Shown piece by piece: positions 1 to 64,000 of a stretch of 64,000 nt of DNA. Source of the DNA: Amoebophrya sp. A120. Its lineage: Eukaryota; Protista; Dinoflagellata. Within the stretch, counting starts at the first letter, position 1; each line of letters starts with the position of its first letter. The stretch lies in the NCBI GenBank assembly GCA_905178155.1, contig CAJINV010000005.1:7996515-8060514 (forward strand), in the 5' to 3' direction. A program made the position numbers and the translations under genes. The notes under the pieces were generated by a model, which was not told the DNA's origin, ran no database searches, and saw only the letters and a program-made list of their open reading frames with translations.

Positions 1-3000
1 ATCGTTGTTCATTTGTTCCTCGTCCATATTAACATGGTTCTCACCGTCGTCGTCGTCGTCATCCCCCGCCGAGCTGCTCATGGCCTCCAGCATATTGTTG
101 TGGTGGTCCATTTGATCATTTTGAAGATTACTATGCGGGCCCAATAAGTTGTTTGTCCCTTTAATATTTTTCCGTTTCTCTGTGCTGCCCCCGATGTTGA
201 AGCCGGCATCTATCCTGAGTAAAAACGTCCCCACACCAGAGGCAAGATGGGGATTTCGCAACACAAACCTAGAAGCTTTGGGAGTCACGCATGACAAGTT
301 GCACTCCGTAGTGCAGTGCAGGATAGCAAGCGCAGCCGCATCACAGATTCATCTGCTTATCCTGTTCATAGCATCACAAATTCCACAACACGTTTGGAAA
401 TGTTTACCATAGGTATGCGCATCACAAATGTCCTTGCCATTGCAAATCTGCATGACAACTCTGGGGTGGGGACGTTTTTCCTCAGGATAGCCTCGTCCAG
501 CTCGTCATCCGAGTCCGATAATTCAGAAATTTCGTCGGTGTTATCGCAAGAAAAAATTGTTTCACTGTAAACCTGTGATGCATAAAAATGGAACACAGAA
601 ATATTTGTCTTGCTACACATGCAAGAAAGTGGATTTTTAGCTGTGTTTTCCCTTCGGAAGCTTGCATGGCAAATTGGATCTGTCATGTAGAGCAAACCTG
701 TGATGCAAAACCTGCAAAATCCTTACAGTGAAACGCTTTTTTCGTACGATAGGTGTCGACGTCGCTGTACTCTGAAAAGGTGTCCTGCTCTTTCTTGTCT
801 GTCGCACCGCCTCCTGCTCCGGGGGAGAGATGACCGAGTGCAGCAGCAGCATTTGCAGCTCCTGAGGATCCTGGTCCACCTCCAGCTGCTACAAGTTGTG
901 AAAATGCAACACCGGAGTCCTGAAACGTTTTCACCATCAGCCCGGTTGCCGTGTTTTGCACTAAGCCCGTAGTTGTATGATCCGCGGCTGCTGCGTTGGT
1001 CGCTTGCTATGCACTGCAAATATGTCAGGGTCTGGACGATTGCCAGGTTTGTCATGCATATTTTGCATGGCCCATGATACCTGTCACGCATGGCCTAGCA
1101 TCACAGATTTTTGGAGGGCTCCCTGTTGCCTATTCCGCATGAGAAATGCCCTCTTCACGTGAGACAAACGCGACCCCTGCTCTTGCTAGTCATGCACGAC
1201 AGATTTTTTTGGAATTCAAAGACAGCATCACAAGTTGTGACCTTCCAGACCCAGACTACGTATTTGCATTTGATACTTGCTCCGCTGGTTTGAATCCGTT
1301 TTCCACCAGCCACTTGTCGTGCGACTGTTTCCAGGAGTCGAGACTCTGGATGAGCTGCGGCTTGCTGGGATCGGCGTCCAACTCTTTGACTAACTCTTCC
1401 CCGACTTCATCCTGCCACTTGCTGTAGAAATCAAGCTTCTTCTTCTTCTTTTTCGTGGGTACTAAGGAAGCTGTAATTTTTTGCCCAGCAGCAGCTTTGG
1501 AGGTCGTGGCAGCTTTATCTGCTGCTGTTCCGTCGGCCGTGGTCGTGACAGAAGATTTATTTATTTTCCCCGCCACCACCGAAAGCGCGACCTCTTCTTC
1601 CGCTTCCAGTTTCGGAAACAATTTTTTGTCACACACCGCGCCCATTACCGGGTCGCAGGTGCTGCCCCGCTTCCAACTGGTCAAAAATAACTCCGTGTTG
1701 AAATCTTTCAGCACCAGTACTCGCGCGAAGTTGGGGTCCACCGTGGACATAATGGCAACGCACTTTCGCTTCAGCTCCACGATTCCCTGTGAGACCTTTG
1801 TATCAAATGCAAAAGCATCGTACTCGTAGTAATCGCAGTCATGCACCATTACAAATTTTTTTCTTAACAAGGTCAATCCCCATGACAAATTTCATTTCTC
1901 ATGCTGAGGAAATTTGTCATGCATTTATACGAACACGATACTTTTGCAGTTCATACTTTGCCTGCTTGGACGATTTCTGGCCCATATTCGTGGGAAAATT
2001 CAATTTAAAAGCCGACCTTCCCGTAATTTGCCGGTGGTTTTCCGCTATCCTGTGCAAAAGTATCGTACTCGTACTGATTGCAGTCATTCATTACAGATTT
2101 CTTTTCCAAGCTAAATCAGCATGACAAATTCCCTTTCTCATGCTGATGAAATTTGTCATGCAATCACTACTAGTACGATACTTTTGCACAGGATATCCGC
2201 GTGCGTTTTCGGGTCGAAGACTGCCGTCGTCGCCGGCTGCGCCGTGGGCTTCTTACTGTCGTAGCCGAGGGCTTGGAGGAACGAGAGAATTTGAATCGCG
2301 ACCCAGAGCTGGAATTCCGGGGCGGAGAACTGCAGTTGGAACCGGTCCGCATCGGAGCTGAAGCCGACATTTCCGGTCGGTAACCGCGAGGTCAAGGACC
2401 CGATAAAGGAGGGATTTAAAGTGTTGGAAAATTTGTTGGTTGAGCTTAAGTATGCACTGCAAATATGTCTGGGCGGTCTGGAACAATGCGACATTTGTTA
2501 TGCTAGTCTGGCATGACACTAAGCTCTGTATTGCGTCGCCACAAAGAGTGCCCTGTTTATGTTATGCAAAGTGGCTGCTTCTCATGCGGAATACGGAAGA
2601 ACAGAGAGCCACGGAAAAATTAAAATCTGTCATGCTTGGCGGTGCATTACAGTGTGCTTACTTTTCACTGACATGCATCACAAGTTTCCAGACCCAGACA
2701 TTTTTGCAGTTGATATCAAGGGTAAGTTCAGCCCGAACTTCTTGCAATGCCCGGAGGTCACCGCCGGGATCTTTTCGTCGCGCGAGGTCTTGATGTTGCC
2801 TTGCTTCAGCAACACGTGGAAGGGTTTTCTGGGGATGGAGTGCTGCTTGTAAATTTCGGACAAAGCCGTATTGGACGACTTCGACCCGTATGCTCTGCAA
2901 AAGTATCGCATTCGTAGTAATTGCAGGGATGCATTACAAATTTTTTTCGTAACGTAAATCCGCATTACAAATTTCATCTCTCATGCTAAGATATTTGTAA

Positions 3001-6000
3001 TGCATTTATACGATGGATAATACAATGGTTTTGCATTTCATAACCCGGAATTCGAAATCGACTTTGCCTGCTGGTTCATGACCCCGTTGGTCCCCTTGTG
3101 CGTATCCAAGGAAAAAAGTGCTACAGTTACACTTTGTCGTGCAAGACCGGCAACACAGACAACCTTTCTGATGCAGGAAATGCTATGGAGCCTCGTTTCC
3201 TTCCTGTTTTCCCTTGTGATCTTTGCATTGCAACTTTTCTCTGTCATGCAGAGGAAACTTGTGATGCTGAAGTTACAGCAAATGTTGAAGTAGCTGTAAC
3301 ACTTTTCTCGTGGGATAGTGCGCCGCATATTGCCACTGGTTCACCGGTTCTCCGAAGGGAATGTATGCTGAGTAAAAAAATCCCCACTCCCGAGTTGTCA
3401 TGCAACTGTGCAATGACAGGAATCGATTTGTAATGCGCAGCTCCGTGAGAGGCATTTCCAATCGTGTAGTTTTGGTAAATTTGTAATGCTGTAAACAGGA
3501 TGAGAAAGTGGCTTTCTCATGCGGGTTCCGTTGCCAACCAGCACTACACTGCAGAGGGAATCTTGTCATGCACAACTCCCAAAACTTGGAGATTTGTGTT
3601 GCTAGATTCCCAACTTGACTCTGGTGCTGTGGGGACATTTTTACTCAGGATAGAATGTGCTTCGAATTCTTCGCAGAAACCGTCGGCACTTTCGTCCGTT
3701 GCGGGACCATATGCAATGCAAAAGCATCGTACTAGTATAAATCGCATGACAAATTCCCTCAGCATGAAAAATGGAATTTGTAATGCGGATTTCGGTTAAG
3801 AGGGAGATTTGTAATGCATGATTGCGATTACTACGAGTACGATACTTTTGCACAGGATATACCACCGTGTAGTGCGCCTGCACTTCCTGCATGTAGTCCA
3901 GACAAAGGAAGCTATCAAGTGCAAAAGTGTCTGGGTCTGGACGAAAGCGAGATCTGTCACGCAGTTTTTGCCTGGCCCAGATCGTCTAGCATGCAAGCTC
4001 TAGCATCACAGATGTTGAGCAGGTAGAGGTACCCGAATGCCTAATCCGCATGACAAATCCCCTCTTTCGGTAAACAAGAACTGAGGCCTTTTGCTAGCCA
4101 TGCATGACAGATTTTGGCACGATGTAGACTTCGCATCACAAATTCGAACTCTTCCAGACCCAGACATTTTTGCATTCGATAGAAGCAGCTCTTCGCCCAC
4201 TTACTGTACACGGGCGATATTTCCTGCTTCCGCGACGCAGCCTCTTCCAGCTCATTCAGCATGGCGTCGGAATTCAGGTGCTTCATCACGATGTTCCAGA
4301 AGAGGTAGTGCAGCCGCGACGTCTATCCTGAGGAAAAACGTTCCCACCCCAGAGTTCTCATGCAAATGCGCATGCTTAGAATGTTTCTCATGCGGAGCGG
4401 CCCCATGACAAGCCTTTTCTAGTCGTGTTTTGGAATTTGTGACGCACAAATCAGCATGATGGGCTAGGTCTGTGATGCTGATGCTCCTGAACTAGCTAAA
4501 CAGGATTAAGCACAGTAGGAGGCCAAAGAACTTGTCATGCGAAACAGCCAAAGCTGGTTGATTTGTGTAGCAGATATCCCATCTTGACTCTGGGGAGGCG
4601 GGGACATTTTTACATAGGATAACTTCGCGTTGTTCTGCTGCTCCTCCAGGGCCTTCACGCGGTTTATCGCGTTCGCGTTGTTCCGCTGGGAATCCCGGAG
4701 TTGGTGAATTTTCGGCGGGATTTGGAACTTGTGGATATCCTGCTCCGTCAAATCGAACAAATTCAACGCGGATACCACGTTGGTCTTCACAACCGCGTCG
4801 CTCATGTCGTTTCGCGTTTTCCCTGCATTCATCTGTATGGTGAGCAAAGACGTCCCCATCCCAGAGTTGCAATGCAAATCTTGATGCGAAAAAAGAAAAG
4901 CATATTCTAGTCGTGTCTTGGAATTTGTAGTGCTGGAATCAGCATGACATTCTAGATCTTTGATGCTTCTGAACTAGCTAAACAGGATTACACTCCGAGG
5001 GCAAACTTGTCATGCGAAAGAACCAAAGCTGGTTGATTTGTCTAGCAGATTTCCCATCTTGACTATGGGGTGGGGACGTTTTTCCACAGGATAGTCTGCG
5101 GATTGTAGGTATCCGTCACAGCGTTGTGCTTTTTTACCATGTCGTGCAAATCTTTCAACGCCCGCGGGCGCAGATCTTTCGACAGGTGAATCGAACCCAC
5201 TGGATTGGCGAGTACGGACTCGCTGTCCTTGGCCTCGACGGTCTCCATGGGGTTCGTCGCGATCAGCGTGCACACTTTCCGCTTTTTGAGTAACCCGTTC
5301 TTCTCCGACTGCTCCCGTTCCAGCTTCCGCTTTTTCGCGGCTTCCTGCTGTTCCGTCACCTTCGAGGCCACGTAGAAGTTTTTCGGCGGCTGGGGAACGG
5401 GGGATTCGTCCTCCTCGTCGGCCTTGACCCAGGAATACTGCTTTTTCACCATCTGCTTGTTCCGGAAAACGCACTTCAGCAAATCGAGGTACTTCTGCAG
5501 CCTCTCCTCGGGAATTTTCAGGTTTTGGAACATCTCAAACTTCGAAGCGACCTTCTGTTTCTTCGCAGAGGATGAAGCCGCGGTATTATTCCCGGATGAA
5601 TTAACCTGCTTCTGCTCGAGTTTCTGGTCAATCTGCTTCAACAGTGTGTGAAAGCCCTGGACGGTGAAGATGTCTTGCGTGGTCGTGCTATCTTGCAAAT
5701 CCGGAATCAGGCCGGACTGGGTCAACAACTTTGGACCGAGGGACTTTGCCTGCTTGTCAGCCGTTCCCTTTATTTTGGAAGCCGCACTTCCTGCTGCTCC
5801 CGCGGCCCCGGTTGTGGTCTTCGAAGCAGCTCCGGGCAACTGCGCCCCAGCCGCAGCCGGGCTGCTCTTCAACGCGGAGGCTAACACCTGGTACAGAAAG
5901 TTCTGCACAGGCTCACCGTATCGGTTCAGAATGTTTGGTTTTGAAAATCTCTGGATGTTTCGGATCATTTTGTTTTCCAGTTCCAAGCCCTGCTCCAAGA

Positions 6001-9000
6001 CCCGATACGCATCCTGCCGGTACTCGTTGAACAGCTCCAATTTGTCAAAGTATTTCTGCTTCTTTTTAGAAGTCGCGGCAATATCAATAACTTCGTGGTC
6101 AGCATCTTCTAGTACTTCGTCGTGTCTACTAGTACTTCCCTTCGTCATTTTGCCCCCTGTCAGCACGGCGCTTTTAGGCGAGATAATCCCACTGTCCGCG
6201 AGCTGTAACGCGGTCTCGTTGCTTCGGATCTGTTCGTTAATAATGTCCTCCAGATTTTTCTGCGAGTTCAAAGATTGCATCAGCTCGTCGTCGAGATTGG
6301 GGGAGATCAGGTTCTGGTCATGATCTCCCAACTGATGGCCCTCGCCTCTGTTTCGCTGATCCTTGGACTTACTCTCTGACCGCTGCTTGCTTGTTTTCGA
6401 CCCATTGCGAGGGCCGCGCCTGTGCATAACGACGTTTTTACTGCTCAAATCGCTGTCCAACCCTGCAGATTCTTCCCTTCCGGCTGGAGAAGAAAAGATT
6501 TCTTTCCCCTTCTTCAATTCTTTGTACCCAAAGGAATCGAGGTTGAATAGATCCTTGTTTTCCTCTAGTTTATTTTCAGCAGAAGATGATGAGGACGAAG
6601 CGCGCGCCTCTGCTGTCAGCACCGCTTCCATGTCTTTCTGGTTAACTACACCGGACAATGCTGTAGTATTCAAACTTGTACTGCCCTCCTGAGCGAAGGC
6701 AGCAGCCGCGGTCGCAGAGAGCTGAAAGTCGTTTAGATTAAGGTCATCTCCTGCAAGGCTGGCGGCGTCGTCCTCTTGTGTTACCTCATGTTGATCAAGG
6801 CCCAACTCTTCACTCCCCTCGTCCTCCGAGTCGAAATCGGTGCTGGCTGCGCTGCTTTTGCTTCCGCCAATTTGATGTTCCATCACGGACAGGGCAGCGT
6901 CGTTGCCACTTCCCTTGCCAAACAACCACAACCGGTCCCCGTAGGTCTTGATTAAGTGTGCGAGTGCGATATCGAAGAAAAAAACTGTGTTAGTGTAACC
7001 TTCTTTGGCAGACAGCATCACAAATTTGCTCTACATAACAGACAAAACCTGTCATGCGTGGCTTGTAAGGGAAAACACACAGGAGCGGAGGACTTCATGG
7101 CTGTCTGGCATGACAGGCGCGACTCTGTTGCATGCTCTGCATTACAGAGCTACACTTACACTGTTTTTTTCTTGCATACGCGAGGGTGGTTTTGTAGTGC
7201 GCGGAGTACGCGTTTTGCAAAAACAGGGACTGCTGCTTCTTCATGGTTTGGATCTCCAGGTACTCGTTGTTGTTAAACTGGTTCAGGGTGAAGGGCGTGT
7301 TTGCGAGGAGAAAATACTTGCTGTCAAAGTGAAAAAAGCCCTCTCCCCATATTGAAACGGAAATTTCTGGTGCTTGATTTGTGTACTACACAAATCAGCG
7401 CTGTATTGCAGCAAGCGCTTGCAGGCATTTCCTGAGCCTAATTAGGTACTATGCAAAAGGCTAGCACTCAGGCATGACTGACAGCTTTGCAGTAGGCAAA
7501 AGTGCACGACAGCTTGGTTGTGGAATGCGCCAAACGGAAGATCCCATTTGCCTCATATGCAAGACAGAGCTGAGGCTGACTCGTGGTCACAAATCAGCAT
7601 CACAAATTTCCATTGTGAGTATGGAGAGGGGGGATTTTTCCTCACGATACTTGCTGTCGGACCAATCCTCGACCTTCGCGTTGATATCCTGCTTCATACT
7701 GGGCTTCACGTCCGGAAGATGTGCGACCCGGTTGTAGTCGAAGGTCTTCGCGGAAAATTGCTTGGACTTTTTCTTGTCGTTCGAAGCGAGCCGATTCAGA
7801 TCGATCTCGTCGAGGGACAGATCCCGGGACATGAGCGCTTTCACCTTCTTTAACTTCGTGTCGTCGGTATCCTATGTAAAAACATCCCCACACCAGAGTT
7901 AAGATGGGAAATCTGCTAGACAAATCAACCAGCTTTCGCTGTTTCGCATGACAAGTTTGCCCTAATAGTGTGATCCTGTTTCGCTAGTTCAGCAGCATCA
8001 CAGAGCTAGCATATCATGCTGATTCTAGCATCACAAACTCCAAAACGCGAAGAGAAAATGCTTCTCATGGGGCTCCGCATGAGAGACTTTTTTGGCATGC
8101 AGATTTGCATGACAACCCTGGGTTGGGGACGTTTTTACTGAGCATAGTCGGCAGTTGATGTTTTATTTGCTTCCTCTCCAGCAGCAGCTTGGGCTTGGGG
8201 ATTGTCTTCTACTTTAGTATCTAGATCGGTTTTTTCCTCTTTCGTTTTGGTATTGTCCTTCTCTTTCTCGTCCGTACTTGTTGTCCAACCAGTATTACCG
8301 GCTGTGCCATCCTCCACGTTATTCTTTTCCTTCTTCTCTTTATTGTTTTCCTTCGCTTTCTCTTCCTTTTTCTCCTTCTCTTCCGCTAGTTTGCGTTTTT
8401 TTTCCTCCGCCTCGAGCCGCTTTTTCTCTTCTATTACAATGAAAAATGCCCCCACCCCCGAACTTGGGAGCATTTGTATTGCAAACCTTTCCAAATGAAA
8501 CACAACGCCCTCTTGCATCTATCAGCATCGCAGGTTTTCAATCGTGAATGGCAAAAATTTGTATTGCAAAAGACCCCAGCAAGAGCGGAACTTGTCATGC
8601 AAGCGATGCGATACACGCTTACATTCTGCATCCGAAAGGTTCATACTCCTTTCATGCATGGCAAAAAGTTTTCATTTGGAAAGTTCGCATCACAAATTTT
8701 TGCAATTTAGGGGTGGGGGGCACTTTTCACTGTAATATCTTCCTCCTCGAGTTTTTTCTTCTCGATTTCCTCTTTTTTCCGCTTATGCATTGCAAACATG
8801 TCTGGGCTGGAAGATTCCGAGGTTTGTCATGCTGGTCCGGCATGACCCCGTAACTCTGTACTGCGTGGCCACAAACAGGCGCTGCTCTCGCCTGTCATGC
8901 AAAAACACAGTTTCTCATGCGGAATACGCAGCACAGCAGCACGAAAAAACTTGTCATGCTTGGCGACGCATTAATACAGTGCATTCGTCATTGACTGACT

Positions 9001-10753
9001 TGCATTACAAGTTGCAAAGACCCGGACATATTATTTGCAGTGCATACCGCTTCTCTTCCAGCATCTTCTCGACGAATTCCTTGCGCTTGTGGGACAGCGT
9101 GATCTTCTCGTCCTGTCGCAGAACGGCGGTATCTATGCATTGCAAATATGTCTGGGTCTGGAAGAATGCAACTTGTGATGCTGCGTCTGGATTCTACACA
9201 GAACCTGTACTATTGCGTGACCAGCAAAAGAGGTCCGTTTTTTGCTTCACGGAGAGGGCATTTCTCATGCAGTACAAGCATCAGAAAGCCCTCAAAAATC
9301 TGTGATGCTAGGGCATGCATCACAGACATTATGGGTCATGCGAAACATGCATGACAAGCGCTGCTTTTTTCCAGACCCAGACATATTTGCATTTGATAGT
9401 ATCCGCAGTTTTAATCATGATGTCCATTTTGGAAACCAGTTCGATGAAACAGCAGTGGAAATTCTCGAAGTTCCCCTCGTGCGCGTACTTCACCACTTCC
9501 TGGAACAGGTCGAAGGCCAAGTGGGTCATTGCGAGGAACTGATTTTTATTTTCATGGGTTTATTTTTGCATTTTTCAAAAGGTCCTACTCCTTGTAGAAG
9601 CAAATCTGCATCTTCACAAAGTCCTCGTCAAAGTCATCAAATGATAAAACAAGTTCACTATTACCAGGTGATATTCTCGAGTCCAGTGCAAGTCTTCCGT
9701 GTTGCCGTCCGCTTCAACATCCTGTCCCCCAGCAGCTACAACGCCACTTACTATTTCCTCTCCACTACTAGCCGCGGAGGAGGTGAAATTGCCGGCGATT
9801 TGGTCCTTCCTCGCACTGGATGATCCGATCAAGCACCCAAGCGTTTTCCGGAGCTTCGCAAATTCCGCGTCGTCAAATGCTTGCTCAGTGGAGAGAAACT
9901 GCCCGAAGCCGATGATTCCGTTGCCGATGAAACTCAGCACCGCTTCCTCGGCTGTGACGGACAGATTGTTTGCCGAGGACAATACTGCAGACAGGTCGAC
10001 AAGATGAGAAGTTGTGGCATCATCATGATCCTGTTCTACTTCCCGACGAGTAGTTGTACTAGCATCGCCCCCTGGCGGAATTTTCCCAAGCAAAACCTCT
10101 TGTATCAGCTTGATCATATCAAATACAAATATGTCTGGGTCTGGAAGGATGCAAGGTTTGCCATGCTTGTCTGGCATGACTGAAGAGTTTGTGATGCGTG
10201 TTCAAGAAGAGACCCGTTTGCTTGTCATGCAAAAACGCAGTTTGTCATGCGCGAAGAAGTGCAACACTAAGCCGCGCAAATATTTCTCATGCTTGGCTGT
10301 GCATTACAGAGCATTCACTATTCACAACCCAGCATTACAAGTTTGAGTTTCCAGACCCAGACATATTTGCAATGCATAGATCAGGCACGGCTCCAATTTG
10401 AGGCGGATCTGCGCCGCGAAATCGAAGTCCGCTGTGGGGCTAGAAGTTGATGCTGTATTATTTCCTTGCAATACAACATCGCCACTGTTGTTGCTTCCCC
10501 CAAGCGCCGTAGTACTATCGGTGCTAGCCGCGGCCTGCTGTAGTGCGGCTTCGGTTTTTATCACCTCCGCTAGGGTCTGCAGAAACGGCAGCGAGGCTGA
10601 CGTGCTCCTTGATGTCGCTGTAGTTCTTGTGCGAAGGTGGTCGCTTTGATGTTCCTGCTGGAAAGAGTTTTTCACATCCCCTGCTCCGTAGCACTGCGCG
10701 CAATAGTCCGCGTAGGCGGAGCGGAACCGGGCGGTAATAGCGGTGTCGTTCAT
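1..10753 (-). CDS. Large hypothetical protein (low-complexity, coiled-coil segments), multi-exon, 3' end beyond window
   Basis: ATG at 10753. The frame stays open through 20 TIR elements (each removed with 5 nt) and one GT-AG intron (9539-9664). Longest exon about 5094-6969. No recognisable domain. Confidence 0.8.
211..489. mobile_element. Introner family B (TAT-N7-AAAAACGTCCCCAC TIR)
   Basis: TIRs; TSD gcatc/gcctc. Confidence 0.9.
542..751. mobile_element. Introner family C (AAAAA..GTTTCACTGT TIR)
   Basis: TIRs; TSD ggtgt. Confidence 0.9.
1008..1275. mobile_element. Introner family A (AAAAATGTCTGGGTCTGGAA TIR)
   Basis: TIRs; TSD cttgc. Confidence 0.9.
1801..1955. mobile_element. Introner family D (GCAAAAG[C/T]ATCGTAC TIR)
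   Basis: TIRs; TSD ctttg. Confidence 0.9.
2046..2195. mobile_element. Introner family D
   Basis: TIRs; TSD tccgc. Confidence 0.9.
2451..2715. mobile_element. Introner family A
   Basis: TIRs; TSD ttaag/tcaag. Confidence 0.9.
2889..3042. mobile_element. Introner family D
   Basis: TIRs; TSD acccg. Confidence 0.88.
3103..3317. mobile_element. Introner family H (AAAAAAGTG[C/T]TACAGTTACAC TIR)
   Basis: TIRs; TSD gtgcg. Confidence 0.9.
3364..3652. mobile_element. Introner family B
   Basis: TIRs; TSD gaatg. Confidence 0.9.
3710..3859. mobile_element. Introner family D
   Basis: TIRs; TSD gacca/tacca. Confidence 0.9.
3913..4181. mobile_element. Introner family A
   Basis: TIRs; TSD gaagc. Confidence 0.9.
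4324..4621. mobile_element. Introner family B
   Basis: TIRs; TSD acgtc/acttc. Confidence 0.9.
4836..5093. mobile_element. Introner family B
   Basis: TIRs; TSD atctg/gtctg. Confidence 0.88.
6970..7178. mobile_element. Introner family G (AAAAAAAC.GTGT.AGTGTAA TIR)
   Basis: TIRs; TSD tgcga/cgcga. Confidence 0.88.
7322..7649. mobile_element. Introner family E (AAAAATCCCCCCTCCCCATAT TIR); left end TGT
   Basis: TIRs; TSD cttgc. Confidence 0.88.
7868..8146. mobile_element. Introner family B
   Basis: TIRs; TSD gtcgg. Confidence 0.9.
8432..8737. mobile_element. Introner family B variant
   Basis: TIRs; TSD tcttc. Confidence 0.88.
8784..9046. mobile_element. Introner family A
   Basis: TIRs; TSD ccgct. 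Confidence 0.88.
9134..9398. mobile_element. Introner family A
   Basis: TIRs; TSD gtatc. Confidence 0.9.
10117..10378. mobile_element. Introner family A
   Basis: TIRs; TSD gatca. Confidence 0.9.
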
Positions 10754-12040
10754 GGTCTTCAGTAGTTAGATTGTCGATAATACTAGGGTAGTAGTTGTAC
10801 TTCTACTTCGGTTTACAAAATGAAAGCCTTTTATTAAAACCCTCGTCGCTGTCGCTGAAATGAAAAACAAGACCCGCCAACATTCTTATACTACAGCTTC
10901 TTGTTCTTTCTGTGTAAAAATATCAGCTACTAGTTGACAAAAATGTTGGATGTAGTTGTGGTCGCTGCTGATACGATCATCGATTGAGAGGTCGGCGAAA
11001 TTGCAGCCCTAGTGTAAATCGTCGGTCGTGATCATGAACTTCTAAGGACACACTTTTCAGGGAGTCGTTTATCACTAGTTCTCTTTTTTCGGTATAAGGC
11101 TTTGGAACATGGTCAAATGCGGTAGTTATGCAAGCGAAAGAGACAGACGTGCGGATCTCGTGTCAGAATGCGATGTTGGATCTGGAAATACTTGTTCAGA
11201 GTGGTCGGTGCCGTGTAGGAGCATTGTACCGGCGGAAGTTACTGTTGCTAGGTTGTTTCTTCTATCTTTCACTTTCTTGATGTCGCCCTTGTGTTCAAAC
11301 AAGAAATGACGCTTATATTGATACGTTGAAACAGAACAGATAATTGATACAGATACTAGGTGCTAGAACAAGAACATCCGTGGCGGCCCCACCACGACTT
11401 CTACCTTTCGCAAGACAACGCCTAGTAGTGCGTATTTTCGTCTATATCTGCTGCCAGCGCTGTGGTCAGAAACAACTTTGTGTACAGGGTGTATAAAAAC
11501 GGTTCTTCGCACCACTATCAACTTTTGTACAGGCCAGCCACATCCATGACAGATTTATTTCATTATCACATAAAAAGCCGAAAAAAACTTCTGAAATAGT
11601 ACAACCAAGTGGAGCACCAGAAGGCGCTTGTTTGCTTGAATGTCATGAGTACGTATCAAGTAACAGATGTATGCATTTTTGCTCGTCCTCCTTGTGCATT
11701 TTGTTTGTGTATAGTCGGAGACAAAAAAGCCGCAGTTTTTCTTACATACTGTACAGATGAGATCTTCGGTGATGATCAACATCTACAATAACGGCGAGTA
11801 CAAAAAAGAATTGTGCCGCACAAAGTTAATTTTGGTCTACCTGTAAAAAGATCCTCTGCAACTTGAATACTATTTCAAACGGTCTGTGCTTGATGTAGTT
11901 TTTACCTCAGCTATGAAGATGGACAATGAGAATGATCTTCTTCTTCTTCGAATTCGAAATATCAAATGGTTAAAAGTATAGTTGTAATTGATGCACGTTT
12001 ATTAAATTTTGCAAAAAGTAGTCCCGAAACAAACTCAGGA

Positions 12041-14561
12041 TCATCCCGTCACAGCGCTCTTCGCGTCTAGGAGCGGCTTGATGCAGAAAATGAAAAGAAG
12101 CACAACCCCAATGATGATTCCAACAATCATCAGGGTCCCAAATCCGCTTTTCAGCCAGCTTCTCTTGGTTTCGTAGGCTTTTTTGGACTTCTCCGCCTGC
12201 GCCAGTCGCACCACCGCTTCCCCGACGTAGTTGTCGGTCTTGTTGACACTGTCCCTATCAAATGCAAATCATGTGTCTGGGTCTGGTGAAAAGTTGTGAT
12301 GCTAAAATATGCTTGCATGAGGGAAAAACTTCCGAACGAAGCCAAGCATGCCAACTTTCCAGAACAAGCTTTCTCATGCGCAGCCCGCATCAGAAGCAGA
12401 GGGCGCGACCTTTGTTGGTTATGCAATACAGATTTGCACTCGACAGGAATGCACGACCAGCATTATACAAATTCGAACTTTCCAGACCCAGATGTTCGAT
12501 ATTTGCAGTGCTTAGTCCTCGATGGAGTGCAATGTCTTCGCCTGTGCCTCCACCAGCGCGGCCAGATAGAAGAAGAGCTCGTTCAGCTCAATCACGGACT
12601 GTTCTAACTCCATCAAATATCGCCAGAAAAAACTGTCTCAGACAGTATCAAACTTTTATTGTAGAGGACTCAGCAATACAAATTTGCGAACCAGCAAGAG
12701 TGAGTCCTGATGCGTTCAGACAGCAAGAGAAGAAACAACATAGAACGGAAGAGCCCTTTCTTGCATCTCTAGCATGACAAAAAACTGCTTCATCAAGGAA
12801 GTTCCGCATTACAAGTTGACAGTTTTTTCTCACGATATCATGTCGTCGTGCTGGGACTTCAACAGCTCCAGGTTTTCATGCAGCGTGTGGTCGTCCTCCA
12901 CTTCTGTGTTGATGTTGAAAATTCATTGCTATTCCATGTCCAACGTAAGGAAAAACTTCTTTGTGATGCTGAAAATGGAACTACGGCACGTATTGCTACA
13001 CATGCAAGACAATGCGTTTGGATGCGTGTTTTCCCTTGGGAACAATATCTCCTAGCGAGTTCTCTGTACTATCACGTGTACCGAAGAACTTGCGATGCAA
13101 AACTTGCAAAACCGCAGATATTAATTTCAATCCATCAAACAAAAGCAAAACTACGTGCGCCGCCCTGGCCTCGCTTGAATTTCTGCTCGAACATGGTTTT
13201 ATGCATTACAAAGATATCGCACTCGTATAAATGCATTACAAATTCCCTCAGCATGAGAAATGAAATTTGTCGTGCGGATTTACCTTAGAAAAAAAAATTG
13301 TAATGTAAGACTTGCATTTATACGAGTACGATACTTTTGCACAGGATAGGTTTGTATCGAATGCAAATTTTGTGCCTGGGTCGGGACAAAGGGAACAAAC
13401 ATTTTTTGCCGAACAGGTTTTGCGTCCGCAAAAAATCTGGACGAATGCAAAAAGAGCACGACAAACAAGTAATCCTGCGGAGGTGAGGTTTCTCTGTCAG
13501 CATGCGAACTTATGCCAGCATCTCCTGCGGGTGCGGCCCAACTTGGCACATAATTCATCTTTTGCTGACTAAGTACCACACAGTACGGATTTTTCTGTTC
13601 CATCCCTGCTGTTCCAGTAGAATCCGCATCACAAGTTCGCACCCTTTCAGAGGAGGACCCAGACATTTTTGTCAGTTGCAATGCATACTCTTCATGACTT
13701 CCGGTTCGCCCTCGAGCAATTTTTCTATCTCTGCGTCCGCTGCCTCCGGGTACAAAATACGCACCTGTCGCCTCATTTTTCCCTTGTGCTCCCGGTCGAA
13801 TTCGGACTGCGCATTCAGGAGGCTCTTGATCTGCATAAAGTAGATAAACCATTTTTTTCACATTTTCACTTTCACTTGTGCATCTGTATTCGTTTGCCAC
13901 CTTGCATGACAAAAGAGGTTCTAAGCTACAATGACTGACCGGCATAAAATCAAAAAGAACAGTTCAATACTGAATCCTGGAATTTCACGGAGCTGATCTG
14001 GATGATTTTTCCGCAATAATCCAATTCCGAGGTTGTGAGTGCGTTCTTTTTCGTCTTCTGCAGAGACTCGAGATCGTCCAAGCAGTTCTTGACCTTCGCG
14101 TTATACACCTTCGCCTGGTCCACTGAGGCCTTCATCTCGTTTGTTATCTTCGCCTCCTCCTCGCGCGTCACTGCCCGTTTCATTTCCCGGGAAAAGACGG
14201 AGATGTTGTGTGTCAGCGTGCCCAGGTCCTCGAGGTACTCGTTTATGTCCTTCTCGATGTCCGCCAGTACCCGCGTGATTTTGGACACCTTGGTCGACGA
14301 TACCGCCCCCGTTTTCTTGCGTGAAAGTAGCGGGAGCAGGACCGAATCCTCGGATCCGTCGCCCGCGTATCCCATTTCCACCGCCAACTGTGCTTCTTCC
14401 TCGGTGACCCCCGCGGCTCTCCGCAAATCGGCCATCCGGTCCTTTCTGCAGTCGTTTGTGGTGTCTACCATGACCCGCGAAGTCGCTTTGTTTGACGCCG
14501 ACGGGCGCGTGCTCGGGGCGTTACTGCTCGTCCCTGAGACAGTGGACAAGCGCTTGCTCAT
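12041..14561 (-). CDS. Qa-SNARE syntaxin (plasma-membrane STX1/SYP1-like)
   Basis: Habc-like exon 13971-14561. After splicing: SNARE motif ...HDDMMELEQSVIELNELFFYLAALVEAQAKTLHSIEDSVNKTDNYV..., C-terminal TM LMIVGIIIGVVLLFIFCI, TGA at 12041-12043. GT-AG introns 13831-13970 and 12904-13154; 4 TIR introns. Confidence 0.88.
12256..12514. mobile_element. Introner family A (degenerate ends)
   Basis: TIRs; right end TTA; TSD gtccc/gtcct. Confidence 0.85.
12618..12837. mobile_element. Introner, C-like (AGAAAAAACTGTC TIR)
   Basis: TIRs; TSD tcaaa/tcatg; SNARE frame restored. Confidence 0.8.
13200..13348. mobile_element. Introner family D
   Basis: TIRs; TSD ggttt. Confidence 0.88.
13355..13687. mobile_element. 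Introner family A (old; TSD eroded)
   Basis: Degenerate A TIRs; lies 6 nt from the preceding element. Confidence 0.75.
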
Positions 14562-16820
14562 CTTCGTGCAGCTTTAGCTGAGAGTAGTAGGGAAGACGGG
14601 TAGCTGGGTGGTCGTAGTTGTAAGTCGGTATGATCTCTATAGTACTTGACTTCTTCTGCAGCTTATTGTCCACCTTTTCTCGTGTGGTAAAACAGTTTTG
14701 CTGATGCGGCCCTCGCAAGCTGCAAGAAAGTCTTCACCAGCTAGTACTACTTACTCCCGAGTGCCGGCCTTCAGGAACAGTCTTCGGTCTGGATGGAAGT
14801 TACCGAAGCTGGTAAAGAAGATGAAAACGACAGGAAGCTCCATCTCGGCATACTTCTGCATTTGTATTGATTCTTGCCATTTCTGAAAATATTTTTTCAA
14901 TGCAGCAGTTGGAGCTTCTTTCCTCTACTACGTCCTGTGACAACGACCGAGGCAGGTATACTACGGAAGTGTCGTGACAGAACTATCGGAGGAGTCAAAT
15001 AAAGTAGAGCCGCACGACCAAATTGTCCACAAGTTCTTGTTGTTCACAAAAAAACCTTTCTTAATAAGTTGCAATTGGTTGTAAGTGCGATTATGTGGCA
15101 CCCACACCTCCACTGAGGTAGTCTACAATTCCTATCTTCGAAATTGTTCTTTCACCTTCGAGTAGAATATAGTGTTTTTATCAATCTTCTTGCACAGAGA
15201 GCAGGTACCACGACCAGCACCAAAAATAATCTTGGATGTAATATTCGATGGACGAGTTTAAGTACAACTAGGTCGTGTAAGTAGTAGAGCAGGCTTGTCT
15301 ATGTACACCGACAACAACTAGACCGATGGCAAATCTTATTCGAAAATCCACGACCCTTTGACGGCCCACGACAAACGAATCATGTCTACGAGCTGCACAG
15401 TGATTGTTGATCACGATCACGATGATAGATCAGTCTCGTCAATCAAAAGTATAGTACGATGTGGACGAGGAGCGGCAATAAAATAAGCGTCCAATGTGCG
15501 ACATTTGGTACTAGCGGATCGCAAGCCTTGCAACCATCGATCTAGCGGACCGAAAAATTGCAAGATTTGTCGTCCACGCTTTGAGGTAAAGGCGCTGCAG
15601 TCTGTGATATTAGTGCGACGTCATGGACACACGAGAAAATTGCCTAACACGCAAGCGGATTTTTGTACTTGGCTGAACACCAAAACATCAACGTATAGAA
15701 ATCAAGGTCCACCTGCTGCACTGAAGTAGGCTTCTAAGTACATTGGACCAGAAAGCTGTCCAGGAGGGTCATTGTATAATCCATCTCGAGTGAAGTGTTG
15801 ACACCATTCCTGACATCCTCTCTCGCTATCCAATGATACTTTCTTTCTTTCCTGTAGTTCTTCGCCCGACGTAGAGGGCGGAAAATTTTTGCATCGCCTT
15901 TATTAAGCTAGTGGACACGATTTATGATCACAGATTTCTTCTCGGCAGGAGGACAAAGGGGTCGATAGCATAGTCGTCATTTGTGAAACTGAGAATAGAC
16001 TTCTTCAGTATAATGATCTAAAGTTTACACAAAGTTTCTTGACATGGTTCCTTTAACTTTGTTGATCGGTAGAGGGAGAATAAGTTGTAAGGTAGGAAGA
16101 AATTATGGAGAGGCCAAGAAATGCTCTTCTACGTCGGGGAAGTGATGGTGAAATAGAAATATATTTTCCTCGTGACTGTCAATCGAAACTAGATTCTTTT
16201 TCCCTTTTATATGTGAAAATGAGGTAAAGTAGAATTTGCACAACTCATCCTGAAGATTCTTCTTTTCTTGTGGTTCTTGTTCGATGCCCTTAAAAATGCA
16301 ACCACAAGGTTTACTAACTCAGCCGGGCGCCGAAACGACCTGCAGAGTTGTTAAGAAGATTTTGATACAGCGAGGATGGAGTTGTGGACTGTACTTATCA
16401 TTTTTCTGTCGAAAGGACCACCAACAGAGCACCCTTACAATGTACTCTGTTTTCAACATCTACGGTCAAGTAAAACTCATGGAAAAATTTGTAGATAGTT
16501 TTGCTCCAGTCTGAAGGCAATGCAGCTGCACCCTTCTTATCCGAAATCGGATAACTTCGCCGTTATTCCTTTCATCAGAAGTCGACAGATTGAAATCCGT
16601 AATTCTGGAGCAGACCACTACTTACCCTTGCTTGTAGTTGTAAGGGTCGTCGTGAAAAAAAAAAGAAATTATCAAATCGAGCCTTTGGGTCTTGTTGTTC
16701 TTGTACCTTTGATGCTTTCAAAAAGTTTGCTGTTGAAGAAGTATAAAAGTATTGAGTGAAAAATAGGTGCTTGCTTTTATTCCGGTATTAGAGGATCTTG
16801 TTATTCACCACAGATGCTGG

Positions 16821-16995
16821 TATGCCTTGCAAAAGTATAACCGCACAACTAGTAGAGATTGCATGGCAAATTTCAGTCCAGCAAGTGGAACATGCAACTT
16901 GTCATGCCGGTTCAGGTACTATAAAAACCCGGATCTGTCATGCCATGATCTGCAATTGCTACGAGTCTGCGATGGAAGTACTTTTGCAATGCATA
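16821..16995. mobile_element. TIR element in putative 3' UTR
   Basis: TATGCCTTGCAAAAGTA...TACTTTTGCAATGCATA; no clear TSD. Confidence 0.7.
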
Positions 16996-17006
16996 GGCGC
17001 GCCCCT

Positions 17007-20000
17007 TTACTTGAACCGTCCGTCCCCGAACAGGTGGATGGGGGTGTGATGCACAAAGTGCCAGATCATCAACCCGATGAGACCCATCTGGCACTCGTCC
17101 ACCTTGGTGGTCTCAATCAGCTCCTTCTGGATCGCGCACGGCCAGCCCCACACGCACATGACGCCCGACTTTGGCTTGTGGTTTGCGGCTATGGATTGCA
17201 AAAATGTCTGGGTCTGGAACAAAGCAACTTGTCATGCTAAATCTGAATCATGTAAGAATCTGTGTTGCATGATTACCATAAGCTGTGCACTTCTGACCTA
17301 ATCGAGAGGCAGTTTCTCCTGCAGGATAAGGGATGATAGAGCTCTCACAGAAACTGTCATGCTATGTCCTACATACCAGACCTCATGGGTCATGGAAAAC
17401 CTGCATGACAAGTCTGGCACTCTTCCAGACCCAGACATACTTGCAATGCATAGCGGCGATCACGAAGCAGGCGTCATGCGGACCGAGACTGGTGGCGAAC
17501 ATACCCGCGCTATGCATTGCAACTACGTCTGGCTCTGGAGGCTGAATGACACAAAAATCTGTGTTGCGTGACTACCAAAAGCTGTCCGCTTTTGCCCAAG
17601 TTGAGACGGAGTCTCTCATGCAGGTAAGGCATGATAGAGACCTCGAAGAATCTGTCATGCTCGGTCTCGCATTCCAGACCTCATGGGTCATGGAAAACCT
17701 GCATGACAAGTCTTGCAATCTCCCAGACCCAGACATATTTGCATTTGATACGCGCCCCATGGCCACCACGTGTCCTTCAGCTGCTTCGGCATGCAGCAGC
17801 CCAGGCAGCCCCCGGACCCGTACTTGACGTTGTCCAGGATGCCGATCCTGCGGTTTGTCATGCGGAAAACGAATACTACCATAAATCAGTCATGCACACA
17901 ACGTAAGTACAACGCATTCAAACGATTCAAATAGATACGTCAACGCATGCGAATGGAAATCTGCATCACAAACTACAACAAAAATTATCTATACTGTTTG
18001 CAAATCTGCGTCGCCTGTTCCTCGGACGGGTAAGAGATTTTCGGGATAGGGTATAACTTGCTCAAGCGTTACAATCTCAAATCGGTTACCATAGAATATG
18101 GAAATCTGTGATGCAAGAAGTGCATGAGCTAACCTACTCTCACAGGATTGCGCATGACAAGTTTCGGAGAAACCAAACCGCACTAGAATCTGTGGAAATT
18201 TGTATTGCAGCATGTGGAATGCTCTGCGATTCTGTCATGCTCGTCATGCAAGACAAAATCCAGAGTCTATGGTAACCGCTTTGGGATTGTAACGCTTGAG
18301 CGGGTCATATGGGGTGCAGCTCCCAGTTGCTCGGGCTGCCCACGCAGCCGTAGTTGCAATCACCCGCAGCGAAAATGATATCGCAGTAAAAAACTGTTTC
18401 CCTGTGATGATTTTGCAAGATCTGCATCACAACTTTGTTCCACATGGCACAGAAAATTTGCCATGCGCACTTCCCAAGGGAAAACACCCTTAAAAACCTA
18501 ATGTCTTGCATGTGTAGCAAGACAAATAGCTTTGTGTTCTGTTCCATGCATCACAAGTTCACAGTGAAACAGTTTCTTCGTGGGATAAATGACGCCCTTG
18601 CCCCACACTTCGCCGGAGGCCGTGGTTACTTGCTATCCTGTGGAAAAACGTCTCCACCCCAGAGTCAAGAAGGGGATTTTTCCTTTTGCTACACAAATCT
18701 ACAAGTTTTGGCTGTCGCGCATGACAAGCTTGGGCTCGTAGGGTAGTTGTAGTCCTGTTTAGCTAGAGCAATCGCATCAGAAATCGTCTACCTCATCCTG
18801 ATTCGAGCATGACATATCCCAAAACAGCATCAGAAAATGCGAGGCATCAAAAAATGCTCCTCATACATAGGGCTGCGCATGAGAAACATTTTAGGCGTGA
18901 AGAATAGCATGACAACTCTCCTGCGGTGGGGACGTTTTTCCACTGGATACTTGCAGCTTCTTGTTCATGTAGATCCAGCCGCCGCCGCCCGGACCTGTGT
19001 TTATTTGATGGGTACACAGACTTCTCCCTATGCGCAGCATGCATCACAAAAAGTTTTGTCATGCGCAGCATGCATCACGAATAAAAGGCCTAGTACTAGT
19101 GTATGCTGTACTTACCCTTATCCGACAAGGTTTCCTTTGGCATGAAGTAGTTGCTCGCCTTCACTCCCTATCAAAAGTAAAAATGTCTGGGTCTGGAAAC
19201 TTGTGATGCTGGGTGGCGCCTCATGATGAGGCTACAAATGCTGGCTCAGCATGACAAGTTTCTGAGCTCCTAGGTGTTGCCTATTCTGCATGACAAACTG
19301 CGCTTCTGCCTCACAGAAAAACGGAGCTCTTGGGTAACGTGCACGACAGATTTAAGAGTCATGCCAGACAAGGATGAAAAACGTGAATTCTTCCAGACCC
19401 AGACATTTTTACATTTGATACCCCCATGCAGATGTAGGTCTCGTCTGCGCCCGATGGCAGGCCGATCTTGTTCCAGAAGTCCTGCGACTTTGGCTCGTAC
19501 TTTACACCGTATACTGTCTTAATTCCGACTTTGGCCATGTAGGCGTCGCAGTACTCCTGCGCTTTCACTGGGAGTGGGCCGAGACAATTGGGCAAGAAAT
19601 CGATGATGGTGATTTTCAGCTTAGGGAAGAAGTACCTGTTGTTTGTACAGCAGATGGCTCTTTTTTTATCCCACGATTATTGGGTCCTTTTCTGCGCGAG
19701 ATAGTAGTAGTACATCTCAATGTCGGTGGAAAATAATCCAATGTCTACTGCAAGAACGTCGCAGATGGTACTACTGTAACGAAGAATCCCGGGCAGTGCA
19801 GTACCTCCTACGGCCACTAGTCCATCCTGTATGACCAAAGAAAACTTTGAAACAAAATAAAAATCCCATACTGCAGTTCCGTCGCCCACTCGACACCAAT
19901 AAACCCGGCGCCGCAGATCAGCAGTGTCGCTGCTTTTTCGTATGCAATGCAAAAGTTGTAATTATCGTACTTGTACTTGTTCCAATGTCTTCGACATGAC

Positions 20001-22589
20001 GAATCTACTTTCTTCACCGAACCAGCACCACAAAGTCCATTTTTCTTTCCGAGAAAATTCGCTCGTGTTCTTGTAAAATGCATTTTACTGCACTAGTAGA
20101 GCGATAAGAAGTACTTTTGCAATCTGCATATCTTGTTCAGTTCCGCGATTTTAGCATGCTCCTCTAAGATGTGGCGGCGGCGACCCTCCTATCAACTGCA
20201 AATACGTCTGAGTCTGGAAGAATGCAACTTGTGATGCTGCATTTGGACTCCGAAAAAATCTGTATTGCATGAGCAGCAAAGGGAATGTAATCTGCCACGC
20301 GGACAGAGCATTTGCCATGCGGAATAGGCATCGCGAAGCCCTCAAAAAGTCCGTGATGCTAGGGCATGCATCACACGCATCATGGCCCATGCAAAACGTG
20401 CATGACAAGTCTCAGAATCTTCCAGACCCTGACATTTTTGCATTTGATACCTCCAGGTACCGTTCGTCGATGTGCTTTATCCTGTGTAAAAACGTCCCCA
20501 CGACCCCAAAGTTGAAGTTGTCATGCAATCCTACAAGCCTAAAATATTCCTCATGCGCAGCAACAGCAAACGAAGCGATTTGTACTCGGTGTTTTGGAAC
20601 AATAATTTGTCGTGTTAGCACTAGGATCAGAGTTGTTCCCGTTTCTGATGCGTCTGCGCTGGCTAAGCACGAGTTTTGCACTGCAAGCCTAAACTTGTCA
20701 TGCGAGAATGCCAAAGCTTCTGGATTTGTGTTGCAAAATTCTCATCTTGACTCTGGGGCATTTTCACTCTGGATATGCTTCCAGCTGGAGTTAGCGCGAC
20801 CACACTCGTGGACGGTGGGGAACCTGACAAGTAAGTTTGGGGAGTTTGTCATGCTAGTCTGGCATGTTACAACCTCTCAGCTGTTGCATTTTTGCGTGGC
20901 CGCGAAGTAGAAATCCTCTTTTTTGCATAAGACAAACGAACCCAGAAGTCGTTAAAATGGAGATTTTGCAACACAAACTGAGAACTTTTGGCAATCACGC
21001 AATCGTACCACAATGACTCCCCCTGCGGATGCAGGAAGTTTATCCAGGAAAAAAAACAGTGTAAGTGTAACTCTGTAGCGAGAATAGCATTACAAATTCG
21101 CTTTGCATAGCAGGAAAAACCTGTCATGCGCAGCTAGTACGTGGAAACACGTCGTGTGAAAGTAGCCTATGAAGCAGACCCAGCATGACGAGTGTAAACA
21201 GTTTTGCACTTTGTTCTGCATCACAGACTTACACTCACACAGTTTTTTTCTTGCATAAAGTTGAAGTTGCAGCCACTGCAGATGACGCAGTAATCGAAAC
21301 CCAATTCCTCGGTCTGCCCCGGCTCCGTGCACATTGGCTGTACGGTCGCGGTTATCCCACAAAAAAAACTGTTTCACTGTGATGATTTTGCAAGATCTGC
21401 ATTACAAGTTTGTTAATACACATGACACAGAATTATATTTGCCATGCGTGCACTTCGCATCGGCAAAAATAACTACACGGTTGACAAAACTCCAATGTTC
21501 TATGCAGGTGTAGCAAGAAAGACACTTTGGTGCTTCATTTTCTGCATCACAAGTTCACAGTGAAACAGTTTTTTCTTGCGATAGCGGTCAAACTTGAGCC
21601 GTTCAGGGAAAGGACTTCACCCCAGATGAATTTGCACCCCATCTTGTGTTCGACCACATCTTGCAGCGTAAAGGTCAACGCGTCCAAATGGCACGGCTTC
21701 ACGTAGGCACGCAGGATACCTATAATTGACAGGTTTTGCGTTATTCTTATTGTGTTTTCGCCGTGCATGACAAATTCCCGGAGCATGAGAAATGGAATTT
21801 GTAATGAGAATTTACCTTCAGAACGAGATTCGTGGTTATGCAACATAAATGTTGTAGACATAAATCAAATAAGAACCTGGTGTGTATTCAAAAAATTCCT
21901 TGGCATCCACGACCGTGACATCGTATTTTTTTCCCATGTCCCGCGCTATGAGAGTGCACAACCTCTCGTCCACCCCCTCATTTGTAGTACACTTGTTCCA
22001 GCAACAGAGAAACAATCTCGAAAGTGCTGTCTTTGCATGGCAAATAATCTACTTCCAAACTCGAGACTTAGTGAATTGTGATCTTCCAGAGCTTGTCATG
22101 CAAAAATGGCCAAGCGACTCTGACAAGATTTGGTAAAAACCCATTTTTACATGACAAATGAGCAGGCGGGGCAGTAGTTGTGCACCCTCATACTGGCGAC
22201 GAGCAGGCCAGAAAACCCGTATCAAAATGAAAAATCCCCCCTCCCCATATCGAAAAGGTACGTCTCAGAAAATTTGCAATGCTGATCTGTGGCCACAAAT
22301 CGTCTCCGTCTTGCAGGAACGTAACTCCAAGCGCTCCGCCGCATTCTGCAGGCGGTTTGTGATGCTGCTGGCCCTACAGCCTAGACGTTTGCCATGCTCA
22401 GCGCCTAGCCCGAAACCTCCCTACTCAGGCTCAGCATAGGCCTGCAGTCCTCTCTAGCAAGACAAAGCTGATTTGTGGACGCAAATCCAGCATCAGAAAC
22501 TTCGTTTTGATATGGGGAGGGGGGATTTGTCCTTTTGATAACCCGCCGCCGATAACGAGCACGCGACGCTTGGGAGCGGAAGGCGCCAT
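17007..22589 (-). CDS. FAD-dependent pyridine nucleotide-disulfide oxidoreductase, AIFM2/FSP1/AMID-like
   Basis: Spliced translation MAPSAPKRRVLVIGGGFSGLLVA...DVTVVDAKEFFEYTPGILRA...FDYCVICSG...LLICGAGFIGVEWATELQ...VIFAAGDC; two Rossmann GxGxxG motifs and a GD motif. 12 TIR introns and about 6 GT-AG introns. Confidence 0.87.
17190..17452. mobile_element. Introner family A
   Basis: TIRs; TSD gcggc. Confidence 0.9.
17511..17750. mobile_element. Introner family A
   Basis: TIRs; TSD cgcgc. Confidence 0.9.
18052..18309. mobile_element. Introner family K (GCTCAAGCGTTACAATC TIR, about 42 bp)
   Basis: TIRs; TSD taggg/tgggg. Confidence 0.88.
18379..18587. mobile_element. Introner family C
   Basis: TIRs; TSD aatga. 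Confidence 0.9.
18634..18949. mobile_element. Introner family B
   Basis: TIRs; TSD cttgc. Confidence 0.9.
19169..19420. mobile_element. Introner family A, young 252-bp subfamily
   Basis: TIRs; TSD ctccc/ccccc. Confidence 0.9.
19941..20130. mobile_element. Introner family I (TGCAAAAG TIR, old)
   Basis: TIRs; TSD tttcg/tcttg; frame restored. Confidence 0.8.
20190..20449. mobile_element. Introner family A
   Basis: TIRs; TSD cctcc. Confidence 0.9.
20478..20775. mobile_element. Introner family B
   Basis: TIRs; TSD tgctt. Confidence 0.88.
21041..21257. mobile_element. Introner family G
   Basis: TIRs; TSD aagtt. Confidence 0.9.
21353..21583. mobile_element. Introner family C
   Basis: TIRs; TSD gcggt. 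Confidence 0.9.
22220..22540. mobile_element. Introner family E; splits the FAD-binding GGGFSG motif
   Basis: TIRs; TSD acccg. Confidence 0.9.
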
Positions 22590-24368
22590 CTTTTTGTCGT
22601 AGTTGTAGAGAGGATCTGTACTGAAGTAAACTTACTTCCAGCTCGTCGTGCTGTACCGATGTCTACTGTCACCTCGTCCTATCAAATGAGCAAGATAGAA
22701 TTTGTTGCAACCGAAAGTGAGAATGAGATACAGAATGGTCTCGGTAATAAATCAGTACTTCTGGCGCAACGTACTGCCGTCGCTCAAATTATAATAGTGT
22801 CTTGTCAACTACCTCGTCAACTGATATTCTTGAGCGTATTTTAGTATAACTCTGTTTCGTTGTCTATCGGCAGCGGTGGACGTTCCGTAAAAGTAGAAGA
22901 CCACGGGCCGGTTATTTATTTCACCGAAAAAAGAAGATTGGTCAGTCAGTACTTCGTTGGGTGGTCCTAATGAATCATACACAACAGCAAAAAAAAGCTT
23001 TTTCCCGGTGCGGGATACTTATGATGAAACTGAGTCAGGACAACTACACGGCGAGGCCGTGGTGAAAGATTTTTGGAGTAGCTGGGGAGAGAACTCTGTC
23101 AATCGGGCTCCGGGGAGGCCGGGGCTTTATGAAAAAAAATATCCGTCTTCACTAGGGGGTGCAGCTTATCGATAAGCAGCCACTGTAAGAAGTGTATTAA
23201 CCGATGAGAAGTCATGAATCAAGTCGTGGTCTTGTATCAATTTTTTGCCTCATCAGATGGATCCATCTAGCTCGTGTTTTGTGCTTATGAGTTTTGTGCG
23301 ACGTAAAAATGTCAAACTAGTCTCCAATTCATCTCGTGCCTCATGCGTGATAGAAGGTATAGTACTTACCTCGTTTCGTGAGGATGGAGGATATCAACAG
23401 GCTCTGAAAAAAAAAGTGTGGGTTGTGTGCGCTACAACTACATCGGCAACTACTTATTACTGTCACTTGAACACACATGGGAACTGCAGTTGTCCAAATG
23501 CCAACTGCAAAAACCTCCCTTCACAAAAAACAGCAGAAGTCATCACCGGCTGACTCTATATACCCACTATCAAATAAACAAAAGCGGTGTTAGATGAAAT
23601 AGCCTCATCTCTCGGTGGGAATTATGATTTTCTTCCTGGCACTGGCTGTAATTTTGTGTCTTGTATCTTTAGCATCGTGTACTAACTTTCTCGACTGCTA
23701 CAATCGAGCTAGTCTCGTTGATTGTGCATAAATGGTTTGCTCTTTCACCGTGGTCCCCACAACAACAACCAGACCGGTTCTATGCACAACATGCAAAGAC
23801 GTCGTTCGTTCTAGCTGCCTTAGCCGTGGTAATCATCCGCCTCTGCAAATAGTTGTAGTACCACAGCGAAAAAAAACGGCGACTTCTCCTCGAAAAAACA
23901 ATCAATGTTGTTGTAAAAAACTTCGGGTGAGTAAAATCTCGCTCTTCTTTCGGAATCATTTGACGTTGTAACGTTCCGTGTTGATGAAATTGCTTTGCCT
24001 TGTTCTATAATCCTCTGTTCACAATCACAGGCTTAGTATCTGCGAACGTATTTGTTCTACTAGTGAAAAAATTGTGTAATTTTGCGTATTTTCATCCCTA
24101 CGGTGTTGGTGGACCAGCAGCGACGTAATAAATGACGTAAAATAACCAGGCTGCTCGTCTACGCTCTCCTCGTCTTAGCTAGGTAGTAAAAACCTCCTCG
24201 TACTACATACTCTCTTCGCCAAAAAAGGTCTCTATCACCTTCTACCAGGCCATTGATAGTAATTTGCTGCGATTCTTTAATCAAAAAGCGTTGTTGAATA
24301 CTTATTCAAAACCTGCGTCGAGGTCGGCGAAGTTCCATTTCTGGAGTAATGAAAATCATATAAGTATT

Positions 24369-27342
24369 TCACTCCTCCTTCACCTCCTCCTTAGCATCGT
24401 CCTCTTTGGCTTCCTCTTCCTCCGCCGGGGGCGGCGGCTGCGCCGACGGGTCTTGCGGTTTATATGGGACAGAAACAGTTGACTTTGATTACTTTTCTGA
24501 ATTTGGCAACATGACAAGTAATTTACACAATAAACGATCTGCGTCTGCCGCATAGTACGCCGCGGCTCCGCATGACAAAAAATCTGCCCACGCGGAATAT
24601 GACGGTCGTACGCATGACAAATGCAAATCTACCCGTACCCACACTTCTTATGCGACTCCGCATGACAGATTTCCCCACGTTGTGCCAGTTCGCATGACAA
24701 ATCTTATCTGTCTCTCTCCCATACTTCCTCCAAGATTTTCAGGGGCGCCTCGTCCTTTTCCAGCACTACCGCGTTATCCTCTTCCACCGGTGGGTGTCAT
24801 GCTGAAAACCCTACATATAGCAGATTTGTTATGCTGCGGTCCTATGTAGAACGGCAGTTACTTCCATTCATCCATGCTGACAATTCCGCATGACACATGG
24901 CACTGTACATGTGCCAACCGGCATGACAGATTTACTAACTAAATCTGCTTGTACGATAAGTAACATCTCCCATCTGATACTTCTGGGACGTAGTTGGCTT
25001 CCTTGTCCACTGGCTCACCGGCATCTGTTGAGGTAGTTTGTCATGCACGGTACAGAATCTCGAAGAGCATTTGCGCATCACAAGAACTTCTTTTGCGAAC
25101 TATATGGAAAACTTTTCGAATTTTACCCTCTCTCGGTGGTGTCGGCAGCTCCGCTATGACAGTGCACAAAAACCGAACTCCGCAACCACTCCCCGGGGCC
25201 CCAATTTTTTGTCATGCTAAAATCCGATCATCCAGTTCCAGTCTGTCAGATGTACTGCCCTGCATGGTCGTAATTTGCGACGACAGAAGGGAGTTGTCCC
25301 GGCAAGGAAAAATTGCCACTGCTGTTCTTTCCAATGCTGGCAAAAATTTCTTATGCCCTTCGTGACGAGGGACCCAGTGGGACGAGAGCGAGGAGTTGTG
25401 CGCTGTCATATCCTCAGGAGCGACGATAGAAAATCGGTTGAGGCCGATGATCTTTTCTTCTTTGTCTTCATTCCCACCTGCTGCGAGGTCCTCTTTATGC
25501 ACGTCTGAAGCGCGCACTAGAGAGTGCCGCGCCCGGTGTGCGACTAGGGACCCTATTTCAAAAACATCGCGTATTGAAAAAATTACTGTAAGCACATTGC
25601 CAACTTTAACTTTCGCTATTAGTCATGAGGCTATCAGGCTTATGCGTGACAAAGACCCTTGCAGGCGCTTCCATCTAGCTCATGACAGTAGAGATAAAAT
25701 AGATCTACAAAACTGTACCTGCTTCCACAATGTCGTGCGTTTCTGTTTGGCCGATTATCATGGGCGCCAACTGCTCCCCTCCACCCAAAACCGGGGCCTT
25801 CCCGAGGCTCACGCGGGTGCCCAGAAGCGACTGATTCCTTGGTACCTTGGTCGCCAACACCGCGGGTCGTACCGTCAGCGATGGGGCGCGGATTACTTTT
25901 GTGCGGATGGTGGTGCCTGCGTCCGGGGCTGGCACGGCGGGCTTCCCGTCTGGCCCTTGAAACTGTGGCTGGACTAAACCCGGGGCGGCGAGATTTTTTT
26001 ATGGATTGCAAAAATGTCTGGGTCTGCAAGGATGCGAACTTGTGATGCGGATTCTGGAACAGCAACAGGCAAAAATCTGTATTGCGTAGTCAGCAAAAGG
26101 TACCCGAATTTTGTCTCCAGAAGAGGGCATTTGTCATGCGGAATAGACATGGAGAAGCCTCCACAGAGTTTGTCATGCTCTGTGTGCATTCCAGACCTTT
26201 TTGTAGATGTAGAAAATGCATGACAAATGTCTGATTTCTTCCAGACCCAGACATTTTTGCATTTCATATTTTTACCTTTTGTTTGATGTTGAGACAAGGT
26301 GGTCTTCGTCTTTCACTTTCTTTCACGGAAGGCGGGCAAAAATAGTACTAGCATGATAGCGAAGACAAACTGACAGAACTTTGATTTCTTCGTAAATTAA
26401 GTGAAGTAAAGTGTGAAGTGAATGGAAATTGATAAAACAGAAATCGATCCATCATCATGATAATATCCAAGAAAAAAACCGTGTTAGTGTAAGTCTTTTG
26501 GGAAAACAGCATGAGCATCACAAGTTTGTCTGCCATGACGGGACAAACTTGTCATACGCAGATACGAAGGGAAAACACATAGGAAGCGAGCCGGTCATGC
26601 ATGTCGAGCATGACGAGTGTAACTGTTTGGCATTTTCTGCATCACAGATTTACACTTACACAGTTTTTTTCTTGCATAGATATATAAGTCAGTACGTTTA
26701 ATCTCGGGTAGGAAACTTTCCCGGCCACTTGCAACACTGGTTTTACCGCTGGCGTTGGCGCATTGGCGACCGCGACACCTAGGTGGATAATTTTTTAAAT
26801 TTATGATGTGGTTTGTGCATGACAAAATGCAACCTTCATGCAAGCTCTGCATGACAAGTTAATTAATTTAAGATTACCACTTGGCGGCGCGAGCCCGAAG
26901 GGTTTAGACAGGTCGAACGGCTTGGTCTCACCCTTGATTTGTTGCCCGAACTTCACTTCCGTATATGCACTGCAAATATTTTGTTATCATGCCATCGTCT
27001 TCCGCGTGTTGACGTGTGCTCCTGGTCATGCAAGATAGAAGCCATAAGCCGTGGCGGCGAATTTGTGATGCAAAATAGAAGTACAACTAGAGGGCGGCGG
27101 GTAGAAGTTCTCTATTTCTTGAAACTGCACCGACAGTAGTACTCAGTCTTGCAGCAGGAGCGTAGCACATCCCATCGTCTGCAACTGCGTTTGCAGCGTG
27201 GACGTAGAGGTAATCTCCAAAGCCAGATTCTCAAGATGGGGATCAGATAAGTATTTGCAGACGATACCGTTGCGCTGAATTTCAGCACTGGTCGCCCCGC
27301 CGCCGCTGGTACAGCGGAGCTGCTCCCCGCAGGGTTTGACAT
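24369..27342 (-). CDS. Hypothetical protein, mostly GT-AG introns; exon structure approximate
   Basis: Open exons such as ...KQKVKNLAAPGLVQPQFQGPDGKPAVPAPDAG... (frame kept across element 26000-26268) and terminal VPYKPQDPSAQPPPPAEEEEAKEDDAKEEVKEE*. Putative ATG at 27342. Confidence 0.5.
26000..26268. mobile_element. Introner family A
   Basis: TIRs; TSD ttttt. Confidence 0.88.
26464..26678. mobile_element. Family G element, probably inside a GT-AG intron
   Basis: TIRs; TSD gataa/gatat. Confidence 0.85.
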
Positions 27343-28385
27343 TTCGTTCTACTCCACTGTAGTATAATTCGTTGCCAATCTTCTGCTATACTTTCGAATG
27401 ATCTGCAGGTCCTTTTTACGAGCTGTAAATACCTGTAGTTGTACAGCTACAGCCTTGGCCACACTATAGAAAAGTTGCGACGGCGAGGAAGCCTCTTGTT
27501 CGTCTTGATACGTACTCAAGATGAAAAGTGTCTAATATTCCCCACCTCGCGTGCGCGTAGAAAATCAGAGTCACACTTCGTCTCAGTCCCTTCTTCTCTC
27601 ATCCATTTTTATCAACATCAAGTAATTCGTTGATTTCTACCTTTTCCACTCAACATGTTCGCTGTCAGGCGGTTTGATGGCACTATCCCGGCACCACGCA
27701 CCCTAAGAACTCTCTTGTTTCAACAAAGAAAAAGAACAACGCAAACGATCAAACAACGCATAAGAGATGAACAACAGGCTGGACAGCGACACGTGAACAA
27801 AAAAGGAAATAACGCAACTCCGATTCGTACTTGACACGTCGGTGGCAGATTTTGTAAAATGTTGGGCGAGGTCAGTTGTTCTGTCGATTCAATTTTTTTG
27901 CGCAATTTTGATTCTCATAAACCATCATCGTGTGACTTGACGTTGACATTCCAGACTTTTTAGAATATTCTCCAGCAGTGTAGTGCTCATCTTCTCTAGT
28001 CTACCAACCACGTGTGAAAATGTAGTCCACCGTAGGCGAACTTGCAATAATACGATCTATCTTCACGAAGGCGCTTCATTCTTGCATCTTCTCTATTGAA
28101 TAAACAATAAGTCTACTCTCTGGTTGCGGTTCGGTCTGTAGCCCGCCCAACAACATGCGTTCAAGCCCGCATTCTGGAAACAAGGCGAAGCGCGTCACTC
28201 TTTTTCAAAAACACTGGCTGAGCACTAAGTAGGAACTAGTAGATCGTCTTCGTCTTTGTTCCCTGATTTTTCTAGGCGTTTACCACGTACGAGCGAAGTA
28301 GTCTTCTTTCTTCACTGTGAGCATTAACGTCGTGGTCCCACTTCTGGTGTTCTCGATGCCAGACGAATAAAATATGATCTTCCGC

Positions 28386-28595
28386 TATCCCACGAAAAAA
28401 GTGTTACAGTTACACATTTGCTGTCAATTCAGCAACACAAATTTCTCTGCATGAGAGAGAAAATTTGCAATGCAGAAATCCTAGGGGAAAACACCCATGA
28501 AACGAGGCTCCTATGCATATCCTGCATGACAGAGCTTGTCTGTCTTGCTTGGTCTGCAACACAATGTGTAACTGTAACACTTTTTTCTTGCGATA
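28386..28595. mobile_element. Family H element in AsnRS 3' UTR
   Basis: TIRs; TSD tccgc. Confidence 0.9.
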
Positions 28596-28626
28596 TCCGC
28601 CTGTAGTACAACTCAAAGCCGTGGTC

Positions 28627-31600
28627 TTAAAACTCCGCGTGGCCCGGGTACCGCGGGAACGGAATCACGTCGCGAATGTTGTCGATCCCGGTGGTCAGCA
28701 TGATCAGCCGCTCGAAACCCTATTGTGAGGAAAAATCCCCCCTCCGCATATCAAGATGAAAATTCGTGATGCTGATTTGTGACCACAAATCAGCTCTGTC
28801 TTGCAGAAAGTGCTTGGCGGTATTTTCCAAGCCTGTTAGAGTATGCACCAAAAGGCTAGCAATTAGGCATGGAAAACAGGGTTGCAGTAGTCGAACGCGC
28901 ATCACAGACTGGCTGTAGGATGCGCCACACGGCTCCCATTCCGCTATAGGCAAGACAGAGGTGATTTGTGACCACAAATCAGCATGACAAATTTCCATTT
29001 TGATATGGGGAGGGGGGATTTTTCACTTTGATAAACCCAAGCCAAACCCGCCGTGGGGGACGGTCCCGTACTTGCGGAGGTCCAGGTACCACCAGTAGTC
29101 CTGCGCCTCCAGGCCGTTCTTCTCGATTTTGTCGACCAGCACATCGTACCGTTCCTCACGCTGACTCCCCCCGATAACCTCACCCACGAGCGGGGCTAAG
29201 ACGTCCATTATGGGTGTGTCAGCATCGAAATCGACAAAGTCGAACTAATCTGTAATGAATAAAATCGATCCCAGTTGGACCCCCAATTTTCAAGCGGCGC
29301 ATGACAAATCTTTGCTCTACCGAAATCCAGTCTGTAATGCTGTTTGGGCAAAGGAGACCGCTTCTGTCATGCTAGAGTAGCAGCGCTATATCTATCCCTC
29401 AATTTGCCTATGTATACAGGCGTACAATCGGCCTCACTTCCCTGCTGTCCAATACAGGCATTCTGTGGCTTGCATTTTATGCATTACAAGATTTTTCAAC
29501 TTTGTCGATTTCGGTCCTGACACTCCCATATCCATGGCGGCGCACGTTTTTCCGTCCTCGTTGGCGCGCATGTAGAACGACTTGATTGCAATATCAAAAG
29601 AAAAAAGTTCGTCACGATCTCTTACCGGCATTTTTGCAATAAAAAAACATGCCTGTCATGCGTAAAAATGCATCACAGCCAAACTTCATACGGGATTTCC
29701 CTTCGTGTTTCTGCAATACAAGGCAAAGCTGTGACGCTACAAAAATTTGTAATGCAAAACCTCCAAGTTAGTGACTGTGACAAACTTTTTTCTCTCCATA
29801 TGCAGCCGGGTAGTTGTAGACAGCGACTGTATGATGTTTTATAGTGGTTTCTACATTTTAGACAAAAGTTAAAGTAATGACTCGATGTGGTTCTTGCATG
29901 ACAGAGTTCACACTTTTAAACTCACTCGGCAACGTTTCAACATGCTGTTATTTCCGCCTTACTGTAGTAGGTGTACCTGGTAGTACAAGTACCAGGTACT
30001 ACTGCATGACAACTACACATTTCCCATGCAAGAATCATAATCTTCCAAAATCCTATACCGGGCCTCTTGAAGTACTCTTCGGCGATGTACTTTTCGTGGG
30101 CCGAGTTCAGATCCATGCCCCACTCGATGGTCAGCAGCTGCGGGAAGGATTTCTTGTGATCCGCGTAGTTTTTTTCCAGGTACTTCAAAAATTTGCCGTT
30201 TTTCACTTCCTTCGTCAGCAGGTCAATGGCCTCGGTGTAAGAAAGTCGGCCGAAGGGGTTCTCCAGCAGGTTCTTCAGCCGGTCGAGGAGACCCTTCTCG
30301 ATCTGTTGTATTGAATTTGTGGGGATTCTACTTGAATATGTTATGCAAGTTCTTGCATGAGAGACATGGCTTGTAATCCTGCCTTGTGCATGACAACTTC
30401 TTCCCCTTCTGTTCTGTGCATTCTATGCAGCAAAACGCATGGCAAATCAATCAGTACCTGTTTGTCAAAAAACTGCAAGTCTGTGTAGCAGTTGTCAACG
30501 GCATACTGGACGCAAAACTTCAAGTAGTCCTCCGCGCACCGCTATGCAGGTTGCAAAAGCACTCTACTCGTATTAATTGGATTCTTGCATGGCAAATGTA
30601 TCTCCTTCCCCCTTCTTCTTGCGCATTACAGACTGCGACAGAAGTATAAGTTTTGTTTCTCACCAGCAATAGAATCAAAATTTGTGATGCAAAAATTCCT
30701 ATACATAGTTGGAACGTGTACGTGCTCTTCCAACGCGTAACTGCATGACATCCGGCAAGTCGGCAAACGCCAGCTCCGGCTCAATCATCCAGAATTCTGC
30801 CAAGTGCCGGCCCGTGTGCGAGTTCTCCGCGCGGAAGGTCGGGCCAAACGTGTACACATCCGACAAAGCGCAGCAGTAGTTCTCTACAGCAAGCTGAATT
30901 TGCATTTGTCAAACAGTTTATGTTTGTCATACAGAGGCAACAATGATCAGCATGTAGTTTCTCCTGTTCTTCTTGCAGCGTAGATGATAGATTACTTTAA
31001 AAAGCACAAAAGATGACCTCCGCAAGTACTAGTCGTGCCATCAAACAAATTTGAGACTTTTCCTCGTATACCTGCCCACTCACGGTCAAGTAGCTTTTCG
31101 CCTTGAAAAAGTCCTTCGAGTAATCGACCGAGTTCGGGTCCTTCGGGAAGGGTACATAGCCTTCTTCGCTTTTGTTTTTCTTGAAGGAGTATCAACTGCA
31201 AATATGTCTGGATGTCTGGAAACTTGTAAAAATGCTGAGTTGTGAATAATGAAAGCAACTGTAATGCACAGGCAAGCATGAGAAATTATATCTGCGCTTT
31301 TTTGTGTTGCGTTTTTCGCATGACAAACTGCGTTTTTCTTTTTGCATGACAGGCAAAAGGGTCTCATCTTCTTGGACACGCATCACAAACTTTTTCCTCA
31401 TGCCAGACAAGCATGACAAGTCTCGCAATCTTCCAGACCCCGACATTTTTGCATTTGGTAAGGAGTCAAACAGGGTGGTCACTTGGAACATCTCGCCCGC
31501 GCCCTCGCAGTCCGACGCGGTAATCAGGGGCGTGTGCACGTAGAGAAAGCCCCGTCGGCGGAAAAACTCGTGCGTGGCGTAGGCAAGGGAAGAACGGACC

Positions 31601-34600
31601 CGGGCGACCTGAGGTCGTAAGAAAGAAATGATATACGATTTTTCATTTGTTTGTGACGTAGTGACACATACAATAGTACAGACGACTTCTACTCTTTTAC
31701 TCTTAGACTACGTAAGCGATCTCCGGGGGCGCATTCATAGCATACTGCGGTAAGATGAGTCGGACAATCTCATAAATCTATCCCACGAAAAAAGTGTTTC
31801 ACTGTGATGATTTTGCAAGATCTTCTGCATCACAAGTTTGTTACACATGCCACTGAAAATTTGTCATGCGCGCTTCCCAAGGGAAAACACGCTTGCAAAT
31901 CCAGTGTCTTGCAGGTGTAGCAAGACAAATAGTTCTGTGTTCCATTTTCTGCATCACAAGTTCACAGTGAAACAGTTTTTTCTTGCATATAAATCGTTCT
32001 CACAACAATAAGTACCGCGCCGATCAAGTTCGACCGTGGTCGCAGGTGCGCGTTTATGGATTTTTGCAAAAGCATCGCACTAAGTAGTAGAAATCGCATG
32101 ACAAATATCCTCATTTTAAGAAATGGATTTTGTCATGCTGATTCACGTTGGGAAGAACGCGATAATTTGTAATGCATGACAGCGATTTTCATATACGAGC
32201 ACGATGCTTTTACCCTTGATAGCGTTGGTGCGCAGGTGCTCGCGGGAGTGCGGTTTCGGTGGGAGGGGATAGACCGCTGCGTCGACGGACCCGATATGGA
32301 ACTGTCAGGATTGAAATTGACAAAGTTGAAAAATTTGTGATGCATAAAATCGATACCAGTTGGAAGCCCAATTTCTAAGCGGCGCATGACAAATTTCGGC
32401 ACCGTCTAAATCCAGTGTGTCATGCTGTGTAGCGAAAGAAGGCATCCTTTGTCATGCTACTTTAGCAGCTCTGTCGCAGACCCCAAACAGGCTGACAGTC
32501 GGCCTCGCTTGCCATCACTGCAAGAGAGACACTTCACGCCTTGCAATTCATGCATGAGAAATTCTTTCAACTTTGAAGATTTCAATCCTGACACTACCAT
32601 AACCGAGAACGGTAACTTCGTCGTTTTCTTTCAAGGCCATCTCCACCACCTGCCCTTTCGCCGGGGACTCCACAAGCTGCCCAAAGCATTTTACGCTGGC
32701 GCCCGTGTTCACCTGCCCTTTCAGTGTGTCGTACCTGGATTTGGTACATGGAAATAATAGCATTTACCAAATATCTTTAGAGAAGTCGAAGTGTAGTTTG
32801 TCATGCGCGACGAGGAGCAGGAAATAAAATCAAATTGAAAATCACCTGTGCTGCAGAGACCACCACACGAAAAATAAATTCTCCTAGTTCATCATCATCG
32901 CGGCTATATTCTATACCCTTTGCAGCTCTTGTCCACTACACACTGCATGTCCTGGAAGCAGCTGCCGTCGTTGATCTCCAAAAACGTAAACTCAGCCTGC
33001 TTATCAAATGCAAATATGTCTGGGTCTGGAAGAGCGGAAGACTTCATTGTCATGCAGGTTTTCCATGACCCATGAGGTCTGTAATGCATGATCTAGCATC
33101 ACAGATTTTGAGAGAGCTTCATGATGCTTGTTCCGCAGTAGATATGCCCTCTCGCCGTGGCAAAAACTGGACTCCTCTTGGTGGTCATGCATTACAGATT
33201 TTTTTCGAATCCGAAGACAGCATCACAAGTTACAACCTTCCAGACCCAGACATATATTGCATTTGATACTGCTCTCGCATCTTCTTCACCCAGCCGCAGA
33301 TCACGAGTTTCTGCCCGATCAAACTCTTGCCCTGGTCCTCCGCCAAGTGGATCCGTCTATTACAGTGAAAAATGCCCCCACGACCCCAGAGTTGTCATGC
33401 AAATCTGCATGCTGAAAATGTTTGTCATGCGGAGCCCCATGAGAAGCATTTCCTGGTCGTGTTTTGAAATTTGTAATGCGCCAATCAGCATGATATACTA
33501 GCTCTGTGATGTTGCTGAACTACCTCAAAGAGCACTTCTACACTGCGACTCTAAATTTGTCATGCAAAACAGTCAAAACTCGTGGACTTGTCTAGCCGAT
33601 TTCCCATCTTGACTCTGGGGAAGTGGGGACGTTTTTACATTGGATACCGTCCGATCCTTGTTCTCCCCCCGATCACAGAGGAGCACTGCGAGTAATGCTG
33701 CACAATGGGTCGGTCCTCGGGCTTATCAAATGTAAAAGTGTCTGAGTCTGGAAACTTGTGATGCTGGGTGGCGTCTCATGATGAGGCCACAAATGCTGGC
33801 TCAGCATGACAAGTTTCTGAGCTTCTAGGTGTTGCCTATTCTGCATGACAAACTGCGTTCCTGCATCACAGAAAAATGGAGCTCTTGGGTAACGCGCATG
33901 ACAGATTTAAGAGTCATGCCAGACAAGCATGACAAACATGCATTCTTCCAGACCCAGACACTTTTGCATTTGATAGGGCTTCAGCATCAAATTTTCACTG
34001 GTTTTGGATGAAGACGCCGAGCTGGAAGTTGTCGCCGTTGTCATGTTGCTGCTGGGTAAACTCAACACCTTTTGCTGCTTCAAAACTTTCTGAAACTCCG
34101 GCTGGTGCAGGCAGGTGTTGAACCACCGTTTTGTGGCGACGCAGGACTTATAAAATGCAAAAATGTCTGGGTCTGGAAAATTCTTGCGGGAGTTTGTCAT
34201 GCATTTTGTGGATCACGCAACTGGTCCCTAATGCACGCAAAAGCTTTACAGGTTTTGCGCAGGCCTCTGATGTCTATCCCGCATGAGAAATTCCCTATCT
34301 GTGTAGCAAAAAATGGGAAGCTTTTGGTGCTTATGCAATACAAATTTTTATTTTTGCCTATTGCAGAATTCGCATGACAAGCTCCTACTCTTCCAGACCC
34401 AGACATATTTACATTTCATAGGACTCCAACCCCAGTGCCCCGGAAGACATCTTCGGGTAGAGCGAAATCGCGAGACTGACATCCGCCACCGTGATGCGCT
34501 CCACCGACGTGAGGAAGGTTTTCTTCACGAAATGCGGCTCCAGCACGTTGGTGATCAGCTCGGTCAAGGCCTTGCCCATCCGCACCTCGACCTCCTGCTC

Positions 34601-35580
34601 GCAAAACTCCAACCAGGAGTCCACTTCCGCCTGCTCCTGCAGCGTATCCTGTGCAAAAGTATCGTACTCGTAGTAATTGCATTTATGCATTACAAATACA
34701 AATCTCTTTCTCAAGGTAAATCAGCATTACAAATTTAATTTGTAATGCTGGGCTAATTTGTAATGCAATTTATACTAGTACGATGCTTTTGCACTTCATA
34801 CAGCGAGCCGCCGAGCAAGAAATCCTGCTTGTCCTTGCCGAACTGCTGGCAGATCTGCTTTATCAAATGCAAAAGTGTCTACGTCTGGAAGATTGCAACT
34901 TGTCATGCTGAGTCTGGATCATGCAAAAATTTGTGTTGCATGATTGCCAAAAGATGTCCGCCTTTGACCAGGTTGACAGGGAGTTTGAGTTTCTCATGCA
35001 GGATAGGCATGATGGACATCTCACAGCATCTCTCATGCTAGGCGCTGCATGCCAGGCCTCATGGGTCATGGAAAACCTGCATCACAAATCTTGCATTCTT
35101 CCAGACCCAGACATTTTTGCATTTGATATGCTTCAAAATCGGGGCAATGAACGTGATGCTGCTGTTATCCTGAGTAAAAGCGTACGCACACCAGAGTTGT
35201 ATTGCAAATCTGCATGCTGAAAATGTTTCTCATGCGGAGCCCCATGGGAAGCGTTTTCTAGTCGTGTTTTGCAATTTGTCATGCTCCAATCAGCATGGTA
35301 TGCTAGATCTGTGATGCTGCTGAGCAGGCTCAAACAGCACTACACTACGAATCCAAATTTGTCATGCAAAACAGCCAAAACTTGTGGACTTGTCTAGCCG
35401 ATTCCCCATCTTGACTATGGTGTGGGTACGTTTTTACTCAGAATAGCTGTTGCCAATCTTCGCGACCGTTTGCCCGGCGGCCTGCTCCTTGGTCTTCACA
35501 TCGGCGTTGCAATAGGCCGCAACGATCTCCGCCTTCGTTTTGTGAAGCGCGTTCACGGTCTCCAGGTCTATGGAGGGCAT
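28627..35580 (-). CDS. asnS: Asparaginyl-tRNA synthetase (class IIb) with N-terminal GST/EF1Bgamma-like domain
   Basis: Spliced motifs: [128 protein letters not shown]. 14 TIR introns; GT-AG introns 29827-30058, 30303-30457, 30894-31071, 31609-32015, 32735-32916. Confidence 0.96.
28721..29033. mobile_element. Introner family E; splits motif 3 (GLGF|ER)
   Basis: TIRs; TSD aaccc. Confidence 0.92.
29209..29530. mobile_element. Introner family F (TATGG...TGTCAGGA TIR)
   Basis: TIRs; TSD tccat. Confidence 0.9.
29592..29800. mobile_element. Introner family J (AAAAAAGTT[C/T]GTCAC TIR)
   Basis: TIRs; TSD tgcaa/tgcag. Confidence 0.88.
30543..30739. mobile_element. Introner family I; right end GTA
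   Basis: Degenerate TIRs; TSD accgc/actgc; restores DVMQ|CAEDY. Confidence 0.82.
31190..31460. mobile_element. Introner family A; right end GTA
   Basis: TIRs; TSD aggag. Confidence 0.9.
31779..31989. mobile_element. Family C element nested in GT-AG intron 31609-32015
   Basis: TIRs; 6-bp TSD taaatc. Confidence 0.9.
32055..32221. mobile_element. Introner family D
   Basis: TIRs; TSD gcgtt. Confidence 0.88.
32295..32601. mobile_element. Introner family F
   Basis: TIRs; TSD cccga/accga. Confidence 0.9.
33002..33268. mobile_element. Introner family A
   Basis: TIRs; TSD ctgct. Confidence 0.9.
33358..33646. mobile_element. Introner family B
   Basis: TIRs; TSD ccgtc. Confidence 0.9.
33724..33975. 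mobile_element. Introner family A, 252-bp subfamily
   Basis: TIRs; TSD gggct. Confidence 0.9.
34149..34420. mobile_element. Introner family A
   Basis: TIRs; TSD ggact. Confidence 0.9.
34645..34800. mobile_element. Introner family D
   Basis: TIRs; TSD cagcg. Confidence 0.9.
34861..35128. mobile_element. Introner family A
   Basis: TIRs; TSD tgctt. Confidence 0.9.
35166..35445. mobile_element. Introner family B
   Basis: TIRs; TSD gctgt. Confidence 0.9.
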
Positions 35581-36544
35581 TTTCTTACCGAGATTCTTGT
35601 ATAGCTTCTCTAAATGAAAATAAATGTGGGAGGTCGCTTTATTCTATGAATTCAGGTTCTCTGGTTGTAACTAAAGTGTGGTCGACGTGCTATTGAGTCC
35701 GTAAGTGTAGTTGTCGCACAAGCTGGTGAGTCTCAGTATGGTAAAAAAAGTGAAACGCGTTATATTTTTACAGCCTGGAATAACAAAAAGATACTCGTCG
35801 AAAAGCAAACTTTTTTTCATGTACAACAACCTTATCAATTTCTTGTGTACTAGTAGCGTCAGGATCTTTATCTCGTGCGACGATCATGTTGTGTTACTAC
35901 AGTCGATCTCAAAGATGTTCTTGATCTCCACGTTTCTCGATCTTTGCTTCGTTCCTTCGTGGCGCAAGCGCAAGCCTCAACAAAAACTAAGGCAATTGCC
36001 GTGGTAAAAATTTTCGAAAATAAAAAAAGGCACTACACTTGTTTGACAACTGACGAAAGGAACGATCGGTCCTCTGGTTTGAAGGTTTGTAACAAGTGTA
36101 ATCTATCCACGAGATCCATCTTCTTCCAGAAACTTTTTTTCTTCATTTTTTGAGCAGGTAGCGATCTAGCTTCGCGCGCAGTTGTTGAAAACGAAAAGGC
36201 TATAAGCAGGTGAACCGCTGCTATTTTTTTCGAATGAACGACGCTCCGGAGCCAGCCTTTCTGTGTCATGTGCCTCTACTTACATCCCGTTCTTCTGAAG
36301 GAAGTGCGGGTTCGGGAAATTTTGGTTACTTTTCTGTTTGAAAATAAATGTATATATGTGTGCTGGTCTCCGTGTCTTCACTGCACTTCCGCGGACCATT
36401 AAACCAGAATGGTAAGTACATACGTGGACGCTCCAAGCAGGCACAACTAGTAGCCTATTGTGTAGTTCTTGCAGTACTCAAGATATACCTGTACATTGCT
36501 TCGTAGTTCTTTCCGAAAAACATATTTCAGAACAAATAAGTAAT

Positions 36545-36865
36545 TATCAAAAGGAAAAATCCCCCCTCCCCATATTGAAAAGCTATGTTTCCGAAAATTT
36601 GCGTTGCTGATTTGAGGTCACAAATCGTGTCTGTCTTGCAAGACAGCAACGGCATCCGCTCCGCCCCATTATGCTGGCGGTTTGTAATGCTGTTGGTCCT
36701 ACAGCATACGCGTTCCCCATGCTAAGCGCCTAGGCCAAAACCTCTGCGCACTGGCATGATATCGGCCTGCAGTTCCCTACTGCAAGACAAATCTGATTTG
36801 CGTACGCAAATCCAGCATCAGAAGTTTCGTTTTGATATGGGGTGGGGGCTTTTTTCACTTTGATA
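36545..36865. mobile_element. Family E element, intergenic
   Basis: TIRs; probable 6-bp TSD agtaat/aataat. Confidence 0.88.
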
Positions 36866-37264
36866 AATAATGGGAGCACCTCTACTAGTATCGGTCACGG
36901 GATCTGCGCAAGCGGTTGCGAAGCACGGGCTGCGAACAGAGAAATGAAAGCTCATCTTGAGTAGAAATAAGTAGAAAAAAACGTTATATCATACATAATT
37001 AGAAAACTCACGGAAATACTACGTATTTTTATGCTGCTATACGTCACCCGCAACATCCATCAAGAACCAGCAAGCACGAATGGAGTATGGTACAACGTGA
37101 AGCCGCAAAACATAATCCAAAAACCACAACTCAGTCCAGTCGGTCCCAGACCGAATCTTCGTACAACTTGAGGCATTCAGAGTTGAGATCAAGTTTATTA
37201 TTGTCCGTCTGCATGATGATGTCCCGAGTCACTCGAGGGGGCACGATGAGGAGCGCAAGGGTCC

Positions 37265-40200
37265 TATTATTTGTAAAAACGCCCCCACCCCATAGTTGTG
37301 ATGTCATGTTGGAAGGCTAAGGGCAGGGCGTCCCCATGTAAATTATTTCGACAAACAGTAGCCGCATACCCGGTAAACTCTAGCGGAATTTATTGGGCAG
37401 TGCGATTTCTACCGAAGAACATCCACAGCATCTACTGGGACGGCTGCGACGGAAGATGTGTGGGTGCCCAAGTAGAAATAGTTCTGCGCAACGCCATCAA
37501 CTAGCACCGAGGGAGAAAAAAGAAAGGTAGAAAAGTGAGAAGCGAGATCCTAAGACACAGCCCCACTTACGAAAGAAACACCCTAAAAAGTGGATACACC
37601 TATGCGTAGCAGAGTAAATTGTCCTGAACGCGGGAGCGCGCGCATGAAGAATCAAGCAAGGACGTGCATGCAAATGGCCGAGCAAGTAAAAATATATAGA
37701 GAGTGTAACACTGGTGAAAAAAACGGGCCAGCAGGAACCCGGATGGACAAACGAGAACATCATGACCAAACCAAAGACCACAAAAAGCATGACAAACAAG
37801 GCCAGTCTGCTACACAAGGTGAAGCCAGGGTGGAAATTAGATGTAACCCTGAACGGTAAGCCCATAAAAAATCTAAAGCGCTACACAAAATTCTATCACT
37901 AGACCGGTCAATCCACTTCTGCCTGTACCGTCTCTAACTCTATGGTTTTCTTTGCCACCCTAAGAAGTGGCAAGTGAATGCATGTCATGCCAAGTAGAGA
38001 CCACTACGACGCGCAACAGCGGCGCAAGCCAAGTTTTCATTCCCAGAAGGCAGGAGCCCTCGCATACAAAAGTGCCAGAAACCCTGAACAACATACAAAA
38101 CAGACAGCCGGGCTGTAGAAAACAACAAGGGAAACTGGCAGCGGGAGGGGAAGAGGAAAACCTAGTGTCGTAGCTAGTCGAGAAAACCGGAGGTAGAGTG
38201 CTCGCTATTTTCCGCGTCTTAGTTGGTTGCTCAAGGGTACAGGCGCCGGCTCCACCATGAGCAACCACGCGAAAAATACGTGGATATTACTTTTTACTAT
38301 AGTAAAATATAGTTCGAACTTATCTACGTCGTATAATCATATTTATATAGAAGCTAATAGAGATTCTCTCAGAAAACCAACGCTCTCAAACGCAAGAAGA
38401 CGAACGAGGAATCGAGTCAGCGAGTGAACATCTTAATCGCTTGAAGATCGCGAAGTGCATCGTAGCTCGTGTTTGCGAGCGCGCCACGGTCTGTTTCGGA
38501 GGTGAGAGCAGAAGCACATACAAAGAACAGTCCGTACAGCCATGTGGGGATACAAAATTGAGCTTCATGGAGACTCAACAACAACATGACCAGAACAATT
38601 ATAACAAGAATCCACGGCATGCGCATGACAAAATGAGGGAAAGCTCGAAAAAGTAAGCACCTACTAAGAAAAAACCCACAATGCTGTAACAACAAATACA
38701 AACTCCTCCGGCTCAAGAAATACATATTGCATGCAAGACAGACCTTCTGTGTATAGGTGTCTTTCTTTTGAGGACTACAGGTGGCGCAGAATAAGGGAAA
38801 TAAAAAGAAATAGATAAGATTTAGGATCTCCACACTACATGTCTGCTAACGCGCATCCATGTAATCACCGGGCATTTGCTCAACGTGTGTTCACATTGAG
38901 CAAACACCAATTCCCTTCTACCCCTCATTGTAGCAACTGTAAAGCCAACCCCCAGAGGGGGCAGTCCGATTATGGGAATAATACGGAAAGACAAAAGCCT
39001 GCCCGAGAAGGACATCAGCCAAGGCGAGTAAGCAGCAAGGGCGAGGTAGTGGGCGGCGCGCAGGAAAACACAAACAGGAAAAGGGGCAGGACGCATAACC
39101 AGAGCTCAGGTACCAGACCAGGAGCAGAACCGGGAAAAGATAGGTCCACCAGGAAGTAAGACCAAAAAAGGAGGACGGAGAGGTTTTACCGCCGCAAGCC
39201 GGTGCACGGGTGCATCTGACCACAGGAAACCCGACAACACCCGGTAAAACCAAACCTATAAACAGTTGCTACAATGAAAGAAAACCAAAGAAAACTCCAC
39301 CGACGTCATAACTTAGTTATTTTAACTAGCTAAGCCTCTTGTCGCGGTGTTGTCTGTTCGCGTCTGGGTGTCTGGTTGGTATTGCTTTGTTGCTGGGCTT
39401 GTTCTTGTAGTTTGGTATTTTTACGCGATTCGCTGTTTCGGGCGGTGCTACGGTGGAATAAAGGGATTCATGCCGTGAACAGCTCCAAACCGGCTACTAG
39501 TACTGTTTTGTCTCGACCTCGTGTTTGTCTTCGTTCCTCTTTTCTGTCCTTGTTCCGTACCAATCATATCAACCCCCTCCGACCTATCGCCAGCCTTCCA
39601 AATAGCTAGCTGCCGTGATCTCACCGTCTTAAAAACCCGCTCGAATGATGATAGCTGTACGTTGGTTCTGGGCGTGTACGCAACGATGCTAAAAATTGTA
39701 CTGCATGTTCTGCGTTGTGTAGTTGATAGGCGTGAACGAGGTTCGCGTGTTGTAGTATGTGGAGATGGTAGTTGCTATAGATTTTCATACAAAAGGATTG
39801 AATTGTACCTGAAGTTCGGCGGGCCAGCTCCTAGGAGCCAAACCACAGCCTTCCTACAACAGGGAAAGGTTTTTATTCAGCAGGCGTCCCCGGTACTCAA
39901 GGGGGAGGAAAGCGGTGCTGGGTACACCACCATGGTTATGCAAAAGAAAGCCTGCAAATATGGCCACGCTGGTGTGAAAGCGCGCGGCGAAGAAACGGCC
40001 AGTATAGCCATGCTACTGCGTAGATAGTTGTGATGTCATGCAGATTTGCCTCCGCAGAAACATCTGTAATGCGCATCCGCGTGAGAGGACTTTGTAGTCG
40101 TGTTGTGAGATTTTTAATGCTGTAAACAGGATAAGGTTGCGTCTTGGTGATACGGCTGTCCTCGCTAAACACTACTACATTACAGGTGGAAGCTTGCCAT

Positions 40201-40280
40201 GCATAACTCCCAAAACTTGGAGATTTGTGTTGCAGATTTACCAACTTGACTATGGGGTGGGGACGTTTTTCCACAGGATA
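37265..40280. mobile_element. Composite family B introner (3.0 kb)
   Basis: B TIRs at both ends; TSD ggtcc; carries insertion 37309-40023. Confidence 0.88.
37309..40023. mobile_element. 2.7-kb insertion with 17-bp TSD, no TIR, no long ORF
   Basis: atagttgtgatgtcatg at 37292-37308 and 40024-40040. Confidence 0.82.
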
Positions 40281-40390
40281 GGTCCACGGCGTGCTGTTCG
40301 CCTCCTCGTCCACGTGCTCGGCGAACCCATATCGCAAGAAAAAAGTGTTACAGTTACACATTGTGTTGCAAGACCGGCAACACAGACAAC

Positions 40391-40680
40391 AAGATGTTCT
40401 TGATCTCCACGTTTCTCGATCTTTGCTTTGTTCCTTCGTGGCGCAAGATGCCCTAACAAAACTTAGTTACCGCGGGAATATTATACATTTGTCAAAAATA
40501 AAGGCACTACAGTTTAACTACAAAATCCGTCTACAAGTTTGTAGCACGCGTCACCTATTCACGAGATCCATGTTCGTTCTTCGAGAATCTTTTTCTTCTT
40601 TTTTCTTGAAGCAGTTGGTGATCTATCTTCGCGGGCTTGTGTTGTTGAAAGAACGGCTAAAGCAGTAGAGCCACTGCAGC
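40391..40680 (+). repeat. Diverged copy of the AsnRS upstream region (about 35912-36215)
   Basis: Shared aagatgttcttgatctccacgtttctcgatctttgct...cacgagatccat...; lies between two truncated family-H left ends (40330, 40684). Confidence 0.8.
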
Positions 40681-41616
40681 TTCTATCGCAAGAAAAAAGT
40701 GTTACAGTTACACATTGTCATGCAAGACTGGCAACAGAGACAACCTTTCTCAACTAAACAAAGGCTGTGCTTACACTTCCACCAACTAGAGCAGGAACTA
40801 GAGCAGGAACAAAGATTTCTTGTACAGAACAACATTCGTAGATCTTCCCCACACTCCTCGGACGCATGCGCACCACCACCAGATAAGAATTTCCGTGACC
40901 ATTATTCTGTATTCCCAAAATCAACTGCCAAAATAAAAGTGCTGCGCTCCTAATAGATCCAAATCCTGGCTAAAGGACTTCACATCTACTTCGTCGAGCC
41001 ACCATGTTGTGTAGTAAGCAAGCTGCGAGGAGGTATAGAAGCTCTTATATTTCTCGAGAGTCTTACCTTTGCTCTGTCTACTGGTCATGTACAAAGGGTA
41101 GAACACAAAAATCAAACAAAGCAAACCTATTTTCAAACTCGAATACCCATCGCGTGGTGTTGTTTTTGTTTTTGTTTTTCTTCTTTTTCCAAATCTCTAA
41201 ATCATCATCGCCGTCTTTTTTCAAATCTGTCATGCAGTTTTTTGGGTCATGTACTCGAGAGCTGTTAACAAACGGGTTCGAGTGGTAAAGTCTAACCGTG
41301 CCTACCGTGAATTCTTTAAGCGCACGACATGACCCTGGGAGACAGTTGTGTGAAATTTTTGAAGAGCTAATATTTGAAAACGCACTTTAAACTCTACAAA
41401 AACGACATTTGTAGCATTGCACGACATCATTTTTTGCACGATCGATTTCCCGAGAGACCGACGTCCTGTTTTCCCTTTGCTACGAGCCGATTTCTTTGAG
41501 TTGCATTTTCATCTACGATTTGTAAAAAAAGTTATGTTCCGATTTTGTGCTGTGGGTTCTTCGAAATTTGCATTACAGATTTGTTAACGTCATACCATGC
41601 GGTTTGTGATTTACAT

Positions 41617-43171
41617 TGTGAATTCTATTCTGCGCCGGTTGGTACAGCGTTAAAGATTTGCGTTTTTGATGTGAACATTACCTCCAGCGAGTACCGACCG
41701 ATCGAGATTTACATTTTTTGAAACACAGTCGCCCTAGGTACGACGTGATCCGAAAAAATCCTCGATGTCGTTTCTACGCTCTATCCCTTAGTGTTTTCTT
41801 GTAGTCTTTTACCTTTAAATAAATCAAAAATTATACACGTAGTGCTTTTTATATCTATCCCTCTTTGTTTTCGGTTTGCATGTGCTTGGTCTCTTCGTTC
41901 TTTAGTTTTTCCAGAAAGTCTTTCTTGCATTCTCCAGCCGCCCGCAGGTCAGACGCCAGATCTATAAGTAAATTTAAGCTTATAACCTTGTAGTGCCTAA
42001 ATAGATATCCTTCTCATCCTGATTCAGGCCAACATCCAGCCCAGTTCTGTCGAGGTCGAAGTCGGGGAACTTTTCCGGCACAGCAATCGGCTTACTTACT
42101 TCTTTTGCTGTGCGTTGGAGCTCGTTCTCCCGTCTTGTTCATATGTACTAGAAGTCGGCAGCGTTATTGAAAGGAAAAATCCCCCCTCCCCATATTGAAA
42201 AGGTATGACTTGGAAAACTTGTGTTGCTGATTTGAGGTCACAAATCATATTTGTCTTGCAAGAAGACCAGGGCAGGAGCTTTCGCCCCATTATGGAGGCT
42301 ATTTGTCATGCTGTTGGGTCTAAAGGGGAGCCGTTTGCCATGCTGAGCAACTACACACATACGCCCCTATCTAGCCTGGAGATCTGCCCGCAATGCCTCT
42401 CTGCAATACAAAGCTGATTTGTGTACGCAAATCCAGCATCAGAAACTTCCTTTTGATATGGGGAGGGGGGATTTTTCGTTTTGATAAGCGTGTTTCTGTG
42501 CTCCGGGTGCTGCAAGAAGAACTGGTCCAGCTCGGAAGCGTATCCAGACAAAAAAGATTGTAGGCGCAACAAACTCTCTTGGAGGATTAGCATGACAAAT
42601 ATCTCATCTCGCATGACAGCAAAAACCTGTCATTTCGCTGTGAATTCTATTCTGCGCCGGTTGGTACAGCGTTAAAGATTTGCGTTTTTGATGTGAACAT
42701 TACCTCCAGCGAGTACCGACCGATCGAGATTTACATTTTTTGAAACACAGTCGCCCTAGGTACGACGTGATCCGAAAAAATCCTCGATGTCGTTTCTACG
42801 CTCTATCCCTTAGTGTTTTCTTGTAGTCTTTTACCTTTAAATAAATCAAAAATTATACACGTAGTGCTTTTTATATCTATCCCTCTTTGTTTTCGGTTTG
42901 CATGTGCTTGGTCTCTTCGTTCTTTAGTTTTTCCAGAAAGTCTTTCTTGCATTCTCCAGCCGCCCGCAGGTCAGACGCCAGATCTATAAGTAAATTTAAG
43001 CTTATAACCTTGTAGTGCCTAAATAGATATCCTTCTCATCCTGATTCAGGCCAACATCCAGCCCAGTTCTGTCGAGGTCAAAGTCGGGAAACTTTTCCGG
43101 CAGCACAGTAATCGGTTTACTTACTTCTTTTGCTGTGCGTTGGAGCTCGTTCTCCCGTCTTGTTCATATGT
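41617..43171 (+). repeat. Near-identical direct duplication of about 530 bp (41617-42148 and 42639-43171)
   Basis: Both copies start tgtgaattctattctgcgccggttggtacagcg. Confidence 0.9.
42165..42486. mobile_element. Family E element; empty paralogous sites at 43454 and about 61545
   Basis: TIRs; TSD agcgt. Confidence 0.92.
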
Positions 43172-43521
43172 AAGTAATGAAAATACCAAAACCGACACAT
43201 AAGACTCCAACACATCAAAGCAAACATATGCATATCCACGAGCAGACAGTGATGTTTTTGTTGGAAATTAATCTGAGGAGAATATGGAACGAACATAGCC
43301 CTCGGTTATCAAATCCGTTCTAGCAGGACGACACAGTCCAGCGCTAAAATCGCAAAGCTTCGAATTTCAATAAGTACTTCAGCCTAACGCATCACATGCT
43401 GATCTGCGCTGGAGCTCGTTCTCCCGGCTTGTTCATATGTACTAGAAGTCGGCAGCGTGTTTCTGTGTTCCGGGTGCTGCGAGAAAAACTGGTCCAGCTC
43501 GGAAGCTAGCGTGCTGTCCAA

Positions 43522-46500
43522 CTATTCTTCAGTCTCCCGCTGTTTGTAGGGAATACCCTCGTCAGGTAGCCCCAGTTTTTCGGCCATTACTCTTCCGGCG
43601 AGCGGGTCCTTCACTGTCCACCCGTTTTCGTAGTTGCCAAACAAGCGCCACTCGGGGACGATGTACGAGGCGGGAGGAGAGGAGCCATCGGTGTGAAAGA
43701 GCATGTCCGTGGCCGGGGCGTCTTTCAGCGCGCCGTCACAAAGCGTGCGGCGGAACTCGTGCTGCAGGAAAGCGAAAGATGCTCGCACCTCCTCAAGCCG
43801 CTTTGCCGTCGCCTGCAACACCGGAGACCCGATCACCATCTTTAGCTCGGGCTCCTCAGTGAACAGCTGCGACATCATAACTACCGTGCTCCCCGACTCA
43901 CTTCCAGAGCCCGCAAAGTCCTTCAGCATGACAGCCAAGTCGTTATTTTTGCCGAGGACGAGAGCTGCGTGAGTTGCTTCTCCTTCTTGTTGCGCCGGAT
44001 TTTCCTCCTCAAAAATATTCCAGTGCTCAGTACTCCCTGTGGAAGTCACGACAAGCGCTTCGTCATCCGATAAAACTTTCATTAGCTTCAGCAATGCGAT
44101 TAATATTTCCGTCAATTGATCCAGCTCCTTCTGCGAGCGGAAAAACTCTCTTTTGAACTGTATCTCCTTGTTCTCAACGGCGAGCATTTTGCTGATATCA
44201 ACACCGCCCGACTGCAAAAATTCGACGGCACGTGCGCGCAAGACCAGGCCCGGGTTCTGTTCGTACAGTTGCACTAGCGTCCACAGGTCACTTTTGCACA
44301 CCAACATGGCCCAGCGCAGGCGGTCGGGGCGAAGTTTTTTATTGTCCGCTGTATCCGAGTGGTCGAGCAGCGCTTGACTGGGACAGACATTGTTTCGCAC
44401 TTGATCCGCCCAACCCCCCGACATGGCACCGTTTTTTTCAGTGGTCACGTCGGACTCAATCAGAACCTTATACACCAGCCCACGACGATGAGTTTTATCT
44501 TCGCCGAGGCCACGCACGACTCCAGCCACCTTTTCTTCCAGCTCGGTCCGCATCATCTGCAACGGGACAAACAGAAACGGGTTCCTTAGCTCTCGCTTAG
44601 AAGGCTCCACTTCCGTGACGACAGTGGACGACGCACTTGTTCCAGGCGTCACTGTAGAAGGAGCTCCAGACATGCTAGTAGAGTTCCCCGCTTGGTTATG
44701 AATTTGATGCTCCAAGGCCGGCAAATCAACATCATTCTGCGAGGAACTAGTACCCCTGCTCCGAGGACTTCCACTCCTGGCGCGAGGACGCTTCCTCCCT
44801 CGGGCGAGAGACAACGATCTTCCCTCCTGCTGCGCTCGGGACGACCCTCTTGCGCTCATGCTCGTCGTCGGCCGCGACGGTCTAGTGCTTTTCGCTCGCC
44901 GGGGGTGTAGTGCTTTATTTCGTTCGCCTCCCTTGTCCTGCGTGTTGCTCTTCAACATCCCATCAGCGAGAATAAACTCGAGCGCTGCGCGTGCGTCCGC
45001 CGCGACTGATTCCCGGCGGTCTTTCAATTTTTGGGACGTGACGTCGTCCTCTCCTGCAGCGCCCGCATCCACTTGTCGTTGCCGTTTCTGCGTTTCCTGC
45101 ACCACGTCGAGCAGGAAGTTAGCATAATCCTCTGCTGACTTTAGCCGACGAATGGTTGTCGTCTCCCCCACCTCAGCGATGGGGCCATCGGCATCGTCGT
45201 TGCTTTTCTGAGAAAAACCAAACCCATCTGCAGGAGTTCGCGCTGATGAAGTAGATTCCGTGTTGAGACCAGCACGATATAATCCATCTTCTACTTCACG
45301 ATCGCCCTCAAGCTGTTGGTGGTGACTTCTAGGCGACACACTTCTTCTTGATGCACGAGGAACAATTCCCGGCTCCATGTAGGACTTGAAGCCGGCGTAG
45401 CAGCCGAGCACATTCTCCGCGAATGCTTTCGTCATCGGCACATGGTATTTTGCCAGCCCGGATCCACTTTTCTTTGTTACGATGTCAAGGTCTTGCGCTT
45501 CGATAAATTTTTCCAGCGTGTTCAATTCTTCCTCGCTTTTCTTTTTCTTCTTTTTCATCGCCGAGCCAGATTCAGGTTCAGCCAGACAGAACTCTTGCAG
45601 GTCCACGCTGCTTTCCAGATAGGAAATCAAGACGTCGTCGCAGCCGGAAATATTCCCGGCGTATCAAATGTAAAAATGTCTGGGTCGGGAAACTTGTGAT
45701 GCTGGGTGGCATATCATGAGGAGGCCACAATTGCTGGCTCAGCATGACAAGTTTCTGAGCTTCTAGGTGTTGCCTATTCTGCATGACAAACTACGTTTCT
45801 GCATGACAGAAAAGCGGGGCTCTTTGGTAATGTGCATGACAGATTTAAGAGCCATGCCAGACAAGCATGACAAACTTGCATTTTTCCAGACCCAGACATT
45901 TTTACATTTTATACGGCGATCTGCTTTTCCATTTTCTGCTTGTTTATCCTGGCCAATTTATCCCACAGAAAAAAGCTGGCAGGGCATATTACTATCTATT
46001 ATATTCATGCGAAAAAAGAGGTCTACAGAGGATAGAAGAGAGGTGGCCGAGAGGTCAAAAAGAGGTCAAAAGAGGTAAAAAAGAGGTCGGCAGAGGTGGA
46101 GAGGTGGCGCGGGAGGTCATTCGGGAGGGTGGCCGAGAGGTGGCGCGAGTATAGCCCGCCGAACCGGTCGCCCTAAAGCCGCGCCTATGGGGCCCGGAGG
46201 TGGCCGAGAGGGTAAGCGAGAGGGGGACAGGGGTGCCGAGAGGTTGCGCGAATAAGGGGGAACCTCTCGCGCACCCTCTGGGCCACCTCTCGGCCACCTC
46301 CGTAGACCTCTGCCGGCGAGTACAGGCGGACTATTAGCAACACCTCTCGGGAGAGGTCAAAAAGAGGGCCTGCGAGAGGGTAAAAAGTACCCGAATCCGC
46401 CCGGCACGAGGCCGATTTTGCTGGGGCTGTTTCATGGCGCAGGCCCACACCTCTCGCGCTACCCTCTCGCGCACCCTCTCGCGCCACCCTCTCGCGCTAA

Positions 46501-48141
46501 CCGCTCGCGCCAACAGTTTCCGCCGGGAAGCCAGTTGGGCGGGGGCGGGTGTGTGTGTGATCAACAAAGGGCAGCGCGGTCCCAGTTGTGCTTCGGCACC
46601 GATGCCGAGGCGGCTTCTCTTCGCCCCCAAGCTTCGCTGTAGCTGCTCCCTGCGCATAGCGCCTGAAGGCGCGGGAAGCGCGCAGGAGGCCCTGCGGGTT
46701 GACAGGGCGCAAACCGGCGCCAGCACTTCCTTCGATCTGTCACGCTGTCTGTAAAGCCCTGTCGCTGCGGCCTGATCCGCAAATAGTCCTGCCCCGCCCC
46801 AACAGCCTTGCGCCCCGGCGTCAGCCGGGGCATGGCTGGTAATTTGTAATGCAAAAATAAATACACAGAAAAACCTGTCATGGGCGACCTCGTAGCATGC
46901 TATTTCGGGTATGCAATACAAGTTTTCTTGTCTATTCATTTTTGCATTAAAAAATAAATACACAGAAAAATCTGTCATGGGCGACCTCGTAGCATGCTAT
47001 TTCGGGTATGCAAAGTTTTCTTGTCTATTCATTTTTGCATTACAAATACCAGCCATGCTCCGGCTAACGCCGGAGCGCAAGGCTGTTGCTGGGGCTGGGC
47101 AGGACTATTTGCGGATCGGGCCACAATGCCACAGGTCTAATATGCACAATGAAACATCATACTTACTGGAGTCCTGCCGCCTGTTTGCGCGGCGCCAACC
47201 CGCAGGACCACTTGCGCGCTTCCCGCGCCTGTGGGCGCTCTGCGCAAGGAGCAGCTGCAAAGGACACCGGAGGCGAACAGAAGCACGGGAGGGTGGCGCA
47301 AGAGGGTGGCGCGAGAGGGTGCGCGAGAGGGTGGCGCGAGAGGGTTCAGGCCCTCTGCATGAAAGGGCCGGAAAAGAATCAGCCTTGCGCCGGGCGGATT
47401 CGGGTTTTTCTACCCCTCTCGCAGACCCTCTTTTTCACCTCTTCGGAGAGGTGTTGCTAATAGTCCGGCTATACTCGCCGGTAGAGGTCTACAGAGGTGG
47501 CCGAGAGGTGGCCCAGTGGGTCCGCGGGAGGTTCCCCCTTATTCGCGCAACCTCTCGGCACCTCTGCCCCCCTCTCGCTTACCCTCTCGGGACCCTCTCG
47601 GCCACCTCCGGGCCCCATAGGCGCGGCTTTAGGGCGAACGGTTCGGCTGGCTATACCCGCGCCACCTCTCGGCCATCCTCCCGAACGACCTCCCGCGCCA
47701 CCTCTCCACCTCTGTCGACCTCTTTTTGACCTCTGTTGACCTCTTTTTGACCTCTCGGCCACCTCCCTTCGACCCTCTGTAGACCTCTTTTTTCGCATGA
47801 ATATAATAGATAGTAATGACCTGCCAGTTTTTTTCTGTGTGATACAATTCGCGCAGCGCGTCCTCGTCCGCTTGCAAAAACGAGAGATTCTTGCTGTTGC
47901 CAAAGTCCTGGCTTATTTCATCCACGACGTCCTGCGCAGTTGTCGTCGAACAAGCACCACTCGTTAAATCCTGACGCGCAACAGGAGAAGGATCCGCTTT
48001 ATGTTGACCTTGCATCATGGCCGACACCATTAGTACAGCAGTGGTCATCTCGAGAAAGAGGATGGAAGAATAAGCAGCACAGCTTCCCGCAGATCTGCGC
48101 CCGGCAGGGCGGGCACATCTTGCTCCCGACAAAATGGACAT
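43522..48141 (-). CDS. Hypothetical protein (roughly 830 aa) interrupted by a 1.9-kb foldback intron and one family-A introner
   Basis: ...FLQADEDALREL|ARINKQKMEKQIA|GNISGCDDVLISYLESS... joins the 47629-48141 ORF to the 702-aa ORF in frame. Confidence 0.75.
45662..45913. mobile_element. Introner family A, 252-bp subfamily
   Basis: TIRs; TSD cggcg. Confidence 0.9.
45959..47844. mobile_element. Foldback-like giant introner (1886 bp; inverted arms about 0.8-0.9 kb)
   Basis: TATCCCACAGAAAAAAGCTGGCAGG...CCTGCCAGTTTTTTTCTGTGTGATA; TSD caatt; GAGAGG/CCTCTC-rich arms; central tandem pair of about 95 bp. Confidence 0.92.
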
Positions 48142-48892
48142 CTTGTTTTATTCCGGCGTCACGTGTATGATCTCGAAGGCGCGGCACGCTTTACGTTCAT
48201 ACGAAGTCAATATTGGTTCCCGCCGACCTCGCGAGTGGCCGATTTTACTTGAATTTTTGATCGTGATGCACCCAACTGCAAGGTCTACACTGATGTACTA
48301 GTTAAAGTCTATCAGTGTTCTGAGGGTGCGCTCGCGCTATCAGTTTGCACGCAATCAACTAACGCAAAGAAAATATTCAAATTGTTTGTGCTTCAATGAA
48401 TAGGAGAAAGGAGCAGAAACTCCTTAAGGATGCAATCGCCAAAGTATTTGTTTACGGTTGTAATAAAATCTTTCTCAAAAGTGCAATCTTTTTCAAAACA
48501 ATCTTTTTCACAATAATAGCAAAGCAGCCTTCAAAACAGGTCGTCTTATTTCTGTAGTAGTTTGTCATGCAAATCGTATGACTCGAGGCCTGTGCGGAGT
48601 ACAACATTGAGGTCAAGGGAATTCCATTCTTGTTCTTCACATCAAAGTCTTCTCTTTATATGATTTGTAATGCTATTTCTCGGTGTGTTCTTGTTTTGTT
48701 GTTGTCTTGAGATCTTTACAGCATTTGAGATTTTATCATTCTGGATCGAGTGTTGAGCATTTTGTAGTTGGAACATGAGCATATGCTGACAGGCACTATG
48801 GTCTTCTCGTTCAAGATGAGCACTTGAGCCAAAATGGCTACGGGACAAGGAAGTTTGGTTTTGGGAAATCTTTGTTACTTACAGACTAACAA

Positions 48893-49360
48893 CTGGACGA
48901 GATCTAGAATTCGACACAGCAACTGCACCTTTATGTCAAAACAAACTAAACAAAGGCTGTGCTACACTTCAACCAACTAGAACAACTACAGGCACTATGA
49001 TTTGTACAGAACAACATTCGTTCTTCCCTGCACTCCTCGGAGGCTTCTCCTCCTCCACCGGATAACTTCAGGCATCAACCATTATTCTGTATTCCCAAAA
49101 TCAACTGCTAAAAAGTGCTGCGCTCCTACTAGTTTCAGCCCCTCGATACAGGACACCTTCGTCGAACCACCATGTAAGTAAATGTTGTATAGGCAAGCTC
49201 CGAGGTATAGAAGTTCGAACTCGAAATGGTATGAAATACAACATTATATTTGGAAGTCTTAGTATCTTTCGATGTGGTGACGAGTCAGATCTTGTTGCTC
49301 AACATCTTCATTTCTAGCTTCATATATTTGGTATGCACAGAAGAAAGAAAACGCACCTGT
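48893..49360 (+). repeat. Dispersed non-coding module; other copies at about 60331-60826 and partial 40750-41050
   Basis: Shared aaagg[c/t]tgtgctacacttcaaccaactagaacaactacaggcactatgatttgtacagaac...ttctgtattcccaaaa. Confidence 0.85.
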
Positions 49361-49511
49361 CCGCCACCATCATGCATTGTCCTTCAAACTCGTCACTACA
49401 GGGCATTTGGTTTCTATCTGGGATTCTATCTTTCTTAGCGCGCTCGCGCATTTTGAGTTGTAGGAATCTTAATAAAGTGGAACTGCAGCTGTTCTTAAAG
49501 ATAATTGCTGT

Positions 49512-49611
49512 CAAACTACTTCTTCCTTCAAAACTACTTCTTCCTTCAAAACTACTTCTTCCTTCAAAACTACTTCTTCCTCCAAAACTACTTCTTCCTT
49601 CAAAACTACTT
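49512..49611. repeat. 18-bp minisatellite, about 5.5 copies (caaaactacttcttcctt)
   Basis: Direct reading; would encode SSFEGR repeats on the minus strand. Confidence 0.9.
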
Positions 49612-50182
49612 CGACTGATAGATAAGGCACGTACGTGCTTTTTTTGTATATTAAATTCTTTAACCGCAGTGAATCTTTGAGCTCCCGCCATTACTTTTAC
49701 TCTATGTTCATGCGACTCATCCTGAAATTCCGAATGTAGAGTTGAAGTTTCGATACTGATGAATGTATTCTGTTCGGCGTCTTCGCCGTAGAATGTCCTT
49801 TTTCGACCTTGTAGTCGCATTATTGCCTGGATTGGTAGTCTATCTAATGCTGTTGTTGAAGTTTCGATACTATAATATGAATATGAAAGGACTAAGTAAA
49901 CGTATGAGAAATAAGCTGTGATGACTTCATTGGTTTTACTTTTCTTTGCCCCGCCTGAGCCAGCAGGTGACAGGCGCTGATCTACTTCACGTAAAGAACT
50001 ACTTCTCATTGAAATTCCTTTCGTCTTCACCGCCTTCGTCTTCGTTGTCGTTCACGCGAGGATAGATGGAATAATACAGGGGACCCGTCTTATTTGTTCT
50101 GGCGGGTCGTGGGTACTTACTGTTTATCCCCTGCTGGGGGGGCCGGTTCATCTTGTAGGAGTGTTGGTTAATCCTCTGGGAG

Positions 50183-50505
50183 TATCGTAAGCGAAAACGA
50201 GTCCCCCGTCCCCATATCAAAACGGTACTCCTCAGAACATTTGCACTGCTGATTTGATTGTGGCCGCACACAAGGCAGCTCCACATGCTGCGCCACATGA
50301 TCACGCAGGCGCTTTGTGATGCTGTTGGGCCTACGGTAGAGACATCTGGCACGCCACTAGGCGCCTATGTCAAAACCTCTCTGCTCAGGCTCGGCAATTG
50401 CCGAGCCAGTCCTTTCCTGCAAGCTCTTATTTGTGTACGCAATGGCGGCCCAGCATCAGAAACTTCGTTTTGACAAATGGGCAGGGGGGATGTTTCCTTT
50501 CGATA
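50183..50505. mobile_element. Family E element
   Basis: TIRs; TSD gggag. Confidence 0.85.
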
Positions 50506-50679
50506 GGGAGGCCCTCTCCCTTATTTCCGCCCCCGTCCTCTCCGGCCCCCTTTATTTCCTTTTCCAGCGCCTCGCCCTTCCCCTTTTCCTGATCCTGACT
50601 GCAGTGCCCTGATGCTGACTGCAATATCGGCTCCTACCTGGAGGGGGTGTTCCCCGGCTGGGTGAGTCAAACCCGGAGG

Positions 50680-50941
50680 TATCAAATGTAAAAATGTGTG
50701 GGTCTGGAAGAATGCAACTTGTGATGCTGCATTTGGATTCCAGAGAAATCTGTATTGCATGAGTACCAAAAGGAATGTGATTTTTGCTACGCGGAGAGGG
50801 CATTTGTAATGCGGAATAGGCATCAAGAAGCTCTCAAAAAATCTGTGATGCTAGGGCATGCATCACAGACATCAGGGCTCATGCAAAACGTGCATGACAA
50901 GTGTCAGAATCTTCCAGACCCAGACATTTTTACAGTTGATA
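50680..50941. mobile_element. Family A element
   Basis: TIRs; TSD ggagg. Confidence 0.9.
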
Positions 50942-51046
50942 GGAGGGGGTTGGAACCCAAAGGGGAATGGTCCCAGAGAATGATCCGACTGCCCCGTAGG
51001 TGTTCTTTCAGCCGGTTGAGGAGAGTCTGGAGCTCCTGCCAGAGGG

Positions 51047-51335
51047 TATCAAAGAAAAACAATGCTACAGTTACACACTGCACGAAAAGTAGACATCGAA
51101 TTTTTTCTGCCCCGCAGTAAATTTTTTACTCTTGTTGACGCCAGGGCAGAGACTGCGTCAGAGACTGCGTTGATTGTGCTGCTCTGTGATAAAGTTGGAA
51201 CGAATGGAACTAGCCAGCGGCTGTGTGACTTATGTTCTGTTCGGGCTGGCAAAGGAGGTCCCACCTGAAGGCCCCGGTCGCCGTTCGCCTACTTTTCGAA
51301 TGGGTGTGTAACTGTAGCACTTTTTTCTTGGCATA
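51047..51335. mobile_element. Family H variant; no TSD match
   Basis: TIR gctacagttacac...gtgtaactgtagcac. Confidence 0.75.
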
Positions 51336-52162
51336 AATAATTTGCTTCATCTTGTTCCGGCTGAGGAGGGTAAGGAGCTGTCGCAGGGGCGGCGCTCGCA
51401 GCTGCGCCGGCACCATGATTTTCCTTTTGATAGGGAGGCCCTTTGCCTTCCTCACCCTTTATTCCCCGTCCCTGGTCCCCTTTTCCTTGTCCGCCCCTTT
51501 GTTCCTGTACATCAACCTGTAGGCCAGTTTTATTTTTGCGGATTTTTACATTCGCAGGTATAATTTCTGGCGTAAGAACTCTCTCCTTAGCATCCATCTG
51601 GCACGACACGGCTCTACTTAACATTCACGGCCCAGATCTCGACGACCGCAGTGATTCTATCACAGTAAAAATCCCGACCGCTACAACAAGGATCATGGAG
51701 CGCAGATTTATTTACAGATAATTGCATTGCAGACTATAGTACCTGGCGGACATTTCTCCGGCCCCCTTTTGCGGAAGATGATCTGGAAGACGTTCTGGAA
51801 GGTGATCTGGAAGATGATCTGGAAGGTGGTCTGGAAGCTGCTGACGCCGAAGGCCGCGGGGCTGGAGCTGTCGAAGAGGCGGCGCTCGCAGCTGCTCCAG
51901 TTGTACCAGATGCTGACGCTGCCGCCACCCTATGCTTCCAGGTGCTGATGCTGAAAAAAGGAGAGGGCGCCCGATCTTGCCACCAAGTGCCGGAGCGCCC
52001 CCGGGGGTACTCTTTCCACCAAGTGATTCTGGTCTTTCGACCAACTGATTCTGGTCTTTCCGCGCGCGATCTTTCCACCAACTGATTCTGGTACTCGTTC
52101 CACATTTCGTGGAGCTTTGTCTGCCACTCGTCGGTGAGTCCAAGCGAAAGCATTAGTTCGAA

Positions 52163-52441
52163 TATCCTGTGTAAAAACGTCCCCACCCTAGAGTTGTAAT
52201 GCAAATCTGCATGTGTAAAATGCTTCTCATGCGGAGACCCATGAGAGGCGTTTTCTAGTGGTGATTTGAGACTTGTCATGCAAGGACCAGCATGACAGAC
52301 GGGGTCTGTGATGCTGCTGCACTAGCCAAACACGACTACACTGCGAGCCCAAATTTGTCATGCGCGACAGCCAAAGCTCAGGGATTTGTGTAGCAGATTT
52401 CCCATCTTGACTATGGGGTGGGGACGTTTTTACTCACGATA
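52163..52441. mobile_element. Introner family B
   Basis: TIRs; TSD tcgaa. Confidence 0.9.
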
Positions 52442-52499
52442 TCGAAGCCCGGTGCGTTAGCATCACGCGCTCGTTGTAAGTGGAGCCAATACACCCCGA

Positions 52500-53715
52500 T
52501 ATCAAATGTAAAAATGTCTGGGTCTGGAAAAATGCAAGTTTGTCATGCTTGTCTCTATGGGATGGTCTGCCCGATTAACGAAACAATAATTCAAAAAAAT
52601 CTTTTTTAAGACAGCAAATAGGCACATATCCATCCTGAATCGACTCCGTTTTGGTGCTCCGTTGTCCACAGCTTCCGCGCGTCGCCACTTGGCAGATTAT
52701 GAAGGTGATAAATAAGTAGTTCTAAACGAGATCCCAATTTGAACTAGCTAATATGCATCTTAGAAAGTAGCTATTTGAAGATTTGCATTGAGGTGCCGCC
52801 AGCTCTCTCCTCTCCTGCGATCCGAAGCTGCCGACTACCTTGGATGCTCCACCGGAACGTTGCTCGGAGCCCCGTGTGAGTGGTATATCTGTTGCTTTTT
52901 TTTTGTTTTTCATTAGCAAAATCGACCAATGCAGATGCTGTTTCCCAAAAATGAATCTCCGCGATTCAAACGGAGGTTTCTAAACGGTTTTGGAGGGGTC
53001 TCAAAAGACCCCTACAAATGCACGCCATAGCATCGCGATTGGAGTTTTACAAGACCCCTTTAGGAGACGTCTTCTAAAGGGGTCCTCTAAACGGATTCCC
53101 GATGGTATCGTTGATTGTTGAAAAAAACGCATCGCACCATCGTGATTGCTGAAAAATGAAAATATTTTTTGACAACATTCCCACAATCCGCACGGGGCTC
53201 CAGACGAAGTTCGTGCCCGTCAACCTCGGAAGCCGTGTGGATCTGGGCGGCCAAACACCTTAGGTGAGTGGGTTCAAGCTGCTCATGGCAATGAGAAAGT
53301 CGGCATTGCCTAAACTAGCTAGCTCAGATTGGGATCTCATTTAGAACTACTTATTTGACAACAGCATACGACGGCTTCTGAAGACGGCGGCAAAAGACGT
53401 CACAAACGGCGCGGAAACAGCGGGGGCGGCTTCGGCGGCTAATTGTTGCTATTTGCTGTCTTACTAAAGATTTTTTTGAATTATTGAAAGCGTAATCGGT
53501 CAGACCATCCCATAGTCTCGCATGCCTCTTAAATCTGTAATGCATGAGCAGGAAGGCAGCCTCTTACGTGTCATGCAAAAATGCACTTTGTCATGCGGGA
53601 AGCGAAACACATACGAGCTCAGAAAGTTGTCATGCGTGGCTGCATATCGCAGTGCGTCAACCATTCACAAACCACCATCACAAGTTTCCAGACCCAGACA
53701 TTTTTGCAATCCATA
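52500..53715. mobile_element. Composite family A introner
   Basis: A TIRs; TSD cccga; hosts 52556-53514. Confidence 0.9.
52556..53514. mobile_element. Nested 959-bp TAT...ATA element with TIRs of about 65 bp
   Basis: tatgggatggtctg.ccgatta...cagaccatcccata; TSD gtctc. Confidence 0.9.
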
Positions 53716-54096
53716 CCCGATCTCCTTGAGCCAGCGCATCGCCTTCTTGCTGTCTTCAGGCGAATAAACTTCCCCGTCCGGCGAGGGGTGATGTCAACCT
53801 GCAAAATCCCCAACGACCCGCAGAAGTCTGCATGCTTTCCGAGTGCGGACTTTTTCGTCTCCTTACTTACTTTCGGCTAAGTAGCTAGGGTTCAACAACC
53901 CTCGTGGTCACCAAGGAGTACTAAGAACTACACGAAAAAGTACTCCTTTACTGTACTGCGAATACTGTTTCTCGTAGTTCTGATTTGTTTTTCTAGTGTC
54001 TGTCATTCTAGGAAAGCTGCAATGCTGAAGCAGCTCGTACGCCGTGACGACTTCCACTGTCTTCTTGCAGGAGCCTTCTTGCATTATATACAAACT

Positions 54097-57000
54097 TTAT
54101 TCGCTCCTCGTCTGGGTCGCAACTTGAACTTTGTGCTGCATCCAAATCAATGCAAGATGTTGAAAGCAACTAAATACTAAGGCTGCCAAGTTCTGGGGAA
54201 GTAGGGAAAATTTTGGAAGTGATACCGAGATGAGATGGTCCAAAACAAGGTAGTATCAAATGTAAAAATGTCTGGGTCTGGAAGATTGCCAGGTTTGTGA
54301 TGCACATTTTGCATGACTCCTGATGTCTGTGATGCATGCCCTAGCATCACAGATTTTGTGCGGGCTTCCTGATGCCTCTACCGCATGACAAATGCTCGCT
54401 CCGTGTAGCAAAACTTGGACTCTCTTTGCTGCTCATGCAATACAGATTTTTTTAGAATCCAAAATCAGCATGACAAGTTGCATTCTTCCAGACCCAGACA
54501 TTTTTACATTCCATATGTAGGCCGCCACGGCCTGCATCCGGAGCAGGTGCGCTCCCTCGTGCGTTCGCCGCCCCCGGCGTTTACCAGTATGGAACTGTCA
54601 GGATCGAAATCGTCAAAGTTGAAATCCTTTGCCATGCATAAAATGGATGCCAGTTGGAACCCAGTTTCCAAGTGGCGCATGACAAATTTTGGTGATGCCT
54701 AAATCCAGTTTGTCATCGACTGTTTAGGCAAAGATGGCTGATTTATTTCTCATGCTACTTTAGCAGCTCGAGCCCTAAGTAACCCCAAACAGACTTACAA
54801 TCGGCCTCCCTTGCCTGCTCTGCAACACACGTACTTATTTCGCGCGTATGCATTTTATCCATCACAAAGTACTATTTCAACTTTGGCGATTTCAAAGAAC
54901 CTGACGCTTCCATAACCAGATTGCACATCGTAGTCGTGTCTTTCGTTGTCCGTCCAGAGCGCACCCAGCTTCATGGTTGCCTTAAGAATTTCTAGTCTGT
55001 TCGGGGCGTCGACCGGACGCTCGAAAAGGTACTGGTCCTGCAATGGAACCACTCCAGACGATTTTTGAAGAGAGGCTGATACTTCTCGCGCCACGTCATG
55101 AAGCCGATGCGTGTGCGTTTTGACCTCCACGAGCCAAAAGCTTTTTACTGTGCCAGAGCCATCGTCCTCCCGCAAAGCATGAGAGCGGCGAATGAGAGCG
55201 GGCCAGCCTCCCCTGTCCCGGACACGGTTCAGCAGAGCCTTTTCCCTGTCCTCTGGTGTGGAAAAATTTTCCCCCGAGTTCTTCAGATCCTCCACCCACT
55301 CCGCTACGGAGTGCAGTTTTTGCAAGGGCAGGACCAGCTTTAAGCAGAAGTAATTCACTATCAACTGTAAAAATGTCTGGGTCTGGAAGATTCTGACACT
55401 TGTCACGCACGTTTTGCATGAGCCATGATGTCTGTGATCCATACCCTAGCAAGACAGATTTTTTGAGGGCTTCTTGATGCCTATTCCGCATGACAAATGC
55501 CTTCTCAGCGTAGCAAAAATTGCATTCCCTTTGGTACTCATGCAATACAGATTTTTTTGGAATCCAAACGCAGCATCACAAGTTGCATTCTTCCAGACCC
55601 AGGCATTTTTGCATTTGATATTCACTCCATCCTGAGCCCGAAATGTAGGTGCGCCAGCAAGGAACTCGCTGAGGGTAAGAAGAGGAGTCGGCTTGCGTGC
55701 GACGTGGTCGGCGTCCGCGTCTACCTGCAGGAAATCAAAAGTGCGGGTGTCCTCTTCTTGCGCGGGCAGCTCTTGGAGTATTTGACATCTTCGGAAATCC
55801 AGTAGGTGCGGAGCGTGATTCAGCGCCTCATGATAATGCTCAGGGCCCGTGACCAGATCCATCAAAATATCAAATGTAAAAATGTCTGGGTCTGGAAGAG
55901 TGCATGTTTGTCATGCTTGTCTGGCATAACTCTCAAATCTGTCATGCACGTTACCCAAGAGCGCCATTTTTCTGTCATGCAGACACGCAGTTTGTCATGC
56001 AGAATAGGCAACACCTAGAAGCTCAGAAACTTGTCATGCTGAGCCAGCACTTGTGGCCTCCTCACGATACGCCACCCAGCATCACAAGTTTCCAGACCCA
56101 GACATTTTTGCACTTGATACAAAACTTTCCTCTGCCATTTCTCGATGATCCGATACTGCGGGAGGCGTTCGCCCTTCTGCTGGATAACGAAAAAAATGGG
56201 CTCTTATCAAAAGTAAAAATGTCTGGGTCTGGAAACTTGTGATGCCGGGTGGCGTCTCATGATGAGGCTACGAATACTGGCTCAGCATGACATGTTTCTG
56301 AGCTCCTAGGTGTTGCCTATTCTGCATGACAAACTGCGGCTCTGCATCACAGAAAGGCGGAGCTCTTGGGTAACGTGCGTGACAGAATTGTAAGAGTCAT
56401 GCCAGACAAGCATGACAAACATGAATGCTTCCAGATCCAGACTCAGACATTTTTACAGTTGATAGCTCTTCTACCGTCACCATCTCCAACTGCGGATTTT
56501 TTCTATTTCCCAATAAGTCGCCCAGGCGTCTATCAAACGGAATGGGTTCTTTCACACCCGTGTCCAGCAGTCGTCCAGTAGGATGATCATATTGGAGCTG
56601 CTATCCTGAGTAAAAACGTCCCTATACCAGAGTCAGGATGGGGATTTTTTTTTTTTTTTTGCCTGCGGGAGGGGATTCAGTTTCAGTTTCAGTGGAGCGC
56701 CCCACCGGGCGGAATACTTCTGGTGGTAGACGTGGCCCAGGGATTTGCGGCTTCGCGCCGCGACGACTTGATGGGGGTCCCGCACCCCCCCTCCGCTTCC
56801 AAAAATACTGTTTGTGCGTGCATGCTGCAAAACCTCCGACACCGCGGCACAAAAAAGGAGCAAGCTCCTATGCACCATACACAAACGTAGAGATGGAAAT
56901 CATCGGGATTCGCCTCTATACACGGCTACCCGCATGCAAAAAAAATTTGGAGAAAAGGAAAAGGGGCCTCGGCCCTAGCACGCAAAGAGGTTGGCGCCCT

Positions 57001-59596
57001 GCCTCGAGTATGTCTTCCTACCTCCTTGCAGAGGCCCAGACTGGTACTATTATTGCCGCTAGAATGTTACCAGAAATTATCGCACCTGGAAGCGTTCATA
57101 CAAATTTCTTTTTCATACAAATCTTAGCCCTACACGGTGCATAGGCTCTTCATACAAGTCAATACAAAGTCATGCATGACAACTTCACTTCCAGTTTCAA
57201 TAATTATCCGGGCCTCCCATAGATCGGTGGCGCAAGCTTGCCTTACCTCTGCATGCCAAACTGTAGTTTCAAATACTTAGAGGTAATTCAAGCTCACTAG
57301 TGCTCTTCCCTACCGGGAGTCACACTCAATTCATGCATATTTTGACATACTTCCCTCCTCTTTTGGCAATCTATATCCCACACCCAGCAGAATATATCGC
57401 CGTCGGTCTGGTCGACACCTACCACCCTGGGGCGGCCGCTGACGGATTGGTGGCGGTGTCCTTGGCTCATTCTGCTGGACTCGATGAGAAATAGATGTAC
57501 AAAAGTGCGCTTCACCTAGTTGCGTGCCTTTCCCTTTTCTCATCTTTGTCTTTGATATTTTCTCCCGGGGTTGCGATGCGACTGCGATTTGCCTCCAGAT
57601 AGCAACATCGGCGAAATTTGTAATCGTGGCGCCCGTTTGATCTCTGTTGCTATGTGTGACGTTTCAGGCGCAGAGCGCTCAAACGTCAATACCTTTCCCG
57701 TCCAGCCCTTCAGTCTTGGTCTGCTGCTCCGATAAACAGGCTAGCTCCGTGAGTCTGACACTTACCTCGCTATGGTGCGGCAACACGATAGCAAGGAGGT
57801 CGCAGACCCATTCGTACCTGGCGCCTCTTTTCTTTTCATTGCCTTTTCCGCGCTTGCTTCTCTTTTTTGCCCCAATATCCAAGCGAAGTCTCGTCCTCTA
57901 GTTGTTAAGACACTTCTTGAATTTCACACGTGGAGCTTTTGCATACATATTTGCTCTTCCAAGCCAATGCCCATACATATTTTCACTTCTAAAAATGCAG
58001 CTGAAGTCTTTTCCATAAATGTAAATCCTTCTCCAGATGTTGTTACCCGCATGAAGGCTTAGTGCCACGCATTCAGAGTCTTTTGTTAATCGAAACCTGC
58101 AGACGCGGTCTATCACCTGTCATACAAGTAGAACACCTATGCTCCCTCTGCATTTTTATCCATGACTTTTGCCTTGACCTGGAACAGCTTATGCATATGT
58201 GTCTTAACTCGGACCTCATGCAAGGACTTCCCCCTAATCAGAAAAAAAAGAGAGTCTACGATTTTGGAAATGAGAGAAAGGCACATTATGCAAACACCTC
58301 CCCTTCATCGGGGAGGTGCTGGTATCTTTGTTGTGGCTTTTATTTTGTTGCTATTTGTTTTCATACCTAGTCAAAACCTTGCGCTAACGACGTGGCAACC
58401 TTCTACGGCCTAACACGAATAACCGACTCTCACTTACCTATCCACCGAATCTTACCTCTATTTGACTTTCTTTTACGAAAACCCCTACGGATCTTTTACG
58501 AAAACCCCCTACGGATCAAAATCTGACAAGTCCCCTAGTCAAGATGGGAAATCTGCTAGACAAATCAACCAGCTTTGATTGTTTCGCACGACAAATTTTG
58601 CAACACACACCTAGGAGTTTTGGGAGTCACGCATGACAAGTTGCACTCCGCAGCGTAGTGCAGGTTAGCAAGTGCAGCCGCATCACAGATTCATCTGCTC
58701 ATCCTGTTCACAGCATCACAAATTCCAATACACGATTGGAAATGGCTCTCATGGGGATGAGCATTACAAGTCTTCCCGTCTTTGCAAATCTGCAGTACAA
58801 CTCTGGTGTGGGGACGTTTTTACTCAGGATAGCTGCTCTCCCTCTGGATCATAAAACTTCACCTGGCGTGCGGGTTTCTCCAAACTTGCGGCTAAGTCCC
58901 ACGCAGTCAAATCCGCCCAGCCCGGACCTGGCAAGCGTAGCGCGGTAGTTCCAGTGATATAACCTACTCAGGTAGTTCTACAATCTCATCAAACGCGTAT
59001 GCAGATATCATGGCTTCTGGATTCTATCTGGTATGATTTCGGCTTCGGCATGATAGTAGACACGACGCTTTATTGCAATCCATATTTCGCCGAAAGCGGA
59101 TTCCAATTGAATCCAGCGAAATTAGTATATGAAAGACGTTGCATCTGAAAATAAATTCGGTTTGGGACAACTCCAGAAGCTGTGGTCATACGCAACAACA
59201 TTCCTGAAAGAGTAATCCAGATCGCGCATCATGATCTCTTGCATCACAAATTTATTCCGCTTTTATGTAGAGAACTTAACTGCACAAGTAGACAAGTTGA
59301 GTGAGATTGCAAGAACACATGAGCGGGCCATAAGTATCGGCGTCCACAACCTCTAAGGCTGTTTCAGAGACCGTGGTGCCCGTCGTGGCGGCTTCCACCG
59401 GCTGGGTCATGGTCGTTGTTCCCAAGCCCCACAAAACGGTACTAGCAGTATTCATCGCACAAACCGCAGCAAAGGCAGCTGCCCGCATAGCAGGGGAGAA
59501 CGATCCGATCGCACCTGCGCTAGGACGACGAGACTTTTGACTACAGTTGCCGCCCATAGTGACGACGAGTCCACTCTCGTTCTTTGGTGCAAACAT
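54097..59596 (-). CDS. Hypothetical protein; 5' end uncertain, hydrophobic N-terminal exon at 59276-59596
   Basis: Frame open from ...KFYDPEGEQ|LQYDHPTG... through six elements to TAA at 54097. Confidence 0.55.
54254..54515. mobile_element. Introner family A
   Basis: TIRs; TSD ggtag/tgtag. Confidence 0.88.
54588..54914. mobile_element. Introner family F
   Basis: TIRs; TSD accag. Confidence 0.9.
55359..55620. mobile_element. Introner family A
   Basis: TIRs; TSD ttcac. Confidence 0.9.
55868..56119. mobile_element. Introner family A, 252-bp subfamily, inverted orientation
   Basis: TIRs; TSD caaaa. Confidence 0.9.
56205..56464. mobile_element. Introner family A, 252-bp subfamily (with small indels)
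   Basis: TIRs; TSD gctct. Confidence 0.9.
56602..58831. mobile_element. Composite family B introner (2.2 kb)
   Basis: B TIRs; TSD gctgc; hosts a poly(T)-ended insertion. Confidence 0.88.
56645..58536 (-). mobile_element. Retroposed (non-LTR-like) insertion with A16 tail on the minus strand
   Basis: T16 at 56645-56660; imperfect 14-bp TSD agtcaggatgggga (56631-56644) / agtcaagatgggaa (58537-58550); only decayed frames inside. Confidence 0.72.
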
Positions 59597-61103
59597 TTTT
59601 TCGTCTACTGTTTCTCCTTAGGTTTGGGTGTAGTTGTTGCGATGTGAATTTTCGTTTTTTTTCGTCAATGAATCTTGTCGTGAATTTTGATATATATATT
59701 CCGAACTTTAAAGTACGAACGAATAGTACAACTGAGCGCTCTCTTCTATTATCACCAGAATTATGCAACGCAAAGTAGAGTACAACTGCAAAAGCAAAGG
59801 CACTTATAATTGTATGTCGATATAGTCGTTCTTACGTAAAAGTTTTTCAACAAGTATAAGAGAGTGATCGTGTTTGTCATGCGTGATTCGTATGACTCAA
59901 GGCCTGCGGAGTACATGATTGGCGATTGAGAATTCATGTTCAGACAGATCATATTAGGCGCCATCGGCAGCTCCCATACAAATTGTTTTACCTTGATCTT
60001 CGTTCATCTATCTGATTTGTCTTGGCTCTTGTGGTGATTGAAGATCTTCTTTTATCATTCTGGAACAAGCACTTTTGTCATTTTACCACTCTGGATCTAC
60101 TTTGAAGAACTTCTGCCATTTTCCTCGCAGGAGAACTTGTGATGTTTTACCATTCATCCGGATGGAGTGCTGAGCACGGTATGAATGGGTGGAGCACCAT
60201 AGGCATAGGCTGACATCGACATCCTGTACGAAACGGAAACGATTACGATATCAGAACGAACGAAAATTAACATGGACCACGCAGAACCAGGTGGACGACG
60301 CAAAACCACTGCAGAATTTATAAATCTTCACCGGACGAGATTTACAATTCGATCTAGCAACTGCACTCTTAAGATGTCAAAACAAACCAAGCAAAGGTTG
60401 TGCTACACTTCAACCAACTAGAACAACTACAGGCACTATGATTTGTACAGAACAATATTCGTAGTTCTTCCCCACACTCCTCGGACGCATGCGCACCACC
60501 ACCAGATAAGAATTTCCGTGACCATTGTTCTGTATTCCCAAATAAATCAACTGCCAAAAAAGTGCTGCGCTCCTAATAGTAGTTCCAGCCCCTCGATACA
60601 GGACACGTTCGTCGAACCACCATGTACATGTTGTGTAGGCACAGGCAAGCTGCGAGGTATAGAAGTTCGATTTCGAAATCGAAATCGAAATCGTCTGACA
60701 TACAACATATTTAAAAGTCTTTGTATCTTTCGTGGTGACGAATCAGATCTTGCTCAACATCTTCATCTGCTCTAGCTTTATATATTCGGTATGCACAGGA
60801 GAAAGAAGAAGAACGCACGTACCTGTCGTAAAAATAATATGGCGGGAAAACAAAATTCAATGTTGAACAAAGTGGCCAATAGCAATAATTTCGTCAGACA
60901 GAGATTGATGCGCTCTTCAAAAGACGGGAGTAAAATTGTGTTGAACTTCATCAGGCTGTGAAATCATCTATCATGTTCATGGCGATATTTTGAAGCGGTG
61001 AATAAATTAAACGACAAAAAAGTTTTCAAAATTTTCGACTTCCGTTGTGCTCTTGTTAACGTTAAGTGCCACTACATACAAGTCGAGGTGGGTCAACCCT
61101 GAA

Positions 61104-64000
61104 TCACTGAAACCGGTCATCCTGATATCCTGAGCAAAAACATCGCCATCCCAGAATCAAGCTGGGGACTTTGCAACACAAACCGAGAAATTTTTGGAGT
61201 CACGCATGAGAAGTTGCAGTTCGTAGCGTAGTGCAAGTGCTGGTTGGCAAGAACAGCCGCATTACAAATCCAGCTGCATATCCTGTTTACAGCATTACAA
61301 ATTCCAAAACACGATAGCAAATTCCTATTATGGGGATGCGCATCACAAATGTTCTTCTCATTGCAATTCTGCATAACAACTGGGGGGTGGGGACGTTTTT
61401 ACACGGGATACCTGATCCAGGCCATCTAGCCCAGTTCTGTCGAGGTCGAAGTCGGGAAACTTTTCCGGCACAGTAACCGGTTTACTCTTCTGCTGTGCCT
61501 TGGAGCTCGTTCTCCCGTCTTGTTCGTATGTACTAGAAATCGGCAGAGTGTTTCTGTGTTCCGGGTGCTGCAAGAAAAACTGATCCAGCTCGGAAGCGAG
61601 CTGTTCCTGTACCTGTTTCCTCGAACTAGACGATCGGAGTTGTTCCACTTCTTCGGCCCTACTAGCACCGCCTTGGCCGTTCTGGAAATGGGGCATCGCC
61701 GCGTCAGCAGCATCAGCAGCAGCAGCCCCGGCAGAAGTCGCAAAATCTTCTTCGCTCGCAAGCAAAACCTTCTTGACCTCCTCGTGACGCGCGTATCAAG
61801 TGTAAAAATGTCTGGGTCTGGAAGAATGCAACCTGTCATGCTACATCTGAAGTATGCAAAAATCTGTGTTGCATGATTACCAAAAGTCGTCCAGTTTTGA
61901 CCAAGTCGGGAGGGGCTTTCTCATGCAGGATAGGCATGAGAGAGATCGCACAGAATCTGTCATGCTATGTCCTGCATTCCAGACCTCATGGGTCATGAAA
62001 AAGCTGCATGACAAACAAGTTCCACGCGTGGGGACAGGGTCCCCACGCTGGGGCCTTGTGCCCATCCCTAGTGGCGCTAGTGGGGGAAGGGTGTTCGGCA
62101 TCGGGGCGGACAGCGTCCGCCCCTCGCCTCACACCAGGCGCGCGCATAGTGGCTTAGTGCGCGAAGCACTAGTGGGGGAAGGGTGTTCGGCATCGGGGCG
62201 GACAGCGTCCGCCCCTCGCCTCACACCAGGCGCGCGTATAGTGGCTTAGTGCGCGAGGCACTAGTGGGGGAAGGGTGTTCGGCATCGGGGCGGACAGCGT
62301 CCGCCCCTCGCCTCACACTAGGCGCGGCGCGCATAGTGGCTTAGTGCGCGAAAGGGCCTTCACCTGTCGCGGCCACCTGTCGCAGCCACCTGTCGTGCCC
62401 ACCTGTGCTGGTCACCTGTCACGGTCACCTGTCGAGGTCACCTGTCGAGGTCACCTGTCAACGTCATCTGTCGCCGGGGGTATGCGTTACCAGAACCCGG
62501 AAGTCAAGCAATGTAAATATTAATCGCTCACTCTTCCAGACCCAGACATTTTTACATTTGATAGCGCGAGCAGGGCGTCAATTTCGTCCTTTTGCTGGAG
62601 TTCCCGCGGCTTCTCATCTTGCCGGACCTGCCGCTGACCGGTGGCGCCTCCATCGGAAAAAGTTCTTACTCCGTGCTGTTGTGTACCGGTACCCGCTTTC
62701 GTCGCCGCAGTTTGGAGCAAAACAGCTGCCGGGTTGGTAGTGGATCGCGACGCAGCCACCTGGTCATTTTGGAGCCGCGTTTGTGAAGACGATCCGGCAT
62801 ATGATTCTTGCTGATGTTCAAGTTCACAAGACAGGAGTTATTTTTTTGTCATTCTCATTGATGCAGATGCCTTATTTAAGAACAACAAAGGCAAAGCATG
62901 ACCACAAAGACAAAGAACTTGATGCTTATAAAAAATTTCCTACTGTCACTACAGATGAAACTGAAACGTGGTTCTCAGGACATTTGATGTAAGTCATCAA
63001 CTATCTAATCTACTTATACCGTGGCCTTGTTCATATGTAGGCGGCCAGCTGTGCTGGACCCGTCGTTGTAGAGATCAGGCCTAGTAGTTTCCGGCCCCCG
63101 CGCGCCCGCAGCTGCAGTTTTCCCGGCCTTTTTTTCCCCAGAAATTGTCGCAGATGCTCCTTTGTTTTTCGGCGGTAGCCGGTAGTTGTTCGTGATGCGA
63201 TTCAGGTAGAAATCAACGTCGCCAGAAGCGGAGGCAACGCGCTCGTCTTCGTGGGCCATTTGATCAGCTTTGAAGGATGTTGACGCAGCCCTTCTCGACG
63301 CAGGCAGCCCGCTTGACTTTGCCTCTCCTTCTTTGGTCCTGGTTCCGCCGAGGGCTTGTTCTATGAAAAGGAAAGATCCCCCCATATCGAAAACGAAATC
63401 TGTGATGTTGTATTTGAGTACACACATCGAATTGCATTGCTAGAAGGCCAAGAGCCGCAGTTGTGGCCTCGTTTGCAGGCAATTTGTCATGCTGTTTCCC
63501 ACTTCCAGCTGCCTCCTGTAATGCTGAAGATGCAAGGCTTTCCCACGCAACCCAGCACTACAGTCCGTATCTTTTCCCTTCTAGCATGACAAAGCTGATT
63601 TGTGACTACAAATCTGCATCACAGATTTCCGTTTTGATATGGGGAGGGGGGATTTTTCCTTTTGATATGTTCCCGAGTAGAACTACTGCTCGGCGCAGTC
63701 GTAACAATCACCGGCTCTGGAATTTCAATTGTCGGCGGCACTGGGTTATCAAATGTAAAAATGTCTGGGTCTGGAAACTTGTGATGCTGGTTGGCGTCTC
63801 ATGATGAGGCTACAAATGCTGGCTCAGCATGACAAGTTTCTGAGCTCCTAGGTGTTGCCTATTCTGCATGACAAACTGCCCTTCTGCATCACAGAAAAAC
63901 GGAGCTCTTGGGTAACGTGCATGACAGATTTAAGAGTCATGCCAGACAAGCATGACAAACATGAATTCTTCCAGACCCAGACATTTTTACAGTTGATATG
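61104..64000 (-). CDS. Hypothetical low-complexity protein, 5' end beyond window
   Basis: Frame traced across elements 61794 and 61126 and a GT-AG intron (about 62810-63019): ...DALLA|RHEEVKKVLLASEEDF...LDGLDQ|DDRFQ*. Two further elements (63362, 63747) lie in the upstream exons. Confidence 0.65.
61126..61410. mobile_element. Introner family B; empty paralogous sites at about 42018 and 43040
   Basis: TIRs; TSD cctga. Confidence 0.9.
61794..62563. mobile_element. Composite family A introner carrying GC-rich tandem repeats
   Basis: A TIRs; TSD gcgcg. Confidence 0.88.
62077..62352. repeat. 92-bp tandem repeat x3
   Basis: Units start at 62077, 62169 and 62261; internal hairpin ggggcggac-agc-gtccgcccc; followed by a cacctgtc minisatellite at 62361-62472. 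Confidence 0.92.
63362..63667. mobile_element. Introner family E
   Basis: TIRs; TSD tgttc. Confidence 0.9.
63747..63998. mobile_element. Introner family A, 252-bp subfamily
   Basis: TIRs; left flank tgggt, right flank cut by window edge (tg..). Confidence 0.88.

What the first reader, a model, noticed from the sequence alone, without database searches (positions are those of the whole stretch)
31185..31465. Junctions where no G or AG is available at any possible splice register
Seen: the sense-strand repeat here is CTCCT, and at 26000-26268 it is AAAAA. Whichever register inside the repeat is used, an element + 5 nt intron cannot start with GT/GC/GA or end in AG, yet the AsnRS frame (TTLFDS|FKKNK...[14 protein letters not shown]) requires removal. 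The sense repeats across AsnRS (ACAGC, AAGCA, CGCTG, AGTCC, AGCCC, GACGG, AACGC, ATGGA, GGGTT) share no consensus. Inference: splice sites are set by distance from the TIR stem, not by dinucleotides.
Basis: partly seen in the sequence, partly recalled or inferred. Interest (0 to 1): 0.8.

Follow-up and report, generated by a model that had tools for sequence, protein, structure and literature searches.

The report
Amoebophrya introner cut without GT-AG
This is one of the already published transposon-derived introns of the marine parasite Amoebophrya A120: transcript assemblies lack it exactly although it offers no normal splice signal, and the cut likely falls one base before and four bases after its hairpin ends, likely made by a loosened spliceosome, which would turn an unsolved splicing puzzle into a direct test.

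Summary
Observation confirmed. 31190-31460 is a TAT/TAC...ATA inverted-repeat element with a 5-nt target duplication in the minus-strand AsnRS gene. Contigs of two runs, which also skip GT-AG introns, join 31183 to 31460: 276 nt, element + 5. None of 8 possible registers is GT/GC/GA..AG. This is normal here: 67 of 69 elements lack any GT-AG register, as chance predicts. The spliced product equals a deposited Amoebophrya sp. A120 protein, 719/719, so these are the introners of Farhat et al. 2021 (PMC7789003). Ten elements with diverged duplications bound the cut; the one register fitting all is N|NTAT...ATANNNN|N: 1 nt before, 4 nt after the stem. One contig row could read otherwise. So 'fixed distance, no dinucleotides' holds, but stem versus end-sequence recognition is untested, and NTAY resembles the local GTAY donors. 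Likely machine: a relaxed U2-type spliceosome (0.6). The scan already reported this register on other DNA of this genome.

The parts
31190..31460 (-). Introner body (271 nt); sense ends TAC...ATA; terminal inverted repeats about 30 nt
   Evidence: ends pair in the RNA fold (whole-region z -2.06, end duplex -28.7 kcal/mol)
31185..31189 (-). Downstream copy of the 5-nt target duplication (sense CTCCT)
31461..31465 (-). Upstream copy of the 5-nt target duplication (sense CTCCT)
31186..31461 (-). Inferred intron, 276 nt, TT..CC at the fitted register. The length is shown; the register is inferred from other elements
   Evidence: joint 31183-31460 in X1 and X2; register
26000..26268 (-). Second introner (269 nt) between AAAAA copies; inferred intron 25996-26269, 274 nt, AT..AA
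   Evidence: fold z -6.06; contig length 581 = model 581; model = P0019 295/295
26270..26275 (-). Inferred 6-nt micro-exon between GT-AG intron 26276-26695 and the 26000 introner
   Evidence: length fit to X1/X2 contigs; P0019 reads RLNVKNL
27898..35778 (-). AsnRS transcription unit; CDS about 35580-28627, 719 aa; 15 introners (14 in the CDS, 1 in the 3' UTR) and 5 GT-AG introns
   Evidence: spliced length 2872 = X2 contig 2872; identical to P0001; exons hit asnS models
30543..30739 (-). Introner with diverged duplication GCAGT/GCGGT: at least 3 bases kept from the upstream copy
   Evidence: Q498 in P0001 and the A25 ortholog
32295..32601 (-). Introner with diverged duplication TCGGT/TCGGG: at most 4 bases kept from the upstream copy
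18052..18309 (-). Introner with duplication CCCCA/CCCTA: at least 4
19169..19420 (-). Introner with duplication GGGGG/GGGAG: at least 4
19941..20130 (-). Introner with duplication CAAGA/CGAAA: at least 4
24463..24723 (-). Introner with decayed duplication GGAAG/TAAAC: 2 to 4
   Evidence: contig piece ends at 24458; P0019 model
24795..24979 (-). Probable decayed introner (TAT...ACA, weak stem, 1 of 5 duplication bases left): 3 or 4; GT..CA at register 4
   Evidence: P0019 model and contig length

Best explanation
These are Amoebophrya A120 introners, short inverted-repeat elements of likely transposon origin that transcript assemblies lack together with one copy's worth of their 5-nt duplication and without GT-AG, likely cut at one fixed register (1 nt before TAT, 4 nt after ATA) by what is likely the cell's U2-type spliceosome relaxed for the +1 G and the final AG. 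Shown: exact removal of element + 5, no usable dinucleotides, elements present in genomic-type contigs, related elements in both orientations. Inferred: a single register for all elements; the intron then starts NTAY, which would stand in for the GTAY donor, while the stem would bring the ends together and set the 3' cut 4 nt past ATA. Because removal restores the pre-insertion length whatever the target, insertions in exons would be nearly silent, which explains 15 in one essential gene. Identity of the elements about 0.97, fixed register about 0.85, spliceosome as the machine about 0.6.
For: Joint 31183-31460 in X1 and X2, in contigs that also skip 5 GT-AG introns. Total spliced length 2872 = 2872 and protein 719/719 with the A120 model. 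Register bounds: >=4 at 18052, 19169, 19941 (run after register 4 had been proposed, and register 3 would have failed all three); >=3 at 30543; >=1 at 29592 and 26964; <=4 at 32295; 2-4 at 24463, 3-4 at 24795, >=2 at 25155 (gene model). Intersection is 4. Both elements that offer GT-AG do so at register 4 (20190, 61126). Positions +2..+4 are TAT 68, TAC 2 of 70; local donors are TAT 4, TAC 4, TAA 3, TTC 1 of 12. End variants look strand-specific (5' TAC twice, 3' ACA twice, never their mirror images; n = 4). Related elements 33002 and 34861 sit in opposite orientation in the same spliced gene. Farhat et al. report U2, U4, U6 (and U5 in A120) and 83 of 89 spliceosomal proteins but no U1. Fritillaria is a precedent for a spliceosome retuned to non-GT/AG introns (abstract).
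Against: No lariat, branch point or intermediate was seen or could be tested. A stem of about -33 kcal/mol would bury the donor and needs unwinding. Each element gives only a bound, so one register is the simplest fit and not proven. The upper bound rests on one explicit contig joint plus two gene-model cases. One row (20189 to 20772, table 5c) could mean a cut 6-9 nt in at element 20478-20775; an alignment running through one mismatch beside an unaligned micro-exon explains it too, and the output cannot tell them apart. Contigs drop rare isoforms; 18 and 82 joint rows were not shown. The deposited gene models may rest on the same RNA data as X1/X2. Farhat's Fig. 3 legend calls the splice sites variable relative to the hairpin.
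Confidence: 0.6

Rival explanations
1. A separate, structure-guided pathway (endonuclease plus RNA ligase, or a second complex as proposed for euglenid nonconventional introns) reads the terminal stem and cuts 1 nt before and 4 nt after it.
For: All 70 elements pair their ends (median -32.8 against -5.6 kcal/mol for 12 GT-AG introns). Related elements are spliced in either orientation. No G or AG enrichment. U1 not detected in A120. Euglenid hairpin introns leave as circles, not lariats (review PMC11282704).
Against: The 5' end matches local donors at +2..+4. The weak-stem intron 24795-24979 fits the same register. The terminal pair is mismatched in 31190 and 30543 (TAC against ATA) with no change in length removed. 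The two GT-AG elements fall on the same register.
Confidence: 0.28
2. The cut is not fixed: the machine cuts anywhere within the duplication, and the product is the same because the copies match.
For: Farhat Fig. 3 legend (variable sites, border unknown) and Fig. S23 legend (repeats 1-5 nt from the sites); the ambiguous 20189-20772 row.
Against: Ten diverged elements all admit register 4 and together exclude every other. Aligner placement inside identical repeats would by itself give the published scatter (inference).
Confidence: 0.08
3. Artefact or DNA-level loss: reverse transcriptase jumps across the hairpin at the direct repeats, the RNA came from a strain with empty sites, or the elements are excised from DNA.
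For: Hairpin plus direct repeat is the known template-switch signature (recalled). X1/X2 are only guessed to be RNA.
Against: Retention puts a stop in AsnRS and the spliced protein is colinear with the A25 ortholog, 531 identities. Elements with only 1 or 2 of 5 repeat bases left fit the same removal. The same contigs skip GT-AG introns. X1 also holds an element-bearing contig, 29179-29560, 0 differences. X5/X6 contigs run through elements and introns and show depth 0 at the 7 exon-exon joints listed.
Confidence: 0.03
4. A nearby cryptic GT/GC..AG pair removes the element with a few codons changed.
For: Stop-free in-frame options exist, e.g. 31452-31180 and 31444-31169.
Against: Contigs of two runs and the deposited protein show the element + 5 joint.
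Confidence: 0.01

Closest known systems
Introner elements / non-canonical introns of Amoebophrya sp. A120 (Farhat et al. 2021, PMC7789003; seen: abstract, passages, sections 10, 16, 25 in full, supplement legends and part of Table S4; no figures)
   Same: Same organism (P0001 and P0019 are A120 models matched letter for letter). Inverted repeats starting TAT, 7 looser bases, then AAA; 3-5 nt direct repeats over the borders; about 240 nt; no dinucleotide signature; mixed with GT-AG introns.
   Different: The paper leaves the border 'variable' or unknown. Here diverged duplications point to one register, 1 nt before and 4 nt after the element.
TIR/TSD introners of other eukaryotes (Gozashti et al. 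2022 PMC9860276 and 2025 PMC12130899; passages seen)
   Same: MITE-like elements whose splicing restores mRNA length; A120 is listed among introner-rich genomes (2025).
   Different: The families described in the passages carry or co-opt GT/GC/GA and AG from the element or the target. These elements use neither.
Euglenid nonconventional introns (Guminska et al. 2018 PMC6221363, review PMC11282704; passages seen)
   Same: Paired ends, non-canonical borders, repeats at junctions, suspected MITE origin, unknown mechanism.
   Different: There the stem starts at +4 and -6; here at +2 and -5 with TAT/ATA. Circular products and order of removal are reported there and untested here.
Fritillaria borealis non-canonical introns (review PMC11282704 passages; Soo et al. 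2025 bioRxiv 10.1101/2025.08.15.670264, abstract only)
   Same: Transposon-derived introns that escape GT-AG.
   Different: They keep preferred ends (AG-AC, AG-AT) and are tied to duplicated U2AF and snRNA m6A changes. No preferred +1 or 3' dinucleotide is seen here.

Membership tests
Amoebophrya A120 introner element | Lies in the A120 genome | tested here: met
   Spliced products identical to A120 proteins P0001 (719/719) and P0019 (295/295)
Amoebophrya A120 introner element | Terminal inverted repeat starting TAT, 7 looser nt, then at least 3 A | tested here: met
   31190 reads TAT CAACTGC AAA on +; the other end is a TAC variant; 26000 reads TAT GGATTGC AAAAA
Amoebophrya A120 introner element | 3-5 nt direct repeat over the borders | tested here: met
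   5-nt duplication, perfect in 50 of 70 elements
Amoebophrya A120 introner element | Repeated in the genome | tested here: met
   Interior of 31190 is 81% alike to 10117-10378 over 192 nt; many other copies in X5/X6
Amoebophrya A120 introner element | Removed from transcripts with non-GT-AG ends | tested here: met
   X1/X2 are taken as RNA because they skip GT-AG introns
U2-type spliceosomal intron | GT/GC donor and AG acceptor | tested here: not met
   0 of 8 and 0 of 6 registers
U2-type spliceosomal intron | Lariat with 2'-5' branch; dependence on U2/U5/U6 | not testable with these tools
   Only contigs covered the gene; raw-read runs did not
U12-type (AT-AC) intron | AT-AC or GT-AG ends | tested here: not met
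   No AT..AC register at either junction; 3 of 70 elements have one; U11/U12 reported absent
Euglenid-type nonconventional intron | Stem joining the ends with pairing at +4..6 and -8..-6 and free termini | tested here: not met
   A stem is present but begins at +2 and -5 at the fitted register
Euglenid-type nonconventional intron | Excised as a full-length circle | not testable with these tools
   Needs RNase R / debranching sequencing
MITE (non-autonomous TIR DNA transposon) | TIRs, constant-length target duplication, no coding capacity | tested here: met
   longest stop-free frame in the two longest elements is 85 and 132 codons
MITE (non-autonomous TIR DNA transposon) | Cognate autonomous transposase in the genome | not tested
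   No whole genome held; Farhat et al. found none in A120

The most novel reading that the evidence does not exclude
Amoebophrya has a second, spliceosome-independent splicing pathway that measures from the hairpin of any TAT...ATA element, cuts 1 nt before and 4 nt after it and ligates the exons. That would be a sequence-blind nuclear pre-mRNA splicing system, arisen independently of the euglenid one, handling tens of thousands of introns.
Probability: 0.25. Interest if true: 0.85.

Novelty: already known. Interest (0 to 1): 0.4.

Why it matters
The elements and their lack of GT-AG are published. How they are spliced is stated there as open. A fixed register gives exact intron ends for some 30,000 A120 introners (Farhat's count), so lariat 5' ends, branch points and circle junctions become predictable and the choice between a relaxed spliceosome and a new nuclease-ligase pathway can be tested directly. 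It also explains how transposons can fill essential genes without changing proteins. The two junctions flagged here are ordinary members of the class, useful as clean test substrates because they contain no G or AG at any register.

Tried and rejected
No whole genome is held, so no genome-wide logo, snRNA search or transposase search was possible. No holder of the stretch is on record as RNA; X1-X4 are guesses. Raw-read runs X9 and X10 laid 87 and 9 reads, all only partly and in 1 and 2 of 30 bins: no information on splicing. A search for the deposited model of the gene at 1-9559, which holds six more diverged duplications, found nothing within the 2000-aa limit, so those six stay untested. 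Of 20 elements with diverged duplications, 10 gave bounds and 21947 only a length fit. A plus-strand GA..AG register exists at 31190; rejected because all GT-AG introns and the ORF are on the minus strand. A 275-nt removal at 26000, suggested by a contig piece ending at 25998, was rejected: 274 nt plus a micro-exon gives the exact contig length and the deposited protein. One 694-nt non-canonical intron there gives the same product and is less parsimonious. GT/GC/GA..AG registers are slightly rarer than expected (2 of 69, p = 0.04); not pursued, as the background came from one gene. The element list (69, later 70) comes from my own end-and-repeat scans plus contig joints; strand was taken as minus throughout, and some elements are intronic (26464) or without RNA check (all beyond 36 kb). 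Five paper searches listed no paper that, in the parts read, states the fixed register; Roy et al. 2023 and Henriet et al. 2019 were not read, and Farhat's Figs 3 and S19-S25 could not be seen and may bear on this.

Full report
What is there. The window holds about 70 elements of 149-959 nt with TAT...ATA ends, inverted repeats and a 5-nt target duplication. The flagged one is 31190-31460 (271 nt) in a minus-strand gene whose exons hit asparagine-tRNA ligase models. Its duplication is CTCCT in the sense direction; that of 26000-26268 is AAAAA. Because flanking letters also match, the joint at 31190 can slide over 7 nt. All 8 registers lack GT/GC/GA and AG, as do the 6 at 26000.

Is it special? 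No. Of 69 elements, 2 offer a GT-AG register, against 3.1% expected from exon 5-mers, and 12 have no G in either copy, against 18% expected. The two junctions are typical of the class.

Is it removed, and how much? Keeping the element leaves one in-frame stop, but the frame alone does not fix the borders: several stop-free in-frame GT/GC..AG pairs lie nearby. Contigs of runs X1 and X2 join 31183 to 31460, a 276-nt skip. Of the 15 joint rows shown, 9 are element + 5, 5 are GT-AG introns and 1 is a match between element copies; 18 rows were not shown. Removing 15 elements + 5 and 5 GT-AG introns gives 2872 nt, the length of the X2 contig, and a 719-aa protein identical to a deposited Amoebophrya sp. 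A120 model. The A25 ortholog is colinear across the junction. One of the 15 lies in the 3' UTR and is removed by the same rule. A model with 274 nt removed, a 6-nt micro-exon and a GT-AG intron gives 581 nt, equal to both contigs, and reproduces A120 protein P0019 at 295/295. X5/X6 behave as genomic DNA: their contigs run through elements and introns and have depth 0 at the 7 exon-exon joints listed; the other 8 rows shown link element ends of other copies, and 82 rows were not shown. This control covers 17950-27400, not 31190 itself.

Where is the cut? When the two copies of the duplication differ, the transcript shows which was kept. Let r be the number of bases kept from the upstream copy. 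From the first lay: r>=3 (30543), r>=1 (29592), r<=4 (32295), so 3 or 4. I then read earlier notes of this scan that give r = 4 and used the second lay as a test. Three elements differing at position 4 all gave r>=4 (18052, 19169, 19941), and 26964 gave r>=1. The P0019 model adds 2-4 (24463), 3-4 (24795) and >=2 (25155). Only r = 4 fits all ten: the intron is N-TAT...ATA-NNNN, which reads TT..CC at 31186-31461 and AT..AA at 25996-26269. Against: each element gives only a bound; the upper bound has one explicit joint and two model-based cases; the models may share data with X1/X2; and the row 20189-20772 (table 5c) could mean r = 6-9 at 20478-20775, or an alignment extended through one mismatch. 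I could not resolve that row.

What is read? At r = 4 the first base is C 22, G 18, A 18, T 11 and the last two bases take all 16 combinations, AG 5 of 69, with no enrichment. But +2..+4 is TAT in 68 and TAC in 2 of 70, and local GT-AG donors are TAT or TAC there in 8 of 12. Both elements that can be GT-AG are so at r = 4. The four end variants are strand-specific (5' TAC twice, 3' ACA twice), too few to lean on. The ends pair strongly (median -32.8 against -5.6 kcal/mol for GT-AG introns; folds), and related elements are spliced in opposite orientations within AsnRS (33002 and 34861). One weak-stem intron (24795-24979) still fits r = 3-4. Stem and end sequence are thus confounded by the palindrome, and 'distance from the stem' is one of two readings.

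Mechanism. Most likely (0.6) a U2-type spliceosome that no longer needs +1 G or the final AG takes NTAY as donor, with the stem or a protein bound to the ends placing the acceptor 4 nt after ATA. This is inference: no branch point or lariat was seen. A separate structure-guided nuclease-ligase route (0.28) is the main rival, with euglenid introns as precedent. Variable cutting (0.08), artefact or DNA loss (0.03) and cryptic GT-AG (0.01) fit poorly.

What is known. Farhat et al. 2021 (PMC7789003) describe these elements in A120: over 60% non-canonical introns, inverted repeats starting TAT, 3-5 nt direct repeats, hairpins, no U1 found, mechanism open, borders 'variable' or unknown. Gozashti et al. 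2025 list A120 introners. Five searches showed no paper stating a fixed register in the parts I read; figures and two key subscription papers were not seen. This scan has already reported the same register from other windows of this genome (unreviewed AI notes, not counted as support).

Verdict. Real, confirmed at transcript-contig level, and a member of a published family. The fixed register is a useful detail that makes the open mechanism testable. Novelty: already known. Interest 0.4.

Noticed in passing
window 25127-25552: Alternative splicing: X1 and X2 contigs fit a form that skips two exons and the 25155 element (55 aa), while the deposited model P0019 includes them.
   Followed up: partly
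whole window: The motif GCAT[G/C/T]ACA (either strand) occurs 10.9 per kb in elements and 6.3 per kb in GT-AG introns but 0.14 per kb in exons. It may be a protein-binding site, and suggests that some GT-AG introns derive from the same elements.
   Followed up: partly
window 26464-26678: An element sits inside GT-AG intron 26276-26695; whether it is spliced on its own first is unknown.
   Followed up: no
window 1-9559: A 1618-codon minus-strand frame opens only after 19 elements + 5 nt are removed and runs off the window edge; no database match was found.
   Followed up: partly
window 61794-62563: A 770-nt element carries about three tandem copies of a GC-rich unit of roughly 90 nt and a run of CACCTGTC repeats between normal ends.
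   Followed up: no
window 52556-53514: A 959-nt element with TATGGGA ends and long internal inverted repeats; no frame longer than 85 codons.
   Followed up: partly
window 33000-35580: AsnRS has an N-terminal extension of about 240 aa; the A25 ortholog matches GST_C there, the A120 protein falls below the threshold.
   Followed up: partly
12 GT-AG introns, 18995-32916: Acceptors are preceded by A/C-rich sequence with no polypyrimidine tract.
   Followed up: no
window 20450-20477: A 23-nt exon (at the fitted register) between two adjacent introners appears in both contigs (table 5c).
   Followed up: partly
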